A stretch of DNA of 64,000 nucleotides from a virus. Its lineage: Duplodnaviria; Caudoviricetes. The notes beneath the pieces were generated by a model. That model was given only the letters and a program-made list of their open reading frames with translations, made no database searches and was not told the origin of the DNA. Within the stretch, counting starts at the first letter, position 1. Every line of letters begins with the position of its first letter. The translations under genes and the position numbers were made by a program. The stretch is taken from IMG/VR virus record IMGVR_UViG_3300009370_000001; one strand, given 5' to 3'. Shown here one piece after another: positions 1-64,000 of the stretch.

Positions 1-498
1 TTAGATAGATCTGTAGATTTTTATAAAATTTTAAGCAAAGACTTTAATGATAAGTTTATAAAAGAATTTACGGAAACAACCGAAAAACCAATTTTCATTT
101 CAACGGGCCTTAGCTCGATAGAAAATATTCGTTCGCTTACAGAACAGATCACTCCGGAAAATAATGCAAGAATTTCTCTGATACACACTCAGTTGAGCCA
201 TGATATTTCTGACGTTAATTTAAACTCTATTCTTAAATTAAGAGATTTAACTGGCAATTCAATTTCTTTTGGCAATCATTGCGAAGACTCTCGTGTGTGC
301 TTTATGTCCCTTCCTTATAATCCACATTCAATTTTTGTATATGTGAAGGGCAATGAAAATTTAGAATATCCGGATAATGAACACGCTCTTAAACTTAATG
401 ATTTTGGAATATTTTGTGAAGATATGAAAAAACTCATGAATGCAATTGGAGACGGAGATAAAAAAGAAATGACTAACCAAATAAGAGGACAAAAATGA
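1..498 (+). CDS. NeuB-like (N-acetylneuraminate synthase family) protein, 5'-truncated by window edge, degenerate motifs
   Basis: Frame 1 is open from base 1 (LDRSVDFYK...KPIFISTGLSS...LIHT...FGNH...PDNEHAL). These match the NeuB motifs KPxxxSTG, LLH, GYSDH and PDH. The ORF track starts it artificially at 193. Confidence 0.65.
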   Translation, partial: LDRSVDFYKILSKDFNDKFIKEFTETTEKPIFISTGLSSIENIRSLTEQITPENNARISLIHTQLSHDISDVNLNSILKLRDLTGNSISFGNHCEDSRVCFMSLPYNPHSIFVYVKGNENLEYPDNEHALKLNDFGIFCEDMKKLMNAIGDGDKKEMTNQIRGQK

Positions 499-1151
499 AT
501 AAAGACAAAAAAGCAATCGTTGTGGCGGGCTCAAGAGGCATCGGGAAAGCAATTGCCGATGGAATTCGAGAACTTGGATACGATGTAGAAGCGCTATCCC
601 GCACTGCTTTAGATACATCAAATTTAAAAAACGTTAAAAATTTCCTTGACAAAGGGCCAGAAACTGATATACTAGTATTAAATACCGGAGGTCCGCCCGC
701 TAAAGATTTTTTTGATATAACGGAGGAAGACTTCAACAAATATTATAATCAGTTATTTTTAAGTTTCTGTCTTTTGCTACAGAAGGTAAAAATTAGGGAT
801 AATGGGTTTGTGTTTTTGGTATCTTCGTATAACATAAAAGAACCAAATCCAAAATTGATATTATCAAATTCTTATAGAATAGCTTTTACTAGTGTTCTAA
901 AATCCGTTTCAAAATTATTTGCAGCGAGAGGGATTAATTGTATAAATATAGCCCCCGGACCAATTAAAACAGATAGGCTTTATGCCTTGGTTGAAGACAT
1001 CAACGTATTAGAAGAAAAGCTGCCACTTAAACGAGCGGCCGAACCTCACGAGATAGGGGACTTTGTTAAATCCATTGTCGAAAACAATATTAAGTATTTA
1101 AATGGTGTAACAATTAATTTTGACGGTGGACACTCAAACTATATTTTATAG
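495..1151 (+). CDS. Short-chain dehydrogenase/reductase (SDR family)
   Basis: Rossmann motif VVAGSRGIGKAIA, plus LVLNTGGP, NIAPGPIKT and C-terminal DGG. Confidence 0.85.
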   Translation: MNKDKKAIVVAGSRGIGKAIADGIRELGYDVEALSRTALDTSNLKNVKNFLDKGPETDILVLNTGGPPAKDFFDITEEDFNKYYNQLFLSFCLLLQKVKIRDNGFVFLVSSYNIKEPNPKLILSNSYRIAFTSVLKSVSKLFAARGINCINIAPGPIKTDRLYALVEDINVLEEKLPLKRAAEPHEIGDFVKSIVENNIKYLNGVTINFDGGHSNYIL

Positions 1152-1175
1152 TATTAATATTAGCGATCAATAAAG

Positions 1176-2000
1176 ATGAAAAAAACAAAAATAATTGCGG
1201 AAATAGGTATTAATCATAATGGCGATATTGATTTGGCAAAAAGACTAATTGATGCTGCCGTTGTAGCCGGCTGCGATTATGCAAAATTTCAAAAAAGAAC
1301 ACCCGATATTTGTGTACCAGATCATCAAAAGTCCAAGCTTAGAAAAACGCCTTGGGGCGAAATTCCATATATCGATTATAAAAAAAAGATAGAGTTTGAA
1401 AAAGATGAATATGATGAATTGTTTGATTATGTAAAAGGAAAACCAATAGAAATATTTGCATCTGTTTGGGACAAGCCGTCTGTTGACTTTATGAAAACGT
1501 ATGGAGGCCCTATGAAAATAGGCTCTGCAATGATAACAGATACAGAACTGTGTTCGTATGCTAGAAAAAATACGGACTTGTTAATAATATCGACAGGAAT
1601 GAGCACTGAATCCGAAATTGAAAAATGTGTCGATGCTTGCAGCCCAGATGTGATAATGCATACAAATTCTACATATCCCAGTCCCGTTTCAGAACTAAAT
1701 TTAAATTATATTAATTGGTTATTAGAGAAATGGAATTGTGATATTGGATATAGTGGACATGAATATGGTTTAGTGACAACCTACGCAGCCGTAGTAATGG
1801 GGTGCAATTGGATCGAAAGGCACCTGACTTTAGATAGAACCATGTGGGGATCTGATCATTCTGCATCAGTTGAACCTCATGGCTTTATTAAATTAGTAAA
1901 AGGAATAAGAGACATTGAAAGATCAATGGGTCCCCCAGCCTCGCAAAGAGTTTGTTTGGGAAGCGAGCTTTCAAAAAGAAACAGCTTGAGGAAAAAATGA
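1176..2000 (+). CDS. neuB: Nonulosonic acid (sialic-acid-type) synthase, NeuB family, lacking the C-terminal SAF/antifreeze-like domain
   Basis: IIAEIGINHNGD, AKFQKR, MKIGS, ISTGMS, HTNSTYP, GYSGHE, WIERHLTLD and GSDHSAS motifs; only 274 aa. Confidence 0.92.
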   Translation: MKKTKIIAEIGINHNGDIDLAKRLIDAAVVAGCDYAKFQKRTPDICVPDHQKSKLRKTPWGEIPYIDYKKKIEFEKDEYDELFDYVKGKPIEIFASVWDKPSVDFMKTYGGPMKIGSAMITDTELCSYARKNTDLLIISTGMSTESEIEKCVDACSPDVIMHTNSTYPSPVSELNLNYINWLLEKWNCDIGYSGHEYGLVTTYAAVVMGCNWIERHLTLDRTMWGSDHSASVEPHGFIKLVKGIRDIERSMGPPASQRVCLGSELSKRNSLRKK

Positions 2001-2647
2001 GCAAACTTAAAATTGAGATTGGTGGAGGGGCCCACCCACGCCCTGGATTTGAGCAGTTTGAGAGTGACGGCGGATTCAATATTATAACTGACGAAATACC
2101 ATATGAGAACAATTCTATTGATGTGGTTTATATGTCTCATATTATTGAACATATACCGTTTTATTGTGCTCCTAACGTTTTAATTAAGATACACAAGAAA
2201 TTAAAACCCGGAGGGTATCTTAGGGTGGTGTGCCCCGATTTAGAACAAATTATTGAGGCATATATAAAAAAAGATTATCTTGCTTTTCCAGCCTATAAAC
2301 ACGAGATCTTCATCGACCCCGATGGACTGCTGCCGCCCATCGAGTCCGCTAGCGGAGGAAGTCTTAGGAATAAATGGGGCGGCATTCATCCTTTGAACGT
2401 CAAATTGGGTATTGGTGGACTTTTTCTTAATCAGATTTGCTCGCAGGCGCCTAATGGCACGGGAGATTTAGATATATATTCTGGTGGACAGAAGGTTTCT
2501 AGCCAATCTCATATAAGTGCTTATGATTTTGAGATGATGCACAACTTGTTGAAATACGTTGGTTTTTCTAAAATTGATAGAACAGAAATAACTTCTTTTG
2601 ATACTTGGAATAAACCGGGACAACTAGCGGTAAATGCGCGGAAATGA
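1997..2647 (+). CDS. SAM-dependent methyltransferase-like protein
   Basis: IEIGGG...IPYENNSIDVVYMSHIIEH...LKPGGYLRVVCPD. Start moved to ATG 1997, an ATGA overlap with the neuB stop. Confidence 0.7.
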   Translation: MSKLKIEIGGGAHPRPGFEQFESDGGFNIITDEIPYENNSIDVVYMSHIIEHIPFYCAPNVLIKIHKKLKPGGYLRVVCPDLEQIIEAYIKKDYLAFPAYKHEIFIDPDGLLPPIESASGGSLRNKWGGIHPLNVKLGIGGLFLNQICSQAPNGTGDLDIYSGGQKVSSQSHISAYDFEMMHNLLKYVGFSKIDRTEITSFDTWNKPGQLAVNARK

Positions 2648-2650
2648 AAA

Positions 2651-2965
2651 ATGAAAATTTTTGTTGACATTGATGAAACTATTTGCAAGTATTTGGGTGA
2701 GCGGCATTACCCGAGTGCTATCCCCATAAAAGAAAGAATACTTAGAATCAATGAACTTTATGATGAAGGTCATGAAATTACGTATTGGACCGCAAGAGGG
2801 GCCCTGACCGGTATTGACTGGCTTGATATTACAAAAAAGCAGCTTAACGACTGGAACTGCAAGTATCATAAATTAAGCGTTGGCGAAAAGCCTGTATATG
2901 ACTTATTGATATGCGATAAAGCGATCAATAGTAATGAATATTTTAAAAAAGAAGAGGCTGAATAG
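2651..2965 (+). CDS. Small capless HAD-superfamily phosphatase
   Basis: HAD motif I FVDIDETI, motif II YWTARG, KP..D and DKA; 104 aa. Confidence 0.8.
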   Translation: MKIFVDIDETICKYLGERHYPSAIPIKERILRINELYDEGHEITYWTARGALTGIDWLDITKKQLNDWNCKYHKLSVGEKPVYDLLICDKAINSNEYFKKEEAE

Positions 2966-2969
2966 CAAA

Positions 2970-3890
2970 ATGTTAGATCTTATTGTCTTTGTAAAGTCTT
3001 CAGGAGCCAACGTTAGACTTGATAATTTGTATGACATGGTTAATTCCTTTATTGTTAAAAATAAAAATTTAAATTATAAATTTTATTTTGCTGTTGACAG
3101 CGGGATAGAGAGTTCTCTAACGAATATGTTAAAAGAAATTAATCATGAGGACAAGATTTTAGATATTGTTACCACCAATAATTCGTGGGCAATTGATTTC
3201 AACATCTTTCTTGATACATATAAGAACGCATCAAAATGGTTGTTAATCACTCATGATGACGTAGTGTTCGAAAGTGATGATTATTTCAATAGGATTACTG
3301 ATGCCGTGAAAGGATACGAAGAGCAGATTGGGTGGGTAACTTCTACTAGTGAATATTACTATAAATATGAAAGAAAAATGATCACTGATACCTTCCGTCC
3401 TGGTTTTTACAAAGATGCCGCCAATTGGGGCGCAATGTTTCAACTTCACACACGCGATTTAGATAAGCCTGATTATCCCAAAGGACCTGTAAAGATCCAT
3501 GGACCAATGTCCGCAATTATGATAACAACAATGAAATCAATGCAAAAAATTGGATTTTGTGAAGATTGGACGCGCTATACTATGCTAATTGATGAAGACT
3601 GGTCCTTGGAAGCGCTAAAGAATAATTTATGGAACGTGTGGGTGCCACATATATATCATCTACACCCTAATAGAAAAAATTTAAGAAAGGCGAATAATCG
3701 TTGGATGGAAGAAGCACACGCCGGCCTAAAGCAAAAATGGGGGTTTGATACAGGTAATCCCACAACTACAGGATGGGAACAAGGTGTCTCTATCCCTTTA
3801 GAGGATTTAAGAAAGATATATGAGAACACCAATATTCCTTGGTCTTCTTATCGAAACAGCTATGATTGGGAATATCTAGATGATGACTGA
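2970..3890 (+). CDS. Glycosyltransferase, GT-A/GT2-like
   Basis: LLITHDDVVF DxD-type motif, DEDWSL and IYHLH. The ATG at 2970 is preferred over the track start at 2934. Confidence 0.6.
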   Translation: MLDLIVFVKSSGANVRLDNLYDMVNSFIVKNKNLNYKFYFAVDSGIESSLTNMLKEINHEDKILDIVTTNNSWAIDFNIFLDTYKNASKWLLITHDDVVFESDDYFNRITDAVKGYEEQIGWVTSTSEYYYKYERKMITDTFRPGFYKDAANWGAMFQLHTRDLDKPDYPKGPVKIHGPMSAIMITTMKSMQKIGFCEDWTRYTMLIDEDWSLEALKNNLWNVWVPHIYHLHPNRKNLRKANNRWMEEAHAGLKQKWGFDTGNPTTTGWEQGVSIPLEDLRKIYENTNIPWSSYRNSYDWEYLDDD

Positions 3891-4467
3891 TTTTTGGAAA
3901 AACATTTGGGATACTAAAGGTGATAGCGCCAGCACGGACCTGCTTTTCCTAGATGGCTATGAACACTTAAATATTGAATTTAATAGCCAAGACCTTTGTG
4001 AGAAGATTGCGCACCTAGGCGAATTTGAATATGGAGAAAAAATCTTAGAGGTAGGCTGTGGCTGTGGATTTTTGGCTCGCGAATTCCAGATCCATTATGC
4101 ATACACAGGTGTAGACTATTCAGAATCAATTATTAATAAACACAAACAACTGTTCCCGACTCACTGTGTAGAGGTGGCGAATTCGGACAGGTTGCCTTTC
4201 GAAGATAATTCCTTCGATAGAGTTTTTTGCTTCGGACTTTTTCAATACCTGCCAAATGAAGAGCATGCAGCTAAAACAATAAATGAAATGCAACGGGTGT
4301 CACGGAATACAGTATTTCTAGGAGATCTTAAGGACTCCACCACTCGTCAAGAACACTTTGTTTTTCCAAAAGAGAAATTAGATGCCCAAGGCTTTAAAAT
4401 GTCGGATTGCCTCTATGACGCGTCAGACGTCGAAAGGTATAACGCAGTTTACGGAGGAAATAGATGA
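3880..4467 (+). CDS. Class I SAM-dependent methyltransferase
   Basis: ILEVGCGCG, GVDYS, LPFEDNSFDRV and FQYL motifs. Confidence 0.88.
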   Translation: MMTDFWKNIWDTKGDSASTDLLFLDGYEHLNIEFNSQDLCEKIAHLGEFEYGEKILEVGCGCGFLAREFQIHYAYTGVDYSESIINKHKQLFPTHCVEVANSDRLPFEDNSFDRVFCFGLFQYLPNEEHAAKTINEMQRVSRNTVFLGDLKDSTTRQEHFVFPKEKLDAQGFKMSDCLYDASDVERYNAVYGGNR

Positions 4468-5027
4468 TTTGGAATGAAATTTTGTGTTTAGGAGACTCCA
4501 TCACATATGGGGCCCGCGACCGATATGGTCGCTCTTATCCTGCAGAATTAGGCAAAATTCTCTTTGAAGAAACTGGAGAATTTTATTATTGCCATAATTA
4601 TAGTCAATGCGGAGACACTAGTTCAGATCTTCTAAGAAAGGCGTGGAACGCTACCAAAGGACACAAAGAAGCGAAGTTGGCGATCATTATGATTGGAACC
4701 AACGATACTCAAAGTGGCATACCTCCGGAAATTTATCGCGACAATCTCAGACAGATTGTTTCAATCACTAAGATTCATGGTAAGATACCTATTGTTGCCA
4801 CTCTTCCGCAGTTGGGATTTACACCTTTATATTTAAAAAATTGTGATTATATTGATTTGTATAATAAAGTAATTTTAGAGCTATCGAAATCAATGGGCTT
4901 TGAAGTATGTGATATGAGTGACACAGAGAAATATTATATTGATAACGTACATTACACACATGAGGGCTATAATTTGCTAGCCCAAAAATTTGCAGATAAA
5001 ATTTTAAGTTTACAAACAAGGAGATAG
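4464..5027 (+). CDS. SGNH/GDSL hydrolase (esterase or O-acyltransferase-like)
   Basis: Block I CLGDSITYG, block III GTND, block V DNVHY. Confidence 0.9.
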   Translation: MIWNEILCLGDSITYGARDRYGRSYPAELGKILFEETGEFYYCHNYSQCGDTSSDLLRKAWNATKGHKEAKLAIIMIGTNDTQSGIPPEIYRDNLRQIVSITKIHGKIPIVATLPQLGFTPLYLKNCDYIDLYNKVILELSKSMGFEVCDMSDTEKYYIDNVHYTHEGYNLLAQKFADKILSLQTRR

Positions 5028-5028
5028 A

Positions 5029-5856
5029 ATGGGTACTGGATATAGTGTAGGAGTAATTGGCGGAGGCTTTGTGGGTTCGGCCGTCGCCTTTGGATTTGGG
5101 AGTAGTAACTCGTATGATTTTGAAGTCAAGGTATATGACTTAGATCCCAACAAGAGCACACATTCATTTGAAGAAACGGTTACGCAATCAGACTTTATTT
5201 TTATGTGTCTCCCGACACCTTCGAGAGAAGACATGTCAATTGACCTTTCATACATAGAAAAGAGCATGGAACAAGTAAGCAAGCTGGTTGATCCGTTTGA
5301 ACAAACAGTGGTTATTAAGTCCACTGTCATCCCTGGCACCTGTCGTAGGCTATCGAAAAAATATGGTCTTAACATCGTATCCAATCCTGAATTCTTGACC
5401 GAGAGACGGGCAAAATGGGACTTTATTAACGCTGCTCAAGTTGTAATCGGAAGCGATGAAAAGGATGCCGGCTCCAAAGTAAAGAGCCTTTATGAAAAAA
5501 GATTTTCGTCTATGAAATATTTGGTAACTGACAGCACCACTGCCGAATTTGTTAAGTACATGTTAAACTGTTTCTTTTCGGTTAAGTTAAGTTTTATGAA
5601 TGAAATGTATCAAGTGGGACAGTCTTTTGGAGTAGATTGGGACGATGCGGTCACTGGATTAGTATCTGATAGTCGCGTCGGTGATTCACACGTCACCGTT
5701 CCTGGCCCAGACGGCAAGTTTGGCTTTGGTGGCCATTGCTTCCCCAAAGATATTAATGCCATGATTAGATTTGCTGAGCGATTAGGGGTCGATACCAAGG
5801 TGTTGAAAGCAGCGTGGGACAAGAATTTAGATATTCGTGAGGAAAACTTGCGATGA
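5029..5856 (+). CDS. UDP-glucose/GDP-mannose 6-dehydrogenase family protein (short form)
   Basis: IGGGFVG, CLPTP, IKSTVIPGT, SNPEFL, catalytic FGGHCFPKD; lacks the C-terminal UDP-binding domain. Confidence 0.9.
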   Translation: MGTGYSVGVIGGGFVGSAVAFGFGSSNSYDFEVKVYDLDPNKSTHSFEETVTQSDFIFMCLPTPSREDMSIDLSYIEKSMEQVSKLVDPFEQTVVIKSTVIPGTCRRLSKKYGLNIVSNPEFLTERRAKWDFINAAQVVIGSDEKDAGSKVKSLYEKRFSSMKYLVTDSTTAEFVKYMLNCFFSVKLSFMNEMYQVGQSFGVDWDDAVTGLVSDSRVGDSHVTVPGPDGKFGFGGHCFPKDINAMIRFAERLGVDTKVLKAAWDKNLDIREENLR

Positions 5857-6800
5857 GAGTTTTAGTAACCGGTGCAAAAGGAGTTGTAGGCTCTAAATTG
5901 AGTGAAACTTTGACGTTAAAAGGCCATAGTGTTTTTGGTGTTGATTTGTTTCACGCTGAAGAACTCTATGGACACGGACTAGGAAAGGTAAAGAATGACA
6001 ATTATTTTCGTTGTGATATCGGAGAATACAGGCAGATAAAAGATGTCATCGAATATGTTCAACCTGAGATTGTATTTAATTGTGCTGCTGAATTTGGGCG
6101 CTGGAATGGCGAACACTTCTATGAACAAGTATGGAAAAGCAACGCCATTGGTTTGAAGAATATTATTAGGCTACAAGAGCAACACGGATTTAAACTTATA
6201 CACTGTTCGTCATCCGAAGTGTATGGCGATTATAAAGATGTGATGTATGAAGATGTATTAGAAAAAATACCGATTAATCAAATGAATGATTACGCAATTT
6301 CGAAGAAAGTTAATGAAATGCAAATTAAAAACTCCCAGGTTATGTATGATACTCAAACTGTACTTATTCGTATTTTTAACACATATGGTCCTGGCGAATG
6401 GTATCATCCTTTTAGAAGTGTAAATTGTCTTTTTACGTACAATCTTTTACACAACAGGCCCATTACGGTTTTCAAGGGGCATACGCGAACGAGTACCTAT
6501 ATCTATGATTGTACTCGAACCATTTCAAACATTATTGATAACTTTAAGAATGGAGAAGTGTACAACATTGCTAGCCAAAGTCACCATACTATCGAAGAAT
6601 TAGTAGAGATGATATTAAAAGCCACTGGCGCAGATCCAGGACTTGTTACTTATAAAGAACACTTAGAAATTTTGACCACAAAAGATAAATTTGTAGATGC
6701 CAAAAAGGCTCGCTCGGATCTGGATCATCAAGATACAGTATCATTAGAGAAAGGCGTCCAGAAGACCGTTGAGTGGATGAAAGAATATTATAGATTATGA
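5853..6800 (+). CDS. NAD-dependent epimerase/dehydratase
   Basis: VLVTGAKGVVG, SSSEVYG, YAISK (YxxxK) and RIFNTYGPG. Confidence 0.9.
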   Translation: MRVLVTGAKGVVGSKLSETLTLKGHSVFGVDLFHAEELYGHGLGKVKNDNYFRCDIGEYRQIKDVIEYVQPEIVFNCAAEFGRWNGEHFYEQVWKSNAIGLKNIIRLQEQHGFKLIHCSSSEVYGDYKDVMYEDVLEKIPINQMNDYAISKKVNEMQIKNSQVMYDTQTVLIRIFNTYGPGEWYHPFRSVNCLFTYNLLHNRPITVFKGHTRTSTYIYDCTRTISNIIDNFKNGEVYNIASQSHHTIEELVEMILKATGADPGLVTYKEHLEILTTKDKFVDAKKARSDLDHQDTVSLEKGVQKTVEWMKEYYRL

Positions 6801-7870
6801 AAAAAATAGTTCACATTGTAGGAACGCGTCCAAATTATGTTAAAGCAGCACCAGTAATTAATGCTATTAATTTTGGAACCCAAACGATCATCAACACAGG
6901 GCAACATTATGATAAAAGCTTATCGGCGGATATTATAAAGTCTCTAAATATGCGCCCTCCTGATATAAATCTAAATATCCCGAAAGGTTTAAATGTGTTC
7001 GATAGAATCTGCCATTTGCTGACAGATATTGCGCAACAACTGGCGGAAATAAAACCTGATATTGTAATATTATATGGAGATGTGGACTCAACATTGGCGG
7101 GAGCGCTCGCAGCTACGCGCTTACTCATACCTACCGCCCATGTTGAAGCCGGCTTACGAAGTTTTGACAATACAATGCCTGAAGAAATAAATAGAAAGAT
7201 TGTAGACAGATTAGCATCCATGCATTTTGTAACAGAAAAATCAGGAATTACCAATTTAAATCATGAAGGTTTTAGCACCAGTGTGCACTTTGTGGGAAAT
7301 ACGATGATTGATTCTTTAGTTGCTGTCATGAATAGTGATTCATATAAAAAGTCTTCTTATGAAAACGATGATAATATTTTATTGACTTGTCATCGCCCCT
7401 TCAATGTGGATACAGAAGACGCCCTACAGAATATATTAAAAATGTGTCAGTCTATTGACGAAAAGATTGTCTGGCCAGTGCATCCCCGGACTGCACATAA
7501 AATGCAATCTTCTGAGAACCTATCGCAAGCTTTTAAGGATACTTCTAATTTGGAACTAATTGAGCCTCTAGATTACTGTAATTTTTTAAAAATGATGGCA
7601 ACTAGCCGCCTTGTGATTACAGATTCGGGAGGGATCCAAGAAGAAACAACATATTTAAAGATTCCCTGTTTAACGATTCGCCCCAACACCGAACGACCGA
7701 TTACGGTTGAAATTGGAAGCAACATTTTGAGTTCATTTGAAGATGTTTCTTCTTATGTGGAGATGGCTTACAAGAACGAATATAAGACTTGCACACTTCC
7801 CCCTAAATGGGATGGCGCCGCCTCTACACGTATTGCTGAAAAACTTTTAAGTTTTATGGAGAAAATATAG
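6797..7870 (+). CDS. wecB: UDP-N-acetylglucosamine 2-epimerase (WecB/NeuC family)
   Basis: GTRPN, NTGQHYD, HVEAGLRS, PEEINR, DSGGIQEE and RPNTERP motifs. Confidence 0.92.
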   Translation: MKKIVHIVGTRPNYVKAAPVINAINFGTQTIINTGQHYDKSLSADIIKSLNMRPPDINLNIPKGLNVFDRICHLLTDIAQQLAEIKPDIVILYGDVDSTLAGALAATRLLIPTAHVEAGLRSFDNTMPEEINRKIVDRLASMHFVTEKSGITNLNHEGFSTSVHFVGNTMIDSLVAVMNSDSYKKSSYENDDNILLTCHRPFNVDTEDALQNILKMCQSIDEKIVWPVHPRTAHKMQSSENLSQAFKDTSNLELIEPLDYCNFLKMMATSRLVITDSGGIQEETTYLKIPCLTIRPNTERPITVEIGSNILSSFEDVSSYVEMAYKNEYKTCTLPPKWDGAASTRIAEKLLSFMEKI

Positions 7871-7871
7871 A

Positions 7872-8699
7872 ATGAGCGATAGAAGACATATTTCATTTGT
7901 AGGCATTAAAAGAAGTGGAAATCATGCAGTACAAAACTGGATTTTACATCAGATCCCAGAACCTATTTCAGTGATCAATAATCACCAATCTGATGCCGCA
8001 AAGCGAATTACTCACCCTGCAGATTTTGATGCACCATCACTGCACACGGGCGCCATGGAAAACGAATCGGCAATGTACACGTATGAAAATCTAAGCCTTC
8101 AAGGAACAGGCCATGGAACTCCAATGCATATTGATGACTTTAAAAAACTACCTCCCTATAATTATTTGGCAAATATATTATTGTTGCGCGATCCGTTTAA
8201 CAACTTGGCTAGTTTATACCAACACGCGCTGCGACGTCCCGGGATGGAGCCCCCTCATATAAAGAACTTTATTATGTTGTGGAAAAGCTATGCGCACGAG
8301 TTTACAAATAATACCAATTTTTTGACACCCCTCGACACCGCCCTGAAGCCTGGAAAAGTGTGTATCTCTTATAATGAATGGTTTAAAAGCAAGCCATATA
8401 GACGTGGTATATCTCAACAATTAGGATTGTCATTCAATGATAATGGGCTACAATTCGTTAATGGATTTGGAAATGGAAGCAGTTTTGATGGTGGGCAGCT
8501 ACAAGGAAACGCCCAGACAATGAACGTTCTTAATCGATGGCGTACCCTCGAAGATCCCCGAGACTCCAAAACGTTTCCTACATATCCATTTCGGGTCTTG
8601 TGGCCAGATGCGCTTAAAATATTAGCTCAAGAACGAGACCTAATGTGGTATGTTCAGATGATATTTCCAGAAATTTTTGCAGAAGTAATAAGACAATAA
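7872..8699 (+). CDS. Sulfotransferase-family protein
   Basis: 5'-PAPS-binding-like GIKRSGNHA and 3'-phosphate-binding-like LLRDPFNNLAS, plus ISYNEW. Confidence 0.6.
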   Translation: MSDRRHISFVGIKRSGNHAVQNWILHQIPEPISVINNHQSDAAKRITHPADFDAPSLHTGAMENESAMYTYENLSLQGTGHGTPMHIDDFKKLPPYNYLANILLLRDPFNNLASLYQHALRRPGMEPPHIKNFIMLWKSYAHEFTNNTNFLTPLDTALKPGKVCISYNEWFKSKPYRRGISQQLGLSFNDNGLQFVNGFGNGSSFDGGQLQGNAQTMNVLNRWRTLEDPRDSKTFPTYPFRVLWPDALKILAQERDLMWYVQMIFPEIFAEVIRQ

Positions 8700-8718
8700 C
8701 AATTATAGGATTTTAAAA

Positions 8719-9099
8719 ATGAAAAACAAAGAAAACACAATGACAACTCTTCTACCAATGACCCATGTAGATAAAGGATGGGGCTGGGAACGCTGGATTG
8801 TTAATTGTGAAGAATACTGTGGAAAATTATTATTCTTTAACAAAGGAAAACGCTGTTCTTGGCACTTTCATAAATTAAAGGATGAAGTATTTTATTTACA
8901 ATCAGGCAAAATGATGATATACTATTCAGATGAAGATGATATTTCTATGGCCAAACAACAAATTTTAAAGGCAGGCGAGAACTTTCATGTATATCGCGGC
9001 CTGCGACACCAAATGGTAGCTTTGGAGGATTCTGAGCTATTCGAATTTTCAACCCAACATTTTGACAGCGATAGCCATAGAGTATTGAAGGGCGACTAA
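8719..9099 (+). CDS. Cupin-domain protein (sugar isomerase/mannose-6-phosphate isomerase-like)
   Basis: VDKGWGWE, CSWHFHKLKDEVFY and GLRHQM cupin motifs; the start may be the second Met. Confidence 0.8.
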   Translation: MKNKENTMTTLLPMTHVDKGWGWERWIVNCEEYCGKLLFFNKGKRCSWHFHKLKDEVFYLQSGKMMIYYSDEDDISMAKQQILKAGENFHVYRGLRHQMVALEDSELFEFSTQHFDSDSHRVLKGD

Positions 9100-9135
9100 T
9101 GGATATTTATTTAAACTCAGGAGTATATTTTAATA

Positions 9136-10065
9136 ATGACTAAAAAAATCTTAGTAACCGGCGGCAGTGGAATGGTAGGCGCCGCATTACAATCTATTTT
9201 ACCAGATGCAATTTATATTTCATCTAGAGAGTTTGATTTACGCAACCCTCTTGATGCTGAAGCCATGTTTGCCATTCATAAGCCGGATTGGGTTATTCAT
9301 TTAGCTGCGCGAGTCGGAGGAGTCAAGGCTAATTCCGAATATGTGGGAGAGTTTTTCTTGGACAATGTACTCATAAACACTAATGTTTTAGAATATTCTC
9401 GCCGCCACAATGTAGAGAAAGTAGTCTCGTTATTGAGCACTTGTGTATATCCTGACAAAGCCACTTACCCCTTGACAGAAGATCAGTTTCACAATGGACC
9501 ACCCCATCTTTCTAATTATGGCTATGCGCATGCCAAGCGCATGATAGAGGTGCAGTCCAGAGCGTACAGAGAACAATATGGTTGTAATTTTATAACTGCA
9601 ATTCCCAATAATCTATTTGGAGAAAACGATAATTACGATCTCGAAGACTCACATGTGATGCCGGCAATTATGCATAAAATGCTATTGGCCAAACGAAATA
9701 AACAAAATATGTTATTATGGGGGGATGGCAGTCCCTTACGCGAATTTACTTATTCGGTTGACTTGGCTAAGATTTTATTATTGTTGTTAGAAAAGTATGA
9801 CGAACCCGCGCCAATTAATGTTGGCAACACGGGTGAACACTCGATTAAAGAAGTAGTAGAGTTGATTGCCAACTTTATGGACTTTGAAGGAGATATCCAG
9901 TGGGACACATCTAAACCTGCAGGCCAATATCGCAAACCATCGGATAATTCTAAGTTAATAGAATTAGGATGGGCGGCTACAGACTATACCGATTTTGAAG
10001 AAGCGTTAGAAAAATCATGTAAGTGGTTTACAGATACATATCCAAATTTAAGAGGTGCGAAATGA
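9136..10065 (+). CDS. fcl: GDP-L-fucose synthase
   Basis: LVTGGSGMVG, HLAARVGG, LSTCVYP, YGYAHAK, PNNLFG, SHV and WGDGSPLREF motifs. Confidence 0.95.
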   Translation: MTKKILVTGGSGMVGAALQSILPDAIYISSREFDLRNPLDAEAMFAIHKPDWVIHLAARVGGVKANSEYVGEFFLDNVLINTNVLEYSRRHNVEKVVSLLSTCVYPDKATYPLTEDQFHNGPPHLSNYGYAHAKRMIEVQSRAYREQYGCNFITAIPNNLFGENDNYDLEDSHVMPAIMHKMLLAKRNKQNMLLWGDGSPLREFTYSVDLAKILLLLLEKYDEPAPINVGNTGEHSIKEVVELIANFMDFEGDIQWDTSKPAGQYRKPSDNSKLIELGWAATDYTDFEEALEKSCKWFTDTYPNLRGAK

Positions 10066-11033
10066 AGAAAACAGCCTTTATAACAGGCGTCACGGGTCAA
10101 GATGGCTCATACCTTGCCGAGCTATTATTAGACAAGGGTTACCGAGTAGTTGGACTTAAGAGAAGAACCTCTTTGATTTGTACTGAACGAATTAATCAGG
10201 TTTTTGATAATCCTAATTTTCATTTGGAATATTATAGTCTTCACGATCCTGGGGTACTTTATCGCTTGGTTGACAAATATGAGCCCGACGAAATTTATAA
10301 CCTTGCCGCCCAATCACACGTTCATGTATCTTTTGATGTGCCCGAAGAAACAGTGGACACCATTGCAATGGGCACCTTGCGAATTTTGGAGACAATTCGA
10401 AATGCATGCCCCCACGTTCGCTTGTATCAGGCTTCTTCATCTGAAATGTTTGGAGATAACCCCGAACACCCGCAGAGTGAATCGACGCGACTGATGCCGG
10501 CTTCTCCTTATGCGTGTGCTAAAGTTTTTGCACACCACCTTATAAGAAACTATCGAGAATCATATGGGATTCATGCTTCTAGCGGGATTTTGTTTAATCA
10601 TGAATCACCTCGACGTGGCGAAACATTCGTAACACGGAAGATTACTTTGGCTGCAGCCCGTATTCGAGCTTGTCGCCAACAGAAACTGTATCTCGGGAAT
10701 CTAGATGCTAAGCGCGACTGGGGCTTTGCAGGTGATTATGTAGAGGCTATGTGGCTGATGCTCCAGCAAGACAAGCCCGATGATTATGTTATTGCCACTG
10801 GCGAAACTCATACTGTTAGGGAGTTTTTAGAGGTTGTATTTGAGCAAGCCGGCTTAGACGTAAACCAATACGTCGAAATCGATCCTCGCCTATTACGCCC
10901 TCACGAAGTGCCACTATTGTTGGGAGATTCTTCCAAGGCTCGTAGAGTACTGAAGTGGGAACCAAAGGTAGATTTTGTAGGATTGGCCAAAATGATGTTT
11001 GAGCATGATTTTGAAAAAGTAGCTTATTTATGA
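10062..11033 (+). CDS. gmd: GDP-mannose 4,6-dehydratase
   Basis: AFITGVTGQDGSYLAE, YNLAAQSHV, YQASSSEMFG, SPYACAK, FNHESPRRGETFVTRK and LGNLDAKRDWG; ATG 10062 overlaps the fcl stop. Confidence 0.97.
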   Translation: MKKTAFITGVTGQDGSYLAELLLDKGYRVVGLKRRTSLICTERINQVFDNPNFHLEYYSLHDPGVLYRLVDKYEPDEIYNLAAQSHVHVSFDVPEETVDTIAMGTLRILETIRNACPHVRLYQASSSEMFGDNPEHPQSESTRLMPASPYACAKVFAHHLIRNYRESYGIHASSGILFNHESPRRGETFVTRKITLAAARIRACRQQKLYLGNLDAKRDWGFAGDYVEAMWLMLQQDKPDDYVIATGETHTVREFLEVVFEQAGLDVNQYVEIDPRLLRPHEVPLLLGDSSKARRVLKWEPKVDFVGLAKMMFEHDFEKVAYL

Positions 11034-11881
11034 TCCTCGTAACTGGACATAAAGGGTATATTGGTAATAAATTATTTGACAAACTTAACACATTAGGTTA
11101 TGATGTATGTGGAATTGATTTACACGCTGGAAACCCAGCAGAAAACGGAGACATCAGAAGAGACCTATTCTCTTACGGCACATCTTGGTATAATCCCCCT
11201 CCCGATGTAATATTCCACTTGGCTGCACAACCCAGCGTACAATGGTGCGTTGACAACCCTTCTGAAGCCCTCTCTCACAACGTGTTAGGCACTTCTAGGG
11301 TGTTGGAATTTGCCAAGCAGGTCAACTGTCGGCGAGTAATTTTTGCTAGCTCAGCGGCCATTTATGGGAACAATGGTTCACCCGATAGTCCTTATGGAAT
11401 GCACAAACTTATGTCCGAATATGAATGTAAACTTTATTCAGAATTATACGATATAGACACTGTCGCCCTGCGCTATTATAATGTTTATTCTGCAGATCAA
11501 CCATATGGCGGATCTTATTCTACTGTAATATCTGCTTGGATGGAGATGATTCGCAATAATCGTCCATTGAGAATTGACGGTGACGGTTCGCAAACAAGAG
11601 ACTTTGTTCACGTTGACGATATTGTTGATGCTAATATATTTTGTATGAATTATGAAAAGAAGTTTTGTGGTCGCCACTATGATGTGGGGACAGGTCACGA
11701 AACGTCTCTAAACGATTTAAAAGAAAAGATAGACACACTATTAAGTGTGCGCTGGGAACACAAACCAGCCAGAATTGGAGATATAGCCAATTCAATTGCC
11801 GATACTGGACCTTTAGAAGAATTAGGATGGACATCCAAAATTAATATAACTGAAGGGTTACAGGATTGTTTTAAGCCATAA
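11030..11881 (+). CDS. NAD-dependent epimerase/dehydratase (UDP-glucose 4-epimerase-like)
   Basis: LVTGHKGYIG, HLAAQ, FASSAAIYG, YGMHK, LRYYNVY and GDGSQTRDFVHV. Confidence 0.9.
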   Translation: MILVTGHKGYIGNKLFDKLNTLGYDVCGIDLHAGNPAENGDIRRDLFSYGTSWYNPPPDVIFHLAAQPSVQWCVDNPSEALSHNVLGTSRVLEFAKQVNCRRVIFASSAAIYGNNGSPDSPYGMHKLMSEYECKLYSELYDIDTVALRYYNVYSADQPYGGSYSTVISAWMEMIRNNRPLRIDGDGSQTRDFVHVDDIVDANIFCMNYEKKFCGRHYDVGTGHETSLNDLKEKIDTLLSVRWEHKPARIGDIANSIADTGPLEELGWTSKINITEGLQDCFKP

Positions 11882-11893
11882 AGGAGAAATAAA

Positions 11894-12103
11894 ATGGAAG
11901 AAATGCAATTATCAAATCAGGCCCTCGGAGCCATTATGCTGGCTCTTCAAGAGTCTTTAATGAATCAAACGGATATTGTTCCGATTCTTAAGGGATTTAA
12001 GCTAAAAGAAGGCACTGATGGACTCACAGTAATGAATCCTCCCACTGTTCGCTTAGACGATACAAATGTTACAGAAGAAGAGCTAGAAACTCTAGTTAAG
12101 TAA
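11894..12103 (+). CDS. Hypothetical protein (69 aa)
   Basis: AAGGAG Shine-Dalgarno upstream; coupled to the next gene by TAATG. Confidence 0.7.
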   Translation: MEEMQLSNQALGAIMLALQESLMNQTDIVPILKGFKLKEGTDGLTVMNPPTVRLDDTNVTEEELETLVK

Positions 12104-12369
12104 TGCCCCGATATCGATATAAATGTCATGCCTGTAACGTGGAGCAGATAATATTTCACAGAATTGCTGAAATGATCACCACTTGTCCTCTTTGTAAAAT
12201 AGAGGATAAAATTCAAAAGCTACTCACTACTCCTAACATTAAAACATCTACTGCGGATGTGCCTAATGTAGAAGTGGGTGCTGTTACTAAAGAACATATC
12301 GAAGCCAACCGCGAGATTTTAAAACAACAAATACAAGAAGCAAAAGAGGAAAAATATGAGCCGTCTTGA
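12103..12369 (+). CDS. FmdB-like zinc-ribbon protein
   Basis: MPRYRYKCHAC...TCPLC matches the MPxYxYxCxxC...CPxC pattern. Confidence 0.75.
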   Translation: MPRYRYKCHACNVEQIIFHRIAEMITTCPLCKIEDKIQKLLTTPNIKTSTADVPNVEVGAVTKEHIEANREILKQQIQEAKEEKYEPS

Positions 12370-12706
12370 AATAATTTTGTCAGCCACGCTGATTTTATCA
12401 ATTTTTATAAATATAGGTTTGATTGCATATGCCCGGGCAGTTGTGATTCGAATTTTATCTGTCTCCGAAGAATTAAATGATTTGCAAACAATGATTGGAT
12501 CTTTTACGACCCATCTGCAAACAGTGTATGAACTTGATTCTTTTTATGGAGACGAGACACTAAGAGGGTTATTAGAGCACGCCATTTCTCTCAATGAACA
12601 AATGGATACTTTTGATTACATTATCTCGTTAACAGAAGCAGATACCCCATCAACAGAAGAAGGATTAGATGACGACACCACCCAAGAAGAAGAGAGCCCG
12701 ACGTAA
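12356..12706 (+). CDS. Membrane-anchored hypothetical protein
   Basis: N-terminal hydrophobic helix followed by a helical, acidic region. Confidence 0.65.
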   Translation: MSRLEIILSATLILSIFINIGLIAYARAVVIRILSVSEELNDLQTMIGSFTTHLQTVYELDSFYGDETLRGLLEHAISLNEQMDTFDYIISLTEADTPSTEEGLDDDTTQEEESPT

Positions 12707-13370
12707 AAATCATTATTTTACCTCGGATCATGAGGAGGCAATAATTCGATATGCAAAATCTACTTGCCAACGCGAGCGCACAGAATTATATGTACAATAT
12801 ATTCAGCCGGCCTTTAATGAAATGGTTGACAAGATTGTTTTTACATATAAATTTACTAACTTGCCAAATTGTGATTCATTGCGAGATGAGTGCAAAATTT
12901 GGTTAATGACCATTTTAGATAAATACGACCCGAGCAAAGGCTCTAAAGCCTTCTCGTATTTTTCCGTAATTACTAAAAATTGGTTTATTCACAAAGTTAA
13001 ACGCCAACAAAAACGCAACAAACGTGAAGTGGATTACGATAATATTTCAAAAGCATATGAAGAAGAATTTCTTTCAACAAATGACTCTTATATCACCGAG
13101 CGTGAAGAAAATGAATTTTGGCAATCCTTCTATAAAGAATTGCAATCGTGGGACGCGTCCCAGATGAAAGAAAACGATTTAAAAGTTTATCAAGCGATTA
13201 ATATCCTTTTTGAATCAAAAGAAGAGATTGATATTTTTAACAAGAAAGCTATTTATTTATACTTACGAGAGATCACCGGGCTGAACACCAAGCAGATTGT
13301 GAATTCTCTTAAAAAGTTTAGAAAAAAATACTATAACTTTAAAGACGACTGGGAAAACGGAGCCTTATGA
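12669..13370 (+). CDS. Phage sigma-factor-like protein (T4 gp55-like late sigma)
   Basis: Region-2-like RDECKIWLMTILDKYDPSKGSKAFSYFSVITKNWF resembles gp55 FDPxKSxNxFAYFT; helical C-terminus. Confidence 0.7.
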   Translation: MTTPPKKKRARRKNHYFTSDHEEAIIRYAKSTCQRERTELYVQYIQPAFNEMVDKIVFTYKFTNLPNCDSLRDECKIWLMTILDKYDPSKGSKAFSYFSVITKNWFIHKVKRQQKRNKREVDYDNISKAYEEEFLSTNDSYITEREENEFWQSFYKELQSWDASQMKENDLKVYQAINILFESKEEIDIFNKKAIYLYLREITGLNTKQIVNSLKKFRKKYYNFKDDWENGAL

Positions 13371-13669
13371 AAAATCAAGATTTAGATACTTTGATAAACG
13401 AAGCGTTAGGTAACATTCGAGATGATCGAAAATCGGCCAAAGAATTTTTAAATGAGATTGCTACTCAGATTGCCAAGGATCCCGAACAAAACAAGTATCT
13501 AAGTCCAGTTGCCGCAAAACACGTTGAAACAATGCAGCGCTCCAATGAACAGCTTGTGAAGATTATTGGGTTGAGACAGAAAACTCATACACAGCTAGAT
13601 ATTCTCTCCGACAAAGACAAAGACAGTATTTTTGATATGTTGCAGGGAGATATCGAAGATGCCGTTTAA
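13367..13669 (+). CDS. Hypothetical protein (100 aa, helical)
   Basis: Intact ORF with ATGA coupling to the sigma gene; no recognisable motif. Confidence 0.7.
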   Translation: MKNQDLDTLINEALGNIRDDRKSAKEFLNEIATQIAKDPEQNKYLSPVAAKHVETMQRSNEQLVKIIGLRQKTHTQLDILSDKDKDSIFDMLQGDIEDAV

Positions 13670-14834
13670 TAGCACAAATGCTTCCTTTGCTCACGAAGCT
13701 CTGGCGGCTTCGCAACAAGCTGTACGACAAGCCGTTGCCACGAGTACTGACCCGCAAACTTTAACTATGACTGGCGTTGTGATTTCGCAACCTCTTCCTT
13801 TGAGCAATGAGGATGTGAGAAATTTTGTAGGGGATCTTCCCGCAGGAGCAGCTGCAGCCACTCCAAGTAATAACATTATAGGAAGGTTCTTTTTTAAAGT
13901 ACGCTTGTTGTCAACGGGAGCTTTCTCCCCTCACGAATATTTGACCAATCCGTGCGAGATGACAACAGCCACTGATACTACTTTCGATTGTATCGCGGAT
14001 TTGATTGCCTTACATACTACGGCTATTTCTGTAGGCGGCTATAATGGAACTAGGCCAAAAGTTGGCGATCATGTAGAAATAGAATTACACAAACTTACCA
14101 AAGGACGAAGTTTTTGGTACAATATTCAAACAGCAACCTTTAAATCTATTCTCGATGGTTCTGTGCAAAGTAGTCCCGCTGCACGCGAGCTTTCTACTGA
14201 ATGCGCAAATTTAGCTACAATGTTCGAACACCAAGATATGTCCTTACTAGGTAGCGGCACCGGCACGGGAACAACCATGGATCCGAATACTGGTGTAACT
14301 ACTACACACACACCCGATACAGGTGTTTATCTTCCAACCAATACAGCAATTACAAATGGCGGACTCCCCGATCACAACTTGATCGGAATTGCTACTGCTG
14401 GACACAGAACACAGCCGCGTCTATTGAAAGAAATTGTAGAAGACTGGAATGAGTTAGCTAGAGCTTTTAATGCCCACTTCGAATCTGAAGGATGGAAGTT
14501 GGGAGCCTGGGGAGATCGTACTTTTGATAGACAGGTAGAGCTTAAGCAGAAAGAGTTGAACGGTACCGGCAACCCCGCCGCCCGCCCGGGCTCATCTGAT
14601 CATGGCTGGGGAGTTGCGGTAGATATGCATTATTATGACGCGAACGGAAATAGACACTCCAAAGACCAGGGCATGAACTGGGATGGAAGAGCATTCTTGT
14701 GGTTGAAGGAAAATGCTGGCACCTATATGTGGATGCACCCTTCTTGGGCATGGCAAAATGGCAGCAAGCCAGAACAATGGCACTGGGAATCTACTAAGAA
14801 AGATCGATTAATTCGCAGAAATACTGTCTCTTGA
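13659..14834 (+). CDS. Baseplate-associated protein: putative OB-fold N-terminus plus C-terminal M15 (VanY-like) zinc peptidase
   Basis: C-terminal RTFDRQ, SSDHGWGVAVD (SxHxxGxAxD) and EQWHWE (ExWH). N-terminal RPKVGDHVEI resembles the gp5 OB-fold motif PxVGxxV. Confidence 0.7.
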   Translation: MPFNSTNASFAHEALAASQQAVRQAVATSTDPQTLTMTGVVISQPLPLSNEDVRNFVGDLPAGAAAATPSNNIIGRFFFKVRLLSTGAFSPHEYLTNPCEMTTATDTTFDCIADLIALHTTAISVGGYNGTRPKVGDHVEIELHKLTKGRSFWYNIQTATFKSILDGSVQSSPAARELSTECANLATMFEHQDMSLLGSGTGTGTTMDPNTGVTTTHTPDTGVYLPTNTAITNGGLPDHNLIGIATAGHRTQPRLLKEIVEDWNELARAFNAHFESEGWKLGAWGDRTFDRQVELKQKELNGTGNPAARPGSSDHGWGVAVDMHYYDANGNRHSKDQGMNWDGRAFLWLKENAGTYMWMHPSWAWQNGSKPEQWHWESTKKDRLIRRNTVS

Positions 14835-14851
14835 AACACAAAAAGTAAATT

Positions 14852-15838
14852 ATGAGCAACACAACACCATTATGGTCTATTTCCGGGTTTACCGCCTCGG
14901 TTCAGAATTATGTTCAATCTTTGGCCTCCAGGCTTGAAGAAGGTCAAACGCTACAGTCGGTACCTGCAAATAGCGGTGTCCTACACACCGAAGTCCAAGA
15001 ACCAACGGTTAATTTTAATCCTGCACCAAGTCAATTTGAAATTAATCACAAAAATGCTTACATTGTTTTAGGCTCAGATCGTCCTGCAGGATTAGCTAGC
15101 GGCTATGGTGCCCTGGGCGCTCAAGGTGCCAATACTATTGATTTAGTAGTAGGAAGAATGGCCGCGGCCGAAAATGTTGCAGACGGCACCATTGTGGATT
15201 CTAATTTTGGTGCAGATGCCGCACGTATTTATATTAGTCAAAAGACCGACGTGGACACAAATTTTGGATTAGCTGATGGGAACATTGGTTCTATCAAAGG
15301 GCATTCAGCTATTGGAATTAAAGCTGATGGTGTGCGTATTATAGCGAAGGAAGGGGTAAAAATTGTAACCGGGAAATCGGATGCCTTTCGAGGATTTGGT
15401 TCGGGTGGAGAGCCCAATTCTTTAGGGGGTACCGTTGAAACTGCACCGCCGATTGAATTAATTGCCGGCAACAATACAGGAGTAAATGAAGTACCGGGCG
15501 TTCCATTTGTGGGAATGGGAGAGACTATCAATTTCTTGCAGGGGATTGCGAGAGGAGAAAACACACGAGACGCTCTTCGAGAATTATCCGATCTATTAGA
15601 AGAAGTGATTGGCGCACTGATGAATTTAACTTTGATCCAGGCGCAATTCAATTCAATTTTAGGTGTTACTCCTATTTATTGGCATGCTGCAGCGGCTCCT
15701 CAAACAGCAATACAGTTTATGTCGAAAGTTCAAATGGCATTATGGCAAACACGGATCAACAAGACCATTTGGGAAATCAACCATTTACAGCCGTATGGAT
15801 ACAAGTATATTTGCAGTAAGAATGTGTTTGCCACATAA
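14852..15838 (+). CDS. Putative baseplate spike/hub (gp5 C-terminal-like) protein
   Basis: Gly-rich short beta-strand pattern (IGIKADGVRIIAKEGVKIVTG); lies upstream of gp25/gp6; identity is inferred. Confidence 0.4.
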   Translation: MSNTTPLWSISGFTASVQNYVQSLASRLEEGQTLQSVPANSGVLHTEVQEPTVNFNPAPSQFEINHKNAYIVLGSDRPAGLASGYGALGAQGANTIDLVVGRMAAAENVADGTIVDSNFGADAARIYISQKTDVDTNFGLADGNIGSIKGHSAIGIKADGVRIIAKEGVKIVTGKSDAFRGFGSGGEPNSLGGTVETAPPIELIAGNNTGVNEVPGVPFVGMGETINFLQGIARGENTRDALRELSDLLEEVIGALMNLTLIQAQFNSILGVTPIYWHAAAAPQTAIQFMSKVQMALWQTRINKTIWEINHLQPYGYKYICSKNVFAT

Positions 15839-15852
15839 GTATTAGAGATAGA

Positions 15853-18800
15853 ATGGCACAATCAGAATTTTTAAAACTACAAGATAAAAATGGCGATCAG
15901 CTTATAGATGAGTGTGGTGATCAGCCAATAGTGCCGGAAGAGCCCCCATGTCCGGATTGTAAAAAAGATCCATACGCGACAACACCAAATTGGAAAACCC
16001 GTAGTGACGATGAACCGTGGCTTAATAAAAAACTTTGTGCTTATCAGGTCACCATTACTACAAGCTATACCACCGCAGCTGCTAGTTCGTCGGATTCCGA
16101 TTCTGCTGCGAATGTATATATTAATAAAAGATTTAAAGAGTATGCTGATACGGCAATAGAATCGTTAATTGTTAACTTTAATAAAAAATTAGATGCAGAT
16201 TCTAAGAAGACAGTAAAAGAGTCGCTGGAATACACACGATTTGATCTAAACGTTCGCGCCAAATCGCGCTTAATATTGCTTTATTCTGTGCCTTCTTACG
16301 TTATCGATGCGTTAGAAGAAGAGGATAATAGCGAAGATCCAGAAGATCCGGAAGAAGAATTCACCGGTGCAACCGTAACTTATGAACCGGCCGATTCCAT
16401 GAGCCTTAAAATGTTGCGCATCCGCAAAGCTCTTCATCTTTATAGGCGATACTATGCCGTTCATCGTTATCAAAAAGGTGGTACCATCGTTCTAGATGGA
16501 ACCAAGATATACAATATAGAAGATTATGGGGATAATGGTGCGTGGGGAGATTCTCTTACGTCGAAGATTTTGCCCGGTATTGATGCTTTTCTTAATTCTA
16601 AAGGTCTCGATATCCCTAAAAGTAGTTCTGGCACACGTGGCGGCGGCTTTTTTAAAAAGAAAATTTCTAAATTAAATATAAAATTTAATGCCGATTATAA
16701 AATAATAAGAATAGAGGCCTTTGTAGGTGATTGCAAAGAACCACAGATTTTTAAAGGTAAAAAATTAAAATCTTTAAATAAAAAAGGCTCTGTTTTCCTG
16801 GATAAAACCGCCATGGCCTACTTTGCTCAGATGGATGAGATGCACCGCGCCTTAGTGGCCCGCGAACCGATGCCGTGGATAGAATTTATACTTAAATTTA
16901 CGAAGCCGTTGCCGGAAGAAATGTTTAATTATAGGGCCGATGAGAATGAAGACGATCCCCGGGCCTTGACCTGTGTGGCAGATCGTCTTAAAGAAGACGC
17001 CAAACAAATAGGAATGGACATCTTGGATGAATCTTTTAGTATTGGAGATGCCATTGCCTACCAGTTTAATAAGAATGTTTGCAAAGAAGATCTTGACGAA
17101 GTAGCTGAAGAAGAGGAAGAACTAGGTCTGAGACCTGGATTCCGAGCCCGGAGAAAGCGGTTCACTAATGCAGTCAATACGGTTCAAGATCCTAATAATC
17201 CTGAGAATTCTCAAACCATGGCCGCCTTTGCTAAAGAACAGGCTTATAAAGAACTCCAGAAAGATCAGCTAAGTTTCGAGCTACTCTGCGCGCAGATGGC
17301 CGGCCTAGCCGAAAGTGGCACTATTTCTGTGCAAGATATGTTCGCTACGACTTTCGATAGAATGAAATTATGTGGATTCCAAGTACTCTTGCTAGACACT
17401 ATGAAATGTTTAATGAGTGGGATGACATTAGATAAAGCGTTGAGCGCCCTCGTTCAGTCAGCCTTGTCAGCAATGTCGCTAGAAAATTTTGGTATTTTAT
17501 TTATAGGGCTGCCTCCGGATAAGCAAGCTCGTTTAGAGGAACTGGTCAAAAGGAACCTAGCAAGTGGTAAAGCTTTTGAGGAGGCAGCAATACCCCGCCA
17601 TGGACTTGGAGATACGAGCCTCACCCCGGAAGAAGAGGAAGAAAAAGCTCGCAAAGAACGCGTAGCCGAAGCGATGGCCGACGAAAGAGCGGGCGCTAGT
17701 GGAGGTGGTGGTGGCACGCTCGGAACTGCTGCAGACATCAAAGCCCGCGAAAACAGCGCAATTAAGAATTTAGTGTTGAGACCATGGGAGAGCGCCCAAG
17801 CTGTTGCCCATGATCGGAAACAACGCCGGAACTCACCAGAAGATGATCAAGCCGAAAAAAGAACCTTAGCACAGCAGTTCGATTTGCAAAACGCAAAACA
17901 AGAATTGGATACTACGCGTGTAATGGAGGCATATATAGCCGCCCTTATAGAAGAGTACTCTGACGATTTGCTTTTTGTTATCGATATGTTGAACGAATTT
18001 CCCGGCGCTCCGCTCATTGCTGGTATTATTGGTTCTTTCGATTGCCCCACTTCCCCTGTTTTTGAACCAACCGCAATGGATTTTATTAAAAGTGTTGACT
18101 TGCCCTTCTGTAGAAGTCCTAAAGATATCCAAGTACCAGTTCTCAAAAATCCTTTTGGATGGTACCCAGCCAAAGCCGACTTTGCTGATGCTTTGTTTGA
18201 AGCGGTAAAAGTAGCACTCCAGAAAGCTCTTATCAAGATCATGATGGAAATTATGGTAAAGACATGTCAAATATTTGGAAGGGCCGCTTGCAAGGGCTTA
18301 GAAGTGGTGGGAGATTTGGCCATGGAAAAGGCTGCCGGTGGAAATACTGCATTTTCTGATCTTGTAAAAGATACAATTTGTGGCCCCGATGCCGATGACG
18401 AACAAGTAGCCGACACAATTCAAGATATAATGACATCTTTGGGCCCGGGCGCCGCTGCCCTTGCCAATACGGAAGAAGCCACTAATTTTACAGAAGACGT
18501 GGCCTCCTCGACTACTCAGAGTGAAATGACAAATGCACTTTTGGGCGATTGTAGTGAAAGCTTTCTAGCTATTGTCGATACGATTATTGAATTTGATTAT
18601 CCTCAATATCGAGAAGGTCTCCCTAACCGCGAAGCTATCTGTCGATTTTTTACGAATGTGGGCAATTTAGCACCTCCCAAAGTTAAACAGGATATGAAAG
18701 ATTTCGCTGATCAGCTTCCTGAAAACGAATTGGTGCCGGCTAATCCGAGCTTATGTATAACTGATGAGCAACAACAAGAATTTTGTGAGTTACGCCAAGA

Positions 18801-21800
18801 ATTATTAGAAGGGCGCGCCACACCCGAACAGATTCGTCGAATGTGTGAAGATGATCAAGAAGATGACGCATCTGATTTAGCAGAACTTGGCGCTGCAGCC
18901 CAAGGAGCCCCTCCCGCACTACCTTCCATAGTATCGCAACCTGGATGTGATGACGGGCTGATTCCGTTTGAATCAGAAGAGGCAGTAAGCGCTACAACTA
19001 AAACTATTGCTAATGGCTTAGAACAATTAAAAGTACAATATGTAAAGGATATGCTTGGTCATGGCGGGTTTGGCATCTTTAATAGTAGTGATGATTGGGG
19101 AATGATGAATTTACTCCTATCAGATACACGCGGAAACGCGCTTACAGTTCACAACACAAAAGCGAATAGGGGTATTGGACCTGTTATGGATTATATCACT
19201 AACGAAAAGTTTACTGCGGCTGACTTTTTTACTCTAGGCTTCAGCATGTTCGTAAAACCAATGCCGACAATTTATCAACACTCGGCATTGCCCACAAAGG
19301 TAGCATCTTGGATGCAAGATACATTGCCAGATGGTTGGGGTAATTTTGAGAGTACTAATGATTGGGGCCCCTCATCGGCAGAATATTATTCTTTTAATGA
19401 ACTGGGCTTCTGGGGATTTTTCGGTCAGGACGTGGATTTGACAGAATTGCGCACTGGATATAATACAGAATTGATTCCTCATTTTGGCTCTACCCTTTCC
19501 TTGGGTGGCGCCGAAGTTCCGCCGGCAGATAGCGTGGAAGTATTAAGATTAGGACGCAAAGCTACTCCCGATTTATCTCTTGCCTTTCAGGATAATGCGA
19601 AAGGAGAAACAAAACAAGATAATCCAAGCTGGGAATATGGCTTTGATATTGGACTCTATTTGAGTGACCTATATGAGCCTTCAACGCTTAAGTATTCAGC
19701 ACTAGAATTACAAGCTGGCCCTCGAACTCGAATATCCACCGGACCCACCATTGGCGCCGCCCCGGAAGCTTCATTACAACAATTTGATAAGATTGTGAAT
19801 GTTCCTAATAATAATTGTCGAGTGGTTATTTCGGATTGGGAGAATAAAAACCCTCCAGCAAACATACCCATTGCCGCGGCCCTGATGGGGCCCACTGCTT
19901 TGGCCGCGGCCGCGATAGCCACAGCCGCACAGAATATGCTTGACGATAAACCCACTATAGAAACAAAATATGAATTTTTTGCTGTTGATGATACTTTAGA
20001 TAATATAAAATTTTCGTCATATCCTAAGTTATTAGCAGCCTTCCAATATCAAAGTGACTACCCCCCACAGTTAATTTTGCTACAAGAACTCATTGAACAG
20101 GCTAACGATGGTACAGTTATCACTATTGAAACTTTAAAAGCGGACTATGATCAAGATAATGCGAATATCGCCGCCGAAGTTCGCGAGATGTTGGAATACA
20201 ACGAAGACGCTTTTAAATTTGGCGCCTCATTTGAAACTTTATCACAATCAGATTTTGATTATTTGGATCCGGACACTGGAGAAGAATATAATTTTGATAA
20301 TGATGAGAAAGTATTAGGAGTTAGCCGAAATCAATGGAACAATGAGCAAAATGGCACACCTGAAGATACTCGGGTTTTTTATCTCGATCCAAATCGAAAA
20401 GGATACAAAGGAACCTATAATAATCCTCCGCTCTATATTAAGCCGCTCAAAAACAAAGGCTGGATGGGTTTTATAGATGCTATTTTCCCTAATTTTTCAG
20501 AATGTAAAAACGCTAATACTGATTTTGTAGATTTTGGCTTAATTAAAGAGCGCGTCCAAGATACTTATGACAAGATTCCTGAAGATATGCGCATGAAGCA
20601 AAGCGCTGAATGTGCGATAGAGCTTCCGTATCATCGAATTCTGGAGCGCGCCGCTAAATCTGGTATTGAGGCACTTATATCAGCCACGCTACAGATTTTT
20701 ATTAGCACTCATTTTGTTAAATGCATGCCAATGTTCAGCTATTTAAAGCCCTCTTTCCCTCAAAATTATAGCAATCTTTATATTAGTTATATGGTGGAAG
20801 CTTTAGAAACAGCACTTAAAGACGCACAAGGCCCGTTTGCTGAGGCTTTTAATACTTTTAAAGATAATGAATTTTGGTATGCGTTTTTAGAGCAAAGCGT
20901 ACAGCTTTATGGTCGTCTAGTAGACGCTGGCACTATTGTTGATGTCCCTGCCAATATTCAAGGAGCCACAACACAATTAAATAATATGCAAAGCGTATAT
21001 GAATACCCCACCAAGGAAGATTTAGTGCAAGCAATTAAACTTGGAGATGAACCGTGGTATCAGATCTTTAATCTTCCGGGTTATCGATCTGAAAAAAACC
21101 TTGAAGCGGTTCAAGCCACAGAAGACGTAGCGAAATTAATCTTAGGGGAACTTTTTAAACGAGAAATTGAAGAATTATCCTCTAAATATGCCGATAATCT
21201 AGAGATGATTGGTTCGCCCGTAGTTTATGAAAAGCTTCCATATTGGTTTGTTTCTGAGGCGTGTTATACCGGTGGCGCTGGTCTTAATTTGAAAGGCAAG
21301 ATTATAGAAGACATTTCGGACACCGACTTAGAAACACGCACTGCTCCCTTCTATACTAACGGCGGCGAACTTTATGTAGATGCCCTAAAAGACCCTGAAT
21401 CTACCTTTAAAACAGGAGAAGATTATGTAGGCTATTATCATACACATACGGATGAAAACGGAGAAAAGGTTTTTATGATGGGCAAAGAACATCTCCTTAG
21501 CCCGCATGATATTTTGGCGCCCTATGTTAATAAAGTAAAAATGATAGATGGCGATGGCAACCGCATTGGCGATATTGCAGATTATGGATCCATCGTCTCC
21601 AGAGTCACTCTACCTTTTAAGATAGAGAAGTATATTAGTATCGACGGCCGAAAGCTACCACCTTCGGCTGCCGTTACCGAGATCAAGCAAAATGATGATA
21701 CAACAAACCTGTCTGAGCACTATCCCGGTACGCTAGAAATAATTTATCGCGATGACGAACAAAAGATTCCGGCAGGTTTAAAGGGTCACTTAGGAGTTCG

Positions 21801-22551
21801 CCATGGCTTAGAATTATCTTATGCAGTAGATACCACTTACTACACTATAACAAATGTAGAAATAGACGCTTTAGATGTATCGATTGCAGATTTCACTATT
21901 GCAGAGCCCGACAGTAAGCTTTTGTTGTGCTTGATCAATAAACTAATAGAAGATGAAAAATTTAGAATGCTGACTGAATATATATTTCCTGTCAACAAGT
22001 TCACTGCGCTAACCGCCGTCTATAACGATATGGCACTTTTTCTCTCTATCGGACAAAACATCTATGAAGAACCGGACAATCCCGAGGCAGAAAGCACCGG
22101 CACCTACGCAGCCGGTTTCGACACCAAACCAGGACTTAGATTTGATTCTGAGGGGTATGCTTTGGAAATAGAAGGTTTGGGAGAAGAAGAACCCCTTCCT
22201 GACCCAAACGGATTTGTAGGTGGAAATGACGGATGGGCAGATTATAAAAAGAGAAAGCGATGGAATTGGCTCCCAAGTCGAGTTGAGTGGGATCAGTGGG
22301 ATCAAATAATCTTAAGAAAGTCCAAGAAAACTATTAAAAATATGTTTAAGACTTACTACTATGCGAGAGACTTTAAAGCAGGAGACCCGCTTCTAGATGA
22401 AAGCCCCTCTGAGACATCTAAGAGGCTTTTGAAGAATTATTTTGTGCCTGAACCTTATGGAAAACAGCTTGTCGGTGTCGGCAAGCGTAAAAAACTTGTA
22501 CCCAACCCATTTGGAAAGTCAGACAAAGAGTGTCGGAAAACCGACGAGTAA
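15853..22551 (+). CDS. Very large virion structural protein (2232 aa), function unknown
   Basis: Long intact ORF between the spike-like gene and gp25; acidic; N-terminal DKNGDQLID Ca-binding-like loop and Cys pairs. Confidence 0.55.
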   Translation: MAQSEFLKLQDKNGDQLIDECGDQPIVPEEPPCPDCKKDPYATTPNWKTRSDDEPWLNKKLCAYQVTITTSYTTAAASSSDSDSAANVYINKRFKEYADTAIESLIVNFNKKLDADSKKTVKESLEYTRFDLNVRAKSRLILLYSVPSYVIDALEEEDNSEDPEDPEEEFTGATVTYEPADSMSLKMLRIRKALHLYRRYYAVHRYQKGGTIVLDGTKIYNIEDYGDNGAWGDSLTSKILPGIDAFLNSKGLDIPKSSSGTRGGGFFKKKISKLNIKFNADYKIIRIEAFVGDCKEPQIFKGKKLKSLNKKGSVFLDKTAMAYFAQMDEMHRALVAREPMPWIEFILKFTKPLPEEMFNYRADENEDDPRALTCVADRLKEDAKQIGMDILDESFSIGDAIAYQFNKNVCKEDLDEVAEEEEELGLRPGFRARRKRFTNAVNTVQDPNNPENSQTMAAFAKEQAYKELQKDQLSFELLCAQMAGLAESGTISVQDMFATTFDRMKLCGFQVLLLDTMKCLMSGMTLDKALSALVQSALSAMSLENFGILFIGLPPDKQARLEELVKRNLASGKAFEEAAIPRHGLGDTSLTPEEEEEKARKERVAEAMADERAGASGGGGGTLGTAADIKARENSAIKNLVLRPWESAQAVAHDRKQRRNSPEDDQAEKRTLAQQFDLQNAKQELDTTRVMEAYIAALIEEYSDDLLFVIDMLNEFPGAPLIAGIIGSFDCPTSPVFEPTAMDFIKSVDLPFCRSPKDIQVPVLKNPFGWYPAKADFADALFEAVKVALQKALIKIMMEIMVKTCQIFGRAACKGLEVVGDLAMEKAAGGNTAFSDLVKDTICGPDADDEQVADTIQDIMTSLGPGAAALANTEEATNFTEDVASSTTQSEMTNALLGDCSESFLAIVDTIIEFDYPQYREGLPNREAICRFFTNVGNLAPPKVKQDMKDFADQLPENELVPANPSLCITDEQQQEFCELRQELLEGRATPEQIRRMCEDDQEDDASDLAELGAAAQGAPPALPSIVSQPGCDDGLIPFESEEAVSATTKTIANGLEQLKVQYVKDMLGHGGFGIFNSSDDWGMMNLLLSDTRGNALTVHNTKANRGIGPVMDYITNEKFTAADFFTLGFSMFVKPMPTIYQHSALPTKVASWMQDTLPDGWGNFESTNDWGPSSAEYYSFNELGFWGFFGQDVDLTELRTGYNTELIPHFGSTLSLGGAEVPPADSVEVLRLGRKATPDLSLAFQDNAKGETKQDNPSWEYGFDIGLYLSDLYEPSTLKYSALELQAGPRTRISTGPTIGAAPEASLQQFDKIVNVPNNNCRVVISDWENKNPPANIPIAAALMGPTALAAAAIATAAQNMLDDKPTIETKYEFFAVDDTLDNIKFSSYPKLLAAFQYQSDYPPQLILLQELIEQANDGTVITIETLKADYDQDNANIAAEVREMLEYNEDAFKFGASFETLSQSDFDYLDPDTGEEYNFDNDEKVLGVSRNQWNNEQNGTPEDTRVFYLDPNRKGYKGTYNNPPLYIKPLKNKGWMGFIDAIFPNFSECKNANTDFVDFGLIKERVQDTYDKIPEDMRMKQSAECAIELPYHRILERAAKSGIEALISATLQIFISTHFVKCMPMFSYLKPSFPQNYSNLYISYMVEALETALKDAQGPFAEAFNTFKDNEFWYAFLEQSVQLYGRLVDAGTIVDVPANIQGATTQLNNMQSVYEYPTKEDLVQAIKLGDEPWYQIFNLPGYRSEKNLEAVQATEDVAKLILGELFKREIEELSSKYADNLEMIGSPVVYEKLPYWFVSEACYTGGAGLNLKGKIIEDISDTDLETRTAPFYTNGGELYVDALKDPESTFKTGEDYVGYYHTHTDENGEKVFMMGKEHLLSPHDILAPYVNKVKMIDGDGNRIGDIADYGSIVSRVTLPFKIEKYISIDGRKLPPSAAVTEIKQNDDTTNLSEHYPGTLEIIYRDDEQKIPAGLKGHLGVRHGLELSYAVDTTYYTITNVEIDALDVSIADFTIAEPDSKLLLCLINKLIEDEKFRMLTEYIFPVNKFTALTAVYNDMALFLSIGQNIYEEPDNPEAESTGTYAAGFDTKPGLRFDSEGYALEIEGLGEEEPLPDPNGFVGGNDGWADYKKRKRWNWLPSRVEWDQWDQIILRKSKKTIKNMFKTYYYARDFKAGDPLLDESPSETSKRLLKNYFVPEPYGKQLVGVGKRKKLVPNPFGKSDKECRKTDE

Positions 22552-22574
22552 GTACTTATGTATGGATATAAAGA

Positions 22575-22943
22575 ATGTCATCACTTAGTGTAAAACTGCC
22601 ATTAACCAAAGATTCAGGTAACGGGTTTACCATGAATAAAAGCATCGTTGGGATGATTAAGCAAAATTTTAAAATGCTTTTGCTCACAGTCCCAGGCGAA
22701 AGAGTAATGGAACCCAACTTCGGTGTAGGTCTAAAGACGTTTTTGTTCTCTAATTACTATGAAGGCTTGGAAAGTCAGATATCTCAGAGAATTAGAGAAC
22801 AAGTAGCAACCTACATACCGACCATAACAGTAAAAAACATTCAGTTTTTAAAAAGCAATATTGATGTCAACACTTTAGGAATTAGAATTACGTATGAAAT
22901 ACCAGCTATCGGACTTCAAGATTTACTTGAATTCACTATTTAA
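22575..22943 (+). CDS. Baseplate wedge protein, gp25/GPW-like
   Basis: LLLTVPGERVMEPNFGVGLKTFLF is a typical gp25 signature; 122 aa. Confidence 0.9.
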   Translation: MSSLSVKLPLTKDSGNGFTMNKSIVGMIKQNFKMLLLTVPGERVMEPNFGVGLKTFLFSNYYEGLESQISQRIREQVATYIPTITVKNIQFLKSNIDVNTLGIRITYEIPAIGLQDLLEFTI

Positions 22944-22958
22944 TTTGAGGTTTTTTTA

Positions 22959-24755
22959 ATGGCAGACGATCAGAAAAAGATTTTACCTATCGACTATACC
23001 CATAGGGAGTTCCATACAATCCGGAATGACTTGATGGAAATTGCCGAAAGGTTTTATCCGGATACTTTCCAAGATTTTAGCGAGGCCTCTTTTGGTAGTA
23101 TAATGTTGGATGCGGTAGCTTATGTGGGCGACCAGCTTTCACTCTATTTAGACTATAATGTCAACGAATCCTTTTTAGACACCGCTTACCAGCGCTCTAA
23201 CATTCTGCGCCACGGCCGCGTGCTTGGTTATAAAGACCCCGGACGCCCATCGACTTATGGACAAGTGGCATTATTTATAATGGTACCGGCATCATCTACC
23301 GGTATCGGCCCTGATAGACGCTATATTCCTATTTTGAAACGAGGAAGTAAATTTACTTCCCAGACCGGTCTAAGCTTCGTTTTATTAGAAAATGTAGACT
23401 TTGCCGATCCTAAAAATCCTATGGTAGTGGCACAAAGTGATGCTTCTACAAATGCTCCCACTCAATATGCAATTAAGGCTTATGGAAATGTGGTATCAGG
23501 CCAGTTTGCACAAAAGCAACTTTCAATTGGTCCTTACCAAAGATTTTTGAAGAGAAAGGTCGGCGCCGATAATATATCTGAGATTATCTCAGTAACTGAT
23601 TCAGAAGGAAATGAATATTTTGAGGTAGACTATTTGGCTCAAGATATTGTTTTTAAAGAAGTTGCAAATGATAATTTCAAAAACGATAATGTTCCTTCTG
23701 TGTTGAAGCCACTGTTAGTCTCTAGAAAATTTGTTGTTGAAACCGATAGGAGCACTACCTCCATACAGTTTGGAAGCGGTAAGGCCGGCCAAACTGATAT
23801 TGTTGCTGCGCCGCAAGAAGTAGCGCTTGAGGTGTTCGGTAAAGATTATATTTCGACCACCACATTCGATCCTTCACGCCTCTCTAATAGCGACAGTTTT
23901 GGAATAGTACCCTCTAATACTACATTAACAGTTGTATATCGAGTTACCAACCCTACTAATTCAAATGTTGCCGTGGGCGGAATCAATACTGTCTCGAATG
24001 CCTTATTGTCCTTTGAAAATCGCCCGTCGTTAGCTACGACTACAGTAAACCAAATTCAGGTCTCACTAGAGGTGCTCAATGAGACTCCTATCGTGGGAGA
24101 TGTTACTAATCCCTCTAGTGGCGAGCTAAAGCGCAGGATTTTTGACACGTTTCCTACACAAAATAGAGCTGTTACCCAATCGGATTATGAAAATCTTGTC
24201 TATCGAATGCCTTCTAAGTTTGGCTCTGTGAAGAGGGTTTCGGTTCAAAAAGATCCAGACTCTCTTAAGCGAAATCTTAATTTGTATGTGATTTCGGAAG
24301 ATTCATATGGAAAGCTTATTGCTACTAATATGGTTATCAAGAACAACATAAAAACATGGCTTAATCAATATAGAATGATCAACGATACTGTTGATATTTT
24401 AGATCCCTATATAGTTAATCTCGGGATTGATTTTGTTGTAAAAACTCAAGCCGGCTCTGATAAATTTGATGTATTAAACCGGTGTATAAACACACTCGCG
24501 GGCAAATATGGGGAAGGCTTTTTTATTGGCGAACCCTTTTATATTAGTGAAATATATGAAACACTCAAGCAGGTAAAAGGGGTGCTGGATGTGATAAAAG
24601 TTAAATTAACTAATAAAGTGGGCGGAAGTTACGCCGATACGATTTTGGAGATTAATGATAACCTTTCTCCGGACGGCTCTTATTTACTTGTTCCCAATAA
24701 TGTAATTTTGGAAATAAAATTTCCCACCCAAGATATCCGAGGAAAAACTAGATAA
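22959..24755 (+). CDS. Baseplate wedge protein, T4 gp6/baseplate-J-like
   Basis: IDYTHREFHTIRNDL...DFSEASFG...LDAVAYVGDQLSLY...NESFLDTA and RAVTQSDYE; follows gp25. Confidence 0.88.
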   Translation: MADDQKKILPIDYTHREFHTIRNDLMEIAERFYPDTFQDFSEASFGSIMLDAVAYVGDQLSLYLDYNVNESFLDTAYQRSNILRHGRVLGYKDPGRPSTYGQVALFIMVPASSTGIGPDRRYIPILKRGSKFTSQTGLSFVLLENVDFADPKNPMVVAQSDASTNAPTQYAIKAYGNVVSGQFAQKQLSIGPYQRFLKRKVGADNISEIISVTDSEGNEYFEVDYLAQDIVFKEVANDNFKNDNVPSVLKPLLVSRKFVVETDRSTTSIQFGSGKAGQTDIVAAPQEVALEVFGKDYISTTTFDPSRLSNSDSFGIVPSNTTLTVVYRVTNPTNSNVAVGGINTVSNALLSFENRPSLATTTVNQIQVSLEVLNETPIVGDVTNPSSGELKRRIFDTFPTQNRAVTQSDYENLVYRMPSKFGSVKRVSVQKDPDSLKRNLNLYVISEDSYGKLIATNMVIKNNIKTWLNQYRMINDTVDILDPYIVNLGIDFVVKTQAGSDKFDVLNRCINTLAGKYGEGFFIGEPFYISEIYETLKQVKGVLDVIKVKLTNKVGGSYADTILEINDNLSPDGSYLLVPNNVILEIKFPTQDIRGKTR

Positions 24756-26302
24756 TGGGAATTAAAAGATATACAGCGAATGCCGATACTACGATTGTTA
24801 ACGCATTTAAGCCTAGCTTAGAAATTCGAGGTACCGGCTCTAATATGGGCGAAGCTGATGTTATGGAGATTTTCTCTATTTATGGGCGCCAATCAGTCTC
24901 ATCTTCGAATTCAACAGGCTCACAAGAACTTTCACGAATTTTGGTTAAATTCCCGATGGATGGAATTACAACTGATCGTAGTAACGGTGTTGTACCAGCT
25001 AGCGGAAGTGTAAGTTTCTATTTGAGATTGTTTAATGCCAAGACATCTAAGACAGTCCCACGCGAATTTACTTTGGTTGCGCGCCCAGTTTCAGGTACAT
25101 CGTGGCAGGAAGGCATTGGCCTTGATTTAGAAGGCTACAAAGATGAGGTTAAAGGCAACACCGGCGCCAACTGGATTTCTTCTTCAAAGGGCAAGCCTTG
25201 GGGGCTAGTCGGTGGTGATTATTATACTGGCTCTGGAGACACTTATACACAAAAATTTGGCACCGGGTTAGGAGATTTAGAAATTGATATTACTCAATTA
25301 GTAGAGCAGTGGATCAACGGGGATTATGCCAACTATGGAGTGGGCGTCCACCTCACAGCTAGCCAAGAAGCTTATTTTTCTGGATCCACTGCCGGCGCCG
25401 TTGGAATGGCCAGCGGAAATGTTCTTGCGTTACCAGACGGTGCGACGGAATCTTATTATACTAAGAGATTTTTTGCGCGCGGCACACAATTTTTCTTTAA
25501 AAAGCCTGTAATTGAAGCACGTTGGAATTCTGCGCGCAAAGATGGCCGCGGCGACTTCATGTATAGTAGCTCTTTGGCTCCAGCCGCAGATAACCTTAAT
25601 ACACTTTATTTGTATAACTATGTCCGCGGACAACTAACCGATATACCTTCAGTAAGCACTGGCGCGATTTACGTAAAGCTTTATTCAGGCTCAGCGGCCC
25701 CTACAGGAAGCAGTCTACTTCTCCACGATTCAAAATATAATGTAACAGGCGGACATGTCACTACCGGCATTTATTCGGCTTCGTTATGTTTGACCGCTGG
25801 AGCAAGTCCCCTCAAGAATGTTTTTGATGTGTGGCACGATGATGGTGTGGTTGAATTTTTTAGTGGCTCGATTAAACCAAAATTATTATTAGCTAACCAA
25901 ACAGTAGAAACTCCTGTTTATTTTATGAAGATAACAAATCTACAAGACAAATATAGAGAAAACCAATCAGCCCGCATGCGTTTGTTTGTGAGAAATAAAT
26001 TCTGGAGCCCCACTATTTATACTAAAGCAACGCAAGGCGTCGAAAGTTCTACGATTCAAAGCGCTTCTTACGAAGTTTATAGAATCTTAGATGGCTTTAC
26101 CGCTATTCCCTACGGTACTGGCAGCGATCTTCACACAATGTTATCGTATGACGTTTCCGGCAATTATTTTGATTTTGATATGAGTTTGCTAGAGCCAGGA
26201 TATGCTTATGGGTTTAAATTTTCATTTTACGACCCTGCACTAAGCACTTGGCTTGAACAGCCATATGTGTTTAAATTTAGAGTAGAGGATTATGAGTATT
26301 AA
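24755..26302 (+). CDS. Baseplate/tail structural protein
   Basis: Coupled to the gp6-like gene; beta-rich Ser/Gly/Thr composition; C-terminal LEPGYAY Ig/FN3-like motif. Confidence 0.55.
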   Translation: MGIKRYTANADTTIVNAFKPSLEIRGTGSNMGEADVMEIFSIYGRQSVSSSNSTGSQELSRILVKFPMDGITTDRSNGVVPASGSVSFYLRLFNAKTSKTVPREFTLVARPVSGTSWQEGIGLDLEGYKDEVKGNTGANWISSSKGKPWGLVGGDYYTGSGDTYTQKFGTGLGDLEIDITQLVEQWINGDYANYGVGVHLTASQEAYFSGSTAGAVGMASGNVLALPDGATESYYTKRFFARGTQFFFKKPVIEARWNSARKDGRGDFMYSSSLAPAADNLNTLYLYNYVRGQLTDIPSVSTGAIYVKLYSGSAAPTGSSLLLHDSKYNVTGGHVTTGIYSASLCLTAGASPLKNVFDVWHDDGVVEFFSGSIKPKLLLANQTVETPVYFMKITNLQDKYRENQSARMRLFVRNKFWSPTIYTKATQGVESSTIQSASYEVYRILDGFTAIPYGTGSDLHTMLSYDVSGNYFDFDMSLLEPGYAYGFKFSFYDPALSTWLEQPYVFKFRVEDYEY

Positions 26303-29300
26303 AAAACTTTTTGGCTCTGTGGAAGATGGCAGAAATTACCTTTCCGATACAGACCAGAAAGAAGCATTCAAAGATGTAGAATCGGAACGCAATTTAGAAC
26401 AGCTTAAAGAAAAGCAATCTAATTTCGTTCCGCAAGTCGATTATTCTGATCCTAGGTTCTTTGCTCGCTTTGGATCTGCCTACTACTATTATAAAGGCGC
26501 GATGGAGCGCATTACGGATTATTATCCTTATGATGGTTCGGATGCCGAAATCAATGGCTTCTACAATAAGCTTTTAGATGTAGAAAAATACATTTTCAAC
26601 AACTTGTATCCACGCACGAACGGATATGTTGAGTTAGGCGAGGCCACAACTACGTCACTTAGCAAGCTTAGCGGCGGATATGCCACTCCCACTACCAAAG
26701 AATATATCACTCTCAAGGGCGGCCCGAACGCCATCGACTCCGCTGGTTCATTAGTTAAAGCTAGCAACAATCCATACTCAGACAAGTTTCAATATTCAAA
26801 TGTATACGACACTAGCATTTATACCACAGCGGGACTTCCTTCCGATTATGGTGTAGGAACACGCCAATCAAATCTTCAATGTAATTTTGATACTGGTGTG
26901 TCTATCGAATTTTGGTTAAAGAAACCCACTTTTGGAACGTGTCCCGAAACTGTCTTTGATTTATGGACAAGCGGCTCACAGAGCGGCTCAGTAGATTATG
27001 GGAGAATCACCGTCGAGCTTACAGGCGCCTCTGGCGTCAGTCCTTTCTTGCTGACGGTGCAGTCAGGAAGTGCAGTATCCATCGAACCCGGAATGACGGC
27101 GGCAGGTATTTTTCAGCAATCGATTGGCTCTGGTATAACAGCCGCCTCACTCGATACCTGGACTCATGTGGCGCTGGTGATGTACAATACTGGTTCTGAT
27201 TTCGCTTCAAAATTATATATTAACGGCGGACTAAACGACACCTATGTAACTGGATCTACGACTATAAATCAACTTAAGCAAAAAGATACTTTTGCGCGCA
27301 TCGGTGCATTATTGACCGCTCCATCTGGCGCTGCAGCCACCGCCGACAGCGCCGTTGCTGATTACGATGGGATTAATAAACTTAGTGCCTCGATGGATGA
27401 GTTCCGATTTTGGAAAGAAAAGCGCTCCGGAGAAGACATTGGGCGCTATTGGTTTTCCCAGGTAAGGGGCGGTACAAACACAGATATTTCTAACACGACC
27501 CTTGGTGTCTATTACAAATTTAACGAGGGCATAACGGAAACCAGCAGTGTTGATAGCAATGTTTTGGACTATGCCGGCCGTATCACCAATGGCGTATGGA
27601 CGGGCTATGGAACCAACTCTCGAAGTACCGGCTCTGCTATGATAGAGTCCAGTGCTTCCGCACAAGAATATAAAGATCCTATTATATATTCCTCACACTC
27701 CTCAGTATCTAATTTGAAGTCTGAATTGCTGGCTACTGGATCATATCATGATGCACAAAATAATTCAATGTTTCGAAATTATGCCCCATCTTGGATTATC
27801 GAAGAAGCAGAGCAATTGGGCAACAATAATCTAGATGTTGTCTCACACATTGTAGGCACTTATTTTGATAGAGTTCACCTGCTTTCACAACAGGTGCCCA
27901 AGTTGAGAGGTATAAATTATACTAGTGCTTCTTCTGAACCAGTTCCATTCGCCCAACACTTACCACAATCATTAGGTCTTTATACTCCCGAAATCTTTAT
28001 CGACGCAAATGTGATGGAGAGATTCTTAAATAGAAACAATGACATGTTGTTTGAAAATGATTTAGATGAAACCAAAAATCTGATCTACCTTAATCTTTAT
28101 AATAATCTAGCTAATATTTTTAAATCGAAAGGCACCGAAAGATCTTTGCGAAATGTTCTTCGATGTTTTAACATTGACGAACAGATTGTTAAAATAAATA
28201 CTTATGCTAAAAATACAACCTTCCCGCTCAGCAACAATTATGAACAAGTAATAGAAAAAGTTTCTTATGCTAATTTCGACAAGAAAGAAAATCGAACTGC
28301 GGTAATTTATCAACGTGCTGATAGTACAAATCCGAATAGCCGAGGTTATATACCGACTGGATCTAAACCCGGTAGCGAAGGAGGAACTGAATACGCCAAC
28401 TACGAAATGCAATATGGTTGTACAATCGAAGGACAGATAATGTTCCCGCATTGGAGTGTAGACTATTCCGACAACCAACGCGATTATACCACCGTCTCTC
28501 TTTTTGGAGGGATTACTCCTTACACCTCGTCGGCCGATGGTCTTACTGGGGCTGACACAAGTGCCAACTATCCGGATTATACCAATTTTCAAGTTCAAGC
28601 CATCAAGACCGGTCCAAATTCTAAAGATGTATACTTTAAACTAACATCTTCTGCTCCTGCTTACGGTGTCCCCGAGCAATTTCCCACATTAACCAGTAGT
28701 GTTTTCTCGAATGTGTATGATAACACTACCTGGAATCTTTCGGTACGAGTTAAGCCCAAGCTTGATGGACCTATTACTACTGTCTCAGGCGCTTCAGTAA
28801 CCCAATATGACGTAATATTTGAAGGAATTAATATTGATTTAGGGACTATCGAAAACAGCTTTACTGTGGGAGGTGTCGTTAGCGCTGCGACAGGCAGCGC
28901 TTCTGACTTCTTGACGCGCCCAAAGCGACTCTATGTTGGTGCCCAGCGAACTAATCTTACTGGCCCCGTAGTACACAAATCAGATGTTCTTGTTGGTTCG
29001 CTGCGCTATTGGGCCAAAGCCCTGAATACCGGCAGCTTGAGCCAGCATGCGCACGATATTGATAACTATGGAATTTCAGGTTCTTATCAAAGTGTGGCGG
29101 CTATTGACACTGCCAACAAGAGTGCCGATGTTTTAAACCTCAACACACTAGCTTTAAATTGGGCTTTTAATCAATTAAGTTCTTCCAACTCTACGGGCGT
29201 CTTTGTGGTGCCTGATATAAGCTCTGGCTCAACATCGTTGGCTACGGATTATGGGCCCATGGGTACTATCACTGGCTATCAGCATAACGGTTATGGATAC

Positions 29301-32300
29301 GATTTTCCGAATAGCAGTACCGATGCAATTGAGAAGAGACTCACCAATACGTTTAAATTTATTTCGCCCGAAAGAGCGACGTCCGCCGACGCAATTCAAA
29401 TTTTATCTGAAGACGACAAGGTCTTTGGGATTACAGAGACAGTACCAAATTATGTCTATACTGTTGAAAAAAGCATGTATCGCGCGGTTTCTGAAGAGAT
29501 GCTTGATTTCTTTGCAGGAGTTGTGGACTTTAATAATGTTATAGGCGCTCCAGTTAATCGTTATCGCGGCCGTTATAAATCATTAGAAAAACTGCGAGAG
29601 ATCTTTTTCCGCAAAGTAACAAAAACAAGCCAAGTTGAGAAGTTTGTTGAATATTATAAATGGTTCGACGACGCCATTGGGCACATCATGGCTCAAATGG
29701 TTCCGGCCTCATCCGATTTTGTTGCGGATGTTTATAATACAGTTGAGAGCCATGTCCTTGAGCGTAATAAATATCAAACCAAGTATCCAAGCTTGGAGAC
29801 CAAACAAAACCATCCCGAAGCTCAAATGGAGGGTGTTGGCGGCCTAGGAATTACTTACAAAAACTATTCTAGCCCAGTGCCAGCCTCTCCTCGTAATACC
29901 AATCAAAATATACAGTATTGGCTTAAAAAAGCAAAACGCTCTGAACCAGAAATTACCTCGGGTAATCCCACAATTGATACGCAAAGAGAAAATATGCGTC
30001 AAATTATTAATACTGCGCCCCGAGCATCGACAAAGCCCGGCGAATTAATGACTTCCGGCATCGCCGGATCCGGAACGAAGTATTTTCAGGATTTCTATCC
30101 TCAAAGAAATTATCAAAAGCTTTATAAATTAAAATCTTATGATGCCGATGCTTCCATTCACGGAGGGGTAAACTTCAGCAAAGATCAAAATATTCAGTAT
30201 ACCTATAACTCTCTATATCCTTTTGGTCCTGTTAGTACCGAAGAGAACCGATTTATTCCTTTGAACGTTCTTGTTGGATTAACCTCTGATCTGGTATCCA
30301 TACAAGATTTTGAAGATGATCGAGAGTTACGCAGAAAAGTAAAAAGAGTTTTCAAAGTGCAGTCTGCACGGCGGTGGTATCAAGATGAGGGATATAGTGA
30401 TGTAAAATCCTCTATGGCCTTCCCTTTTAATATAATGAGTTCATCCCTAAACTCTGGATATAACAAAGAAGTACAAACAAAAGTTGGCGCCAACATTGAA
30501 ATTACAAACTTGCACAATGATACTTACGGCCAAGCGATGGGCACCCCCATGCAAGGGCCCTTTACCGAAAAATACGTAGGAGGACACCAATCACGTCACA
30601 TCACTTATAATTCAGGCGCAACAGATACCTACCTCACACGTCCTGAAGCCTGGAAGCTTTTATTGGGACAGTGCGCAGATCAAGGCTCCGGCGCCATTGG
30701 CATGGCTTCTCCTACCTATCCTTATCCTGATATTGGAGCCCCCCCAAGTTCTGCTTATGGTCGTATTGATTTTACTTCTAATCCGATTACTGATAATTCT
30801 GTGACAATAAGCGATGGAGACACTAGTCTTACATTTACAATTCCCTTTATGAATACATACGCTACTCATCACGCGGATCAGGTCAGAAGCTATATTGTTA
30901 TCGGCGGAGACAATTCCTCTAGCTACGGCAATCCGACTTTAGCAGAACCTCAATATTTTGATATTGACGCAGGAACTTATTCATGTTGGATATCGGGAAG
31001 CATCCCTATGACTGGCAACGGAAACCTTATTATCATGGGTGTGAACCACGCCACTTTTAATTTTAGCCTGATTGATGATGGGTCAACTCCCCCAGGATCC
31101 TCCCCGGCATCTAAATTGAGACTTACACAACAGTGGCTCAACGGCGCATCCGCGGGCTCTACAGTGAATTCTTATTGGACTACTGACAACAAAGAAGTGC
31201 CTTTAGGGCAGTGGAATCACGTGGCGGTTACATGGGATGCTACTACAACCGGCAGTACCGAGCCCGTATTTTTTGTAAATGGAGTGCAGGTCGATTCTTC
31301 GCGCGATGGAAGTGCCGTGCCGACAGCCGCTGGATCTACTTTAAGACTTGCATTGAAAGCCCGCAGCGGTCTTCCTTCTGGAAATCCGAAAGTTACATGT
31401 TTAATAGGTGGTTATAATGCATCAAATGCAATTAGTGGCGCCATGGATGAGGTCTCCATATGGCAATTAAGCATGAGTGCCGATCAAATTAGTGAATTAT
31501 ATGCTACGGGAAGTGTAACTGATCTGATGCAACATTCTGTATATACGAGCAACAATTCCAATCTTAGAGCATGGTATCGAATGGGCGACGATCCCAATGA
31601 TGCTATTGATGGCACAGGAGTTTATGACCTGGGAACCAACTCTATAGTCGACCAAACCGGCAGATATAACGGCACTCCTGGCGAAGACATGACCGTAGAT
31701 TTTGCCACAAATGTTATAACAAGCTCGGCAACAGGAGATAATATAGCCTGGACACGCGGAGGCAACACTAATGCTACTGCCGTTAATTTGACTACAGCTA
31801 TCAATGCTCAAAGCTTTAATATAGTAGCTAGTAACCCCGAAGGTGACGCAGAAACTATTACGGTATCTAACACTAAATATGGAGTTCCGACCTCCACTAA
31901 AAAAGAGGCCCGCGGAAGTCTTGGAAACGTAAGCCTATCAAGAGTCGGCTCTCGTATCAGCGTAGAAGGCATGCAAGGCGGAAGCGATCCACAAATTATA
32001 AACTTTAATGCTCCTCGCGCAACTTATTATCGTGAAGAATTAGCTAAAAGACCAGTTAACATTCGCAACATTCAAATGACCACTGGGTCCACTATTATTG
32101 GAAATTACCAAAACAACTATGAAGTTGTTAGCACGGTTGGAGCTTTCGCTAATCCGCGAGATTTCATCGAAAATCAGCCCACGCTGCCTTCTGTGATTAC
32201 TACTAAAACCAACTTGAATCGCGGCGGAGCCAATCGTTTTACGGGAAGAACTGGGCAAGCAGTATTAAACTATTTAACGCTTGATCGAGCATCTGGTAGT

Positions 32301-35300
32301 CATTACGATTTTGAGCTTGATTATGGCATAACTGATAACAGTGGCTCTTATGCCAATAAGTCGGTTATCATCACGCGCTTCGGAGCCCCCGGCTCTCGCG
32401 AGACCATGGCAAGAGGATACCAAGACTTCAAGTCTTCCGAATTCTCAGCATACAATGCCACCCCTTATAGAAACTTAAGCGTTTTAAATGCAGGACAATC
32501 AAATGAAATAGACGCCCAAACTAAAGTGGGGGGTTTTGGCTATATTGTAAACGATCTTCATAACAGGCCTTTTGGTTTAAACCAACACTTAACACGCCAC
32601 ACCGCACGCTTTGGACGTGACGATATGGCAGTAACAGGCACAACTTTCGCTACAGACGGTCCAGGCGCCTCCTACAATCAATTGCCCGGATTTCACAAGG
32701 TACATCGAAACGTCAAGAGAAGACTTGAAACCATAGGAGACGGTTCACAGGTAACGGCTAGTGTATACGATAACTGGTATGTTAGACATCAAATCCCACG
32801 ATCAGATATGCAATATACATGGATTACCGCATCTTTGGTAAGCAACAATGATCATTTTGGTTACTTGCCTGCCAGTTACGAAGTAAGCACTTCGGCAGGA
32901 TACACGGAACCTTATAATTTTGTGAGCGCCAGCGATTTTGGAATCTACCAATACACCGGTTTCGGTGGTGGACTCTGGCGATTAGGCGCCACTAAGAAGA
33001 TGGTTCAAAATTACTATACCATCGGTGTTGATGCTGATTTTTTACCCTTAGACTTTGCTGGGATGAATACTATTATATATGACCACTTTTCTGCAAGTTC
33101 TAATGTGCTCGGGTTGCGCTCACCGGAGAGTGTTTACGACTATAATCTCTATGACCCACCCCAGACTAGGTTTTATTTCAACACTACTGTGATCACAAAC
33201 GCGGGATTGATTAATCCAGGCATCCCGGGCTGGCTATGGGGCGCTCCGATTCCCAAGGGCGCATTCGACGCGCGCGCATTTAACCTGTTGAACCTTCACC
33301 GTAATGGCCCTTACGGATGGCCAATCTTTAAGCAGATTGATTATAACAATCCTCTCACTCGTTATGAACGCCGCAATAATCAGATTTCAATCTTAATGGC
33401 CGATTCTGGCGCTTATGGTACCGATTTCAAAACTTTCGACTTAAGTCCAGTTTCAATGCGCGCACACCCTGGCAAGATCAACTTTGATAATAATTCTCAA
33501 GATATGACTATTGTGGCTAGTCATAACAACGCGAGAATCTTTTTTAAGGAAGCTGAACTTAACGATCTTGTGAATATTAACTATTCTGATATTGTAACTC
33601 CCTTTGAGCAAATGCTTGACGTCACGACTATGGGAGACAGGTATAGCACCAATTGGATTATGTATAGTCAACAGTTATACCCATCAGAGAGAAATGAGTT
33701 TGAAAGCTATATCACTAAGAGAACTGGATATAACAATAAATTCTGGCGTTCAACACAAGCGCAGCGTATCGATCAAGCTCAAGGTGACGGTGTTCCTCCG
33801 TTGCGAGGCGGAACCCTTATCCCTAATTCGTGGGGATGCCCGTGGCTCGCTCCCCTTCCGGATCAGCGCGCCGCAGCAGGCATGTATGGTGGCAACTATA
33901 TTCAACTTACACAATCATCATGGCCATTAGATCCTGTTAAGGATTTTCTCACGCGTCCTCAAGCTACTCGGCACCCACGCTTAGGTGCCGGCTCGCCGGC
34001 TTCCTACAGAGAGGGCGGTATTAAGTTTAGAAACTCAGGCTCCGGCGAGCTTCAGAATCAATATATTATGCCGGCATTTCGGCCCTCTTATTTAGCATAT
34101 GTGGTTGGTGTTGGAGACTTTGGCTCGCCCGGTGCGCTATATTCTCGTAAACAAACACTAGGCTCTTACAAATCCGTTGTAAGTCCCTATGGCATTGTGC
34201 TGCCTAGCACGGGCGCCCTATCTTCTGCACTAGATCCTCGCGAACAAATTGAGACTTTTGCAGGAGAGGCAGTTTGGGATTGTCCCACTTATGCCGGCAT
34301 TAACATTCAAACTGGAAGCACCTTTACTTTCCAATCTCAAAGTTCCGATCCTTGGTTTAGCGATTACGAGACATTCCAGTACGATTTGAAACTAGCAGCG
34401 AAAGACTATTCTATTGTACCGGAATTCCGCATTAGCGAGCATATTGCGGATTTTAAGAAATATGGATTATTCGGTGCACATAATAGTGATATTTTCGAAA
34501 TTCCCGGTACCGGCATTAATAGTGCAAAGAGCAGCAGCTTCTACCGCGATTATTCTAATTCTGAATTTATGAAGGGCTTTTTAAATATTAAAGAAGATTC
34601 CGGTATTTTACCACGCGAGATAGAAATCGAATGTGAAGCAGCCATTAGATTTAATCCTTATAAAGGATTTTACCCCGTTCAGCGCTCATTAGATCTTGTA
34701 TCCCAATGGTCTAGTTCCTATGCAGACGGGATCACTGTAACCGTTGATGGAGATGGCACAACCTCGATGGGCCCAACAATTGGTTCCAGTAGTTTCGGAC
34801 AGAAGTTGCTTACCGATATGGGGCTCTATATTAGACCTATGATCGCGCCTCTCTTTGCGCCCGGTATTCTCTACAATTCTATTAAGTCTGGAATGGCGGT
34901 AGATTATCCTGTTGTCACAGACGATACAAAGATATTGCGCTGGCCGTTTTTCTCTGCGTCTATCGACACCTCCGGGGTCGCCGACACGATTAAGGGACCA
35001 GAGAAGCGAGATACTTGGGCTTTGACAATCAACCCAAATACCTTAAAAGTTAGCGCTAACGATACTAACGGATATGATGGAAAGTCTTTCTTTGATAAGA
35101 GACTTCCATTTGAAACCATGATCAAGCCTGAAGGTCAGATAGATGGGATGCAATTCATTGATATGGAATCAAATATTTCTTGTTCAGCTTTGACAACTGC
35201 TTCATTTGCTAGTCCTGCTGTCGATGATAATTATACTTTAATGGCTAGCAATTATTTTGCCGAGATTGGGAACTTTTTCCTTAAAGATTCTCACTATACT

Positions 35301-37475
35301 AAATTAGAATCAGATATTATTGCTGATAAGCTTAAATTTGAGAGCGGGAGCGTGTATGCAGCGCGCATTAAACTTAAGAGATCCTATATCGGCGCACGTA
35401 CATATGAAAATGAAATCGATTCCGGCGGGTTTACCTTTGCTGCTAATGGAACCCAAGGCCGATGGCGCCTCTTTGGCGGCGCCGGCCAAGAGATTGATGA
35501 TCTACCATATCCTTCCGGTGCTTATTTTCCTGTGCCTCAAGATCCAACTCGACAAGACGGCTTTAGAGAGAGTTTCACCCTTTACAGTCGACCAACTGCC
35601 TTTGGCCCGCCAATAGCCGCTTTGCGCAAGACAGGATCAAATGCGCATGTTCCCAATGATACCACGGTTGCGCAACTCGAAACCGCGATTAGCGAACAAA
35701 CGGGTAATTACCCTCACGATTCTATTAATGGGTTTAACTGGGCGTTTACTCCCCCTTACTATGATGGAGAATCATGGGCAGATGTTATTTTCCGACCTGA
35801 TTCCACTAAAGAATATAGTGTCCAAGATATCTTAGCCGATTCTAAAGTACGCTACTGGCGCCATGACGCCGGAGGTCCCCATGGCGCGGATTCGTTAGGC
35901 TTCGTGGGAAACCTTTCCGGAGCTTATATTGGTTTGTCCCGCGGTATTTATGATGGAGAAAATATTAACCGTAATGCGATGCAAATATCTGCTAGTATTA
36001 ATTTGTTTGGATTTGAACAAGTGCCATTTACCGAAAGAGATGCTTTCGGGAACGTGGCAACTACCCGTGACACCACGACAGGAACTCGATGGGTTCTCCA
36101 ACCTAAATTTGAAACCCCGCACTTAAACTTTAATGATGCTTATAACCAAGCACAAGTACCTATTTATGGTTCCGCTTCTGTGCCAATTGGGATTTGGCAC
36201 CAATTTGGCAAAATCCCCACAAATCCAGAGGTAGGAATTTTCTTAGAGATTGACGATATACCAGAACAATGGCAAAAATATCACTATGATATGTTTTATT
36301 ATGACAGCATCTATAATGATAATAATGCGGCCTCTTTTGTGGCGGGCAAAACACCATTTAGATCATTGACTGATGTTTTTGGATTCAAGTCCAATAGTAA
36401 ATCTAAACGTCTAGGAGAATTGGCCGATTCGCAAACACTTAGAGAGGCTATTGTGGCTATCCCATATTATACGGAACAAACCCCTGGTGATTATAGTTTG
36501 ACTACCGAGAAGACCGCCCGAACCCAGTATACTAAAAAATTCATTAGTATTCCCAAGGAAAGAATACAAGCCGCAGCCGAAGAGCAAGTGGGTTCTCTAG
36601 AAGGAGATTCTTTGGACACTGCGGGGTCTTCGATTAGAAAGCTTTTACAGAAGATGGATCGCTACGTCCTTCCTCCGCAATTTGATTTTAAATCTAATAA
36701 AAACATTGATCCTATTGCTATGTATATTATAGAATTTGAATATAAACTAGACAAAGACGATTTGTCCTATATTTGGCAAAATATGGCACCGAGAGATTAT
36801 AAGAAGCTTTCATTCCAGAAATCATCTGTAGCCCACGAATTGATGGACACAGAATTATTATCGGGGCATAATATTCTTGAGAGCGAAAATTTACGCTGGA
36901 TGGTGTTTAAGGTTAAACAAAAATCGCAAGCCTTTTATGATGATTCTGTGGTCGCACAAATCGGACAGACAACTAGAGACGCCTTTATTCAGCAACGCCG
37001 AAGAACCGAGCAAGGCTATAATCTAAATTACAACTGGCCTTATGACTATGTATCTTTTGTTGAGATGGTTAAAGTAAACGCCAAGGTGCTTTATGGCGGC
37101 CGCAGCACCGGTGTTCAAGGAGAACGAGTGCCTGCTGGTCAAAACGAACGTGTTCCTGTCTTAGAAACGCCAGCGCGCGAAGGGTCGCGAACTCTTCCGA
37201 GAGCGGCAGCAATAAATGAACAAGTAGCGGAAAGAGTACGAGCCCTCCCCCGGAGAGCACGACGCCGCGCCGCCCGCGGAGCCAGAGGCCGCCAAGCGAC
37301 TCTTCCGCTTGCCGATCAACAAACACGAGCAACTGCTCGTCGCCAGGGGCGCCGGCGTAACAACACTAATACCACACGCCGCGCAACTAATCCGACTCGC
37401 ACGCGAAGAACTCGCCGCGGCAGAGGCGGTGGCGGTAATCGCGGCGGAGGTGGCCGCGGCGGCGGAGGTTATTAA
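26292..37475 (+). CDS. Giant baseplate/tail protein (3727 aa) with two LamG/concanavalin-A-like domains and an Arg/Gly-rich C-terminus
   Basis: LamG-like motifs SIEFWLK...WTHVALV...LYING...MDEFRFW (about 26880-27440) and WNHVAVTWD...FFVNG...MDEVSIW (about 30960-31590); located in the baseplate operon. Confidence 0.7.
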   Translation: MSIKKLFGSVEDGRNYLSDTDQKEAFKDVESERNLEQLKEKQSNFVPQVDYSDPRFFARFGSAYYYYKGAMERITDYYPYDGSDAEINGFYNKLLDVEKYIFNNLYPRTNGYVELGEATTTSLSKLSGGYATPTTKEYITLKGGPNAIDSAGSLVKASNNPYSDKFQYSNVYDTSIYTTAGLPSDYGVGTRQSNLQCNFDTGVSIEFWLKKPTFGTCPETVFDLWTSGSQSGSVDYGRITVELTGASGVSPFLLTVQSGSAVSIEPGMTAAGIFQQSIGSGITAASLDTWTHVALVMYNTGSDFASKLYINGGLNDTYVTGSTTINQLKQKDTFARIGALLTAPSGAAATADSAVADYDGINKLSASMDEFRFWKEKRSGEDIGRYWFSQVRGGTNTDISNTTLGVYYKFNEGITETSSVDSNVLDYAGRITNGVWTGYGTNSRSTGSAMIESSASAQEYKDPIIYSSHSSVSNLKSELLATGSYHDAQNNSMFRNYAPSWIIEEAEQLGNNNLDVVSHIVGTYFDRVHLLSQQVPKLRGINYTSASSEPVPFAQHLPQSLGLYTPEIFIDANVMERFLNRNNDMLFENDLDETKNLIYLNLYNNLANIFKSKGTERSLRNVLRCFNIDEQIVKINTYAKNTTFPLSNNYEQVIEKVSYANFDKKENRTAVIYQRADSTNPNSRGYIPTGSKPGSEGGTEYANYEMQYGCTIEGQIMFPHWSVDYSDNQRDYTTVSLFGGITPYTSSADGLTGADTSANYPDYTNFQVQAIKTGPNSKDVYFKLTSSAPAYGVPEQFPTLTSSVFSNVYDNTTWNLSVRVKPKLDGPITTVSGASVTQYDVIFEGINIDLGTIENSFTVGGVVSAATGSASDFLTRPKRLYVGAQRTNLTGPVVHKSDVLVGSLRYWAKALNTGSLSQHAHDIDNYGISGSYQSVAAIDTANKSADVLNLNTLALNWAFNQLSSSNSTGVFVVPDISSGSTSLATDYGPMGTITGYQHNGYGYDFPNSSTDAIEKRLTNTFKFISPERATSADAIQILSEDDKVFGITETVPNYVYTVEKSMYRAVSEEMLDFFAGVVDFNNVIGAPVNRYRGRYKSLEKLREIFFRKVTKTSQVEKFVEYYKWFDDAIGHIMAQMVPASSDFVADVYNTVESHVLERNKYQTKYPSLETKQNHPEAQMEGVGGLGITYKNYSSPVPASPRNTNQNIQYWLKKAKRSEPEITSGNPTIDTQRENMRQIINTAPRASTKPGELMTSGIAGSGTKYFQDFYPQRNYQKLYKLKSYDADASIHGGVNFSKDQNIQYTYNSLYPFGPVSTEENRFIPLNVLVGLTSDLVSIQDFEDDRELRRKVKRVFKVQSARRWYQDEGYSDVKSSMAFPFNIMSSSLNSGYNKEVQTKVGANIEITNLHNDTYGQAMGTPMQGPFTEKYVGGHQSRHITYNSGATDTYLTRPEAWKLLLGQCADQGSGAIGMASPTYPYPDIGAPPSSAYGRIDFTSNPITDNSVTISDGDTSLTFTIPFMNTYATHHADQVRSYIVIGGDNSSSYGNPTLAEPQYFDIDAGTYSCWISGSIPMTGNGNLIIMGVNHATFNFSLIDDGSTPPGSSPASKLRLTQQWLNGASAGSTVNSYWTTDNKEVPLGQWNHVAVTWDATTTGSTEPVFFVNGVQVDSSRDGSAVPTAAGSTLRLALKARSGLPSGNPKVTCLIGGYNASNAISGAMDEVSIWQLSMSADQISELYATGSVTDLMQHSVYTSNNSNLRAWYRMGDDPNDAIDGTGVYDLGTNSIVDQTGRYNGTPGEDMTVDFATNVITSSATGDNIAWTRGGNTNATAVNLTTAINAQSFNIVASNPEGDAETITVSNTKYGVPTSTKKEARGSLGNVSLSRVGSRISVEGMQGGSDPQIINFNAPRATYYREELAKRPVNIRNIQMTTGSTIIGNYQNNYEVVSTVGAFANPRDFIENQPTLPSVITTKTNLNRGGANRFTGRTGQAVLNYLTLDRASGSHYDFELDYGITDNSGSYANKSVIITRFGAPGSRETMARGYQDFKSSEFSAYNATPYRNLSVLNAGQSNEIDAQTKVGGFGYIVNDLHNRPFGLNQHLTRHTARFGRDDMAVTGTTFATDGPGASYNQLPGFHKVHRNVKRRLETIGDGSQVTASVYDNWYVRHQIPRSDMQYTWITASLVSNNDHFGYLPASYEVSTSAGYTEPYNFVSASDFGIYQYTGFGGGLWRLGATKKMVQNYYTIGVDADFLPLDFAGMNTIIYDHFSASSNVLGLRSPESVYDYNLYDPPQTRFYFNTTVITNAGLINPGIPGWLWGAPIPKGAFDARAFNLLNLHRNGPYGWPIFKQIDYNNPLTRYERRNNQISILMADSGAYGTDFKTFDLSPVSMRAHPGKINFDNNSQDMTIVASHNNARIFFKEAELNDLVNINYSDIVTPFEQMLDVTTMGDRYSTNWIMYSQQLYPSERNEFESYITKRTGYNNKFWRSTQAQRIDQAQGDGVPPLRGGTLIPNSWGCPWLAPLPDQRAAAGMYGGNYIQLTQSSWPLDPVKDFLTRPQATRHPRLGAGSPASYREGGIKFRNSGSGELQNQYIMPAFRPSYLAYVVGVGDFGSPGALYSRKQTLGSYKSVVSPYGIVLPSTGALSSALDPREQIETFAGEAVWDCPTYAGINIQTGSTFTFQSQSSDPWFSDYETFQYDLKLAAKDYSIVPEFRISEHIADFKKYGLFGAHNSDIFEIPGTGINSAKSSSFYRDYSNSEFMKGFLNIKEDSGILPREIEIECEAAIRFNPYKGFYPVQRSLDLVSQWSSSYADGITVTVDGDGTTSMGPTIGSSSFGQKLLTDMGLYIRPMIAPLFAPGILYNSIKSGMAVDYPVVTDDTKILRWPFFSASIDTSGVADTIKGPEKRDTWALTINPNTLKVSANDTNGYDGKSFFDKRLPFETMIKPEGQIDGMQFIDMESNISCSALTTASFASPAVDDNYTLMASNYFAEIGNFFLKDSHYTKLESDIIADKLKFESGSVYAARIKLKRSYIGARTYENEIDSGGFTFAANGTQGRWRLFGGAGQEIDDLPYPSGAYFPVPQDPTRQDGFRESFTLYSRPTAFGPPIAALRKTGSNAHVPNDTTVAQLETAISEQTGNYPHDSINGFNWAFTPPYYDGESWADVIFRPDSTKEYSVQDILADSKVRYWRHDAGGPHGADSLGFVGNLSGAYIGLSRGIYDGENINRNAMQISASINLFGFEQVPFTERDAFGNVATTRDTTTGTRWVLQPKFETPHLNFNDAYNQAQVPIYGSASVPIGIWHQFGKIPTNPEVGIFLEIDDIPEQWQKYHYDMFYYDSIYNDNNAASFVAGKTPFRSLTDVFGFKSNSKSKRLGELADSQTLREAIVAIPYYTEQTPGDYSLTTEKTARTQYTKKFISIPKERIQAAAEEQVGSLEGDSLDTAGSSIRKLLQKMDRYVLPPQFDFKSNKNIDPIAMYIIEFEYKLDKDDLSYIWQNMAPRDYKKLSFQKSSVAHELMDTELLSGHNILESENLRWMVFKVKQKSQAFYDDSVVAQIGQTTRDAFIQQRRRTEQGYNLNYNWPYDYVSFVEMVKVNAKVLYGGRSTGVQGERVPAGQNERVPVLETPAREGSRTLPRAAAINEQVAERVRALPRRARRRAARGARGRQATLPLADQQTRATARRQGRRRNNTNTTRRATNPTRTRRTRRGRGGGGNRGGGGRGGGGY

Positions 37476-37477
37476 TT

Positions 37478-38599
37478 ATGGCTAAATTTTTAAATAAAAA
37501 AGAACAAGTTATCGATTTTAAGCTGACTAATTATGGTCATTATTTATTATCGATTGGCAAAATGAAGCCTGTCTATTATGCGTTCTTCGATGATAATGTT
37601 TTATATGACGGAGAATATGCTGGAATTACCGGTAGCCAAAACAGCATCCATGAAAGAATTAAAGATAACACTCCGTATTTGGAAGGACTTACTCATTTCA
37701 CAAATATTGACGCTGAAATTCTGAAAGTATCCGAAGGCACTACAGACGGCACCGGCGTGCCCGTTCTTGAGGACGATCAAGGGCGCCAGTCCAAGTTTTA
37801 TTTTGCATCGGATCTTACCGCTATAATGCGCGAGCCAAAAGTAGAAAACTTAAAAGCTTCTTCAATGATTGGAGATGCTGCTTTGGATGGGGATAAACAA
37901 AAAGCCGCCGCTTGGAAGGTAGTCTCATTGCAGGGGCAAATTTCTGCTTCCTCTCAAGTGGATGCTAAAAATGATATTCGTATCCCTCAATTAGATATTC
38001 AATTAAATTATGTTAAAAAAATCATTAGTTCGGAAATCGATGCCAACCCCACAGATATTCGCGATTTGATGGATAATGTTGGAGGCTTTGTTGATAACAA
38101 GGCAATTACATTAGAAATGGACAATTTGATGATTTATGCCGAAGAGGTTAATACTGAGCTATTTACTGAAAATTTTGATATTGAAGTGTTTAAAGTTGAG
38201 GCCGGCGATTATGGCTGCAGTGGTTCTCTTCATCCCGCCACCGGAAAGTGTGTACCGAATTCATCAGGCGAGGGAGGAGTATATACAGGTTCATATGCCG
38301 ACTCTTTCGATAGAAAATATTTTGAGAAAAAAGCCTCACAAATAGTTAATAATATGATGATCTCCCCCACACCTATAGAAAATATAGGACAAGTATTAAC
38401 TACGGGAAGTGTAGAATATTATTTTGATGTTAAAAGAGATAGTGAAATAGACGCAACAACTGCATGCAAGAGCGCAGAAATATTTAATAGATCATCTTAT
38501 TATATCGATCTTGACTTTGATTGTGATATGGAAGATGAAGATTTCAGTATATTAGATATTTATGGTAGAGTAACGGAGTCCGAGATATGCCCGACTTAA
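37478..38599 (+). CDS. Tail/baseplate structural protein, N-terminal domain paralogous to 46986 and 48124
   Basis: FLNKKEQVIDFKLTNYGHYLLSIG...YAFFDDNVLY aligns by eye with FLDNAGTIILDAILTDVGRQRLAQG...FSLGDDEIDY. Confidence 0.55.
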   Translation: MAKFLNKKEQVIDFKLTNYGHYLLSIGKMKPVYYAFFDDNVLYDGEYAGITGSQNSIHERIKDNTPYLEGLTHFTNIDAEILKVSEGTTDGTGVPVLEDDQGRQSKFYFASDLTAIMREPKVENLKASSMIGDAALDGDKQKAAAWKVVSLQGQISASSQVDAKNDIRIPQLDIQLNYVKKIISSEIDANPTDIRDLMDNVGGFVDNKAITLEMDNLMIYAEEVNTELFTENFDIEVFKVEAGDYGCSGSLHPATGKCVPNSSGEGGVYTGSYADSFDRKYFEKKASQIVNNMMISPTPIENIGQVLTTGSVEYYFDVKRDSEIDATTACKSAEIFNRSSYYIDLDFDCDMEDEDFSILDIYGRVTESEICPT

Positions 38600-41500
38600 A
38601 CATTAAAGGAAGCACACTAGATAATTTTGGTGAGCATTTGCCCACCCCTATTATTGAATATGTGGGCATTCGCGCCGACAAACTTGAAGTCCAAGTTTCT
38701 TTGTATTTTGATTTCACGGATCTTGAAAAAGATACAGTTACATTTTTAGAATATTTCACCGAGATAACAAAAGCTCCGCTGTATGTAACTGTTGCTTATG
38801 TGATTGGTGATACCTACGCACAAGCCGTCATCGACAAGACCCAACCGGATATTTTTAAAGAACTATATATGACGCCCGGATCCGTTTGTGCTGGCGCACA
38901 ATTTGATTTCAAGGATGGTTCTCGGGGGTGTGCTACATATTCGAATTATAATACCGTTTTTTTCGATGACGCTAGCGGAGCGGGAGACTGGATCGTTTCG
39001 GATCAAAACTTTTATACTGATGATGATAAAAAAATAGTACAATATACCACGACCCTTACCTTAGATTTTGAAGTCGGAAACAAAAATTTTGATATTAATA
39101 ATTTAGACAACAATATCTTTATAGCTCCTGCGACAGGCACTGATAATAGTCTAGCTGATGAGTTTGGCGGTGCCATCACAGTTTTTGCTTTTTCTTCGTG
39201 GTACGATCTCGCTTCACCGGAATTCTCGGGCTGGAACCCGGCCACAAGTCAACAACCTTTTCCTGTTAAAGAAATTGAAATAGACGATGGCTATAGGAAG
39301 CTGCCGACCTTTTATATGGATTTAATGCCCCCGCTTGCTCGTCAGCAAGTATCTGATATTTCTTATCAACAAGTTTTTAAAGACGGAAACGCATACACAG
39401 ATCCCGAAGTTCTCTTTGCAGATGCGGCCGGCATCGTTTATAATCATACTCCTATTTTATCTATTAATGGAAAATACTATAAACAAGACGGCTACACACT
39501 GGAACAAATAGTAGAAGATTTTAGTAGTCTTATATCAGCCTCTGCTATCTTAGACGAGCCTACCACCCAATTAGAATCGATTTTAAATGATTTAGCCTCG
39601 ACGCTCGAAATCTACGGAGAATCTAGCGAGCTTTTAATTCGTCTTAACTTGATCCGTATCGCCTTTCCAGAAAAATCGACTGCCACCGAAGTAGGAAGAT
39701 TTTATGAATTGGTTAAAACTCGATTCTTTAATGCTGAACAGGGAGTAGCAAGCGGTACTCAAGTCTTCGAACAACTAGTTCATACATCTAAAGTTCGTGA
39801 TTTGCGTACTGTGCTACATGGCACATATACTCCTACTGACCAATCAGAGGTGCCTGTTATTTACGGTCAGAATAGAGGATTTAACGAAGGATTGGTGACT
39901 TCTTTAAAAATCTGGGAGTATGGAGCAGACGAGCAATCCGATAGCTCGGTTTTTCTTAGAAATGGTTTTTGGTTTTTTGATATGGAGTCCGCAACGGAGA
40001 ATTATAGCAATCTAGGCCGCGTGTTCTCTATGTCCGGACTCAAAGCTAAATACGGCCCAGAAATAATTGCGGCCTCTTTTAAGGTCAAAGAAGCACGCGT
40101 CAAAAAATGGATTTTTAGCGGAGATCCCCAGCGGCCGCAGGTACCTCGGAATTTAGAGGGGTATGTAGAACAATATCCCTCGGTAACCGAAATCCATGAA
40201 AGCTATCTAGATTGGGTATCGACTATCACGAGTGAAATTGATTACGTGGGGTACACCAATGCACCAATCTCACATAAATACATTCCGCAGACGTCCAAAA
40301 TAAAGATGGAAACTAATAGCGCGTTCCCTGATCAAATGACAGAGACCGGCATCTATTTTTCAACTGTCGCCCCAACGATAAACCCACAAACTGGCAAGCC
40401 AGCGTCCGTCGATCCGTGGGAGGGCGTCTCTCATTATCTATCGTATCTTTTATTAAGAGGAGTAGATGCTTTGGCTGACAGCCAGCTAGACAATTCATAT
40501 GGACTAATGACTTTCCAATTTCAAGATATAGAAAAAAGCTTTGAGTCCCAGGCCGGTTCGAAAGCCCATAAGGATAAGGATATAGTTTATTCATTCGAAG
40601 TTGATGTGGAAGACACCGGCAAGGTAATCATTCAAGCGTTAACTGCTTCATATATAGACTTGTTTGAAAACGAACTAAAACCTTATTATAACTTTGCGAG
40701 CGAAAATTGCAGCTATAATAATGTCGATGGAAAATTCAATTCTTTTTTCACGGAAGGAGTAATGAATTATTACAGCAATGTAGACAAAGATCGCACTCCG
40801 TGGGTTTTGGCCGCGGCCCAATTCATCACTTTTCGCGATATGACCACCAATGCCTATGGAGGAGATATCGAAACGATGACCGAGGCAGCCCGTTCTATTG
40901 TCGGAAAAATAAACCCGGTTAATGGAAATCTGGAAGACTTAACTGTATTTTATAACAACTATAAAGAATTTGCCGACTTGTATTTAGAAGAAGGAGATGT
41001 TTATAAAATAGTAGAGGCGATGGAGGATGTCACCACTTACCAATTTGGCCAAAAGAATGTGTCCCATGGCGATAATACCGTAGTACAATACTTCCCTCTC
41101 CCGGATCCCGTGCCAATTACTACAGACGCGCTAACGGCACCTACGGGATGCCAAATTGCATCATGTCCATCCGGTCAAGAACTTCGGCTTCCTACTGAAG
41201 AAGGATGTTACTGTGATGACTCGAATATCACGACCGTGATAGAGCGCACTATCACGGCCTGGGACAACTCAAACACCCAGTACGAATACGGCTCAACCGC
41301 CTATAGACAGTCCGAGACCTTGCCTGACTTTGTCGACCGCATGCATGGATATTTCAAAGATATACTCCGAGGCTGTGTTGATTGCAGCCAGCGCGAGATC
41401 TCACATACGACCCATATCAGTCTGTCAGAAGAGTCCAAACACCGCCACGGACTTGAATGGGATCAGGTTTATGTCGCGGCCTCAACCGAGTGGTTGGAGA

Positions 41501-41733
41501 AGTCTTGGCGAGAATACTATGATGAGATCGAGAGCGTGCTCTTGTGGTCCTCCGAGAGAGAAGAGCATAAAGATGCTTTGATTCTTTGGTGTCAATGGGC
41601 TTGGAATAACTGTCACTTAACCAGCCATGGCCGCACTGCCACAGGCGTAAACTGGGAGCAGTACATAGATGGTAGCTCATCTACCACCTTGGAAGCCGGC
41701 CCTGGCTGGGGCTATGGCTTGAAAAGTTCGTAA
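38587..41733 (+). CDS. Large putative virion protein (1048 aa)
   Basis: Intact ORF within the structural operon with a CGGAG Shine-Dalgarno; Cys-containing C-terminal segment. Confidence 0.55.
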   Translation: MPDLNIKGSTLDNFGEHLPTPIIEYVGIRADKLEVQVSLYFDFTDLEKDTVTFLEYFTEITKAPLYVTVAYVIGDTYAQAVIDKTQPDIFKELYMTPGSVCAGAQFDFKDGSRGCATYSNYNTVFFDDASGAGDWIVSDQNFYTDDDKKIVQYTTTLTLDFEVGNKNFDINNLDNNIFIAPATGTDNSLADEFGGAITVFAFSSWYDLASPEFSGWNPATSQQPFPVKEIEIDDGYRKLPTFYMDLMPPLARQQVSDISYQQVFKDGNAYTDPEVLFADAAGIVYNHTPILSINGKYYKQDGYTLEQIVEDFSSLISASAILDEPTTQLESILNDLASTLEIYGESSELLIRLNLIRIAFPEKSTATEVGRFYELVKTRFFNAEQGVASGTQVFEQLVHTSKVRDLRTVLHGTYTPTDQSEVPVIYGQNRGFNEGLVTSLKIWEYGADEQSDSSVFLRNGFWFFDMESATENYSNLGRVFSMSGLKAKYGPEIIAASFKVKEARVKKWIFSGDPQRPQVPRNLEGYVEQYPSVTEIHESYLDWVSTITSEIDYVGYTNAPISHKYIPQTSKIKMETNSAFPDQMTETGIYFSTVAPTINPQTGKPASVDPWEGVSHYLSYLLLRGVDALADSQLDNSYGLMTFQFQDIEKSFESQAGSKAHKDKDIVYSFEVDVEDTGKVIIQALTASYIDLFENELKPYYNFASENCSYNNVDGKFNSFFTEGVMNYYSNVDKDRTPWVLAAAQFITFRDMTTNAYGGDIETMTEAARSIVGKINPVNGNLEDLTVFYNNYKEFADLYLEEGDVYKIVEAMEDVTTYQFGQKNVSHGDNTVVQYFPLPDPVPITTDALTAPTGCQIASCPSGQELRLPTEEGCYCDDSNITTVIERTITAWDNSNTQYEYGSTAYRQSETLPDFVDRMHGYFKDILRGCVDCSQREISHTTHISLSEESKHRHGLEWDQVYVAASTEWLEKSWREYYDEIESVLLWSSEREEHKDALILWCQWAWNNCHLTSHGRTATGVNWEQYIDGSSSTTLEAGPGWGYGLKSS

Positions 41734-41748
41734 AAGGAGAAAATTTAA

Positions 41749-42276
41749 ATGCCTAAAATGATACAAATTAGTTCTTTGATGCGAAACAAGATAGTTATCA
41801 AAGGTCGACCCCTGAGAAAGAGTAGCGCGATATCGAACACTAAAATTGAAATGGCAAATGATATTTTTGTCAATACTGGTGCCCTGGTCCCAGGAGCAGC
41901 AGAGAATGCGAACGTAGCGAAGATGTCTCAAAATGTTTTAGCAGTTATCGGATGTAGTATTGATTCCACCACCGACAGAGATTTTTCTCTGTTAACTCAA
42001 CAAACTGATACCGAAGTCATTCAAAACCCTAATATTATTGATGAGACCAAATGGGCCGAATTAAAAAATGAAAAGATCACGGCGCTAGATAAGTTTCCAA
42101 GTGTAGATGATAACTTCTTTAAACCTGATTATCCTATTTCTATAACTGCCAAAGACCAATGGCTGTCTCCGCCTCAAGCGAAAGAAGTAATAAAAAATTC
42201 TAGTGAGGTTGTTAAAGACATTTTAAGGATCAACTTGAAGACTCCTTATAAAAGAACATTACCCCAATTTAAGTAA
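41749..42276 (+). CDS. Hypothetical protein (175 aa)
   Basis: AAGGAG Shine-Dalgarno upstream; intact ORF. Confidence 0.65.
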   Translation: MPKMIQISSLMRNKIVIKGRPLRKSSAISNTKIEMANDIFVNTGALVPGAAENANVAKMSQNVLAVIGCSIDSTTDRDFSLLTQQTDTEVIQNPNIIDETKWAELKNEKITALDKFPSVDDNFFKPDYPISITAKDQWLSPPQAKEVIKNSSEVVKDILRINLKTPYKRTLPQFK

Positions 42277-42291
42277 AAAGGATGGTGTATA

Positions 42292-42921
42292 TTGCCAGCA
42301 AAATTTGAGTATATAAAAGGCGGCGCCATAGCTGAAATACCGTGGTTTCCCGCTGATCCTTTGCTGCTAAATAATTGGAAAGCAGAGGCTATTGATTTAA
42401 TTGAAAACAGTTCGTATGATTTTTGGGTCTGCGGCGGCGCCCTGGAGAAGTGGTTTTCTTGGGATGTTGATGTGGTGTTAACGGGGGAACTGCAAGATTT
42501 AGCCGAACTCAAAGATCTTTTAGATAATATAACACAATTAGGCTTTAATCATCGGCAATTGGTGGATCTATATTGGTGTGATGATTATAGAAAGCCTTTC
42601 GAGTCTGGACCATGCAAACACCTACAGCTTGCATGTGATGCGTATGCCGAAACTGGAAGGTGTACTCTTGAAGAATGTCTAATACAAAAAAGTATAGAAG
42701 TTATCCTCCCTACTGCAGCTATTATAAAAAATGGACGGCAAGTGTGGAGCGCCCCCGCCAATTCCATCGATGTAGGGCATTCATTGTGCAAATATCAAGC
42801 GCGCTCTCCGTCTGTCAAACAGATAAAAAGAATTGAAAGTGGAACTATTTATAAAGGCACCCCCCGTCGTATTACGCGAGATTTAGATTTTAGAGATATA
42901 ATCTACTGGTCACACCAGTAA
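42292..42921 (+). CDS. Putative nucleotidyltransferase (Pol-beta superfamily fold)
   Basis: WVCGGALEKWFSWDVDVVL fits hG[GS]...DhDh, and a candidate third Asp lies in LVDLY; TTG start preceded by AAGGA. Confidence 0.5.
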   Translation: MPAKFEYIKGGAIAEIPWFPADPLLLNNWKAEAIDLIENSSYDFWVCGGALEKWFSWDVDVVLTGELQDLAELKDLLDNITQLGFNHRQLVDLYWCDDYRKPFESGPCKHLQLACDAYAETGRCTLEECLIQKSIEVILPTAAIIKNGRQVWSAPANSIDVGHSLCKYQARSPSVKQIKRIESGTIYKGTPRRITRDLDFRDIIYWSHQ

Positions 42922-42942
42922 GCAAGGAAACCCCCCCCCAAC

Positions 42943-44157
42943 ATGACAAAACAATGGTACCAGCAGCCTGCTAATAATAACGGGTGTACTTCTCCAAAAG
43001 TGCCGTGCACAACTTCGGGGTGCAGCGGGTGCTGCTTTCCCCAACAGAACACCAATGGAAAGTGTAGTGATGGCTCTACTCCTCTCCAGCACGGTACCAA
43101 TGGTAATAGTGGCAAAACCGCGATGTCTGGCTGGTGCAATTCGCAGGGTTTAGTTGATTGCAATACTCAGGGATGTACCACTAAATGCTGTACTAACTTA
43201 CAGAATACCCAAGGTAAATGTGGTGATGGTTCCTATCCTCCACAAGCAAGCGCTGCCACCGAGCCTAGTCCGGAACGAGATTTGTATGGCGGATATCCCG
43301 ACATCGATCTTTATAACCAGACTCCCACTGCATATGGCACTCTTTATTTGCTAAAAGATTTCGGAGGAAATTTGGGGGCCGGCAGCTTTGATATTGATTG
43401 GATGACAACAGATTTATACAGTTATACTACTGTGAAAGCTCCCCTTGAACAAGGCGCCCCTTCCGCAAGCCCAAGCGCAGTTCCCTCGGTTTTTGCCTCT
43501 TTGGCAGGAGTGGGAGAGTTTCGCGGCGCCGAAGTGGCCACAAGCCAAGTGTTGAATGATTATCTGGAGGCGGATCCGCATATACATCCTGGTTTAATAA
43601 TAGGCGCGAGCTTGGCATACACCCCGGGCGCGTCAAATGCAGGGTGGGAAGATAACGGGTTAGATGAGACTGGCGTCCTGTATGGGATAATTTTTCTTGG
43701 CGACAACGCGAGCCCCGCCGGAAATCTGGAAGAATGGCCTGAGCCTTTCGATTGGGATGAGTATAACGCTTATATAAATGCGCGCGGATACAGCCCATGG
43801 GCGGTGTATGTGACGTCCGGCGGCCAATATGAGTACCTGGAGGCTCCTTATTTATTCTATGATAGGACACTAGAGCTACCCTACTTATCCTATAAATTTG
43901 GCTATGGCGATCCACAGGATCCACAAAATACCTATGACACGTCAGGCATGGCCTCATATATCAAGGCCTTGACAGACTGGACAATCGAAACGCTTGCTGG
44001 ACAAATTGTAGCAGATGAAATTCCCAATCAAATTATCAATAATGTTATTGATTATGGCTCCATCAAAGCAAGTCAGTTGAGTAGCTTCGAGACTACCGAG
44101 GCTCTGCAAAGCGGCATTGAATCAACCACTTACACACAGGATTCTGAGGGCACCTAA
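42943..44157 (+). CDS. Putative virion protein with a tandem Cys-rich N-terminal repeat
   Basis: Two 6-Cys repeats in the first ~100 aa; coupled to the next gene by TAATG. Confidence 0.55.
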   Translation: MTKQWYQQPANNNGCTSPKVPCTTSGCSGCCFPQQNTNGKCSDGSTPLQHGTNGNSGKTAMSGWCNSQGLVDCNTQGCTTKCCTNLQNTQGKCGDGSYPPQASAATEPSPERDLYGGYPDIDLYNQTPTAYGTLYLLKDFGGNLGAGSFDIDWMTTDLYSYTTVKAPLEQGAPSASPSAVPSVFASLAGVGEFRGAEVATSQVLNDYLEADPHIHPGLIIGASLAYTPGASNAGWEDNGLDETGVLYGIIFLGDNASPAGNLEEWPEPFDWDEYNAYINARGYSPWAVYVTSGGQYEYLEAPYLFYDRTLELPYLSYKFGYGDPQDPQNTYDTSGMASYIKALTDWTIETLAGQIVADEIPNQIINNVIDYGSIKASQLSSFETTEALQSGIESTTYTQDSEGT

Positions 44158-46967
44158 TGCCTATTTTTACAAAAGAAATCGAGCTTATTGATGCTAATGC
44201 CTTCTCGGGTTCTATGGAATCCCTCCGCAATGAATTAGGAATTTATTGGGAAACGGAGACAACTCCAAACGGCACCGTTGTTACTACTTTTAAAAGGGGA
44301 CTAGAGGGTTCTATTGACTATACGCTAGACCAGAATAGTCAGATTTCATATAAGATCCTGGCTCTCGGGGGGATCACCTCACACTCAGAACGATTGCGCT
44401 ATGTAGAATTACAACCCGCATTTCAGGTAACAGCTTCCACTGACAAAATTGTTCCTAATTTTAAAATTCCTGGTCGATTCTATGGCAATGAAGCTAAAAT
44501 TCGAAGCGATAGTGAGTGGAAGGCTTATCTTTTAGGTGGCACTTATGGAGAAAAAACTTATCCTGGAATATATTCTACGGAGGTGTTTGACGATTATGGC
44601 ACCTCTTATGGGCTGCCTTATGGCTTGGCCGAATTTAATTCCTTATATGGGCTAACTGGTGGCGGCTATCGGTCATCTTCCATTGTTTATCATTATAATC
44701 AACATTTGCCCAAATTTGAGTCATGGGCTGCAACTACCAGCACAATCTTGCTACCTAATATAGCCCAAATGGGGCTGTTGAGCGAAACAAGCGCCAGTAT
44801 TTTTCCTATAAGCGAAGTTGTTACGCGCGATGGAGAATATCCGGAGAGCTTAGAGACAATCTTACAAACGTCACTGACCGGTGTGCTACCGCACACTTAT
44901 TATACTGTTGATCTGTCCGAGCCTAACAAGTATGTCGATGTGACGAAAAACTTGCGAGACTATTTGGAGGCACTTCCCTTATATCCTTTGAGTGATAAAA
45001 CTGTCAGTACTATAAGTATTGGAAGCAACAACCTGCTTTATAACAAAGATTCAAGCAATCTGATTTTTGATGATATAGCCGGCGGAGACGCAAGGACTAT
45101 TTTAGGGAATTACCCTATGTATACCTCTATAGATTTTTATAGACCTGATGATGAAGGCACCTCTTTTCGAGATATCTTTAATGAAACCGATTTTTCTTCC
45201 GAATTATTAAGCCTGTTAGCTGCTGTGTTTGAGAGAAACAGTACTGAAAAAACTTATGTAACGAAAGTCAAGCAAGACACCATATCGAACAAAGAGCTTA
45301 ATGAAACAGAAACGGTGAGTTCGACCGGCATCCGGGTTTTGGATGCAGTGGATGCTTTGACTAGCGGCTATACTTTAATGGGGGATCTTGCACCACTAAA
45401 TGTCAGAAGCCTTCTTGTACCAGGGTTGGCTGCTGCAGAAGCCGGCGGAGACCAATTTGCCGAGGGCGCCCTTAGTTTGGATCCCTTATCAAATAGTACG
45501 CGTTTTTTAAATTCTTACACCACCCTTACCACACTGACGCGGTTATTGTCATTGCTCGATAGTGACTATGCAACTGGAGACATCGCTGCAGATTTAAACC
45601 ATTTCGAGAGTAACATACCAGGCAAAAATGGAATGTACACACTTCTACAAAAAGCCGGTACCCCCAATTATAAAGAGACAATAGCCTATAGACTTGAAAA
45701 GACAGATGCTCTCGGCAATGTTCAAAATGTGTGGTTCTACAATGAGTCCCCCAATAGCTCCCGTGACACCGGAGAGGGATTGTTCCAATATTGGGACTCA
45801 CAAGTAAAGTATGGAGAGACTTATACATATAATATTTATGCGTATGTGATGATCACAGGAATGAAATACCGAATGGCAGACTTGCGAATTGGAAAGAACA
45901 TCGGCACCGGTAGCATAGTAAACAGCTCTGCGGATAAGTTTTGCGTCCAATTTCAAGACCCCACCACAGGAGAGATAGCAGAACAGCTTTTTGCTAGCAG
46001 TGATAGCAAATGGAGTGACTATAGTGGTGTACAATACCATGGCGTGTATAATGAACTGGCTACCGATAATACTTTCTCTACTAATGCTGAAGCCTTGTCG
46101 ACATATCCTTATTTGGCCGACTTTAATCTTTATTATGAGCCTACACTTCAAATCTTACAAATCCCCGTCACCTCTAATACTGTGACGATTTTAGACAACC
46201 CAGCGCCGGGTTTGGATGTTGTGCCTTTCCAGGTGATCGACAATTCACAAAAGATCGGATTCTATATTCAAGCCGAAGTTTATCAGCCTGCGGACACTTT
46301 TCCTACTATTATTCAAACATCAGATGAGACATACAAGACTAACTATTTGGCATCTACTGGGTTGTCGGAGAGCGATGAAATTGGAAGGCCTCCAGTTTCA
46401 GATCAGGCTTTTATTCAAATATTTCGAAGAGATACAAAACCAGCTACTTATAAAGATTTCAACAACCATCTTTATAAGACAATCTCTTTAAAAATTCGCG
46501 GTGACGTTTCTACCGACATGTCGTATTACCAACCCAGTAAAGCATTTCACGATACAATAGAGACTAATAAAAAATATTATTATGTGATGCGGTTATTGAA
46601 CGCGCATCAAGAGCCCGGATCTCCTTCGGCTATAATTGAGGCTGAATTGGTGGATGATGGTGGCTATAAATATGCGCTCTTTAAAGAGTTGTTTGAAGAA
46701 GATCTTGCAGACGAAGTTTTTGTCAATCCTTCGATTAAATTTAAAAAGCTTTTTCAAATTATTCCAAATTTTCAACAACTCGCTTTGGATACCAGTAATG
46801 TAGATTTCACTCAGACTGCGGAAAGTCAAATCAGCGCACTATCCGTAGGGGCCCCGGGGATGGAAGAATCAATTTTCGATCAGAAATTTAAAATTAGATT
46901 GACTTCTAAAAAAACAGGCAAGAAAATTGATTTAAATTTAACCTTTAATTTAACGGAAGAAGTATAA
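44157..46967 (+). CDS. Large putative virion protein with FN3/Ig-like motifs (936 aa)
   Basis: DSQVKYGETYTYNIYAY and DTIETNKKYYYVMR resemble FN3 tyrosine-corner motifs. Confidence 0.5.
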   Translation: MPIFTKEIELIDANAFSGSMESLRNELGIYWETETTPNGTVVTTFKRGLEGSIDYTLDQNSQISYKILALGGITSHSERLRYVELQPAFQVTASTDKIVPNFKIPGRFYGNEAKIRSDSEWKAYLLGGTYGEKTYPGIYSTEVFDDYGTSYGLPYGLAEFNSLYGLTGGGYRSSSIVYHYNQHLPKFESWAATTSTILLPNIAQMGLLSETSASIFPISEVVTRDGEYPESLETILQTSLTGVLPHTYYTVDLSEPNKYVDVTKNLRDYLEALPLYPLSDKTVSTISIGSNNLLYNKDSSNLIFDDIAGGDARTILGNYPMYTSIDFYRPDDEGTSFRDIFNETDFSSELLSLLAAVFERNSTEKTYVTKVKQDTISNKELNETETVSSTGIRVLDAVDALTSGYTLMGDLAPLNVRSLLVPGLAAAEAGGDQFAEGALSLDPLSNSTRFLNSYTTLTTLTRLLSLLDSDYATGDIAADLNHFESNIPGKNGMYTLLQKAGTPNYKETIAYRLEKTDALGNVQNVWFYNESPNSSRDTGEGLFQYWDSQVKYGETYTYNIYAYVMITGMKYRMADLRIGKNIGTGSIVNSSADKFCVQFQDPTTGEIAEQLFASSDSKWSDYSGVQYHGVYNELATDNTFSTNAEALSTYPYLADFNLYYEPTLQILQIPVTSNTVTILDNPAPGLDVVPFQVIDNSQKIGFYIQAEVYQPADTFPTIIQTSDETYKTNYLASTGLSESDEIGRPPVSDQAFIQIFRRDTKPATYKDFNNHLYKTISLKIRGDVSTDMSYYQPSKAFHDTIETNKKYYYVMRLLNAHQEPGSPSAIIEAELVDDGGYKYALFKELFEEDLADEVFVNPSIKFKKLFQIIPNFQQLALDTSNVDFTQTAESQISALSVGAPGMEESIFDQKFKIRLTSKKTGKKIDLNLTFNLTEEV

Positions 46968-46985
46968 TTACTCACGAGAACCAAT

Positions 46986-48059
46986 ATGTCATTCTTAGAT
47001 AATGCCGGCACTATCATACTCGACGCAATCCTTACAGATGTGGGTCGCCAACGATTGGCTCAAGGAAACTTCCAAGTCACCAAGTTCTCATTAGGTGATG
47101 ATGAGATTGATTATAAGCTATACATAGCGCCTATTGCTAATAATGATCCTCCGGCTTGGACCTCCTTTAGCGATCCGGCTGGATATCTTATTCTTTCGCA
47201 ATCTTGTTTTGAAGCGCTTAATAACACAAGCGCCACTATAAACTACGGACTTACTTCCTTTGAAAGAAATGATCTTCTTTATTTGCCTGAATTAAAAATT
47301 AATTATTCTGGCTCTGCTAGTACAAAGGGTAACACAGGACAGCCTCATGAACACCCGGGTATAGCGCGCCCAGTTAGTGGATCGGTTTTTTATTTGGCAG
47401 TTAATGGTGAAACTAGCAAAAAATTGAAATCTGCGCTTGGAAGTACTAATTATATATTAGAGAGCTTAGGATATAATAAAACAAAAATCGTAATTGAATC
47501 CGGAATCACCACTGACCAACTGGCCGGCAATTTAGAAAATTCGCGAGCATTCATTGTACAGCCGGCTGTGTTAGACACTTATTACTATGTTCATGTAGAC
47601 AGTCGTTTTTTTGTCAACATTATAGGCTCCGGCGCCGATGCAGTTTTTAAGAACAGAACCAATGGTGAATTAGAGATGAATTTTAAAACTTTTAAGCCAC
47701 ATACGAGAATATCGATAACTAGCCCGCTCGATAAATTTGATTCTTATATGGTAGCAGCGGGACCAAATAGAGTTTATAGTACCAACAATACGGGACCATT
47801 GACGGATCGTTCTATTTCTGCTATTGCTGGACCTCGCGGAACTGTTATGGCTTTGGGGCTCACTATCGTAAATGAGATAGGCGGTAGTTCCGGAACCACA
47901 CGAAATCAAAAATATACTATTTTTGGAAAAAATGATCAAATATTATTTGGTGGAAGTGATAAATACGATTATATAGATACGACTATTTATGTTAAAGGCG
48001 CAACAACCGGCGCCCAAGTTCAAATTCCTTTGAGAATAATACGCTATGCTGGCACATAA
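46986..48059 (+). CDS. Tail structural protein, paralog of 48124
   Basis: Near-identical N-terminus and shared C-terminus (QIPLRIIRY vs QVPLRLIRY) with the next gene. Confidence 0.6.
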   Translation: MSFLDNAGTIILDAILTDVGRQRLAQGNFQVTKFSLGDDEIDYKLYIAPIANNDPPAWTSFSDPAGYLILSQSCFEALNNTSATINYGLTSFERNDLLYLPELKINYSGSASTKGNTGQPHEHPGIARPVSGSVFYLAVNGETSKKLKSALGSTNYILESLGYNKTKIVIESGITTDQLAGNLENSRAFIVQPAVLDTYYYVHVDSRFFVNIIGSGADAVFKNRTNGELEMNFKTFKPHTRISITSPLDKFDSYMVAAGPNRVYSTNNTGPLTDRSISAIAGPRGTVMALGLTIVNEIGGSSGTTRNQKYTIFGKNDQILFGGSDKYDYIDTTIYVKGATTGAQVQIPLRIIRYAGT

Positions 48060-48123
48060 CAAACTAACTATTTATGGTAAAACAAATAAAATACACACTA
48101 TTTATACAAGAGAGGAAAAATAA

Positions 48124-49131
48124 ATGGCTTTTTTAGACAATTCTGGCGACATAATCCTTGACGCAGTATTAACCGACACCGGCCGCCGCAGGCTATCCGA
48201 AGGGAACTTTCAAATTCGAAAGTTTGCGCTTGGAGACGACGAGATACAATACAACCTTTTTGACAAAAACAACCCGTCAGGCTCAGCATACTACGATTTA
48301 GAGATCTTACAGACACCCGTAGAAGTCGCCCACACTAAAGCTTCTGAAATTCAATATGGACTTCTCACTTTAACTAACAACAATTTGTTATACATGCCCT
48401 CTTTGGCCTTAAACGAGCTAACAACCCAGTCCGTATTAAAATACCAAAAAGTCCTATATGTTGCAGTAAATGTTGAAACAAGAAACAAAATAGTAAACTC
48501 CTCTAATGTCGATGAAAAATATGTATTAATGTCCAACATCCGGAATCCTACTCGCGCTGTAGTGGTTGAATCCGGAATCAACACAACAGACCTTAAAGGC
48601 ACCCCTGCTAACCGCACGGCCTACTTGCAGAGTACGAACCTCATAGACTCAAGTTTTACGGTATCGGTAGATTCTCGATTTATTAATGGAGTGTGGGGGA
48701 CCGGGCCAGCTTCCACTTTTTCTAATAATACCGATGGCGCCCCTAATGTGGCGTTTGGACCTCTTGTGAACGCGCGCGGTCCAGGCACCTCTAGAGGACT
48801 CGTCAACTTTCAAACTTATGCCGCTAATACAGTAGATGATTTGGTGTCTTACTATGCTTCTCAAGGAGCGAACTTGGACACCCTTATTTCGGCTATCTCG
48901 GGTCCACGAGGAACCGCAGCCAAATTAAACTTTAATGTACCTGATGATTTGCGAGAATTAGCAGGGGGAACTAGAGCTACCGAGTGGACTAAATACGGAC
49001 AAGTGGCGCAAAATGTATTTAGTACTGGTCAGCTATATGATATTATTGACACTTTCACCCTAATAGCCGGCTCAAATACAAATGCTTCAATCCAAGTACC
49101 CTTAAGACTTATCCGGTACGTAAGTGGCTAA
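48124..49131 (+). CDS. Tail structural protein, paralog of 46986
   Basis: MAFLDNSGDIILDAVLTDTGRRRLSEGNFQIRKFALGDDEI; AGAGG Shine-Dalgarno. Confidence 0.6.
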   Translation: MAFLDNSGDIILDAVLTDTGRRRLSEGNFQIRKFALGDDEIQYNLFDKNNPSGSAYYDLEILQTPVEVAHTKASEIQYGLLTLTNNNLLYMPSLALNELTTQSVLKYQKVLYVAVNVETRNKIVNSSNVDEKYVLMSNIRNPTRAVVVESGINTTDLKGTPANRTAYLQSTNLIDSSFTVSVDSRFINGVWGTGPASTFSNNTDGAPNVAFGPLVNARGPGTSRGLVNFQTYAANTVDDLVSYYASQGANLDTLISAISGPRGTAAKLNFNVPDDLRELAGGTRATEWTKYGQVAQNVFSTGQLYDIIDTFTLIAGSNTNASIQVPLRLIRYVSG

Positions 49132-49147
49132 ATCACGGAGATATTAA

Positions 49148-50230
49148 ATGCCCCAAAATTATCAATTATTAAACCCCAACACAGATCGCACGACTACCAA
49201 GACGTTGTTGCATGAGGCGATCCCCGTCACAGGCGCTATTTTAAGTGCCACCTACGGAACTTATCCAAACGAGGGTAATATCAAGAACTATACTCATGGA
49301 ATGTTTCAATCGGTATATGATTATCCTTATTTAAGTTCTTCAGCAAATCACATCTTTGATATTACAATGGGATACGACGAAAGCTCTGTCTTATCGCAGT
49401 CTTCACACACGGCGGTGATGATGCAAAAGAAGAAAATTAACATTTATAATCAGATGTCGCAGGTATTGTTGGGATATACCGGCTCAAATAACGAAGTTGA
49501 AATTTTTGAAAGTGATTTAGACTATGGTGACAATGATCGCCAGATGAGAGAATGCTTTTTCGTTAATTTCTCTCGGCTTCTTAGTAAAGATCAAATTAAA
49601 CCGGGCACCTTCTCTATCACCCTTGGTTCTGGCTCATGGGCTGCTCCATATAGTGTCGGCGGCGGTGGGCGCCTCACCTTGACTGATAGATCGGCTTCCC
49701 TGACACAAGGAACCAAGAATACTCCCGGTGGAACTTATGGAGTTCTTTATTCGGGTAGTAATGCTGATTCGCGCTGCGGATTAGTGTTTTATGAAGCAGC
49801 AATTGTAGTCCTCTCGGCTTCGTGTTGGATGTCCGGCGCTACAGAGACCTCGCGCGCAGACTTTTACAATCTGGACTACACCGAGCGTTCTACTACAGGC
49901 TCCATGATCTCTTCATCGATTTCCGGAAACTGTGATGCCCTCCGACATAGAATTTATGACCTCTCTTATAACAACACAACCGAGATCAATTCTACCATTT
50001 ATTTCTGTAGGGCTCCTCATAATAGTTTCAACTATAGTTCGAACCCGACCTACACGACAAGCGGCAAGATTAATGTGAAAAACGTCGCCTCTGATCCGCC
50101 GGTGTCTTATATTACTACTGTTGGGCTTTATAATGCACAGAATGAACTCCTCGCTGTGGCCAAGTTATCGGAACCGCTCAAGAAGGATCCTTCAAACGAG
50201 ATTACGCTGCGAGTAAGATTGGACTACTAA
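49148..50230 (+). CDS. Tail/baseplate structural protein sharing a C-terminal domain with 50232
   Basis: C-terminal FNYSSNPTY...YITTVGLYNAQNELLAVAKLSEPLKK...LRVRLDY. Confidence 0.55.
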   Translation: MPQNYQLLNPNTDRTTTKTLLHEAIPVTGAILSATYGTYPNEGNIKNYTHGMFQSVYDYPYLSSSANHIFDITMGYDESSVLSQSSHTAVMMQKKKINIYNQMSQVLLGYTGSNNEVEIFESDLDYGDNDRQMRECFFVNFSRLLSKDQIKPGTFSITLGSGSWAAPYSVGGGGRLTLTDRSASLTQGTKNTPGGTYGVLYSGSNADSRCGLVFYEAAIVVLSASCWMSGATETSRADFYNLDYTERSTTGSMISSSISGNCDALRHRIYDLSYNNTTEINSTIYFCRAPHNSFNYSSNPTYTTSGKINVKNVASDPPVSYITTVGLYNAQNELLAVAKLSEPLKKDPSNEITLRVRLDY

Positions 50231-50231
50231 A

Positions 50232-51659
50232 ATGTCCTTCAAGAAGTTTGGACAAAATGATATCCTTATAAATACAATGATGGCAGAGCCTCATTGTGAA
50301 TTCTTCATTTATGATGGGGATATCTTTTATAACAATACACCGAGCAAAGCCGGCACTTCTACTGCAGGCGGCGGCGGTTCTGCTGTGTCTGAAGTTCGTA
50401 TGGTATCCCCCGGCAGTATTAGCTTGTATGAGTACAATATTGATCGACCAGATACAAGCGGGGATGATAAGATTATCGGTGAGGCCGGCCCTCACTCTAG
50501 AGGAGGCGGCTCTTATACCCAGGCTGTCGCCGATCTTGGACCAGAACCCCAGACATTTGTTCAATATACTGGACGCATCTATCCTTGGATTTCCAAAGAC
50601 AGCGCCGGCGCAAGCTGGAAAACAGTTAATGCTACCGGTTATGCTACCGAATATATGTATGGTGATGTTCTAACCGGAACCTATCCTCTCTCCGCCTCAA
50701 TAGTGCGCAAATATATAGTCGGCGGTTCTACAGGTCCCACTTTTGGCGCGGTGGGGGAGACGTCTGGCTCCGGCGCCGACGAGGTATCCATCGAGGGCAA
50801 GTTAACAGCATTAGGAGATGGTCCTTCTGGTTCTCTCGATAGGCACTTCTATAGTTTAAAAGGTCGTTTAAATTTTTATGGCATTCGAAGTGCGCACTAT
50901 AAAGTTTCTGCTTCTCTAGGATCGGACTCGTGGAACAAAAATGAACAGACCTTAAATTTAATCGCCATTCCATCAATAGCCTTTGGCTCTCAAATCAAGC
51001 CCGGAACGGTCTCTTTAAAATGGTATTATGACGGCGGCCTGATTGGAGAACTTCAAGACCGTCGACAAAACGGAGAATTAATTCAAGTTTCCGCTTCCAC
51101 AGGGTATACAGCTAATAATAATAAAGTTGCAGGAGTTATTATGTACGATGAGGGATACATTGTCTTAACTGGCTCGTGGGCTTTAAATGCGGCTGCTATC
51201 CCATTACAGACGGCCGTGAATTCCTCTCCCACATGGCTTTATTTTGGTGTCGGTGCGAATGATGGACTTAATCAAAGTAACACTGGGACTAATTTTGCAA
51301 AAGCTTCTTTTAGCTTATCTTTCAAGGGGCAGACGAAAACACAAGTAATGACACTGTTTACGCATGCTAAGCGTGGAGAAGCCAATTTCTCTAATAACCC
51401 CACATATTTAAAGTATGGACAAGACAAACTACAATATACCTCTTCACAAGTTTATGAAGAAAATCCTGATCAATTCCTTGCCAACACCGTCAGTTCGAGT
51501 TATAATGATTATGAGGCTCCGTTTAAACGGAGTGTGTATATTTCCAAAGTGGCAGTCTATGATGAGAATAAGAATATGATCGGCGTTGCAACGTTAGCAA
51601 ATCCAGTTCTCAAAGAAGAAGATCGAGACTACTCCTTTAAATTAAAATTGGATATTTAA
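50232..51659 (+). CDS. Tail/baseplate structural protein sharing a C-terminal domain with 49148
   Basis: C-terminal ANFSNNPTY...YISKVAVYDENKNMIGVATLANPVLK...FKLKLDI. Confidence 0.55.
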   Translation: MSFKKFGQNDILINTMMAEPHCEFFIYDGDIFYNNTPSKAGTSTAGGGGSAVSEVRMVSPGSISLYEYNIDRPDTSGDDKIIGEAGPHSRGGGSYTQAVADLGPEPQTFVQYTGRIYPWISKDSAGASWKTVNATGYATEYMYGDVLTGTYPLSASIVRKYIVGGSTGPTFGAVGETSGSGADEVSIEGKLTALGDGPSGSLDRHFYSLKGRLNFYGIRSAHYKVSASLGSDSWNKNEQTLNLIAIPSIAFGSQIKPGTVSLKWYYDGGLIGELQDRRQNGELIQVSASTGYTANNNKVAGVIMYDEGYIVLTGSWALNAAAIPLQTAVNSSPTWLYFGVGANDGLNQSNTGTNFAKASFSLSFKGQTKTQVMTLFTHAKRGEANFSNNPTYLKYGQDKLQYTSSQVYEENPDQFLANTVSSSYNDYEAPFKRSVYISKVAVYDENKNMIGVATLANPVLKEEDRDYSFKLKLDI

Positions 51660-52234
51660 TGATACTTGGTGTGGATATTTCCACCAGCATCACAGGTTTT
51701 GCGATTGTTACCGATAACGTGCTGGTATATTATGACTCTATTGATTTGCGAAAATACAAAGGCTTTTTCGCTAAGACAATCGCTATAAAAGAAAAGATAC
51801 TGGACATTTTCGAAATGTACCAGCTTAATAACGATGACAAGATGACTGGAGATTCTGAGTTTCCTATTCAGCACATCTATATTGAGCAATCTCTCCATAT
51901 GTTTATGGGAGGCCGCTCATCAGCTAAAACACTTTCAACACTCACGCGCTTTAATGGCGTCGTAGCGTGGCTTCTCTTCGAACTATTTGAAATCGAACCA
52001 CAATTTATCGGCGCTTCGTCTGCTCGCAAGCAAGTCGGCATTAGAGTTCCGAGAGGTGAGAAAGCAAAACAAGTTGTTTTGAAATATTTACTTGACAACG
52101 AACCCACTTTTAAGATACAATATACAAGTAAGGGCAATCCCAAACCTGAATCTTATGATCGGGCGGATGCAATTATAATCGCGAGAGCGGGAGATATAAT
52201 TGAGCGAGAAAAAGAAACACAAGATTCTGTGTGA
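51659..52234 (+). CDS. RuvC-like Holliday junction resolvase
   Basis: MILGVDISTSITG, IYIEQ and DRADAIIIA RNase-H-fold acidic residues. Confidence 0.8.
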   Translation: MILGVDISTSITGFAIVTDNVLVYYDSIDLRKYKGFFAKTIAIKEKILDIFEMYQLNNDDKMTGDSEFPIQHIYIEQSLHMFMGGRSSAKTLSTLTRFNGVVAWLLFELFEIEPQFIGASSARKQVGIRVPRGEKAKQVVLKYLLDNEPTFKIQYTSKGNPKPESYDRADAIIIARAGDIIEREKETQDSV

Positions 52235-53135
52235 TGTATTAGGATATTCACATACAAATGGTTCCGAAACACTTTTCAAATGCCCTGCGTGCGATCACCA
52301 CAAGCTTAAACTCTCTGTTAACATCCGCAAGAATGTTTTTAAGTGTTGGGTATGTGATTATCGTGGTCGTAATATTCGCCGGCTGGTTCGTCGTTTTGGA
52401 ACGTTTGTTCAACTACAGCGATGGGAAGAACTCACGGGTCGCCACGATCTCGATAGATTTGCTGAGCTATTTGATGATAGCGTTCGTGTGGACCCTCAGC
52501 CCACTTTGGATCTTCCAGAAGAATTTGTAAGTCTCGCCAGCAATGTGCCGGCAACTGGTGTATACGCTTATAAATACTTGTACTCACGCGGTATAACAAA
52601 GGCCGAGATTCTTAAGTGGAAGATAGGTTATTGTTTCAGCGGCGAGTATCGCAACCGCATTATCATCCCGTCCTTTAACGATGACGGCAATGTCAGTTAT
52701 TTCATCGCGAGATCCTATAACGGAGATTCATACAAGTATAAGAATCCCAGAGCATCTAAAGACATTGTGTTCAATGAGCTATATATTGATTGGAACGATG
52801 ACTTGACAATCGTGGAAGGGGTGTTTGATGCCATTACTGCCGGAAACAGCGTACCTATTTTGGGGTCCACTCTGCGATCTGACTCCGATCTCATCCGCAA
52901 AATCGTGTACAACGATACACCAGTCTTCGTTGCACTCGACCCCGATGCGCGAGAAAAAGAGAACAGGATTATTGAGACGCTTCTTAAATACGATGTCGAA
53001 CTTTACAAGATTGACGTGAGTGGTTACGAGGACGTGGGCTCCATGCCGAAAGAGGTTTTCCGAGAGCGAAAACAAAAAGCAGAATTCATAGATAGAGACG
53101 ACTATTTACTCATGAATTTACTCTCGGCAGTATAA
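52200..53135 (+). CDS. DNA primase (zinc-binding domain plus Toprim)
   Basis: CPACDHH...FKCWVC zinc ribbon, RIIIP, Toprim IVEGVFDA and VALDPDA; TTG start. Confidence 0.88.
   Translation: MSEKKKHKILCDVLGYSHTNGSETLFKCPACDHHKLKLSVNIRKNVFKCWVCDYRGRNIRRLVRRFGTFVQLQRWEELTGRHDLDRFAELFDDSVRVDPQPTLDLPEEFVSLASNVPATGVYAYKYLYSRGITKAEILKWKIGYCFSGEYRNRIIIPSFNDDGNVSYFIARSYNGDSYKYKNPRASKDIVFNELYIDWNDDLTIVEGVFDAITAGNSVPILGSTLRSDSDLIRKIVYNDTPVFVALDPDAREKENRIIETLLKYDVELYKIDVSGYEDVGSMPKEVFRERKQKAEFIDRDDYLLMNLLSAV
53085..53135 (+). repeat. Direct repeat copy 1 (functional primase 3' end)
   Basis: 51 bp encoding FIDRDDYLLMNLLSAV*; 44/51 identical to 54514-54564. Confidence 0.9.
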
Positions 53136-53140
53136 ACCGC

Positions 53141-53169
53141 TTGACATTTACAGATAGATCGCTTATAAT
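53141..53169 (+). promoter_or_regulatory. Consensus sigma70 promoter
   Basis: TTGACA (53141-53146), 17-bp spacer, TATAAT (53164-53169). Confidence 0.9.
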
Positions 53170-53175
53170 AAGAAT

Positions 53176-53445
53176 ATGAAAGTAACAGCACTAAGGTGTA
53201 ACAATTGCAACACCCTAATTTATTCTCGTACTCGTCACGATATGAGAGGCTGCCGGTGTTGGAAGAACGATTACGATAACATCGGAATTGCAATTGACGG
53301 CGGGTTCGACTATTGCAAGGTTCACGCCAGTCCAAAATCAGACTATGATTTTATTGCCGAGTATGATCTTGGAGAGGTTGACAGGAAAACGCTTTATCAA
53401 GATTGGAACACTCGAACCGATAATTATGGGATGATTACAGAATGA
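53176..53445 (+). CDS. Small Cys/His-rich (putative Zn-binding) phage protein
   Basis: RCNNC...SRTRHDMRGCRC...IAIDGGFDY pattern. Confidence 0.7.
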   Translation: MKVTALRCNNCNTLIYSRTRHDMRGCRCWKNDYDNIGIAIDGGFDYCKVHASPKSDYDFIAEYDLGEVDRKTLYQDWNTRTDNYGMITE

Positions 53446-54020
53446 ACGAAGAAAACGACTTTAGACTTGTGAGAGCTTTCCCGCTCCTTTATGCAGATAG
53501 GGGCGGCTCTAAGCAATCAACGCTCATGTGTTGGGGCTTCTCGTGCGGCGATGGCTGGTTTGATCTTATCTGGGATCTCTCAGAGAAGCTTGAGCCGATC
53601 ATCAAGAAGTTTGTTGATGAAAATCCAAACCTTGAATGTTCGAATTGCGGCTGCAAGAAAGACAGACACTATGCTTGCAAGACCCGCAATCCCGGCAGGT
53701 GCCTATCGGTTCACGTCGATCCGGATTCAGATGAGGAGCCCCCTGGCAACTATTATGCTTGCTTCTGTGATAGTTATGTGTCAAGTCATCCAAGGGCTGT
53801 TCAGGTGAAAGAGAAGTTCGGATCGCTTAGGTTCTATATGACATCAGAAAACGACGAGATCCGCAGCCTAATCGGCGAAGCCGAAGCAAAATCGTGTGAA
53901 ACCTGCGAGGAATGCGGAGATCCCGGCAAAGAAAGAGACACAAGTTGGATCCGAACGCTCTGCGACGGATGCTATGAGAATTGGGAGCAGATCCGAGCAG
54001 CGAGATGGAGCAAAGAATGA
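53442..54020 (+). CDS. Cys-rich hypothetical phage protein
   Basis: FSCGDGWFDLI...VQVKEKFGSLRFY...TCEECG...TLCDGC; ATGA coupling. Confidence 0.7.
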   Translation: MNEENDFRLVRAFPLLYADRGGSKQSTLMCWGFSCGDGWFDLIWDLSEKLEPIIKKFVDENPNLECSNCGCKKDRHYACKTRNPGRCLSVHVDPDSDEEPPGNYYACFCDSYVSSHPRAVQVKEKFGSLRFYMTSENDEIRSLIGEAEAKSCETCEECGDPGKERDTSWIRTLCDGCYENWEQIRAARWSKE

Positions 54021-54262
54021 AACCAACACTTGAGTCTGGTGATATCATAATCCGTCGCGCAAGTAATGGTTGGATTGTATTTGTAGAATCAGAGCACGAG
54101 CCAGATCACTTTATCACTCTCCTTTATGAAATCCCCGACACTGAATTCGGGGAACAAGAGTGCTTTATGAACCTTTTAGGAGCAGAGTTCCCAGAGCAAT
54201 TTCAGTCAAAACATCGTGGCGGTATTCAAATGGAGTTGCGAACCAAGGGACGAGAGCATTAA
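54017..54262 (+). CDS. Hypothetical protein (81 aa)
   Basis: ATG 54017 overlaps the upstream stop (ATGA) and has a TGGAG Shine-Dalgarno. Confidence 0.6.
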   Translation: MKPTLESGDIIIRRASNGWIVFVESEHEPDHFITLLYEIPDTEFGEQECFMNLLGAEFPEQFQSKHRGGIQMELRTKGREH

Positions 54263-54289
54263 GAAAAATATTGAAGTGATTGAAGAATA

Positions 54290-54511
54290 ATGAGCGAGAA
54301 CACCAAAAAAGAAGATTGGCAGAGACTAGAAATCACAGATGTGATCGACAATCCTGACGGAACTTCAACATTAGTTTTTGAACTCGAAGACGAGTTCAGA
54401 GAGTGGTTCAAGAAATCATTCGGATTAAAAAGGTGGAGCGACAAAAGGTTCGAGAAGGTGTTTCTTGAAGCAATTAGAGGCTATATAGAGAGGGAGACCG
54501 GAAAAGATTAA
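54290..54511 (+). CDS. Hypothetical protein (73 aa)
   Basis: Intact ORF and last gene of the cassette. Confidence 0.6.
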   Translation: MSENTKKEDWQRLEITDVIDNPDGTSTLVFELEDEFREWFKKSFGLKRWSDKRFEKVFLEAIRGYIERETGKD

Positions 54512-54513
54512 TC

Positions 54514-54564
54514 TTTATCGATAGAGAAGACTATTTATTGATGAATTTACTCTCGGCAGTGTAG
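54514..54564 (+). repeat. Direct repeat copy 2 (orphan primase 3'-end relic)
   Basis: Encodes FIDREDYLLMNLLSAV* with no start codon for the full segment; nearly all differences from copy 1 are synonymous. Confidence 0.9.
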
Positions 54565-54574
54565 GAGAGCCCCG

Positions 54575-55633
54575 ATGAAAGTAACCAAATCAAAACTAAA
54601 GCAGATTATTAATGAAGAACTGGGACAAGAACTCCAAGAACTTTATATCCCTTTTATTGGCGGGAAACTTCCCGAGAAAGAATATGCAATCCGTAGGAAG
54701 CAGTTGGACGCCATTGGCGATATGGCAAATGACCTAAGCGCGGAAGAGGAAGAACAATTCTTAAGGTACGCGAGCCGGTTGGTAGCACCCAAGGAGGAAG
54801 GGGAAGGCTTTGTCCTGCTGAGCGACAGGATAGAAGCTGGTCTTCTAGGACAATTGTTTCAACAACTGAGGCGCCTTCTGTATGACCGTCACCCTAAACA
54901 TAAAGCACAGAGTCTTATGAACCGTTTTGATCAAAACGCAGATCGGTTGTCCAAAGAGTTGGGCGGACTAGCCCAAGAAATAGCCGATCAGAAAGCTGAT
55001 GCTGCGGCAAGAGAAAAGGCCGCCCGGGAAGAAAGGTATGAGAGGGAACAACGAGAAGAAGAAGAAGAAAAAGCAAGAGCGCGAAATAGGAGAGACGCAG
55101 AAGAAGCCCGTTCGGCGCAGGAGTACCTGAGTATGTCCGATGCAGAACGTACTCGACTGCGCAAGCGGTCAGGATCGTCGTCCCACCGCGTTAACCCCGG
55201 CTTTGCAGGCTCAGGAAACATGGGCTATGGAGAATCACTCGATAGGAGAATCCCAATGAAAGTAACCAAAGCACAACTTCAAGAGATCATCCTTGAAGAG
55301 CTTACAATCGCTTTAGACGAGCTTGGCGCTGGCAAAGGCGCCGGCATGAGCCTGCGCGCTGCCCAACTCGGTGGAACCGGACACGGCAAGCGCGATGAAG
55401 ACGAAGAATACGTCGATCCCGAAGTCGATCCTTATGAGAAAGCGCTGGAAGCTCCGTTGGCCGAAGAAGAGGATGACGAGTGGATTCAAGACGCAGAGAA
55501 AGATATTAAAAAGCGCGGCACCGAGGGTGTCTGCACTGGGGATAAATTTGGTGGTCCCACATGCAAGCCTGGAACGAAACGATACAACTTAGCAAAGACG
55601 TTCCGGAAGATGGCGAAAGACCGCAAAAAATAA
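54575..55633 (+). CDS. Leader-motif protein (352 aa) with an internal second leader and a C-terminal Cys-containing module
   Basis: Starts MKVTKSKLKQIINEEL after AGGAGA; second MKVTKAQLQEIILEEL in frame at 55256. Confidence 0.75.
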   Translation: MKVTKSKLKQIINEELGQELQELYIPFIGGKLPEKEYAIRRKQLDAIGDMANDLSAEEEEQFLRYASRLVAPKEEGEGFVLLSDRIEAGLLGQLFQQLRRLLYDRHPKHKAQSLMNRFDQNADRLSKELGGLAQEIADQKADAAAREKAAREERYEREQREEEEEKARARNRRDAEEARSAQEYLSMSDAERTRLRKRSGSSSHRVNPGFAGSGNMGYGESLDRRIPMKVTKAQLQEIILEELTIALDELGAGKGAGMSLRAAQLGGTGHGKRDEDEEYVDPEVDPYEKALEAPLAEEEDDEWIQDAEKDIKKRGTEGVCTGDKFGGPTCKPGTKRYNLAKTFRKMAKDRKK

Positions 55634-55637
55634 AAGC

Positions 55638-55666
55638 TTGACTCTTGCTTGACAATGAGTTATACT
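55638..55666 (+). promoter_or_regulatory. Sigma70-like promoter upstream of the Mre11-Rad50 fusion
   Basis: TTGACT (55638-55643), 17-bp spacer, TATACT (55661-55666); GGAGG Shine-Dalgarno at 55683-55687. Confidence 0.75.
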
Positions 55667-55691
55667 ATAAGAGTATCTATGCGGAGGGTAC

Positions 55692-58600
55692 GTGAAGTTT
55701 GCACATATAAGTGATACTCATATCAAAAATCTGAAGTATCATTATGAATATCGAGTCATTTTTGAGCAGTTGTATGAAACGCTGCGGGAACAAAAAGTCG
55801 ATTACATTATACACTGTGGGGATATAGCCCACACCAAGACCCAGATCTCACCAGAGTTTGTTGAGATGTGTTCTGATTTTTTTCGCAGTCTCGCTGAGAT
55901 TGCACCAACCTATATCATTCTAGGAAACCATGACGGCAACCTAAAGAACAGCAGTCGTCAAGACGCACTGACACCGATTGTCGACGCGCTCAATCTGCCG
56001 ACACTGCACTTGCTTAAAGATTCAGGCGAGACTCATTTGAACGACGATTTCTGTTTGAATGTCTTGTCTGTTTTTGATCGAGACAACTGGATGAAGCCCA
56101 CCAATACTGACAAGATCAATATTGCACTTTATCATGGCTCAATCTCTAATTGTAAAACTGATACCAATTGGACGATGAGTTTTGGTGAAGATGATATATC
56201 TATCTTTGACGATTTTGATTTTTCTATGCTTGGTGATATTCACCGTCGCCAATTCCTAGATCACGATGGACGCGTTTGGTATGCTGGCTCAACTGTTCAG
56301 CAGAACCATGGCGAGACCAACGACAAAGGTATTCTCATTTGGGATATCAAATCTAAAGACGAATGGGACATTGAGCCGATTGTGTTTAAAAACCCTAAGC
56401 CGTTCTTTACAATCCCGCTCACACTCAAGGGGCGGATGCCTCGCAATCTCCAAGTACCCACTGGCGCACGCCTGCGATTGGTTAGTAACAATAACCTTCC
56501 GCTTAACACGATGCGCCGAGCAATGGACATTGCGAAGCATCGCTTTAAGCCCGAGAGCATCTCGTTTCTCAACAGAGCAGCAGGCGAGCGCGGTAATGTA
56601 GAAGATCTAACTGACGGTATTAAGACAGAAAACCTGCGAGACATTAAAGTCCAAGAAGAACTGATTGACGAGTTCCTTTCAGATTACCAGACCGATGCCA
56701 CAACCCTAGAGCGCGTGTTTGAGCTTAACAGCAAGTACAACAAGATTATCGAGGACCGAGAAGAGATCTCTAGAAACGTAAACTGGAGAATCAAGTCGTT
56801 TAAATGGGACAATCTGTTTAATTACGGAAAGGATAACTCCATCGACTTTGAAAACCTTAACGGCATCATTGGCGTTTTTGGAAAGAACTTCAGCGGCAAA
56901 TCTAGCATCATTGATGCGGCCCTGTATACATTGTTCAACACCACCTCAAAGAACGAGCGCAAAAACCTCAACGTTATTAATCAACATCAAGAATCTTGCG
57001 AAGGCGTTTTAGAGATCGAGATCGGACACAAAGTCTACAACATTAAGCGCACCTCTGAAAAATATACGAAACGCTTGAAAGGTGTTGAGACCTTAGAAGC
57101 CAAAACAGATTTGAACTTCGAAGTCTATGACCCTGTCACAGACGAGACAACATCCTTAAACGGCACCACACGCAATCAGACGGACGCAAATATTCGAAAG
57201 CACTTCGGGTCCATGGATGATTTTATGGTGTCTTCTCTGGCAAGCCAGCACGGTGCATTGGGATTCATTGATGAGGGTTCGACACGTCGAAAGGAAATCA
57301 TCGCCAAGTTCCTCGATTTGGAGCTGTTTGACCAAAAGTTTAAGATGGCCAAAGACGACTCTGTTGAGGCCAAGGCTCTCCTGCGCAAGTATGAGGATCG
57401 GGATTACAACACTGAGGTGCAGGCATTAGAAACCAGCTTGGAAGACTTGACTGTACAAGCGGAAACTAATCGCACAACTTGCGAGGATTATCGTAAAGAA
57501 CTTAAACTTCTGAACGAAGGAGCGAGACGCTTAGACGAGAAGATCAATTCTATTCCTGGCAAGCTTATTGACATCACAAAAGTCATGACAGAGCAAAAAG
57601 ATAAGCAAGTGTTGTCGAAGTTGTTGGAGGAGAAGATAACAAGCCAAACAGCACTGGCACTTGTCAAGCAGCAGAAAGTGGCAATATCAGAGAGCTTATT
57701 AGAGCTTATCGATCATGCCACCCTCACAGCCGACAAAGCAGAAATTGATACTTTAGATCATAGTATTATGAATCTTCGAGAAGAGATTGAAAAGATTGGC
57801 AAAAAGGAAAAGCTTTTGAAGAGTATCCCCTGCGGCGATTCTTATCCTTCGTGTCGATTTATCAAAGATGCCTATATTGACGTAGCTAACAAGCCAGGAA
57901 TTGAAGCAGACCTTCACGCGGCCGCTATGCGTTTAGAAACGTTGTCTCCTGACGACACAGCCGAAAAGCTTGAAGAGTATCGTTTAACGCAAGAACTGAT
58001 TGTAGAACTAAAGGCGGAAGTTGCCGCGCTGCAATTAGAATGCGAACGTAATAAGAACACAAAGGCCACAACTGATCAAGAATTGATCACTCTCACCACC
58101 AAGGTCGCTGAATATAAGCAAAACAAAAAGGTTATTGATGGACTTGAAAAAGTCATCAAAGAACGACAAGGTTACCAAACTAAGATCGAGACTAAAAAAG
58201 AAAAGATTGAAATCTGTGATAACGAGACATTAGAGATTGTACGACAGGTGGGTTCCTATGAAGAGAAGATTGAATCTCTCAAGGCTCAAAGTAAGGAGTA
58301 TCAAGACCTTCAGAATAGTTATGCGGCATACGATTTGCTTATGCAATGCATGCACCCTAACGGAATCGCTTACGATATTATCAAGAAAAAGATTCCAGTC
58401 ATTAACCAGGAGATTGCAAAAGTTCTCGCCAACATTGTTGAGTTCGAAGTGTTTTTTGAGACCAGCGGAAACAAGCTTGACATCTTTATTAAGCATCCTA
58501 AGCACGACGAACGGCCCATTGAAATGGCGTCAGGTGCAGAAAAGACAATGGCCGCGATGGCAATTCGTTTGGCTCTTTTAAGTGTTTCTTCACTTCCAAA

Positions 58601-58799
58601 GTCGGACTTGTTTATCCTCGATGAGCCGGGCACCGCATTGGACGAAGAAAATATGGAGGGTTTTATTAGGATCTTGGAACTAATTAAGGTATATTTTAAG
58701 AACGTTCTCTTGATCTCGCATTTAGACTCTCTCAAAGATTGCGTCGACATGCAGATTGTAATAGAAAAGAAAAAAGGCTACGCAAAGGTAAACCAATAA
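55692..58799 (+). CDS. Fused Mre11/SbcD nuclease - Rad50/SbcC ATPase (gp47-gp46-like)
   Basis: Phosphoesterase motifs HISDTH, CGDIAH, GNHD, YHG and GDIH; Walker A GKNFSGKSS; coiled coil; signature ASGAEK; Walker B ILDEPGTALD; H-loop ISH; GTG start. Confidence 0.92.
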   Translation: MKFAHISDTHIKNLKYHYEYRVIFEQLYETLREQKVDYIIHCGDIAHTKTQISPEFVEMCSDFFRSLAEIAPTYIILGNHDGNLKNSSRQDALTPIVDALNLPTLHLLKDSGETHLNDDFCLNVLSVFDRDNWMKPTNTDKINIALYHGSISNCKTDTNWTMSFGEDDISIFDDFDFSMLGDIHRRQFLDHDGRVWYAGSTVQQNHGETNDKGILIWDIKSKDEWDIEPIVFKNPKPFFTIPLTLKGRMPRNLQVPTGARLRLVSNNNLPLNTMRRAMDIAKHRFKPESISFLNRAAGERGNVEDLTDGIKTENLRDIKVQEELIDEFLSDYQTDATTLERVFELNSKYNKIIEDREEISRNVNWRIKSFKWDNLFNYGKDNSIDFENLNGIIGVFGKNFSGKSSIIDAALYTLFNTTSKNERKNLNVINQHQESCEGVLEIEIGHKVYNIKRTSEKYTKRLKGVETLEAKTDLNFEVYDPVTDETTSLNGTTRNQTDANIRKHFGSMDDFMVSSLASQHGALGFIDEGSTRRKEIIAKFLDLELFDQKFKMAKDDSVEAKALLRKYEDRDYNTEVQALETSLEDLTVQAETNRTTCEDYRKELKLLNEGARRLDEKINSIPGKLIDITKVMTEQKDKQVLSKLLEEKITSQTALALVKQQKVAISESLLELIDHATLTADKAEIDTLDHSIMNLREEIEKIGKKEKLLKSIPCGDSYPSCRFIKDAYIDVANKPGIEADLHAAAMRLETLSPDDTAEKLEEYRLTQELIVELKAEVAALQLECERNKNTKATTDQELITLTTKVAEYKQNKKVIDGLEKVIKERQGYQTKIETKKEKIEICDNETLEIVRQVGSYEEKIESLKAQSKEYQDLQNSYAAYDLLMQCMHPNGIAYDIIKKKIPVINQEIAKVLANIVEFEVFFETSGNKLDIFIKHPKHDERPIEMASGAEKTMAAMAIRLALLSVSSLPKSDLFILDEPGTALDEENMEGFIRILELIKVYFKNVLLISHLDSLKDCVDMQIVIEKKKGYAKVNQ

Positions 58800-59707
58800 T
58801 GAAATTATTAATGGAAAATTGGCGAAAATTTGTCAATGAAACTGAAGAAAATCTTCACGAACTGGATAAGGGCGCGCTTTATGCGTTAAATAATCCAGGC
58901 ACTCCCTTGGCAACTTACGTCGCGGTACTTAAGAAATATGCGAATGATCCAGAATTTGATAAGATCGCCGGCGCAGGCCAAGCCGATGGCCAGCCGGCCG
59001 ATGAGGTGGCTAAGGTGCAGCCGGGCGCTATAGCTGCACAAGATCTCACAGCGACCCAAGCAGAAATTGGATTTGGAAATAGTCTGGCTGATCAGGTAGC
59101 TAATAAATACGACGCCACTAAAACTGCTCTTGGACTAAACGGATCTCCAATTGTTATGGCTTCGAAGTCAGGTCCAGTTCCAATTTTAGTATACAATGGA
59201 AAATATATTTTAGACGGGCATCACCGGTGGTCACAAATTATGATGGTCAATCCAGGTGGTACTGTTAAGGTCGACAATTTAACTGGACCCGCTATCGACA
59301 ATGAAGAAGAGGCTCTTAAGGTTATGCAATTCGCCATCGCTGCGACTGCTGACAAAGTAGTGACAAAGCCATTTGAGGGTGAAAATTTAATGCAAGCAAA
59401 CGAGCAACAAGTAGCGAACTTTGTTCTTAAAAATGTTACTGATGAAGTCTTGCAGCTTTTAGTTCAGGCTGAGAAGATTGAAAAACCAGATAAACGCCTC
59501 GCTGCCCAATATATTGCTGGTAATCTGCCGGTCATTAAGAAGTCTGCCGGCCGGTTCTCTCGCGAGAAAAGTATGCCTCAAGCCGGCGACTCTGGCGTTT
59601 CACAGGATGCGGTTAATCAAGCGCTTGGCACAGGCAAGGTTAACTTTGATAGCCCCAAGCCGGCCGACGCATATGGGAACCGCCCAGAGAAAAAAGCCGC
59701 AGAATAA
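58799..59707 (+). CDS. ParB/Sulfiredoxin-like domain protein with an N-terminal MKLLMENWRKF leader
   Basis: LTATQ, PILV...YILDGHHRWSQ motif; the true start is probably ATG 58799 (TAATG overlap). Confidence 0.7.
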   Translation: MKLLMENWRKFVNETEENLHELDKGALYALNNPGTPLATYVAVLKKYANDPEFDKIAGAGQADGQPADEVAKVQPGAIAAQDLTATQAEIGFGNSLADQVANKYDATKTALGLNGSPIVMASKSGPVPILVYNGKYILDGHHRWSQIMMVNPGGTVKVDNLTGPAIDNEEEALKVMQFAIAATADKVVTKPFEGENLMQANEQQVANFVLKNVTDEVLQLLVQAEKIEKPDKRLAAQYIAGNLPVIKKSAGRFSREKSMPQAGDSGVSQDAVNQALGTGKVNFDSPKPADAYGNRPEKKAAE

Positions 59708-59722
59708 TAAACGGAGATTATA

Positions 59723-60850
59723 ATGAACAACCCTGACGATTTTGATTTTGCCGAGACAGCAACGGAAACCAATCCGCCTGCTCTCGAAACCCCTAAAACT
59801 AGTGAGTTCGACGACTTTGATTTCGTCGATCACTATGGAGACGATGAAGAAGTAACCCACGAGAATTTGCTTCCGGAGAACACTGTTCCCGCATCACTGA
59901 ACTGTGCCATTGTTGGCGTAGGTGGAGGTGGGGGCAAGATGGCCAAAGCCTTTCTCGATCTTGGCTACAACAGGACTCTGCTTGTTAATACCACTGCTAA
60001 AGATATCCCTGACGCTGTGGGTGATGAGCATGTGGTTTTGATTCCCGATGCCGATGGCATTGGAAAAGATGTGAATTTAGGAAAAGCTGTGTTTGATGCA
60101 AACAGTACAGTCGTAGAAGATGCCCTCCGCACAAAATTAGGCAAAGTTGACTGGCTGTTCGTTTGCGCTGGAGGTGGCGGTGGAACTGGTTCTGCCGTCG
60201 CTTCTCTACACAGCGTCTTTGAGCGCTACCTTAAGTCGGTACAAGCCGAAGGCGAGGTAGTATACATTACGTCGTGGCCGACCGCACAAGAATGCTTGAA
60301 TCCAACAATTAGCAAGAATGCGTTAGCTTTACTTAATGATGTTTCCCAGCACACTCACATCGTTTTGGACAACGAACGCCAAGTTAAATTGTTGCGCGGA
60401 AAGGTGGGGATGCTGAATCTGTTTCCTTCTGCCAACACGGCGTTTGCAAAGTTAATGACTCAAATTCTCAAACTCTCCAGCGATAAATCGCCGATTCAAT
60501 CGTTTGATACCAAAGATCTAGAAAGATGTTTGCGAACCCCACAAAGAATGTTTATTGGATCGACAATGGTAAAAGATCCCGCTACGCCAAACCTAGGCGC
60601 TACGATTCTTCAGAATTGTATGAAGCGTTCTCCGTGTCCCGCCCCCAAAGGTAAGCCCCAAACCGGCGCATTATTATTGATTGCGTCGTCTGAGATGGCA
60701 AACGATCCAGAGATTAGCAAACACATGGATGCAGCGATTGGATATGTTGGCGGCAGAACAGACACACTTTTTTCAGGTGTTTATATTAATGATAATGTAC
60801 CTGGGCTCGTTGCCATACTATGTATGAATGGGCTACCCAAAGGAAAATAA
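59723..60850 (+). CDS. FtsZ/tubulin-family GTPase
   Basis: IVGVGGGGGK, LVNT, DGIGKD, signature AGGGGGTGS, LDNE, and T7-loop-like SFDTKDL; CGGAG Shine-Dalgarno. Confidence 0.9.
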   Translation: MNNPDDFDFAETATETNPPALETPKTSEFDDFDFVDHYGDDEEVTHENLLPENTVPASLNCAIVGVGGGGGKMAKAFLDLGYNRTLLVNTTAKDIPDAVGDEHVVLIPDADGIGKDVNLGKAVFDANSTVVEDALRTKLGKVDWLFVCAGGGGGTGSAVASLHSVFERYLKSVQAEGEVVYITSWPTAQECLNPTISKNALALLNDVSQHTHIVLDNERQVKLLRGKVGMLNLFPSANTAFAKLMTQILKLSSDKSPIQSFDTKDLERCLRTPQRMFIGSTMVKDPATPNLGATILQNCMKRSPCPAPKGKPQTGALLLIASSEMANDPEISKHMDAAIGYVGGRTDTLFSGVYINDNVPGLVAILCMNGLPKGK

Positions 60851-60853
60851 TAA

Positions 60854-61015
60854 ATGAGTACACCACGAGATTTAGCGCGAGATACATGGGCAAGAACGAA
60901 GCAGCTTGTTTTGCTTAACGGCGCATTAGAAGATTATGTCCTGCTCGCCGTTACGAAAGTAACGTGTTTGGCTATCGGACTTGCCGCTGGCTGGCACATG
61001 TGGGGAGGAGTATAA
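60854..61015 (+). CDS. Small membrane protein (53 aa), not in ORF track
   Basis: Translated by hand as MSTPRDLARDTWARTKQLVLL...CLAIGLAAGWHMWGGV; fills the gap exactly and abuts the next ATG. Confidence 0.6.
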   Translation: MSTPRDLARDTWARTKQLVLLNGALEDYVLLAVTKVTCLAIGLAAGWHMWGGV

Positions 61016-61360
61016 ATGAAAATCACCAAATCCCAATTGATGCAGATTATTAAAGAAGAAACATCTAGCTTAAACGAAATGCCGTATCGGCAAGGGGGTC
61101 GCCACGCCGGCTACGACGCCAATTGGCGCCGCACGTTTGGTGAGCCAGATCCCTCTCAAAAAGATACGGAAGCACAAGCCATTGCAGACATGGATGTGGG
61201 AATTGCGCGAGAGTTTGCGCAAGACGTTGTAGAATTTGTACGCCAGAATGTAGCTTCTGAGCAGGCACCAGCCCTGGCAGAAATGTCGATGGGGGACTTT
61301 TTGAGACTAGCTGCTGATTTAGCAGGCGATGAGCCGCTGGTAACACAAGTCGGAGAATAA
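61016..61360 (+). CDS. Leader-motif protein (114 aa)
   Basis: Starts MKITKSQLMQIIKEETSSLNE; GGAGG Shine-Dalgarno. Confidence 0.75.
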   Translation: MKITKSQLMQIIKEETSSLNEMPYRQGGRHAGYDANWRRTFGEPDPSQKDTEAQAIADMDVGIAREFAQDVVEFVRQNVASEQAPALAEMSMGDFLRLAADLAGDEPLVTQVGE

Positions 61361-61361
61361 G

Positions 61362-61598
61362 ATGAAAGTAACCAAGTCCCAATTGATGCAGATCATCAAA
61401 GAGGAGATTACGAATATGAATCGTGGACTTCGAGAGTTTGCAGAATGGGTGATGGAAGTAAATGGACATATTGAAAGCTTGTCTGACGAATATGTATCGG
61501 CAGACGAATTGGCCACCGACGTTAATCTGTATGATTTATGGTACCAGGGAATCCCGGCTGCCGCGGCTGCGCAAGATCTTATAAGCGGTGACTATTGA
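61362..61598 (+). CDS. Leader-motif protein (78 aa)
   Basis: Starts MKVTKSQLMQIIKEEI; CGGAG Shine-Dalgarno. Confidence 0.75.
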   Translation: MKVTKSQLMQIIKEEITNMNRGLREFAEWVMEVNGHIESLSDEYVSADELATDVNLYDLWYQGIPAAAAAQDLISGDY

Positions 61599-61732
61599 TG
61601 AAGCTTTGGAATAAACTAAATCACTGGCTCGACTGGCGCGGCATTAAGTGGACCGACATTATCGGCTCGGGTGTAGCGTTTGGAACAATCATCGGACTAG
61701 TTATAGTATTAACCTGGGCAGGATTGCAATGA
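61598..61732 (+). CDS. Small membrane protein (44 aa), not in ORF track
   Basis: MKLWNKLNHWLDWRGIKWTDIIGSGVAFGTIIGLVIVLTWAGLQ; TGATG and ATGA couplings on its two sides. Confidence 0.6.
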   Translation: MKLWNKLNHWLDWRGIKWTDIIGSGVAFGTIIGLVIVLTWAGLQ

Positions 61733-61926
61733 GAGAAAGGCTTCGAAGGTTATGGAGTGTAGACGTGCTGGCTGTAGGGCTGGCATTACTTGCTTTGGCA
61801 TACGCGTGCTGTGTGCACCATCGAGCCCAAGAAAGATTGAATGAAATTGAAGGCGTGGTTAACGAAGGAATTCATATTCCGACACAGCCAACTCCACCAG
61901 TGAGGTTCGAACCAGAATGTCAATAA
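61729..61926 (+). CDS. Small membrane-anchored protein with a Pro-rich tail (65 aa)
   Basis: MRERLRRLWSVDVLAVGLALLALAYACC...IPTQPTPP; ATG 61729 overlaps the upstream stop. Confidence 0.55.
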   Translation: MRERLRRLWSVDVLAVGLALLALAYACCVHHRAQERLNEIEGVVNEGIHIPTQPTPPVRFEPECQ

Positions 61927-62921
61927 AGATTACAAAAAAGAAACTGATGGAAACTGTGGAGAAGGAAATGAAAAATGTCCTTCTAGAGACATATTTGCGC
62001 ATCCACCTTTCACAAGTTTTAACAGAGCGAACTGAGGGAATGTCGACTGCTAAAATTGAGGCGCTGCTCTCATCTGTGATTGACAATTTGGAGGGTATCG
62101 ATATGAGTATCGATTACCTCACTTCAGCGATAACTGGTCATGATCCATATTCTTTGGGGATCGCACAGAAGGTGGCCGGCCGCGGCGGCGGACGCTTCTC
62201 TCCTGTTCCATCCCCTCCGGAACAAGTCTCTGAAGCGGAAGAATTGTCGGAACTAAACCCTAATAAAACATTGGACCAACAAGAGCCCGAGGACTTTGAA
62301 GAGCCCGAGGAAGATCCTGACGCTTTAAGGTCCGATACAGTTTTAGGGGCCACCGGAAAATGGCCTGAAGAGCCTTCTGAGCCAGCGCAACAACGGCCTC
62401 CTCGTGAATATCGAAGTAAGGCCATTGAACTTTTGGCTTCGTTTCATGTAAATGTTGATCAGCAAGCTATAGATGCAGTGGCGTGGCAACTATACCACAA
62501 TGCCATGGGCGCCCCCACGCAGGCGATGGAAGAACCCCCGAAGAAACGAAAAAGATTTAAGTTTTTTGAAAACGTAGGAAAACGCCCTAATGCTGAGCTA
62601 CTAGCTTTATTGCGAACAATGTTGAAAACTGCCGAAGATCCTTATGCAGATGAACAACGACTCCTATCTTTAGGAGGTGAATTAGAAGACATGCTCGGCC
62701 AATTGGCGCCGGCAGCCGAGTGGGCCCAAGAGCAGGGCTATGACCGGCCTACATATAGTGAAAACCTACAGCAGTATATTAGAGAAGAACTCGAAGCTTA
62801 TTTGGAAGAAGAGGAAAAGAATAATCCTTGGGCCATATGCACTAGTTCTGTCGGCAGAGAAGATAAAGAAAAATATGAGAAATGCGTAAAAAGCATAAAA
62901 GCACAAAATAGAGGAAAATAA
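61917..62921 (+). CDS. Acidic leader-motif protein (334 aa) with a C-terminal NPWAICT module
   Basis: N-terminal IKITKKKLMETVEKEM; internal LQQYIREELEAYLEE; C-terminal NPWAICTSSVGREDKEKYEKCV. Confidence 0.7.
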   Translation: MSIKITKKKLMETVEKEMKNVLLETYLRIHLSQVLTERTEGMSTAKIEALLSSVIDNLEGIDMSIDYLTSAITGHDPYSLGIAQKVAGRGGGRFSPVPSPPEQVSEAEELSELNPNKTLDQQEPEDFEEPEEDPDALRSDTVLGATGKWPEEPSEPAQQRPPREYRSKAIELLASFHVNVDQQAIDAVAWQLYHNAMGAPTQAMEEPPKKRKRFKFFENVGKRPNAELLALLRTMLKTAEDPYADEQRLLSLGGELEDMLGQLAPAAEWAQEQGYDRPTYSENLQQYIREELEAYLEEEEKNNPWAICTSSVGREDKEKYEKCVKSIKAQNRGK

Positions 62922-62922
62922 A

Positions 62923-63114
62923 ATGAGTGTATTAAGTAACTTATGGAATAGCACCGTCACAGCCGCAGGTCACGTATGGAGCGTTGCCCTGGATTTAGGA
63001 TGGTCAGTATGGCACGAAGTCAAAGATGGCATTAGTCGTTTAAGCTGGTGGTTATTGGTCGGATTGGTCTGGCTCGATGGACTAGCAGTAGGCTGGTGGC
63101 TGTGGAGTAGCTAG
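62923..63114 (+). CDS. Small Trp-rich membrane protein
   Basis: C-terminal hydrophobic LSWWLLVGLVWLDGLAVGWWLW; GAGG Shine-Dalgarno. Confidence 0.6.
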   Translation: MSVLSNLWNSTVTAAGHVWSVALDLGWSVWHEVKDGISRLSWWLLVGLVWLDGLAVGWWLWSS

Positions 63115-63308
63115 TGGCTGAGCATAAAGGATTTTTAGATACGTGGTTGTTAAAGCTTACTTCTCGTAAGTTATTGGTATGGATAACTGCGTCTGCATTA
63201 GCCTTTACCGGGTATTTGACGAGCGGTGATTGGGTAGTTATTAGTACCGTCTTCATTGGCACCCAAGGTGCCGTCGACATTGTTGAGAGATTCAAGGGAC
63301 GCAAGTGA
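63114..63308 (+). CDS. Putative holin
   Basis: 64 aa; SRK followed by two hydrophobic segments and a basic C-terminus (RFKGRK). Confidence 0.55.
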   Translation: MAEHKGFLDTWLLKLTSRKLLVWITASALAFTGYLTSGDWVVISTVFIGTQGAVDIVERFKGRK

Positions 63309-63691
63309 CACCACAACAACTGATCATCCAGTTCTTAGTAAAGAATTGGAAAGGAGTATTGATCGTTCTTTTGTCTGGCGTAGTGATGGGCAAAATGCGC
63401 TATGACTATAAGCAGATGCAAGCGGCATACGAGGCTTCAGAACAATCTCTGCAAGCTCAGATTGCTGGACTGCAAGAGATCCACAAGAAGCAAATGGCGG
63501 ATATGGAAGAATCACTACAGGTCTACAAAGATACCTTAGATCAAGTAGAACAAGATTACCAAGAGAGCCAAGAAGAATTGCTCGAAGAGATCGAGAACCG
63601 TAGAGAAGAATACGGAAGACAATTCTCTCAAGACCCAGAAGAACTAGCGGAGACTATAATGTTAATGTACGGATTTAATTATGTTCCTTAG
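63305..63691 (+). CDS. Putative i-spanin (Rz-like)
   Basis: N-terminal transmembrane helix followed by a long coiled coil; follows the holin-like gene. Confidence 0.5.
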   Translation: MTPQQLIIQFLVKNWKGVLIVLLSGVVMGKMRYDYKQMQAAYEASEQSLQAQIAGLQEIHKKQMADMEESLQVYKDTLDQVEQDYQESQEELLEEIENRREEYGRQFSQDPEELAETIMLMYGFNYVP

Positions 63692-64000
63692 TCTATTATT
63701 AATGTTAACAGGCCCGGCCCAGGCCGAGGACGCAGGACAATTTACCTTTCTAGGGCACCAGCAGTGTGCCCCGTTTGAGGGTGTGCTTTTTGATGTGCCA
63801 GCGTTGTCTGAAATCATGGCGCGCCAGTCCACCGCCAATCTCGCATGCCAAGCACGAATTGACTATGAACTTTCAGTTGAAATTGCAAGCTACGAGCTAG
63901 AACTTCGCAATTGGGAGATTCAGTATAACGCCCTACATGAAGAAAGCAGTCTTCTGATCTTCCAGAAGGATGAAGAGATTGACCACCTTCAAAGAACTCT
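63681..64000 (+). CDS. Secreted/periplasmic protein, 3'-truncated by window edge
   Basis: ATG 63681 opens MFLSLLLMLTGPAQAEDAG (signal peptide with AQA cleavage site); the frame stays open to the window end. Confidence 0.65.
   Translation, partial: MFLSLLLMLTGPAQAEDAGQFTFLGHQQCAPFEGVLFDVPALSEIMARQSTANLACQARIDYELSVEIASYELELRNWEIQYNALHEESSLLIFQKDEEIDHLQRT

Follow-up and report, generated by a model that had tools for sequence, protein, structure and literature searches.

A sugar island in an uncultured marine T4-like phage with a predicted Kdn-type nonulosonate branch and virion proteins as its putative target

Our analysis indicates that an uncultured marine T4-like phage carries an island of sugar-pathway genes whose predicted products are a CMP-Kdn-type sugar, GDP-L-fucose, UDP-xylose, and UDP-ManNAc, together with methyl, sulfate, and acyl decorations. 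The presence of the island and its enzyme families (Table 1) can be assigned with high confidence from profile and structure matches. As a whole, the data are best explained by a phage sugar island with a Kdn-type branch that may build a decorated glycan on a virion protein, a reading to which we give a probability of about 0.5.

The analyzed window is a stretch of 64,000 nucleotides from a virus record that represents a complete DTR genome of 203 kb (CheckV 100%), with terminal repeats of 119 bp verified at the genome termini. An earlier note on this DNA had placed the cluster at positions 1-11881, which are filled by 16 co-oriented plus-strand ORFs in the ORF listing, all of them sugar-pathway enzymes. 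The island actually extends over genome 42537-64072 (21.5 kb, 26 genes on a single strand), so it begins 9.7 kb upstream of the window, which holds its 3' two-thirds. It is tightly packed, with a largest intergenic gap of 36 nt and overlaps at 18 junctions. The independent viral contigs L004, L005, L011, and L013 share the synteny between phage flank genes, in the order PD-(D/E)XK - GT4 - GT4GT2 - ... - DUF7796 - SDR - GT29 - NeuA - NeuB - ... - cupin - late sigma. The late sigma factor is 55-60% identical in L011/L012, in the same place after the sugar genes, and baseplate genes lie downstream of the island. The phage-encoded glycan factory beside virion genes that the earlier note described is thus upheld. 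The low GC content of the island (38.5% vs 43.6% for the genome; rank 5/91 among the lowest-GC 21.5-kb windows) might suggest that bacterial sugar genes were joined to a phage contig during assembly. However, the genome around the island is complete and terminally redundant, phage genes flank the island on both sides, several independent viral contigs recovered from different samples show identical order and flanks, and prokaryote genomes match only at 6 distant GT29 loci. An artefact of this kind is extremely improbable, and the source is a phage rather than bacterial contamination.

Table 1. Features of the sugar island and its flank (window positions unless marked as genome).
Feature	Position	Strand	Evidence
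NeuB-like paralogue 1 (NeuB1), 3' part	1..498	+	PF03102 59.3 bits on whole protein
Classical short-chain dehydrogenase/reductase, 218 aa	495..1151	+	PF13561 66.9 bits
NeuB-family nonulosonate synthase (NeuB2), 274 aa, without SAF domain	1176..2000	+	PF03102 213.7 bits
Methyltransferase-like protein, weak class I SAM-MTase signal	1997..2647	+	PF08241 25.7, PF13489 25.4 bits
Minimal cap-less HAD phosphatase-like protein, 104 aa	2651..2965	+	four motifs; no HMM match
GT-A fold, GT2-like glycosyltransferase, 318 aa	2934..3890	+	ESM Atlas; no Pfam match
Class I SAM methyltransferase, 195 aa	3880..4467	+	PF13649 58.2, PF08241 54.7 bits
SGNH/GDSL acyl-hydrolase or acyl-transferase, 187 aa	4464..5027	+	PF13472 81.2 bits
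Nucleotide-sugar 6-dehydrogenase, 275 aa	5029..5856	+	PF03721 + PF00984 only; TIGR03026 189.9 vs cut-off 189.8
UDP-xylose synthase-like extended SDR, 315 aa	5853..6800	+	phmmer to Mth373 8.4e-87
Non-hydrolysing UDP-GlcNAc 2-epimerase, WecB type, 357 aa	6797..7870	+	TIGR00236 287.4 bits > cut-off 210
Sulfotransferase-fold protein, 275 aa	7872..8699	+	AF2 pLDDT 83.6 + Foldseek
Metal-binding cupin, 126 aa	8719..9099	+	PF07883 29.5 bits
GDP-L-fucose synthase-like (Fcl/GMER family), 309 aa	9136..10065	+	NF047922 252.3 bits < cut-off 500
GDP-mannose 4,6-dehydratase (Gmd), 323 aa	10062..11033	+	TIGR01472 451 bits > cut-off 415
GalE/TviC-like nucleotide-sugar 4-epimerase, 283 aa	11030..11881	+	PF01370 162.9 bits
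gp55-like late sigma factor	12669..13370	+	phrog_234 E 1.5e-4; conserved downstream flank of island
CMP-sialic-acid-type synthetase	genome 51299-51946		PF02348; lies 246 bp before window
NeuB1, whole gene, 248 aa	genome 51943-52689		starts 249 nt before window
Island protein genes	genome 46417-47484; genome 48359-49015		
DUF7796 protein	genome 48942-49730		

Families were scanned with Pfam and NCBIfam profiles, and scores were judged against curated cut-offs. Both NeuB genes named in the earlier note were recovered. NeuB2 misses both curated NCBIfam cut-offs (TIGR03569 204.5 bits, cut-off 399.65), scores best among the models with NeuB/NnaB, and has as its closest PDB match 6ncs, which is likewise SAF-less; its 272-287 aa form is kept in 12 viral loci. 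It retains the equivalents of NmNeuB E25, K53, Q55, H215, E234, and H236, with Met replacing E134. NeuB1 shows weak PDB matches to PseI and NeuB and has a true orthologue in L006 only (41% identity), where the counterpart of the SDR at 495..1151 (66% identity) adjoins it. The proposed HAD phosphatase is supported by its motifs DxDxT, TARG, K, and DxxxD, which are invariant in 10 viral homologues, and it co-occurs with NeuB2 (5/14 loci with NeuB2 vs 4/66 others, p=0.007). The statement that the window contains no CMP-nonulosonate synthetase is literally correct, but the gene lies just upstream, where the suggested search of the flank found both neuA and more glycosyltransferases. Among solved structures, the synthetase is closest to the CMP-Kdn synthetase PpNeuA (2.1e-30) and to mouse CMAS (2.4e-29), with KdsB at ~1e-8 only. 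In a gapless alignment its Arg181 corresponds to PpNeuA Arg196, the Kdn gate-keeper (PMC12934254), where the mouse enzyme has Leu and the Vibrio enzyme Phe. Against a Kdn assignment from this residue, Leu occupies the position in the homologue of L008, as it does in a Kdn-preferring fish CMAS (PMC12934254).

Since the synthetase carries the gate-keeper Arg and the genome has neither a NeuC-type epimerase (the 2-epimerase of the window scores only 84 bits with the NeuC model vs a cut-off of 236) nor a DegT aminotransferase, a Kdn-type nonulosonate appears more likely than Neu5Ac, Leg, or Pse, at about even odds overall; this assignment leans on a single gate-keeper residue. The nine-carbon sugar might instead be Neu5Ac (its ManNAc coming from WecB plus an extra hydrolase or kinase) or a different ulosonic acid, with each NeuB paralogue making a sugar of its own. 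The WecB gene of the island, the top score of NeuB2 with the NeuB/NnaB model, the nearly equal match of the synthetase to mouse CMAS, a Neu5Ac enzyme, and the divergent second NeuB with an SDR partner of its own are all consistent with this possible but less probable outcome. It is opposed by the gate-keeper Arg, the lack of a NeuC-type hydrolysing epimerase and of an aminotransferase, and the absence from NeuB2 of the SAF domain, which in NmNeuB carries an Arg contacting the substrate (PMC8208679). In addition, WecB occurs in 0/80 related loci and NeuB2 in 14. The Kdn pathway consists of a Kdn-9-P synthase, a HAD Kdn-9-P phosphatase, and a CMP-Kdn synthetase (PMC12934254). Similar to that of Bacteroides thetaiotaomicron and Prymnesium parvum, the island combines a predicted NeuB-family synthase, a small HAD protein, and a CMAS-type synthetase with the gate-keeper Arg. 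However, the phage synthase is SAF-less with Met at the E134 position, and the HAD protein is a minimal form of 104 aa without an HMM match.

Up to eight glycosyltransferase domains are predicted in the island. Five have homology or fold support (GT4, GT4+GT2, GT29-like, and GT114/A075L-like), and beyond these there are one GT-A-like domain, from ESM Atlas features only, and one weak A064R-D1-like candidate (E 0.0094 to A064R domain 1). The GT4, GT4+GT2, and A075L (GT114) homologues are encoded farther upstream, and the sole Pfam GT2 of the genome is inside the island. The GT114-like family profile matches PBCV-1 A075L at 4.5e-22. The GT2 call of the earlier note at 2934..3890 finds support in the ESM Atlas, where features reach 0.98 to viral GT2 clusters and structures compare at TM 0.65-0.73 to GT2 clusters. 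Adjoining the CMP synthetase upstream of the window is a soluble GT29-like sialyltransferase (PF00777 45 bits), whose family profile matches ST6Gal1 at 5.8e-11. Its AF2 model (pLDDT 93) has ST8SiaIII, ST6Gal1, and ST3Gal1 as top Foldseek matches, with VIA Z 14.8 to ST6Gal1 and 14.4 to ST3Gal1. The enzyme shares the sialylmotif L and S regions and the GT-A variant-2 fold with bacterial GT29-like forms and animal Golgi GT29, and like the bacterial forms it has no membrane anchor; unlike both, it is only 248 aa and phage-carried (Petit et al., 2018; PMC5811610). That report does not mention phages or viruses. In our searches the family was found in 209 viral contigs (IMG/VR) vs 6 loci among 185,579 prokaryote genomes.

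The proposed route to GDP-L-fucose stands firmly for Gmd and probably for Fcl, whose sub-cut-off match is full length (2-301 vs 2-304 of 308); the ATG start of gmd overlaps the stop of fcl. PBCV-1 also encodes its own GMD/GMER. Of the two further epimerases suggested earlier, the last gene of the island is GalE-like (GalE 114 and TviC 92 bits, both below cut-off), whereas the protein at 5853..6800 most resembles UDP-xylose synthase, matching Mth373 (8w3u/9ar1) with 294.8 bits and then human UXS1 at ~1e-20 (phmmer). Mth373 has been assigned as a UDP-xylose synthase (PMC12820599). The nucleotide-sugar dehydrogenase was correctly recognized but is short: the C-terminal UDP-binding domain (PF03720) is absent from it and from the whole genome, and an enzyme of the host may therefore be required for the UDP-xylose branch. 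Seven viral loci keep this short form (265-287 aa), with identities of 31-76%. The WecB-type epimerase agrees with the earlier call, and UDP-ManNAc is its predicted product, for which our model has no clear consumer. The cupin, also confirmed by Pfam together with the SDR and the SGNH protein, is 77-80% identical in L004, L011, and L012; it scores 19.7 bits with the WbuC model, below cut-off, and does not match PF01050.

Two methyltransferases had been proposed, one of which is clear and the other weak, and the whole island has two to four methyltransferase-like proteins. The sulfotransferase-like protein has no Pfam match and no PDB sequence match, but its fold is supported by structure comparison: all Foldseek matches listed, to rank 49, are sulfotransferase-family structures, and VIA gives Z 13.2 to 4gox (rmsd 3.7 over 211 residues). 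Homologues are present in cyanobacteria.

Taken together, host Man-6-P and PEP may be converted to Kdn-9-P, Kdn, and CMP-Kdn, with the GT29-like enzyme as the transferase. GDP-L-fucose would be derived from host GDP-mannose, and host UDP-glucose would give UDP-GlcA and UDP-xylose for the A075L-like xylosyltransferase, possibly acting onto fucose as in chlorovirus. Methylation, sulfation with host PAPS, and the addition or removal of acyl groups might follow on the oligosaccharide. Assembly would take place in the cytoplasm, and the likeliest acceptor would be a structural protein of the phage, which would parallel chloroviruses and mycobacteriophages. We tentatively favor virion-protein glycosylation, slightly short of even odds, over remodelling of the host envelope. 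The Ser/Thr richness of virion proteins noted earlier is mild (S+T 15-22% vs a genome mean of 12.8%), no S/T tracts were found in them, and the argument drawn from it is weak.

Alternatively, the target during infection might be a host surface glycoconjugate (O-antigen or core of LPS, capsule, S-layer, or flagellin glycan), which the island would re-decorate with the help of the lipid carrier, flippase, and ligase of the host. This might block superinfection, prevent progeny from adhering to lysed cells, or serve mimicry. O-antigen and capsule loci contain these enzyme families, the P-SSM2 'LPS' cluster is classically read in this way (PMC1079782), and marine proteobacteria with ulosonic acids in the LPS core carry GT29-like genes (PMC5811610). 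A perfect sigma-70-type promoter precedes the island and none of the candidate late motifs was found inside it, suggesting that the island is probably not co-transcribed with virion genes, which fits early expression. However, the 26 island products are all predicted to be soluble and without a membrane helix, since none has a hydrophobic 19-mer above KD 1.52; the island would thus lack genes for an initiating phosphoglycosyl transferase, a flippase, a polymerase, a ligase, and an exporter. Soluble glycosyltransferases also act on undecaprenyl-linked LPS/capsule intermediates, so the missing membrane proteins are compatible with a host target. The phage also looks strictly lytic and T4-like, the best characterized homologue of one glycosyltransferase (A075L) acts on a viral capsid glycan, and the GT29-like family is overwhelmingly viral. 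We regard envelope remodelling as somewhat less likely than virion-protein glycosylation.

DNA had been named as another target. On this reading, sugars on modified bases would serve restriction evasion. T-even phages glucosylate hmC, phage glycosyltransferases that add diverse glycans to DNA are among the work cited in PMC12619734, and the GT4 shows a weak 'GT4-conflict' Pfam match. However, no PF00303 thymidylate-synthase/dCMP-hydroxymethylase family gene was found in the complete genome. No DNA glycosylation system is known to resemble the island in size or content, which includes sulfation, a sialic-type sugar, and as many as eight glycosyltransferase domains, and this target is very unlikely.

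Phage sugar islands and bacterial GT29 enzymes have already been published. The P-SSM2 'LPS' gene clusters (Sullivan et al., 2005; PMC1079782) are comparable islands of undemonstrated function; the present island goes beyond them with a sulfotransferase, a UDP-xylose branch, and a sialic-type branch that covers synthesis, activation, and transfer. We found no paper on the present module in the literature, and searches of 50,697 deposited phage records gave no close NeuB2, GT29-like, or A075L-like gene outside two uncultured marine viruses. According to work cited in PMC12619734 (Freeman et al., 2023), phage-encoded glycosyltransferases, plus methyltransferases in some clusters, decorate capsid and tail-tube proteins of mycobacteriophages; as cited there, those cassettes comprise two or three genes and draw their nucleotide sugars from the host, whereas the island has whole nucleotide-sugar pathways and up to eight predicted glycosyltransferase domains. 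The proposed route also resembles flagellin O-glycosylation with pseudaminic/legionaminic acid by Maf and FlmG, in which a CMP-nonulosonate is transferred to Ser/Thr of a structural protein in the cytoplasm before assembly (PMC7591256). The transferase families differ, and the Pse/Leg aminotransferase route is absent from the phage genome. PBCV-1 capsid glycosylation likewise relies on virus-encoded soluble cytoplasmic glycosyltransferases (PMC11571054; PMC9614988). PBCV-1 is not known to have a sulfotransferase or a branch of the sialic type, and the present virus is a tailed phage of a bacterial host with a capsid acceptor that is only putative. A075L puts Xyl onto Fuc of the capsid glycan (PMC11571054), and the island is predicted to make both its donor, UDP-Xyl, and its acceptor sugar, fucose.

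The ORF listing gave 16 ORFs, all on the + strand, that together take up window 1-11881 and form the 3' part of an island of 26 sugar genes with a widest gap of 36 nt and 18 overlapping junctions (table). The earlier note had read this region as a phage-encoded glycan factory, and nearly all of the enzymes it listed were recovered by HMM scans of window 1-11881. Those without an HMM match were borne out in other ways. HAD motifs I-IV (DxDxT, S/T, K, DD/DxxxD) are all invariant in 10 of 10 homologues of the phosphatase, the proposed GT2 is GT-A/GT2-like in the ESM Atlas by both features and structure, and the sulfotransferase-like protein retrieved its proposed family in fold comparisons. The note had also seen no CMP-nonulosonate synthetase in the window and had pointed to the flanking sequence for neuA and more glycosyltransferases. 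A synthetase gene ends 246 bp before the window, and a GT4, a GT4+GT2 fusion and a GT29-like protein are encoded further upstream.

Genes of the sugar island, in window or genome coordinates
Feature	Coordinates	Strand	Basis or remark
GT4	genome 42537-43808		HMM; first gene of the island
GT4+GT2 fusion	genome 43808-45751		HMM
Protein without Pfam match	genome 45755-46420
Protein without Pfam match	genome 46417-47484
Protein without Pfam match, A075L-like	genome 47481-48359		profile
Methyltransferase-like, weak	genome 48359-49015
DUF7796 protein	genome 48942-49730
SDR	genome 49727-50572
GT29-like protein	genome 50553-51299
CTP_transf_3 cytidylyltransferase (synthetase)	genome 51299-51946
NeuB1	starts at genome 51943
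NeuB-family fragment (3' part of NeuB1)	window 1-498	+	HMM
Classical SDR	window 495-1151	+	HMM
NeuB2	window 1176-2000	+	HMM
Methyltransferase, weak	window 1997-2647	+	HMM
HAD phosphatase-like, 104 aa	window 2651-2965	+	motifs in homologues
GT-A/GT2-like protein	window 2934-3890	+	ESM Atlas features and structure
Methyltransferase, clear	window 3880-4467	+	HMM
SGNH enzyme	window 4464-5027	+	HMM
Nucleotide-sugar dehydrogenase	window 5029-5856	+	HMM
Extended SDR, UDP-xylose-synthase-like	window 5853-6800	+	HMM; homology to Mth373
WecB	window 6797-7870	+	above curated cut-off
Sulfotransferase-fold protein	window 7872-8699	+	AF2 model, Foldseek, VIA
Cupin	window 8719-9099	+	HMM
Fcl-like enzyme	window 9136-10065	+	best model, below cut-off
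Gmd	window 10062-11033	+	above cut-off; start read from sequence
GalE-like enzyme	window 11030-11881	+	HMM

The IMG/VR record from which the window is taken (its bases 52192-116191) is 203,204 bp long and has direct terminal repeats; its CheckV completeness is 100%, and a 119-bp terminal repeat was verified. The island is preceded by genes for a PIN-PhoH protein and a PD-(D/E)XK nuclease, and followed by those for a gp55-like late sigma factor, gp25- and gp6-like baseplate wedge proteins and two giant proteins. By the gp6-like protein, the closest cultured relatives, at only ~30% identity, are Microcystis phage Mel-JY01 and Flavobacterium phage immuto. At 38.5% GC, against 43.6% for the genome, the island is GC-poor. 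Nevertheless, its gene order and flanks are repeated in the independent viral contigs L004, L005 and L011-L013, and chimeric assembly is therefore ruled out. The co-assembled bacterial contig that the earlier note had weighed is likewise not what was found, the genome being complete with its terminal repeats. Megablast of the 11.9-kb sugar region against 50,697 phage records gave no match. When 80 viral loci centred on GT29-like genes were compared by tblastn, NeuA-like genes were found in 51 (≤10 kb from the GT29-like gene), Gmd in 48, GT4 in 32 and NeuB2 in 14, and, within the set, WecB and the sulfotransferase were each confined to this genome. The island is therefore a cassette of modular, rapidly changing content whose site, between the genes for the nuclease and the late sigma factor, is fixed. 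The PhoH protein, which has an N-terminal PIN domain (PF13638 and PF02562), is encoded at genome 39390-40727 (7191-8528 of locus L002), ~1.8 kb 5' of the island.

NeuB2 contains the NeuB TIM-barrel domain (PF03102, 213.7 bits). Aligned to NmNeuB (2wqp), its E9, K37, Q39, 'SGH' and 'ERH' account for the metal-binding His pair and the equivalents of E25, K53 and E234, and a Met stands opposite E134, a position held by Glu in PseI and SpsE and by Asp in 6ncs. The protein has 274 aa and ends after the barrel, without the C-terminal SAF (antifreeze-like) domain with R314, and it scores 204.5 bits with TIGR03569, below the cut-off of 399.65. The SAF domain supplies a substrate-contacting Arg in Neisseria NeuB, and environmental bacteria are known to have NeuBs without this domain (PMC8208679). 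A 42%-identical NeuB is present in marine virus AG-345-L05 (MH319754.1). The DUF7796 protein probably belongs to the nonulosonate branch, as its gene is found in 11 of the 14 loci with NeuB2 vs 0 of the 66 without it (p = 3.5e-11).

The synthetase matches CTP_transf_3 (PF02348, 87.6 bits), and its best two solved relatives are the Prymnesium parvum CMP-Kdn synthetase (PpNeuA, 2.1e-30) and mouse CMAS (2.4e-29), followed by N. meningitidis NeuA (5.4e-14) and KdsB (4.3e-8 or weaker); judged by these matches, it is far closer to the CMP-sialic acid synthetases (NeuA/CMAS) than to KdsB. Arg196 of PpNeuA gates Kdn specificity, and R196L switches the enzyme to Neu5Ac (PMC12934254). The stretch VENGAFY(13 residues)R is gapless between the two enzymes and equates phage Arg181 with PpNeuA Arg196; the gate position is Leu in mouse and Phe in V. 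cholerae. This Arg is retained in the 58%-identical homologue of locus L006, and the homologue in locus L008 has Leu. The Kdn-specific subclass was judged on this one residue, by the criterion of PMC12934254, and the column was too heterogeneous across 37 related cytidylyltransferases to yield a general rule. The gate Arg181, the absence of a DegT-type aminotransferase from the phage genome, a sole 2-epimerase of the WecB rather than the NeuC type, the SAF-less NeuB2 and the HAD phosphatase gene adjoining the nonulosonate genes are consistent with a Kdn route of the Bacteroides/Prymnesium type, in which Man-6-P and PEP would give Kdn-9-P, then Kdn and CMP-Kdn. We consider the chances of this route to be about even. 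Caveats are that NeuB2 has Met instead of E134, that the gate residue is Leu in a fish enzyme which prefers Kdn (PMC12934254), and that NeuB1 and its SDR partner are not accounted for.

The GT29-like gene overlaps or abuts the synthetase gene, and its product is predicted from this context to be a CMP-nonulosonate transferase. The 248-aa protein matches PF00777 with 45 bits (cut-off 23) over profile positions 54-130, and it has sialylmotif L, where the CMP donor is bound in this family. A profile of 22 family members matched the sequences of ST6Gal1, ST3Gal1 and ST8SiaIII (5.8e-11 to 2e-6) and, more weakly, that of GT42 CstII. It aligned 'KRVAIVGPSPHL..G..IDSYDIVCRVN' to motif L of ST6Gal1 (5.8e-11) and ST3Gal1 (3.3e-9). 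As regards sialylmotif S, motif III and motif VS with its catalytic His, the ST6Gal1 alignment reached the 'EPNTG...' region, and H206 and Q211 are nearly invariant in the 22 members. The AF2 model (pLDDT 93.1) gave a Foldseek match of 1.8e-8 to ST8SiaIII, and VIA gave Z 14.8 to ST6Gal1 (rmsd 3.2, 200 residues) and 12.8 to CstII, with unrelated folds at about 4 or less. The model thus indicates a GT-A variant-2 sialyltransferase fold. The type II membrane anchor of animal GT29 is absent, with no hydrophobic segment in the 248 aa, and the conserved disulfide was not found. Similarly, the bacterial GT29-like proteins lack both anchor and disulfide (PMC5811610); phages are not mentioned by Petit et al. 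2018 in that report.

By profile scan, the GT29-like family was found in 209 IMG/VR contigs, where a single-sequence scan had found nothing, and by the same pattern method in only 6 prokaryote loci in 185,579 genomes. One of the six, L089, lies on a 43-kb contig (QCNI01000013.1) of the Prochlorococcus sp. AG-424-P16 single-cell assembly; this contig may stem from an infecting cyanophage. When three GT29-like proteins were compared with deposited phages by tblastn, the one match was weak and lay in the 484-kb uncultured phage LR756508.1. There, a GT29-like stretch and, immediately after it, a 50%-identical NeuB without SAF domain (a homologue of NeuB2) are located at 322018-323584, showing that the GT29-NeuB linkage exists in a megaphage too.

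Several enzymes would supply further nucleotide sugars. The earlier note had proposed GDP-L-fucose synthesis by Gmd and Fcl. Gmd stood, exceeding the cut-off over its full length (TIGR01472, 451 vs 415 bits), but the Fcl-like enzyme, with its gene overlapping gmd, reached only 252.3 bits against a cut-off of 500 with NF047922, by far its best model and aligned end to end; it may be a different reductase or epimerase of GDP-4-keto-6-deoxymannose. Together the two enzymes would convert host GDP-mannose into GDP-L-fucose; no NTP_transferase is encoded in the phage genome. A motif-based reading of the cupin as a type II phosphomannose isomerase was not supported, PF01050 giving no match. WecB (TIGR00236, 287.4 bits vs a cut-off of 210.15; NeuC model, 84.1 vs 235.9) would produce UDP-ManNAc, for which no clear consumer was seen. 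Enzymes of the dehydrogenase's family have three domains (NAD-binding, central and C-terminal UDP-binding), of which the phage protein has PF03721 and PF00984 only (TIGR03026, 189.9 bits, cut-off 189.8), and the C-terminal UDP-binding domain PF03720 is missing from the whole genome. Such domain-less dehydrogenases of 265-287 aa are conserved at 31-76% identity in 7 viral loci (L004, L027, L041, L042, L045, L057 and L074).

The extended SDR matches Mth373 with 8.4e-87 and human UXS1 with about 1e-20. Crystals of Mth373, an archaeal UDP-xylose synthase, contained the product UDP-xylose when the protein had been incubated with UDP-GlcA (PMC12820599), and by its close homology the phage protein is a putative UDP-xylose synthase (UDP-GlcA decarboxylase, EC 4.1.1.35). 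A putative user of xylose is encoded upstream. A profile of 24 homologues of the A075L-like protein matched PBCV-1 A075L (8q8i/8avq/8asa) with 4.5e-22 over positions 43-287 of 290, pointing to homology with GT114 across the whole GT-B protein; PF24785 is matched by 18 of the 24 and PF03016 by 10. PBCV-1 A075L is a GT114 beta-xylosyltransferase that adds xylose to fucose of the capsid N-glycan (PMC11571054). Tblastn of the phage protein against deposited phages gave no match. The domain family of the protein at genome 45755-46420 is very large, with 5427 representatives, and the protein's sole PDB match, to domain 1 of A064R, a chlorovirus capsid-glycan GT, is weak (E 0.0094) and offers only a lead. 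No relation of the protein at genome 46417-47484, the DUF7796 protein or the GT-A-like protein to the A3/A4 profiles was seen by hhalign.

The sulfotransferase-fold protein had no Pfam, NCBIfam or PDB sequence match, and its family profile gave only noise against PDB sequences, so that a fold search was needed. Its AF2 model (pLDDT 83.6, pTM 0.86) retrieved only sulfotransferases among the matches listed by Foldseek and among the best 50 VIA entries (Z 13.2 to 10.5), indicating that the protein is modelled as a PAPS-type sulfotransferase. An invariant R14-x-G16-x-H18 loop occupies the position of the 5'-PSB loop in this family and may act as such. The phage encodes no APS kinase, and PAPS must therefore be supplied by the host. 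The sulfotransferase, the methyltransferases and the SGNH enzyme would decorate the glycan.

As for the target of this glycan, we favour virion proteins, with a probability of roughly 0.45. All island enzymes are soluble, as no membrane-helix-like segment was found in 26 of 26 proteins, and an initiating transferase, flippase, polymerase or exporter is absent from the island. In addition, the best characterised relative of one GT acts on a viral capsid glycan, and the GT29-like family is essentially viral. The argument of the earlier note from Ser/Thr-rich virion proteins proved weak. Glycosylation of DNA is very improbable, the genome having no gene of the thymidylate-synthase/hydroxymethylase family, and some other target is improbable to a lesser degree. 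A glycan of the host envelope is the main competitor, somewhat less probable than the virion. It is the classical interpretation of the P-SSM2 clusters (PMC1079782), lipid-linked pathways also use soluble GTs, and expression of the island is probably early.

The timing was judged from promoter-like signals. Perfect TTGACA-N16-18-TATAAT sites number five in 203 kb, all on the + strand (genome 41708, 48250, 105332, 158785 and 179841); the third is window 53141 and the other four lie outside the window. One is located 41 nt before the nuclease gene heading the island and another inside the island, and none of the five has extra upstream TTGACA boxes. Generic promoter and terminator scans were at background level, and only the perfect 12/12 sites were informative. 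The motif (A)CTATTTA(T/A) is ~7-fold enriched in + strand intergenic sequence (13 of 70 regions, 1.3 expected) and lies 20-60 nt before many genes of the structural half, for example at window 48068, 48098 and 54531 and genome 125717, 129563, 132957, 139517, 142537, 144327, 176068 and 183419, with none from genome 27294 to 65440. The motif is a candidate for the late promoter in this lineage, and if so, the island would be an early or middle unit. The T4 late promoter TATAAATA was not enriched (13/16 copies on the two strands vs ~9/7 expected).

To our knowledge, phage sugar islands have been known since P-SSM2, and nobody has demonstrated their function. Such islands, bacterial GT29, the Kdn pathway and GT114 have each been published singly. 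In a partial literature search, no publication on nonulosonate or GT29 modules of phages came up, and none combining sugar island, GT29, Kdn pathway and GT114 in a tailed phage. Newly put forward here are the reading of the Kdn gate-keeper residue, the connection of UDP-xylose with A075L, the fold of the sulfotransferase, the conservation of the domain-less dehydrogenase and the distribution of the promoter motifs. The chemistry predicted for the island is concrete enough to test, with CMP-Kdn, GDP-fucose, UDP-xylose and sulfate alongside a minimal soluble GT29, and the island ties tailed phages to the chlorovirus capsid-glycan enzymes. The 248-aa soluble putative sialyltransferase, the Kdn-type synthetase and the domain-less dehydrogenase might be attractive for glyco-engineering. 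A glycan on virions would affect adsorption, grazing, aggregation and particle decay at sea, and sialic-type glycosylation would not be restricted to cells. On a wider and rather unlikely view, tailed phages that are abundant in the sea but uncultured would cover their own virions in a glycan of Kdn, fucose and xylose with sulfate and methyl groups, made in the bacterial cytoplasm with a toolkit otherwise known from eukaryotes and giant viruses (GT29 sialyltransferase, CMAS-type CMP-Kdn synthetase and GT114 xylosyltransferase). Virion glycan shields would then be widespread among ocean viruses, and 'Golgi-type' glycosyltransferase families would have in phages a major reservoir and vehicle.

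Elsewhere in the window, the giant ORFs of the baseplate/fibre region encode 2232 aa with zero family matches (window 15853-22551) and 3727 aa with a ConA-like lectin/glucanase domain (PF13385) at residues 1619-1734 (window 26292-37475). A 400-aa protein with a C-terminal VanY-type D-Ala-D-Ala carboxypeptidase domain (window 13632-14834) heads the tail/baseplate genes and is probably a virion-borne cell-wall hydrolase. Finally, one ORF of 1035 aa at window 55692-58799 matches SbcD-like (1-376) and SbcC-like (301-1034) PHROGs and is predicted to be a fused SbcCD nuclease.

Follow-up and report, generated by a model that had tools for sequence, protein, structure and literature searches.

How the 3′ end of a primase gene came to be present twice at one locus, with a promoter and four small genes between the copies, is the question raised by the 64 kb stretch of DNA analysed here (the window), which forms part of the 203-kb genome of an uncultured large marine phage. 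The gene concerned (52200..53135, plus strand, TTG start) encodes a 311 amino acid DnaG-type DNA primase (PHROG 47; e-value: 1e-43; with a weak match to DnaG_N). Relatives of this protein in IMG/VR (n = 107) share 49-94% amino acid identity with it, while the nearest cultured relative is that of Flavobacterium phage immuto (38% amino acid identity). The cultured phages nearest by primase are Flavobacterium phages and SPO1-type myoviruses, not T4, and a blastn search with the region 51600-56000 against 50,697 deposited phage genomes returned no match.

The last 16 codons and the stop codon of the primase (copy 1; 53085..53135, plus strand) recur further downstream (copy 2; 54514..54564, plus strand) with 44 of 51 nucleotides identical, as the initial annotation had correctly recorded. 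The copies translate as FIDRDDYLLMNLLSAV and FIDREDYLLMNLLSAV, respectively, each followed by a stop, and form the sole such pair at the locus when the 203-kb genome is compared against itself (e-value: 1.7e-9). The seven differences between copy 1 and copy 2 are found in TTC/TTT, ATA/ATC, GAC/GAA, CTC/TTG (two bases), GTA/GTG and TAA/TAG; six are silent or lie in the stop codon, and the remaining one exchanges D for E. This pattern supports the view that the silent differences reflect two functional primase alleles, and the earlier reading, that both copies diverged as coding sequence, is borne out by it and by the single base that separates copy 2 from the working primase end of the relative L004. 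While copy 1 provides the working end of the primase, an in-frame stop at 54475 precedes copy 2 and no start codon follows it, so that copy 2 is untranslated. A longer primase remnant before copy 2 was considered and rejected, with no homology to the primase being found upstream of 54514; local alignments of the 84 nt preceding copy 2 with primase 3′ regions scored no better than shuffles (p 0.3-0.75).

ENA, Logan and JGI data together yield at least six contigs with the identical two-copy structure, in assemblies from at least two data sources, which rules against the mis-assembly that had been named as a possible refutation; one 13.6-kb Logan contig (run X1) spans the structure with no differences. 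An artefact in which the primase end of a related strain was wrongly joined is thus of negligible probability, although metagenome assemblies do break within the cassette, at a 100%-identical block at approximately 53700-53740. The repeats had also been expected to allow clean excision of the cassette. Against this, no deletion junction of the source genome was found in the contigs of four runs, the cassette is carried by 14/14 contigs with this exact primase protein wherever they are long enough, and the longest unbroken identical run between the copies is only 20 nt. A joint of 53134 to 54571 in run X5 (depth about 4) was considered as an excision product and rejected, as it represents a diverged empty-site relative.

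Such empty sites, the alleles predicted if the cassette was inserted, are found in the related genomes L001, L004 and L045. In these, the GGAGA...ATG of a gene whose product has an MKVTK leader comes directly after the primase stop. Since the primase end of these relatives enters the ribosome-binding site and start of this gene exactly as copy 2 does in the window (ribosome-binding site and 352 amino acid ORF, 54565..55633, plus strand, ATG at 54575), copy 2 is read as the stranded ancestral end. The MKVTK ORF is itself a fusion of two leader genes, with a second start at 55256 and an internal repeat (54562-54621 and 55243-55302; 77%). Copy 2, which is undecayed and identical in all carriers, also fits the relatives better than copy 1, which is the odd one: it differs by one base from the working end of L004 and by four from those of L001-L003. 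Furthermore, the 98.6% identity between L001 and the remnant-bearing L081 sets in precisely at the first base of the 51-nt end. Neither the cassette genes nor a second primase end could be found in any of 80 related loci. Comparison with these empty sites shows that the cassette is an insertion, that copy 2 is the stranded old primase end and that copy 1 now completes the primase.

The interval into which the cassette was inserted is bounded on the right by a promoter (55638..55666, plus strand), identified by promoter scan and conserved in relatives, which precedes a fused SbcD-SbcC (Mre11-Rad50-like) gene (55692-58799). L002 and L003 are further empty sites, in which this promoter lies approximately 20 nt behind the primase stop. 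Across 65 relatives the gap between primase and SbcCD ranges from 13 to 5005 nt, and the interval is therefore a hypervariable spot. A second small insertion, flanked by a duplicate of approximately 20 nt of a stop/ribosome-binding site/ATG boundary, is found in L103.

At the left end of the insert lies a predicted promoter of sigma-70-type consensus (TTGACA, 17 nt, TATAAT; 53141..53169, plus strand), which scores 12/12 in the promoter scan. It is the only perfect TTGACA-N16-18-TATAAT match in the window, where approximately 0.07 would be expected by chance, and 6 nt separate the end of its -10 box from the first ATG of the cassette. The -35 region matches the repeated early-promoter motif of the source genome at 14/14 bases, a weak match (e-value: about 0.1). 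No terminator-like site is predicted in 53136-54575, and the fold of 53071-53180 is no better than those of shuffles. The promoter and the four small genes had been noted before between the two copies, and each of the genes, here termed c1 to c4, has homologs in other phage contigs.

All four genes lie on the plus strand. The c1 gene (53176..53445) encodes an 89 amino acid zinc-ribbon protein of the family DUF7695 (PF24749; e-value: 2.5e-10), which is 94% identical at the amino acid level in L081 and L101. The 192 amino acid, Cys-rich product of c2 (53442..54020) belongs to a large uncharacterised marine-phage family with 1,728 homologs (e-value ≤ 1e-3) and no Pfam family, whose members are usually located among other small genes and not at the boundaries of conserved genes. 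Its AlphaFold2 model is confident (pLDDT 94.6), yet no solved structure was matched (Foldseek against PDB, best e-value: 0.69; VIA, best Z: 3.9), and Pfam, PHROGs, NCBIfam, ESM Atlas features, Foldseek against PDB and VIA-align yielded nothing usable as to its function. Among the invariant residues of c2, Cys, Lys, Glu and aromatics predominate, and a catalytic His/Asp set is not evident. One c2 homolog is labelled DksA in a JGI record, probably on account of a C-terminal four-Cys motif, an assignment which Pfam did not confirm. The start of c3 (54017..54262; 81 amino acids), placed at 54017 by the gene calls, overlaps the c2 stop as ATGA; c3 homologs occur in L081, L101, L103, L130 and L083. 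Finally, c4 (54290..54511) encodes a 73 amino acid protein that is found unaltered on 23 examined contigs. Its last 16 or so codons (54463-54511) have no match in any other c4 homolog, and in L130, where c3 lies behind the c4 homolog, the latter shares 85% identity over amino acids 1-61 but differs at its C-terminus. As these last codons have no known source, the right joint could fall anywhere in 54462-54513. Neither a GIY-YIG, HNH or other nuclease family nor an integrase, recombinase or excisionase was detected in c1-c4 by Pfam, PHROGs or NCBIfam. The insert is likewise not marked by its composition, with a GC fraction of 0.39-0.49 against 0.41-0.45 in the flanks.

The cassette genes also occur in other contexts. 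In L101 and L130 the gene order is c2-c4-c3, and the contexts share a block of 300 nt (53700-54010) at 100% identity. The homology of L081 and L101 to the window starts exactly at the -10 box (53164); both retain a perfect -35/17/-10 arrangement, with a spacer unrelated to that of the window. At the other end, the joint between c4 and the primase remnant is identical in a second genome type (L081/L094), in which the downstream genes are L001-like and not L004-like, indicating an exchange of flanks at the remnant between the window and L081. When IMG/VR was scanned for the pattern of this joint, it was found in the L081 contig only. A block shared at 100% identity divides this contig into a left part that is 100% L101-like and a right part that is 100% L094-like. 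As the contig may be chimeric, L081 is not relied upon to provide another left context, although run X5 has unitigs of equal depth that are compatible with a real molecule.

The initial annotation had further proposed that recombination brought in a primase end together with the cassette, stranding the old end. The empty sites uphold the insertion and the stranded copy 2, while the supply of copy 1 by the donor is suggested by a cluster of substitutions: 6/33 of those unique to the source genome fall in 53081-53111. The TTC and CTC codons of copy 1 are present in 0/80 relatives, and the primase gene, which is 95-100% identical to that of L001 over 52589-53038, is approximately 87% identical thereafter. 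A second divergent patch (52535-52581) shows that the primase is mosaic in any case, and the short patch at 53081-53111 need therefore not be tied to the insertion. Among the 80 relatives there is no primase allele with the TTC/CTC signature but without the cassette, nor any other candidate donor. An exact-pattern scan of JGI metagenome contigs for the copy 1 signature and the c4-remnant joint gave no match, which says little as the set may omit close records.

We consider it likely that the cassette was inserted by recombination into a hypervariable accessory-gene slot, spanning the interval from primase to fused SbcD-SbcC in a family of large uncultured marine phages, with copy 1 coming from a donor and copy 2 being left stranded. 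A segment of 1,378 nt (53136-54513) has entered at the boundary of the primase and MKVTK genes in the lineage of the 203-kb phage, bringing with it a predicted early-type promoter of consensus sequence and the four small genes, which are translationally coupled. The right join would lie 51 nt inside the resident primase gene, and its last 16 codons, stop and ribosome-binding site now sit untranslated behind the cassette; this remnant is still joined to the MKVTK gene as in the relatives, with copy 1 completing the primase frame. Most likely, a single recombination between two related co-infecting phages was responsible, in which the left exchange would have been homologous, within the 3′ region of the primase, and the right one illegitimate, near the end of c4. 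With such a homologous left exchange, copy 1 would be the allele of the donor. Once in place, the cassette may act as a moron-like unit whose own promoter would drive c1, from a predicted leaderless message, and then c2 to c4; with no terminator predicted, transcription probably continues into the MKVTK gene. Later homologous exchanges may have shifted the flanks around the unit, with the c4-remnant joint being shared with L081/L094 and the downstream sequence differing. We infer the donor origin of copy 1, the activity of the predicted promoter and the function of the four cassette proteins.

Alternatively, the duplication may have begun as identical copies, through a target-site duplication at a staggered break or the Campbell-type integration of a small circle with primase-end homology, as has been proposed for PeSL mini-circles, with later divergence by gene conversion with other alleles. 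The direct repeats bracket the insert exactly, as would be expected, and the insertion in L103 has its own short boundary duplicate. For T4-type phages, the formation of mini-circles has furthermore been documented, as have crossovers in the stretch from the -10 box to the ATG (PMC2839356), and the left homology border lies here at the -10 box, while the flanks exchanged between the window and L081 at the remnant are also in keeping with such events. However, seven differences in 51 nt contrast with the 100% identity of cassette parts between genomes, and it is the untranslated copy 2 that resembles the working ends of relatives and the translated copy 1 that is odd, the opposite of drift after duplication. 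A circle carrying a primase end moreover presupposes an earlier insertion at the same place, and as such we regard this origin as unlikely.

An origin as a selfish homing-type element appears highly improbable. One of the cassette proteins would here be a nuclease that cuts primase ends lacking the cassette, with the carrier protected by the silent changes in copy 1 and the duplication left as a repair scar. Presence or absence at one site does differ among close relatives, and c2 is widespread, looks zinc-binding and has its confident predicted fold without a solved counterpart, so that it may conceivably be a nuclease of an unfamiliar kind, but the lack of nuclease family matches in c1-c4, the invariant residues of c2 and the usual setting of its family all speak against such a role; the clustering of silent substitutions beside the insertion is explained equally by a donor allele. 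Slightly less probable still is the retention of copy 2 for a function at the RNA or DNA level, such as that of a hairpin or a translation-coupling element which the MKVTK gene requires. Its undecayed state and a predicted 12-pair A/U-rich hairpin from its first base would be in line with this, but the fold is no better than that of shuffled sequence (z = -0.64), the arrangement is absent from L002, L003 and many other relatives, and a recent event, with cassette blocks 100% identical between genomes, explains the lack of decay equally. RNA structure in the repeat was rejected on its z-scores (-0.64, -0.26 and +0.37). A bolder reading takes the cassette and its two primase-end arms as a self-contained portable unit. 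One arm would be copy 1 and the primase sequence before it, the other copy 2 and the conserved MKVTK start, and both would find a pairing partner in the one primase end that a related phage carries. Through a double crossover, the cassette would enter without breaking the primase and the duplication would be regenerated each time, and one of the zinc proteins might promote this spread by cutting empty sites. This is distinctly unlikely, but if true, large lytic phages would possess a mobile cassette system that carries gene ends and needs no integrase.

Under the favoured reading of a recombinational insertion, the locus is a clear but fairly ordinary case of large phages shuffling accessory genes. 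It provides a clean, datable footprint of accessory-gene gain in uncultured large marine phages, for which the occupied site, several empty ones and another context of the same genes are all available, and shows that exchange takes place at gene boundaries and within promoters. Under this reading, an essential gene can withstand an insertion into its end when the insert supplies a replacement for that end. The four cassette genes, among them a member of a very widespread family (c2) with a confident predicted fold matching no solved structure, are dispensable accessory genes, and as candidates for host takeover or counter-defence roles are worth testing.

Several known systems resemble this arrangement. 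Some integrative elements, such as prophages e14 and 21 in icd and tRNA-gene islands, target the 3′ end of a gene and supply a new end in its place. The duplicated target 3′ end similarly brackets the element here, the gene remains intact through the copy that adjoins its body, and the copies differ silently; in contrast, no integrase or excisionase was detected in the cassette, the genome is that of a lytic-type phage and the repeat is only 86% identical. Like the free-standing homing endonuclease genes of T4-like phages, Seg and Mob, the cassette has been inserted between conserved genes, varies in its presence among relatives and has silent polymorphisms at its side, which a donor allele would explain equally well, but it has no recognisable nuclease gene. 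Morons of lambdoid and other phages (Juhala et al. 2000; Hendrix) are extra transcription units with their own promoter, located between genes that are adjacent in relatives. The cassette likewise sits between the primase and MKVTK genes, which are adjacent in L001, L004 and L045, and has its own predicted promoter, retained in a second context with a different spacer; it differs in comprising four genes rather than one, in being flanked by a duplicated gene end, in having no predicted terminator and in a composition that is not distinct. In T4-type phages, PeSL-flanked ORFan cassettes occupy hyperplastic regions (Arbiol et al. 2010, PMC2839356; Comeau et al. 2014, PMC4122927). Here too, a promoter-led ORFan block occupies a variable slot that is flanked by conserved genes of replication and recombination, is present or absent among close relatives and has no integrase, with a probable crossover at the -10 box/ATG region of a strong predicted sigma-70-like promoter and direct repeats that could permit loss or circle formation. 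Unlike in PeSL cassettes, however, the repeats are the duplicated coding 3′ end of the primase and not promoter-plus-stem-loop motifs, no stem-loop terminator is predicted upstream of the promoter, and the right flank consists of a primase remnant and ribosome-binding site with no promoter, so that the motif is not present on both sides; the primase, too, points to Flavobacterium and SPO1-type rather than T4-type phages. The insertion is as such moron-like or PeSL-like, and represents a known kind of event rather than a new kind of mobile element.

The window spans nucleotides 52192-116191 of a virus record (203,204 bp, with direct terminal repeats of 119 nt) and harbors a DnaG-type primase gene (52200-53135; PHROG 47; E = 1e-43), whose closest cultured relatives are found in Flavobacterium phage immuto (38% amino acid identity), Microcystis phage Mel-JY01 and SPO1-type phages. 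As reported in the initial annotation, the last 51 bases of this gene (copy 1; 53085-53135) recur at 54514-54564 (copy 2) with 44/51 identity, and both copies encode the same 16 residues and stop, except for one D/E change. The longest uninterrupted match between the copies is 20 bases, and the pair is recovered in a genome-wide self-comparison with E = 1.7e-9. Copy 2 starts 2 nt past the stop codon of the last intervening gene and is not translated, since an in-frame stop is located just upstream (54475) and a start codon is lacking. A mis-assembly, also considered in the initial annotation, is ruled out by the identical two-copy structure in six contigs from ENA, Logan and JGI data (L089, L090, L091, L093, L096 and L098), several of which may share one sampling campaign, the JGI contigs being separate assemblies. 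A 13.6-kb Logan contig of metagenome run X1 carries the same structure with 0 differences.

The predicted sigma70 promoter and four small genes (c1-c4) are indeed present between the copies. The promoter, a perfect TTGACA-17-TATAAT, starts 5 bases past the primase stop and is the sole perfect match in the 64-kb window (0.07 expected). It is followed by c1 (53176-53445; DUF7695 zinc ribbon), c2 (53442-54020), c3 (54017-54262) and c4 (54290-54511), with c1, c2 and c3 joined by ATGA stop/start overlaps. Only 6 nt separate the -10 box from the c1 ATG (53164-53178), a layout also kept in the cassette-bearing contigs L081 and L101, and the predicted transcript would thus be leaderless. No terminator was predicted for the cassette. 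The c2 family comprises at least 1728 members in marine viral data, among whose invariant features are four C-terminal Cys and a QVKEKFGxLRFY motif; its AlphaFold2 model is confident (pLDDT 94.6) and has no match among solved structures (Foldseek best E 0.69; VIA best Z 3.9). Profile searches of Pfam, PHROGs and NCBIfam returned 0 matches to nuclease, integrase or defence-related families among c1-c4.

Primase relatives number 107 in IMG/VR, and 80 of their loci were fetched. In three of these, L001, L004 and L045 (94%, 87% and 90% primase amino acid identity, respectively), the GGAGA...ATG of a gene with an MKVTK leader comes immediately after the primase stop. This is the empty-site allele anticipated in the initial annotation, and the same junction is found 3′ of copy 2. 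In L002 and L003, a conserved promoter of the fused SbcD-SbcC nuclease gene (SbcCD) lies ~20 nt past the primase stop. Neither a second primase end nor a cassette gene was found within 6 kb among the 80 loci. Copy 2 is the better match to the relatives' working primase ends, being 1 base off L004 and 4 off L001-L003, while the TTC and CTC codons of copy 1 occur in 0/80 relatives. Furthermore, L001 and the remnant-bearing L081 share 98.6% identity over 363 nt, starting exactly at base 1 of the 51-nt end, and no primase homology is detectable upstream of copy 2. The L004-like sequence, the MKVTK junction and the lack of upstream homology show that copy 2 is the ancestral gene end, cut sharply at -51 and stranded behind the cassette as previously proposed, with copy 1 now completing the primase gene.

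The window primase shares 95-100% identity with L001 over 52589-53038, and ~87% over the last 95 nt. Six of the 33 positions unique to the window versus all of L001-L004 are located in 53081-53111, where about one is expected. This fits, to a limited extent, a copy 1 derived from a donor allele: the donor primase allele and the cassette would have arrived in one step, by a crossover between homologous primase 3′ ends on the left and an illegitimate join on the right. A second patch (52535-52581), with 11 substitutions in 47 nt present in none of L001-L004, limits this argument, and no donor allele was found among the 80 relatives. The copies may instead have been identical initially, through a staggered break or circle integration, and have diverged through later conversion. 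This fits less well, because it is the translated copy 1 that is aberrant, while the untranslated copy 2 resembles the working ends of relatives. Of the recombination event postulated in the initial annotation, the insertion is borne out by the empty sites, and the related donor end is suggested by the clustered substitutions. L103 provides another stranded gene end: relative to L101 it has a smaller insertion of two genes (192 aa + 82 aa), and a stop/RBS/ATG boundary duplicated over ~20 nt lies on either side of it (L103:460-486 and 1444-1470). Gene-boundary duplications are thus a recurrent footprint in these phages. A c3 homologue is fused to another domain in L103.

Homologues of c1-c4 are found in other large phage contigs, in different neighbourhoods and gene orders. 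In L101, a 645-aa gene, a 67-aa gene and ~300 nt of non-coding sequence precede the promoter, c1, c2, a c4-like gene and c3, and relatives with this 645-aa gene lack primase or SbcCD within 10 kb. The ~280-nt stretch between the 67-aa gene and the promoter (L081:316-598) has no evident gene and is conserved at ~100% in L081, L101 and L104-L106. The order in L130 is c2, c4, c3, and its c4 C-terminus differs from that of the window, leaving the last 16 c4 codons in the window without a known source; the joint on the right could thus be at any position within 54462-54513. On the left, homology to L101/L081 begins exactly at the -10 box (53164), and both promoters are perfect, with unrelated -35 flanks and spacers. 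The window -35 region has 14/14 bases in common with an early-promoter motif of several boxes that is repeated at the genome ends, a likeness that is weak alone. This motif (~80 nt) occurs outside the window in about nine copies (genome 1241-1326, 4028-4111 and 195609-203020), which combine two or three TTGACA boxes with a -10 region reading GCTATATT.

The cassette is a mosaic, sharing 65-92% identity with L101 up to ~53700 and 100% for the next 300 nt. This block (53700-54010) is 100% identical in the window, L081, L101, L094 and L097, which points to recent exchange between phages. Metagenome assemblies break here, with L094, L095 and L097 starting in the block and X3 contigs ending at 53721-53740, and L081, L101-like on the left and L094-like on the right, may therefore be a chimera. 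Against this, a single unitig of run X5 links the left context of L101 type to c2 and on into c3, and its depth equals that of the unitig spanning c3, c4 and the remnant. The window type and the L081/L094 type share an identical c4-remnant joint, while their downstream flanks are L004-like and L001-like, respectively, with the switch falling within the final remnant bases. The alignments firmly indicate one joint in two genome types with different flanks: the insertion took place once, and the flanks were later exchanged by homologous recombination. All of the 14 contigs encoding exactly this primase that reach far enough carry the cassette. The only cassette-skipping joint, in run X5, derives from a diverged empty-site relative, and no deletion junction of this genome was found in the contigs of four runs; excision is possible.

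The interval between primase and SbcCD is a variable slot, ranging from 13 to 5005 nt (median 1182) in the 65 relatives showing both genes and measuring 2556 nt in the window (53136-55691). It mostly holds one to four genes with MK(I/V)TK...LKQII leaders, plus others. The 352-aa ORF at 54575-55633 repeats its own start, including the ribosome-binding site (54562-54621 versus 55243-55302; 77%), with the second ATG (55256) in frame. Such genes are separate in L001 (86 + 112 aa) and L045 (80 + 81 + 126 aa), and the ORF looks like a fusion of two MKVTK-leader genes. A second common N-terminal leader, MKLLLENWR, is encoded by the same 26-47-nt sequence at the start of five genes outside the window (genome 17810-21572). 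Within the window, 59723-60850 encodes a 375-aa protein resembling tubulin/FtsZ; precomputed gene calls assign it to Pfam Tubulin, and its NCBIfam FtsZ match is weak (E = 2e-9, well short of the family cut-off). Very long ORFs are located at 15853-22551 (2232 aa; 0 PHROG matches) and 26292-37475 (3727 aa).

The first reading is largely right, and the underlying observation is real and well documented. The cassette works similarly to morons and to the ORFan cassettes, headed by a promoter, that occupy hyperplastic regions of T4-type phages (PMC2839356, PMC4122927). It falls outside the strict definition of either, lacking a terminator, stem-loop, two-sided promoter motif or composition shift. 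In view of its nearest cultured primase relatives, we do not class the phage itself as T4-type. Like integrative islands it carries a replacement gene end, but without an integrase. The insertion represents an already known kind of event.

What the first reader, a model, noticed from the sequence alone, without database searches (positions are those of the whole stretch)
54575..62921. Shared N-terminal leader on otherwise unrelated proteins: candidate capsid-targeting/cargo-loading system
Seen: MKVTKSKLKQIINEEL (54575), MKVTKAQLQEIILEEL (55256), MKITKSQLMQIIKEE (61016), MKVTKSQLMQIIKEE (61362) and IKITKKKLMETVEKEM (61917), plus an internal LQQYIREELEAYLEE near 62770. A second leader type, MKLLMENWRKFVNE, starts 58799. 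The 61016 and 61362 leaders are 38/45 nt identical, yet the sequences after the leaders share nothing obvious. In most, an L-x-E follows the leader (ELQE, ALDE, SLNE, VLLE, NLHE). Established: T4 internal proteins carry a short capsid-targeting N-terminus that prohead protease gp21 removes after (I/L)-x-E. Inference: this is a modular address tag that loads diverse cargo into the head for ejection into the host.
Basis: partly seen in the sequence, partly recalled or inferred. Interest (0 to 1): 0.85.

Follow-up and report, generated by a model that had tools for sequence, protein, structure and literature searches.

The report
Swappable head-loading tags on phage proteins
An abundant group of uncultured marine T4-like phages puts one of two interchangeable 14-16-residue N-terminal tags, each ending in the cutting motif of the phage's head protease, on hundreds of unrelated proteins, most likely to load them into the capsid as T4 does with its three internal proteins.

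Summary
The window holds four full copies of the tag MK[IV]TKxxLxxIIxEE (T1), one degenerate copy, one remnant, and one copy of a second tag, MKLLMENWRKFVNE (T2). In IMG/VR contigs I collected 402 distinct T1 proteins (276 cargo clusters) and 246 T2 proteins (110 clusters). Both tags are N-terminal and conserved at the protein level, not the codon level. Both keep hydrophobic residues at 8, 11 and 12 and Glu at 14, so most copies end in [LI]-x-E. Homologous cargo carries T1 in one phage and T2 in another, so the tags are modular.

The genome is a complete 203-kb T4-like phage with a gp21-type prohead protease. Its capsid protein keeps L-x-E at the T4 maturation site. Tagged genes cluster beside terminase, portal and protease. 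Outside the tags, [LI]-x-E is specifically depleted in cargo (window: 2 seen, 10.3 expected, P = 0.0006) but not in untagged proteins.

Best reading (about 0.6): a T4-type capsid-targeting and processing tag, greatly expanded. Packaging, cleavage and ejection are untested. Two window ORFs are in-frame fusions of tagged units. The scan noted similar tag systems before on other DNA. Novelty: a new variant of a known kind.

The parts
54575..55633 (+). 352-aa ORF made of two T1-tagged units fused in frame: unit A is residues 1-227, unit B is residues 228-352.
   Evidence: Unit B is a stand-alone 80-85-aa gene in L006, and in G006 it lies directly after the protease. The same fusion is present in L054.
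54575..54622 (+). T1 leader copy 1, MKVTKSKLKQIINEEL, with I-N-E at residues 12-14.
   Evidence: 37 bits. GGAGAG lies upstream.
55256..55303 (+). T1 leader copy 2, internal at the fusion junction, with its own AGGAGA ribosome-binding site.
   Evidence: 31 bits.
55481..55630 (+). Conserved two-Cys basic C-terminal module (WIQ...CTGDKFGGPTC...).
   Evidence: 84-86% identical at the C-terminus of otherwise different proteins in L009-L012, L075, L169 and L201.
58799..59707 (+). T2-tagged 302-aa protein. The leader is residues 1-14 (58799-58840). The cargo is a ParB/sulfiredoxin-like fold with a DGHHR motif.
   Evidence: AF2 mean pLDDT 91: leader helix 2-14, disordered linker 14-19, folded domain from residue 24. 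ParB-N chains are the top Foldseek hits (prob 0.95, E 6.6e-3). Pfam ParBc_2 E 0.069.
61016..61360 (+). T1-tagged 114-aa protein; cargo unknown.
   Evidence: 42 bits. The cargo orthologue in L005/L041 has a different N-terminus.
61362..61598 (+). T1-tagged 78-aa helical protein.
   Evidence: 43 bits. Orthologues carry a 25-28-residue insert (25 in L054, 28 in L005) between leader and cargo. AF2 pLDDT 82.
61917..62921 (+). 334-aa ORF made of three tagged units fused in frame: A is residues 1-105, B is about 106-283, C is 284-334.
   Evidence: A and B are separate adjacent genes in L006/L007/L054. B has a canonical T1 leader in L004/L008/L068. C equals stand-alone 62-71-aa genes in L028 and L014.
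61923..61970 (+). Degenerate T1 leader of unit A (IKITKKKLMETVEKEM).
   Evidence: loose pattern only; it is absent from the G000 hits of the leader HMM search. Homologous cargo in L020, L021 and L082 has a canonical T1 leader.
62238..62267 (+). Junction A/B, EELSELNPNK. Most of the unit B leader is lost, but L-S-E is kept before LNP.
   Evidence: Orthologues read L-T-E, L-A-E or L-S-E before LNP at residues 20-22.
62766..62810 (+). Leader remnant of unit C (LQQYIREELEAYLEE), with I-R-E.
62820..62918 (+). Conserved C-terminal module NNPWAICT...C...
   Evidence: 81-90% identical at the C-terminus of different T1 proteins (L192, L141, L117, L028).

Best explanation
T1 (consensus MKITKSQLKQIIKEEL) and T2 (consensus MKLL[LFM]ENWRK[YF][LIV][NK]E) are two interchangeable propeptides of the T4 capsid-targeting type.

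Proposed mechanism:
1. The amphipathic N-terminal helix docks the protein onto the scaffolding core while the prohead assembles. This step is inferred.
2. The gp21-type prohead protease then cuts after Glu14 of [LI]12-x-E14, and often again at a second L-x-E about 8 residues later. This frees the cargo inside the head. This step is inferred.
3. In-frame fusions of tagged units, as in the 54575 and 61917 ORFs, would be cut back into their units at the retained junction sites. This step is inferred.
4. Cargo that stays intact in the head is probably delivered with the DNA. This is the least certain step.

What is shown: the tags are modular, N-terminal and selected at the protein level. They occur in phages with a T4-type protease. 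They cluster by the head genes. Their cargo avoids the protease motif.
For: 1. Modularity.
- There are 402 T1 and 246 T2 proteins, falling into 276 and 110 cargo clusters.
- Homologous cargo carries either tag. L071 (T1) and L230 (T2) are 56% identical, E 9e-70.
- Orthologues of the 58799 cargo show T2, extended T2 or T1-like N-termini.

2. Protein-level selection. Leu8 uses all six codons and Thr4 all four, across 411 distinct leader DNAs.

3. Shared register. Residues 8, 11 and 12 are hydrophobic and residue 14 is Glu in 97% of T1 and 76% of T2, against a background of 0.3-0.4% per position. T4 ipII and ipIII start MKTYQEFIAE, which has the same spacing: Y4, F7, I8, E10. In T4, residues 4 and 7 govern targeting and residues 8 and 10 govern processing (PMC9026906).

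4. Protease.
- Peptidase_S77 lies at G000 123445-123900, E 3e-31.
- It is present in 8 of 10 other tag-bearing records. The two without it are about 20% complete.
- The T4 gp23 cut site (LTE|A) aligns with LLRE|N here, and the Glu is invariant in the alignment.

5. Position.
- In 120 loci found by the tag alone, the commonest neighbours are terminase (53 loci), portal (51) and protease (25).
- Tagged genes directly flank the protease in G008 and G006.
- In G000 a T2-like ORF precedes the protease, and a conserved T1-like ORF family (the 139-aa ORF at G000 125047) follows it.

6. Motif avoidance.
- Cluster-weighted observed/expected for [LI]xE is 0.85 (0.75-0.95) in T1 cargo and 0.93 (0.83-1.03) in T2 cargo, against 1.24 (1.14-1.34) in untagged neighbours.
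- In the same cargo, [LI]xD, [LI]xK and Ex[LI] stand at 1.2-1.4.
- In the window's tagged cargo, 2 sites are seen against 10.3 expected (P = 0.0006). Untagged window proteins show 52 against 45.

7. Structure. The T2 leader is a detached helix joined by a flexible linker to a confident fold.
Against: - There are no virion proteomics and no cleavage or packaging data. The nearest cultured phage (Flavobacterium phage immuto, capsid protein 45% identical) has only weak tag-like N-termini.
- There is no significant sequence similarity to the T4 tag, only a shared pattern.
- T1 cargo is acidic (median pI 4.9), unlike T4's basic internal proteins.
- About 24% of T2 copies lack the full pattern. The window's own T2 copy has V-N-E at residues 12-14.
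- The co-fold of scaffold, protease and a T1 protein gave no answer.
- The link to T4-type proteases could reflect shared ancestry of one clade rather than function.
- The segment boundaries used for the window depletion test were chosen after seeing where the sites lie.
Confidence: 0.6

Rival explanations
1. The tags are co-assembly helices of accessory prohead-core (scaffold) proteins, like T4 gp67 and gp68. These are built into the core and then degraded and expelled. They are not cargo kept for delivery.
For: T1 proteins are small and acidic, like T4 gp67. Tag-like N-termini occur on conserved ORFs flanking the protease. T4 gp67 contains the segment IDLIKEEK.
Against: T4 core proteins are cut at many sites (PMC9026906). 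Tagged cargo here is instead depleted in [LI]xE, which fits survival rather than degradation. T2 cargo consists of folded enzymes: NUDIX, GNAT, kinases, HAD and a ParB-like fold. The hundreds of fast-changing cargo families do not fit a structural role.
Confidence: 0.17
2. The tags are recognition sequences for another machine. Candidates are a modifying enzyme (RiPP-like), a chaperone or protease, or the phage's tubulin-like cytoskeleton. On this reading they have nothing to do with the capsid.
For: A conserved tubulin/FtsZ gene lies within the T1 cluster.
Against: The complete genome has no radical-SAM gene. No enzyme family is enriched beside tagged genes, whereas head genes are. This reading explains neither the fixed [LI]xE end of the tag nor the avoidance of [LI]xE in cargo.
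Confidence: 0.1
3. The tag is a generic N-terminal oligomerisation helix, or a translation or recombination cassette kept for expression or gene shuffling, with no sorting role.
For: The leader DNA is locally near-identical (38/45 nt in the window; identical 30 nt in T4 ipII and ipIII). That could drive the recombination and fusions seen.
Against: The amino acids are conserved while codons vary freely. Two unrelated sequences share one hydrophobic register and a terminal Glu. Cargo avoids the motif. A recombination role is compatible with the main reading and does not replace it.
Confidence: 0.08

Closest known systems
Capsid targeting sequence (CTS) of phage T4 internal proteins IPI, IPII and IPIII, and the Alt propeptide, removed by prohead protease gp21 (Mullaney & Black 1996, from my own knowledge; reviews PMC9026906 and PMC3012670)
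   Same: It is a short N-terminal propeptide on otherwise unrelated proteins. It ends in L/I-x-E. Hydrophobic residues sit at P7, P4 and P3 relative to the Glu. The genome encodes a gp21-family protease. The leader DNA is locally conserved. T4 IPII and IPIII also have no internal [LI]xE.
   Different: The tags here are 14-16 residues rather than 10. There is no detectable sequence homology to the T4 tag. Two leader classes are used interchangeably. There are hundreds of cargo families rather than a handful. T1 cargo is acidic. Tagged units occur as in-frame fusions. Function is untested.
Polymorphic internal-protein loci of T-even phages with CTS-like leaders (cited in PMC9026906 section 3.1 and in PMC3012670)
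   Same: The cargo is hypervariable behind a conserved leader, and the loci are arranged as clusters.
   Different: Those loci belong to close T4 relatives and hold few genes. This is a distant marine clade whose capsid protein is about 31-45% identical to those of cultured phages.
Propeptide-bearing ejection and inner-body proteins of phiKZ-like and SPN3US giant phages, cut at S/A-x-E by a gp21 homologue (PMC9026906, PMC5694885)
   Same: Many head-internal proteins are processed after Glu by a T4-related protease.
   Different: Those propeptides are long and are not a shared portable tag. The cleavage motif also differs.
Similar leader-tag systems noted earlier by this scan on other DNA (e1-3862018, e1-1066390, e1-5335776)
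   Same: Uncultured T4-type phages carry a short shared N-terminal tag ending in [LI]-x-E on many unrelated ORFs.
   Different: The tag sequences differ. I did not test those cases.

Membership tests
T4-type capsid targeting sequence / internal proteins | A short propeptide at the extreme N-terminus of otherwise unrelated proteins | tested here: met
   94% of T1 copies start with Met and the median open frame upstream is 9.5 residues. 93% of T2 copies have 30 or fewer open residues upstream. Cargo falls into 276 and 110 clusters.
T4-type capsid targeting sequence / internal proteins | The propeptide ends in the gp21 cleavage motif L/I-x-E | tested here: met
   [LI]xE at residues 12-14 in 95% of T1 and 72% of T2. 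The background rate is 1.2% per position.
T4-type capsid targeting sequence / internal proteins | The genome encodes a gp21-family (Peptidase_S77) prohead protease with L-x-E specificity | tested here: met
   The protease is present (phrog_207, 9e-54). Its specificity is only inferred, from L-R-E at the site aligned with the T4 gp23 cut.
T4-type capsid targeting sequence / internal proteins | Sequence homology to the T4 tag MKTYQEFIAE | tested here: inconclusive
   Only the pattern MK...hydrophobic-x-x-hydrophobic-hydrophobic-x-E is shared. The peptides are too short for statistics.
T4-type capsid targeting sequence / internal proteins | The propeptide is removed in the prohead and the mature protein is present in virions | not testable with these tools
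   No cultured member and no proteome is available. The indirect evidence is [LI]xE avoidance in cargo.
T4-type capsid targeting sequence / internal proteins | The leader binds the scaffolding core | tested here: inconclusive
   The co-fold of the gp22 homologue, the protease and a T1 protein scored 0.00, which the tool reports as 'no answer'.
T4-type capsid targeting sequence / internal proteins | The cargo is a small basic DNA-associated protein (IPI-III) | tested here: not met
   T1 cargo has a median pI of 4.9, and only 13% is above pI 9. T2 cargo consists of enzymes, closer to T4 Alt.
RiPP-like leader with a dedicated maturase (radical SAM/SPASM) | A maturase is encoded with or near the tagged genes | tested here: not met
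   The complete genome has no PF04055 match. No enzyme family is enriched among the neighbours.
T4 prohead core proteins gp67/gp68 | The protein is encoded between portal and protease and cut at several internal sites | tested here: inconclusive
   Tag-like ORFs do flank the protease. PHROGs finds no family for them. Tagged cargo is poor in internal sites.

The most novel reading that the evidence does not exclude
Abundant marine T4-like phages run a large, programmable protein-injection system. Two leader classes share one docking register and load hundreds of fast-evolving proteins into the head. T1 mostly carries small acidic proteins, possibly DNA mimics or anti-defence factors. T2 mostly carries enzymes such as NUDIX, GNAT, kinase and ParB-like proteins. 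Adjacent tagged genes can fuse into polyproteins that the prohead protease cuts back into units at the retained L-x-E junctions. The tag would then give a sequence-only catalogue of what these phages inject.
Probability: 0.3. Interest if true: 0.85.

Novelty: new variant of a known kind. Interest (0 to 1): 0.68.

Why it matters
If the tags work as T4's does, a 14-residue motif lists the proteins that a very abundant group of ocean phages carries in its capsid and probably delivers first into the host. More than 8000 protease homologues share words with this one. The list covers hundreds of families with no known function, plus NUDIX, acetyltransferase, kinase and ParB-like enzymes. That would make the question of which proteins uncultured phages inject directly testable. 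It would offer new packaging tags for phage engineering. It would also extend the T4 capsid-targeting principle from three proteins in one model phage to a general, modular system. The specific avoidance of the protease motif in cargo is a sequence-only signature that could be used to find such systems elsewhere.

Tried and rejected
- Megablast and tblastn of the region, of a T1 protein and of a 24-aa leader against 50,697 phage records found no match.
- Pfam and PHROGs on the window's T1 proteins gave nothing. The ESM Atlas gave only viral 'hypothetical protein' clusters.
- A full-text search for the motif strings found no relevant paper. A search for the capsid targeting sequence in marine T4-like phages found only T4 reviews. 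PMC1524935 does not mention internal proteins.
- Complex prediction with the gp22 homologue, the protease and the 78-aa T1 protein scored 0.00, reported as 'no answer'. This is not evidence either way.
- A search for the T4 late-promoter motif TATAAATA found no site near the tagged genes. The sigma-70 and terminator scan did not settle expression timing.
- The idea that the tag belongs to one folded domain is rejected, because cargo is unrelated and the T2 leader is a detached helix.
- The idea of DNA-level conservation only is rejected.
- The radical-SAM maturase idea is rejected for this genome.
- The tag in cellular genomes: only 18 stretches in 596 Gb of genome contigs, all in metagenome bins. 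Three of the five multi-copy bins hold a T4-type protease, so they are binned phage contigs.
Full report
CONTEXT
The window is bases 52192-116191 of a complete 203,204-bp IMG/VR virus record with direct terminal repeats and 43.6% G+C. It is a distant T4-like phage. A Peptidase_S77 (gp21) prohead protease lies at G000 123445-123900 (E 3e-31; phrog_207, 9e-54). A Gp23 capsid protein lies at 134213-136003. Terminase, portal and a gp22-like scaffold lie in T4 order. The nearest cultured capsid proteins are those of Flavobacterium phage immuto (45% identity), Microcystis phage Mel-JY01 and Rhodothermus phage RM378. The finding's region (window 54.5-63 kb) lies between the replication and recombination genes and the lysis, terminase and head genes. 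The replication side holds a primase and a fused SbcD-SbcC gene at 55692-58799. The head side starts about 1 kb beyond the window.

OBSERVATION
A strict pattern finds the T1 motif only at 54575, 55256, 61016 and 61362 in the whole genome. A looser pattern adds 61923. All five are preceded by a GGAG-type ribosome-binding site, including the copy at 55256 that is internal to the ORF. The T2 motif at 58799 is one of about ten in the genome. The others cluster at G000 12.9-28.1 kb.

HOW WIDESPREAD
Using the SbcCD fusion as bait, I fetched 78 related IMG/VR loci (41-94% identity). They hold 109 pattern hits and 176 leader-HMM hits, all on the coding strand. A pattern for T2 hit 117. In all I collected 402 distinct T1 proteins and 246 distinct T2 proteins. 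The 5.8-billion-protein collection holds hundreds more T1 proteins, all unnamed marine metagenome proteins. In 596 Gb of prokaryotic genomes the T1 pattern occurs only 18 times, always in metagenome bins. Three of the five multi-copy bins carry a T4-type protease, so they are binned phage contigs.

ANATOMY OF THE TAGS
- T1 has the consensus MKITKSQLKQIIKEEL. Information content is high through residue 16 and then collapses.
- T2 has the consensus MKLL[LFM]ENWRK[YF][LIV][NK]E. Its information content collapses after residue 14.
- Both are N-terminal. 94% of T1 copies start with Met, and the median open frame upstream is 7-10 residues.
- Conservation is at the protein level. Across 411 distinct leader DNAs, Leu8 uses all six codons and Thr4 all four.
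- The two tags share no residues beyond MK, but they share one register. Residues 8, 11 and 12 are hydrophobic and residue 14 is Glu in 97% of T1 and 76% of T2. The background is 0.3-0.4% per position.
- [LI]-x-E therefore sits at residues 12-14 in 95% of T1 and 72% of T2.
- A second [LI]-x-E follows at residues 20-22 in 24% of T1.
- T4 ipII and ipIII begin MKTYQEFIAE (verified). Counted back from the Glu, this has the same spacing: Y at P7, F at P4, I at P3.
- The T4 review assigns targeting to residues 4 and 7 and processing to residues 8 and 10 (PMC9026906).
- This is a resemblance, not homology.

MODULARITY
Cargo behind the tags is unrelated: 276 T1 clusters and 110 T2 clusters at blastp E below 1e-3. 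Only 3 of the 45 largest T1 cargo proteins have a Pfam domain (DnaJ and two DUFs). T2 cargo includes NUDIX, GNAT, P-loop/zeta-type kinases, a protein kinase, HAD, nucleotidyltransferase and phosphodiesterase domains, and PGDYG in this genome.

Homologous cargo carries different tags in different phages.
- L071 (T1) and L230 (T2) are 56% identical over the whole cargo, E 9e-70.
- L101 (T1) matches L296 and L188 (T2) at 38-40% over 160-168 residues.
- L129 (T1) matches this genome's own T2 protein at 35% over 194 residues.
- L167 (T1) matches L273 (T2), with the switch exactly at the end of the leader (all).
- Orthologues of the 58799 protein (47-90% identical) start with T2, with T2 after a short extension, or with T1-like sequences.
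- The 61016 cargo has an orthologue without any T1 leader.
- Orthologues of the 61362 protein have a 25-28-residue insert (25 in L054, 28 in L005) between leader and cargo.
- The AF2 model of the 58799 protein (mean pLDDT 91) shows the leader as a helix (residues 2-14) on a disordered linker (14-19), ahead of a confident fold. The nearest solved folds are ParB N-domains, which fits its DGHHR motif.

FUSIONS
The internal copies are fusion junctions.
- Residues 228-352 of the 54575 ORF are a stand-alone 80-85-aa T1 gene in L006. In G006 that gene lies directly behind the protease.
- The 61917 ORF joins three units that are separate genes elsewhere.
- Unit A (residues 1-105) is a separate gene in L006, L007 and L054.
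- Unit B is separate with its own T1 leader in L004, L008 and L068. Here only ...EELSE|LNPNK survives at the junction, which keeps the L-x-E.
- Unit C (residues 284-334) consists of the remnant LQQYIREELEAYLEE plus a conserved NNPWAICT module. It equals the 62-71-aa genes of L028 and L014.
- In the window's five tagged proteins, all but two [LI]-x-E sites lie in a leader, just behind one, or at a junction.

LINK TO THE HEAD AND ITS PROTEASE
(a) Peptidase_S77 is present in 8 of 10 other tag-bearing viral records, including all that are at least 57% complete. The two without it are about 20% complete.
(b) In the 120 loci found by the T1 pattern alone, the commonest neighbour families are the large terminase (53 loci), portal (51), two small ORFs upstream of terminase (42 and 39), spanin-like proteins (38), SbcCD (26) and the protease (25). 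No modifying enzyme is enriched.
(c) Canonical T1 genes directly flank the protease in G008 and G006. In G000 the ORF before the protease starts MKLLLEHWNRYLQEE (T2-like). The ORF after it contains WRTFLNE. A conserved ORF family downstream starts MKKSDLKQLIKP... (T1-like).
(d) The T4 gp23 maturation site (FLTE|A) aligns with LLRE|N here and with L-[RK]-E in the marine relatives (V-S-E in immuto). The Glu is invariant in the alignment. The L-x-E specificity is therefore probably conserved.

MOTIF AVOIDANCE
If tagged proteins meet an L/I-x-E protease and must survive it, they should avoid the motif. They do.
- Cluster-weighted observed/expected for [LI]xE beyond residue 30 is 0.85 (95% CI 0.75-0.95) in T1 cargo and 0.93 (0.83-1.03) in T2 cargo.
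- In untagged conserved proteins of the same loci it is 1.24 (1.14-1.34).
- In the same cargo, [LI]xD, [LI]xK, [LI]xQ and Ex[LI] stand at 1.14-1.41.
- In the window, tagged cargo (971 residues) has 2 sites against 10.3 expected (P = 0.0006). The sibling motifs are not depleted.
- Ten untagged window proteins have 52 sites against 45 expected.
- T4 IPII and IPIII likewise have no site beyond the tag (too small a sample to test).
- The window segment boundaries were set after seeing the sites. The family-wide test used a fixed cut at residue 30.

WHAT IS NOT SHOWN
Packaging, cleavage and ejection are all inferred. The co-fold of scaffold, protease and a T1 protein gave no answer. T1 cargo is acidic (median pI 4.9), unlike T4's basic internal proteins. 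It may act differently, for example as DNA mimics or core fillers. No cultured close relative exists. Flavobacterium phage immuto has only tag-like N-termini, MKKSQLRQIIKEAL on gene 190 and MKKSQIVKAVQEVLEE near its protease.

RIVALS
- A core-only (gp67/gp68-like) role fits the acidity and the position. It does not fit the motif avoidance, the enzyme cargo or the diversity.
It fails here: there is no radical-SAM gene and no enriched enzyme.
- A purely nucleic-acid role fails on codon variation. Leader-mediated recombination nevertheless probably explains the fusions and swaps.

NOVELTY
The principle is known: a T4 capsid-targeting tag and hypervariable internal proteins (PMC3012670, PMC9026906). 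The following are not in the papers I could search:
- the two interchangeable leader classes with a common register;
- the scale, with hundreds of cargo families in an abundant marine clade;
- the in-frame fusions;
- the motif-avoidance signature.
This scan has noted similar tag systems on other DNA, and the T2 tag elsewhere in this same genome. Verdict: a new variant of a known kind. Confidence is about 0.6 for capsid targeting plus processing, and lower (about 0.4) for delivery into the host.

Noticed in passing
window 59723-60850 (+): A tubulin/FtsZ-family gene (Pfam Tubulin 2e-8; weak PhuZ PHROG hit) sits inside the T1 gene cluster. It is conserved at 60-94% identity across the clade. In G001 and G005 it lies just upstream of the head module. 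No phage-nucleus genes were looked for.
   Followed up: partly
window 55692-58799 (+): SbcD (Mre11-like phosphoesterase) and SbcC (Rad50-like ATPase) are fused in one 1035-aa ORF, conserved in all 78 related loci. T4 keeps gp47 and gp46 separate. Such fusions are discussed in PMC3175470.
   Followed up: no
window 62820-62918 and 55481-55630 (+): Two short, strongly conserved two-Cys basic C-terminal modules (NNPWAICT...C... and WIQ...CTGDKFGGPTC...) recur at 81-90% identity at the C-termini of otherwise different T1 proteins. They are also found as minimal 'leader + module' genes of 62-85 aa. Their function is unknown; they may be a second sorting or anchoring element.
   Followed up: partly
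window 53141-53169 (+): A perfect sigma-70 consensus promoter (TTGACA, 17 nt, TATAAT) lies upstream of the 89-aa ORF at 53176. None of the 13 TATAAATA (T4 late-promoter motif) matches in the window lies near the tagged genes.
   Followed up: no
window 62923-63691 (+): A run of small membrane ORFs is followed by an Rz-like spanin (phrog_1152, 4e-6). This is probably the lysis cassette, lying between the tagged genes and the terminase.
   Followed up: no
window 15853-22551 and 26292-37475 (+): Two giant ORFs of 2232 and 3727 aa lie in the tail and baseplate region. They were not examined.
   Followed up: no
G000 20059 (L211 about 9050) and G000 13362-15962 (L211 2362-4962): A T2 leader stub (MKLLLENWRGL, then a stop) lies directly before a LamG-domain gene. 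An 866-aa ORF ends in a T2-like segment (...LKRWKQNF). These look like footprints of leader-mediated rearrangement.
   Followed up: no
L219 (Microcystis phage Mel-JY01, record 53614-53643): A T1-like segment (MKITREQLKEKIRIIVKRVLNE) lies at the extreme C-terminus of a 432-aa open frame in a cultured cyanophage. It is either a small unannotated gene read in frame or a fusion.
   Followed up: no
L206 14511-16421 and 16483-18366 (G002): One 242-kb relative carries two tandem copies of the major capsid protein gene.
   Followed up: no
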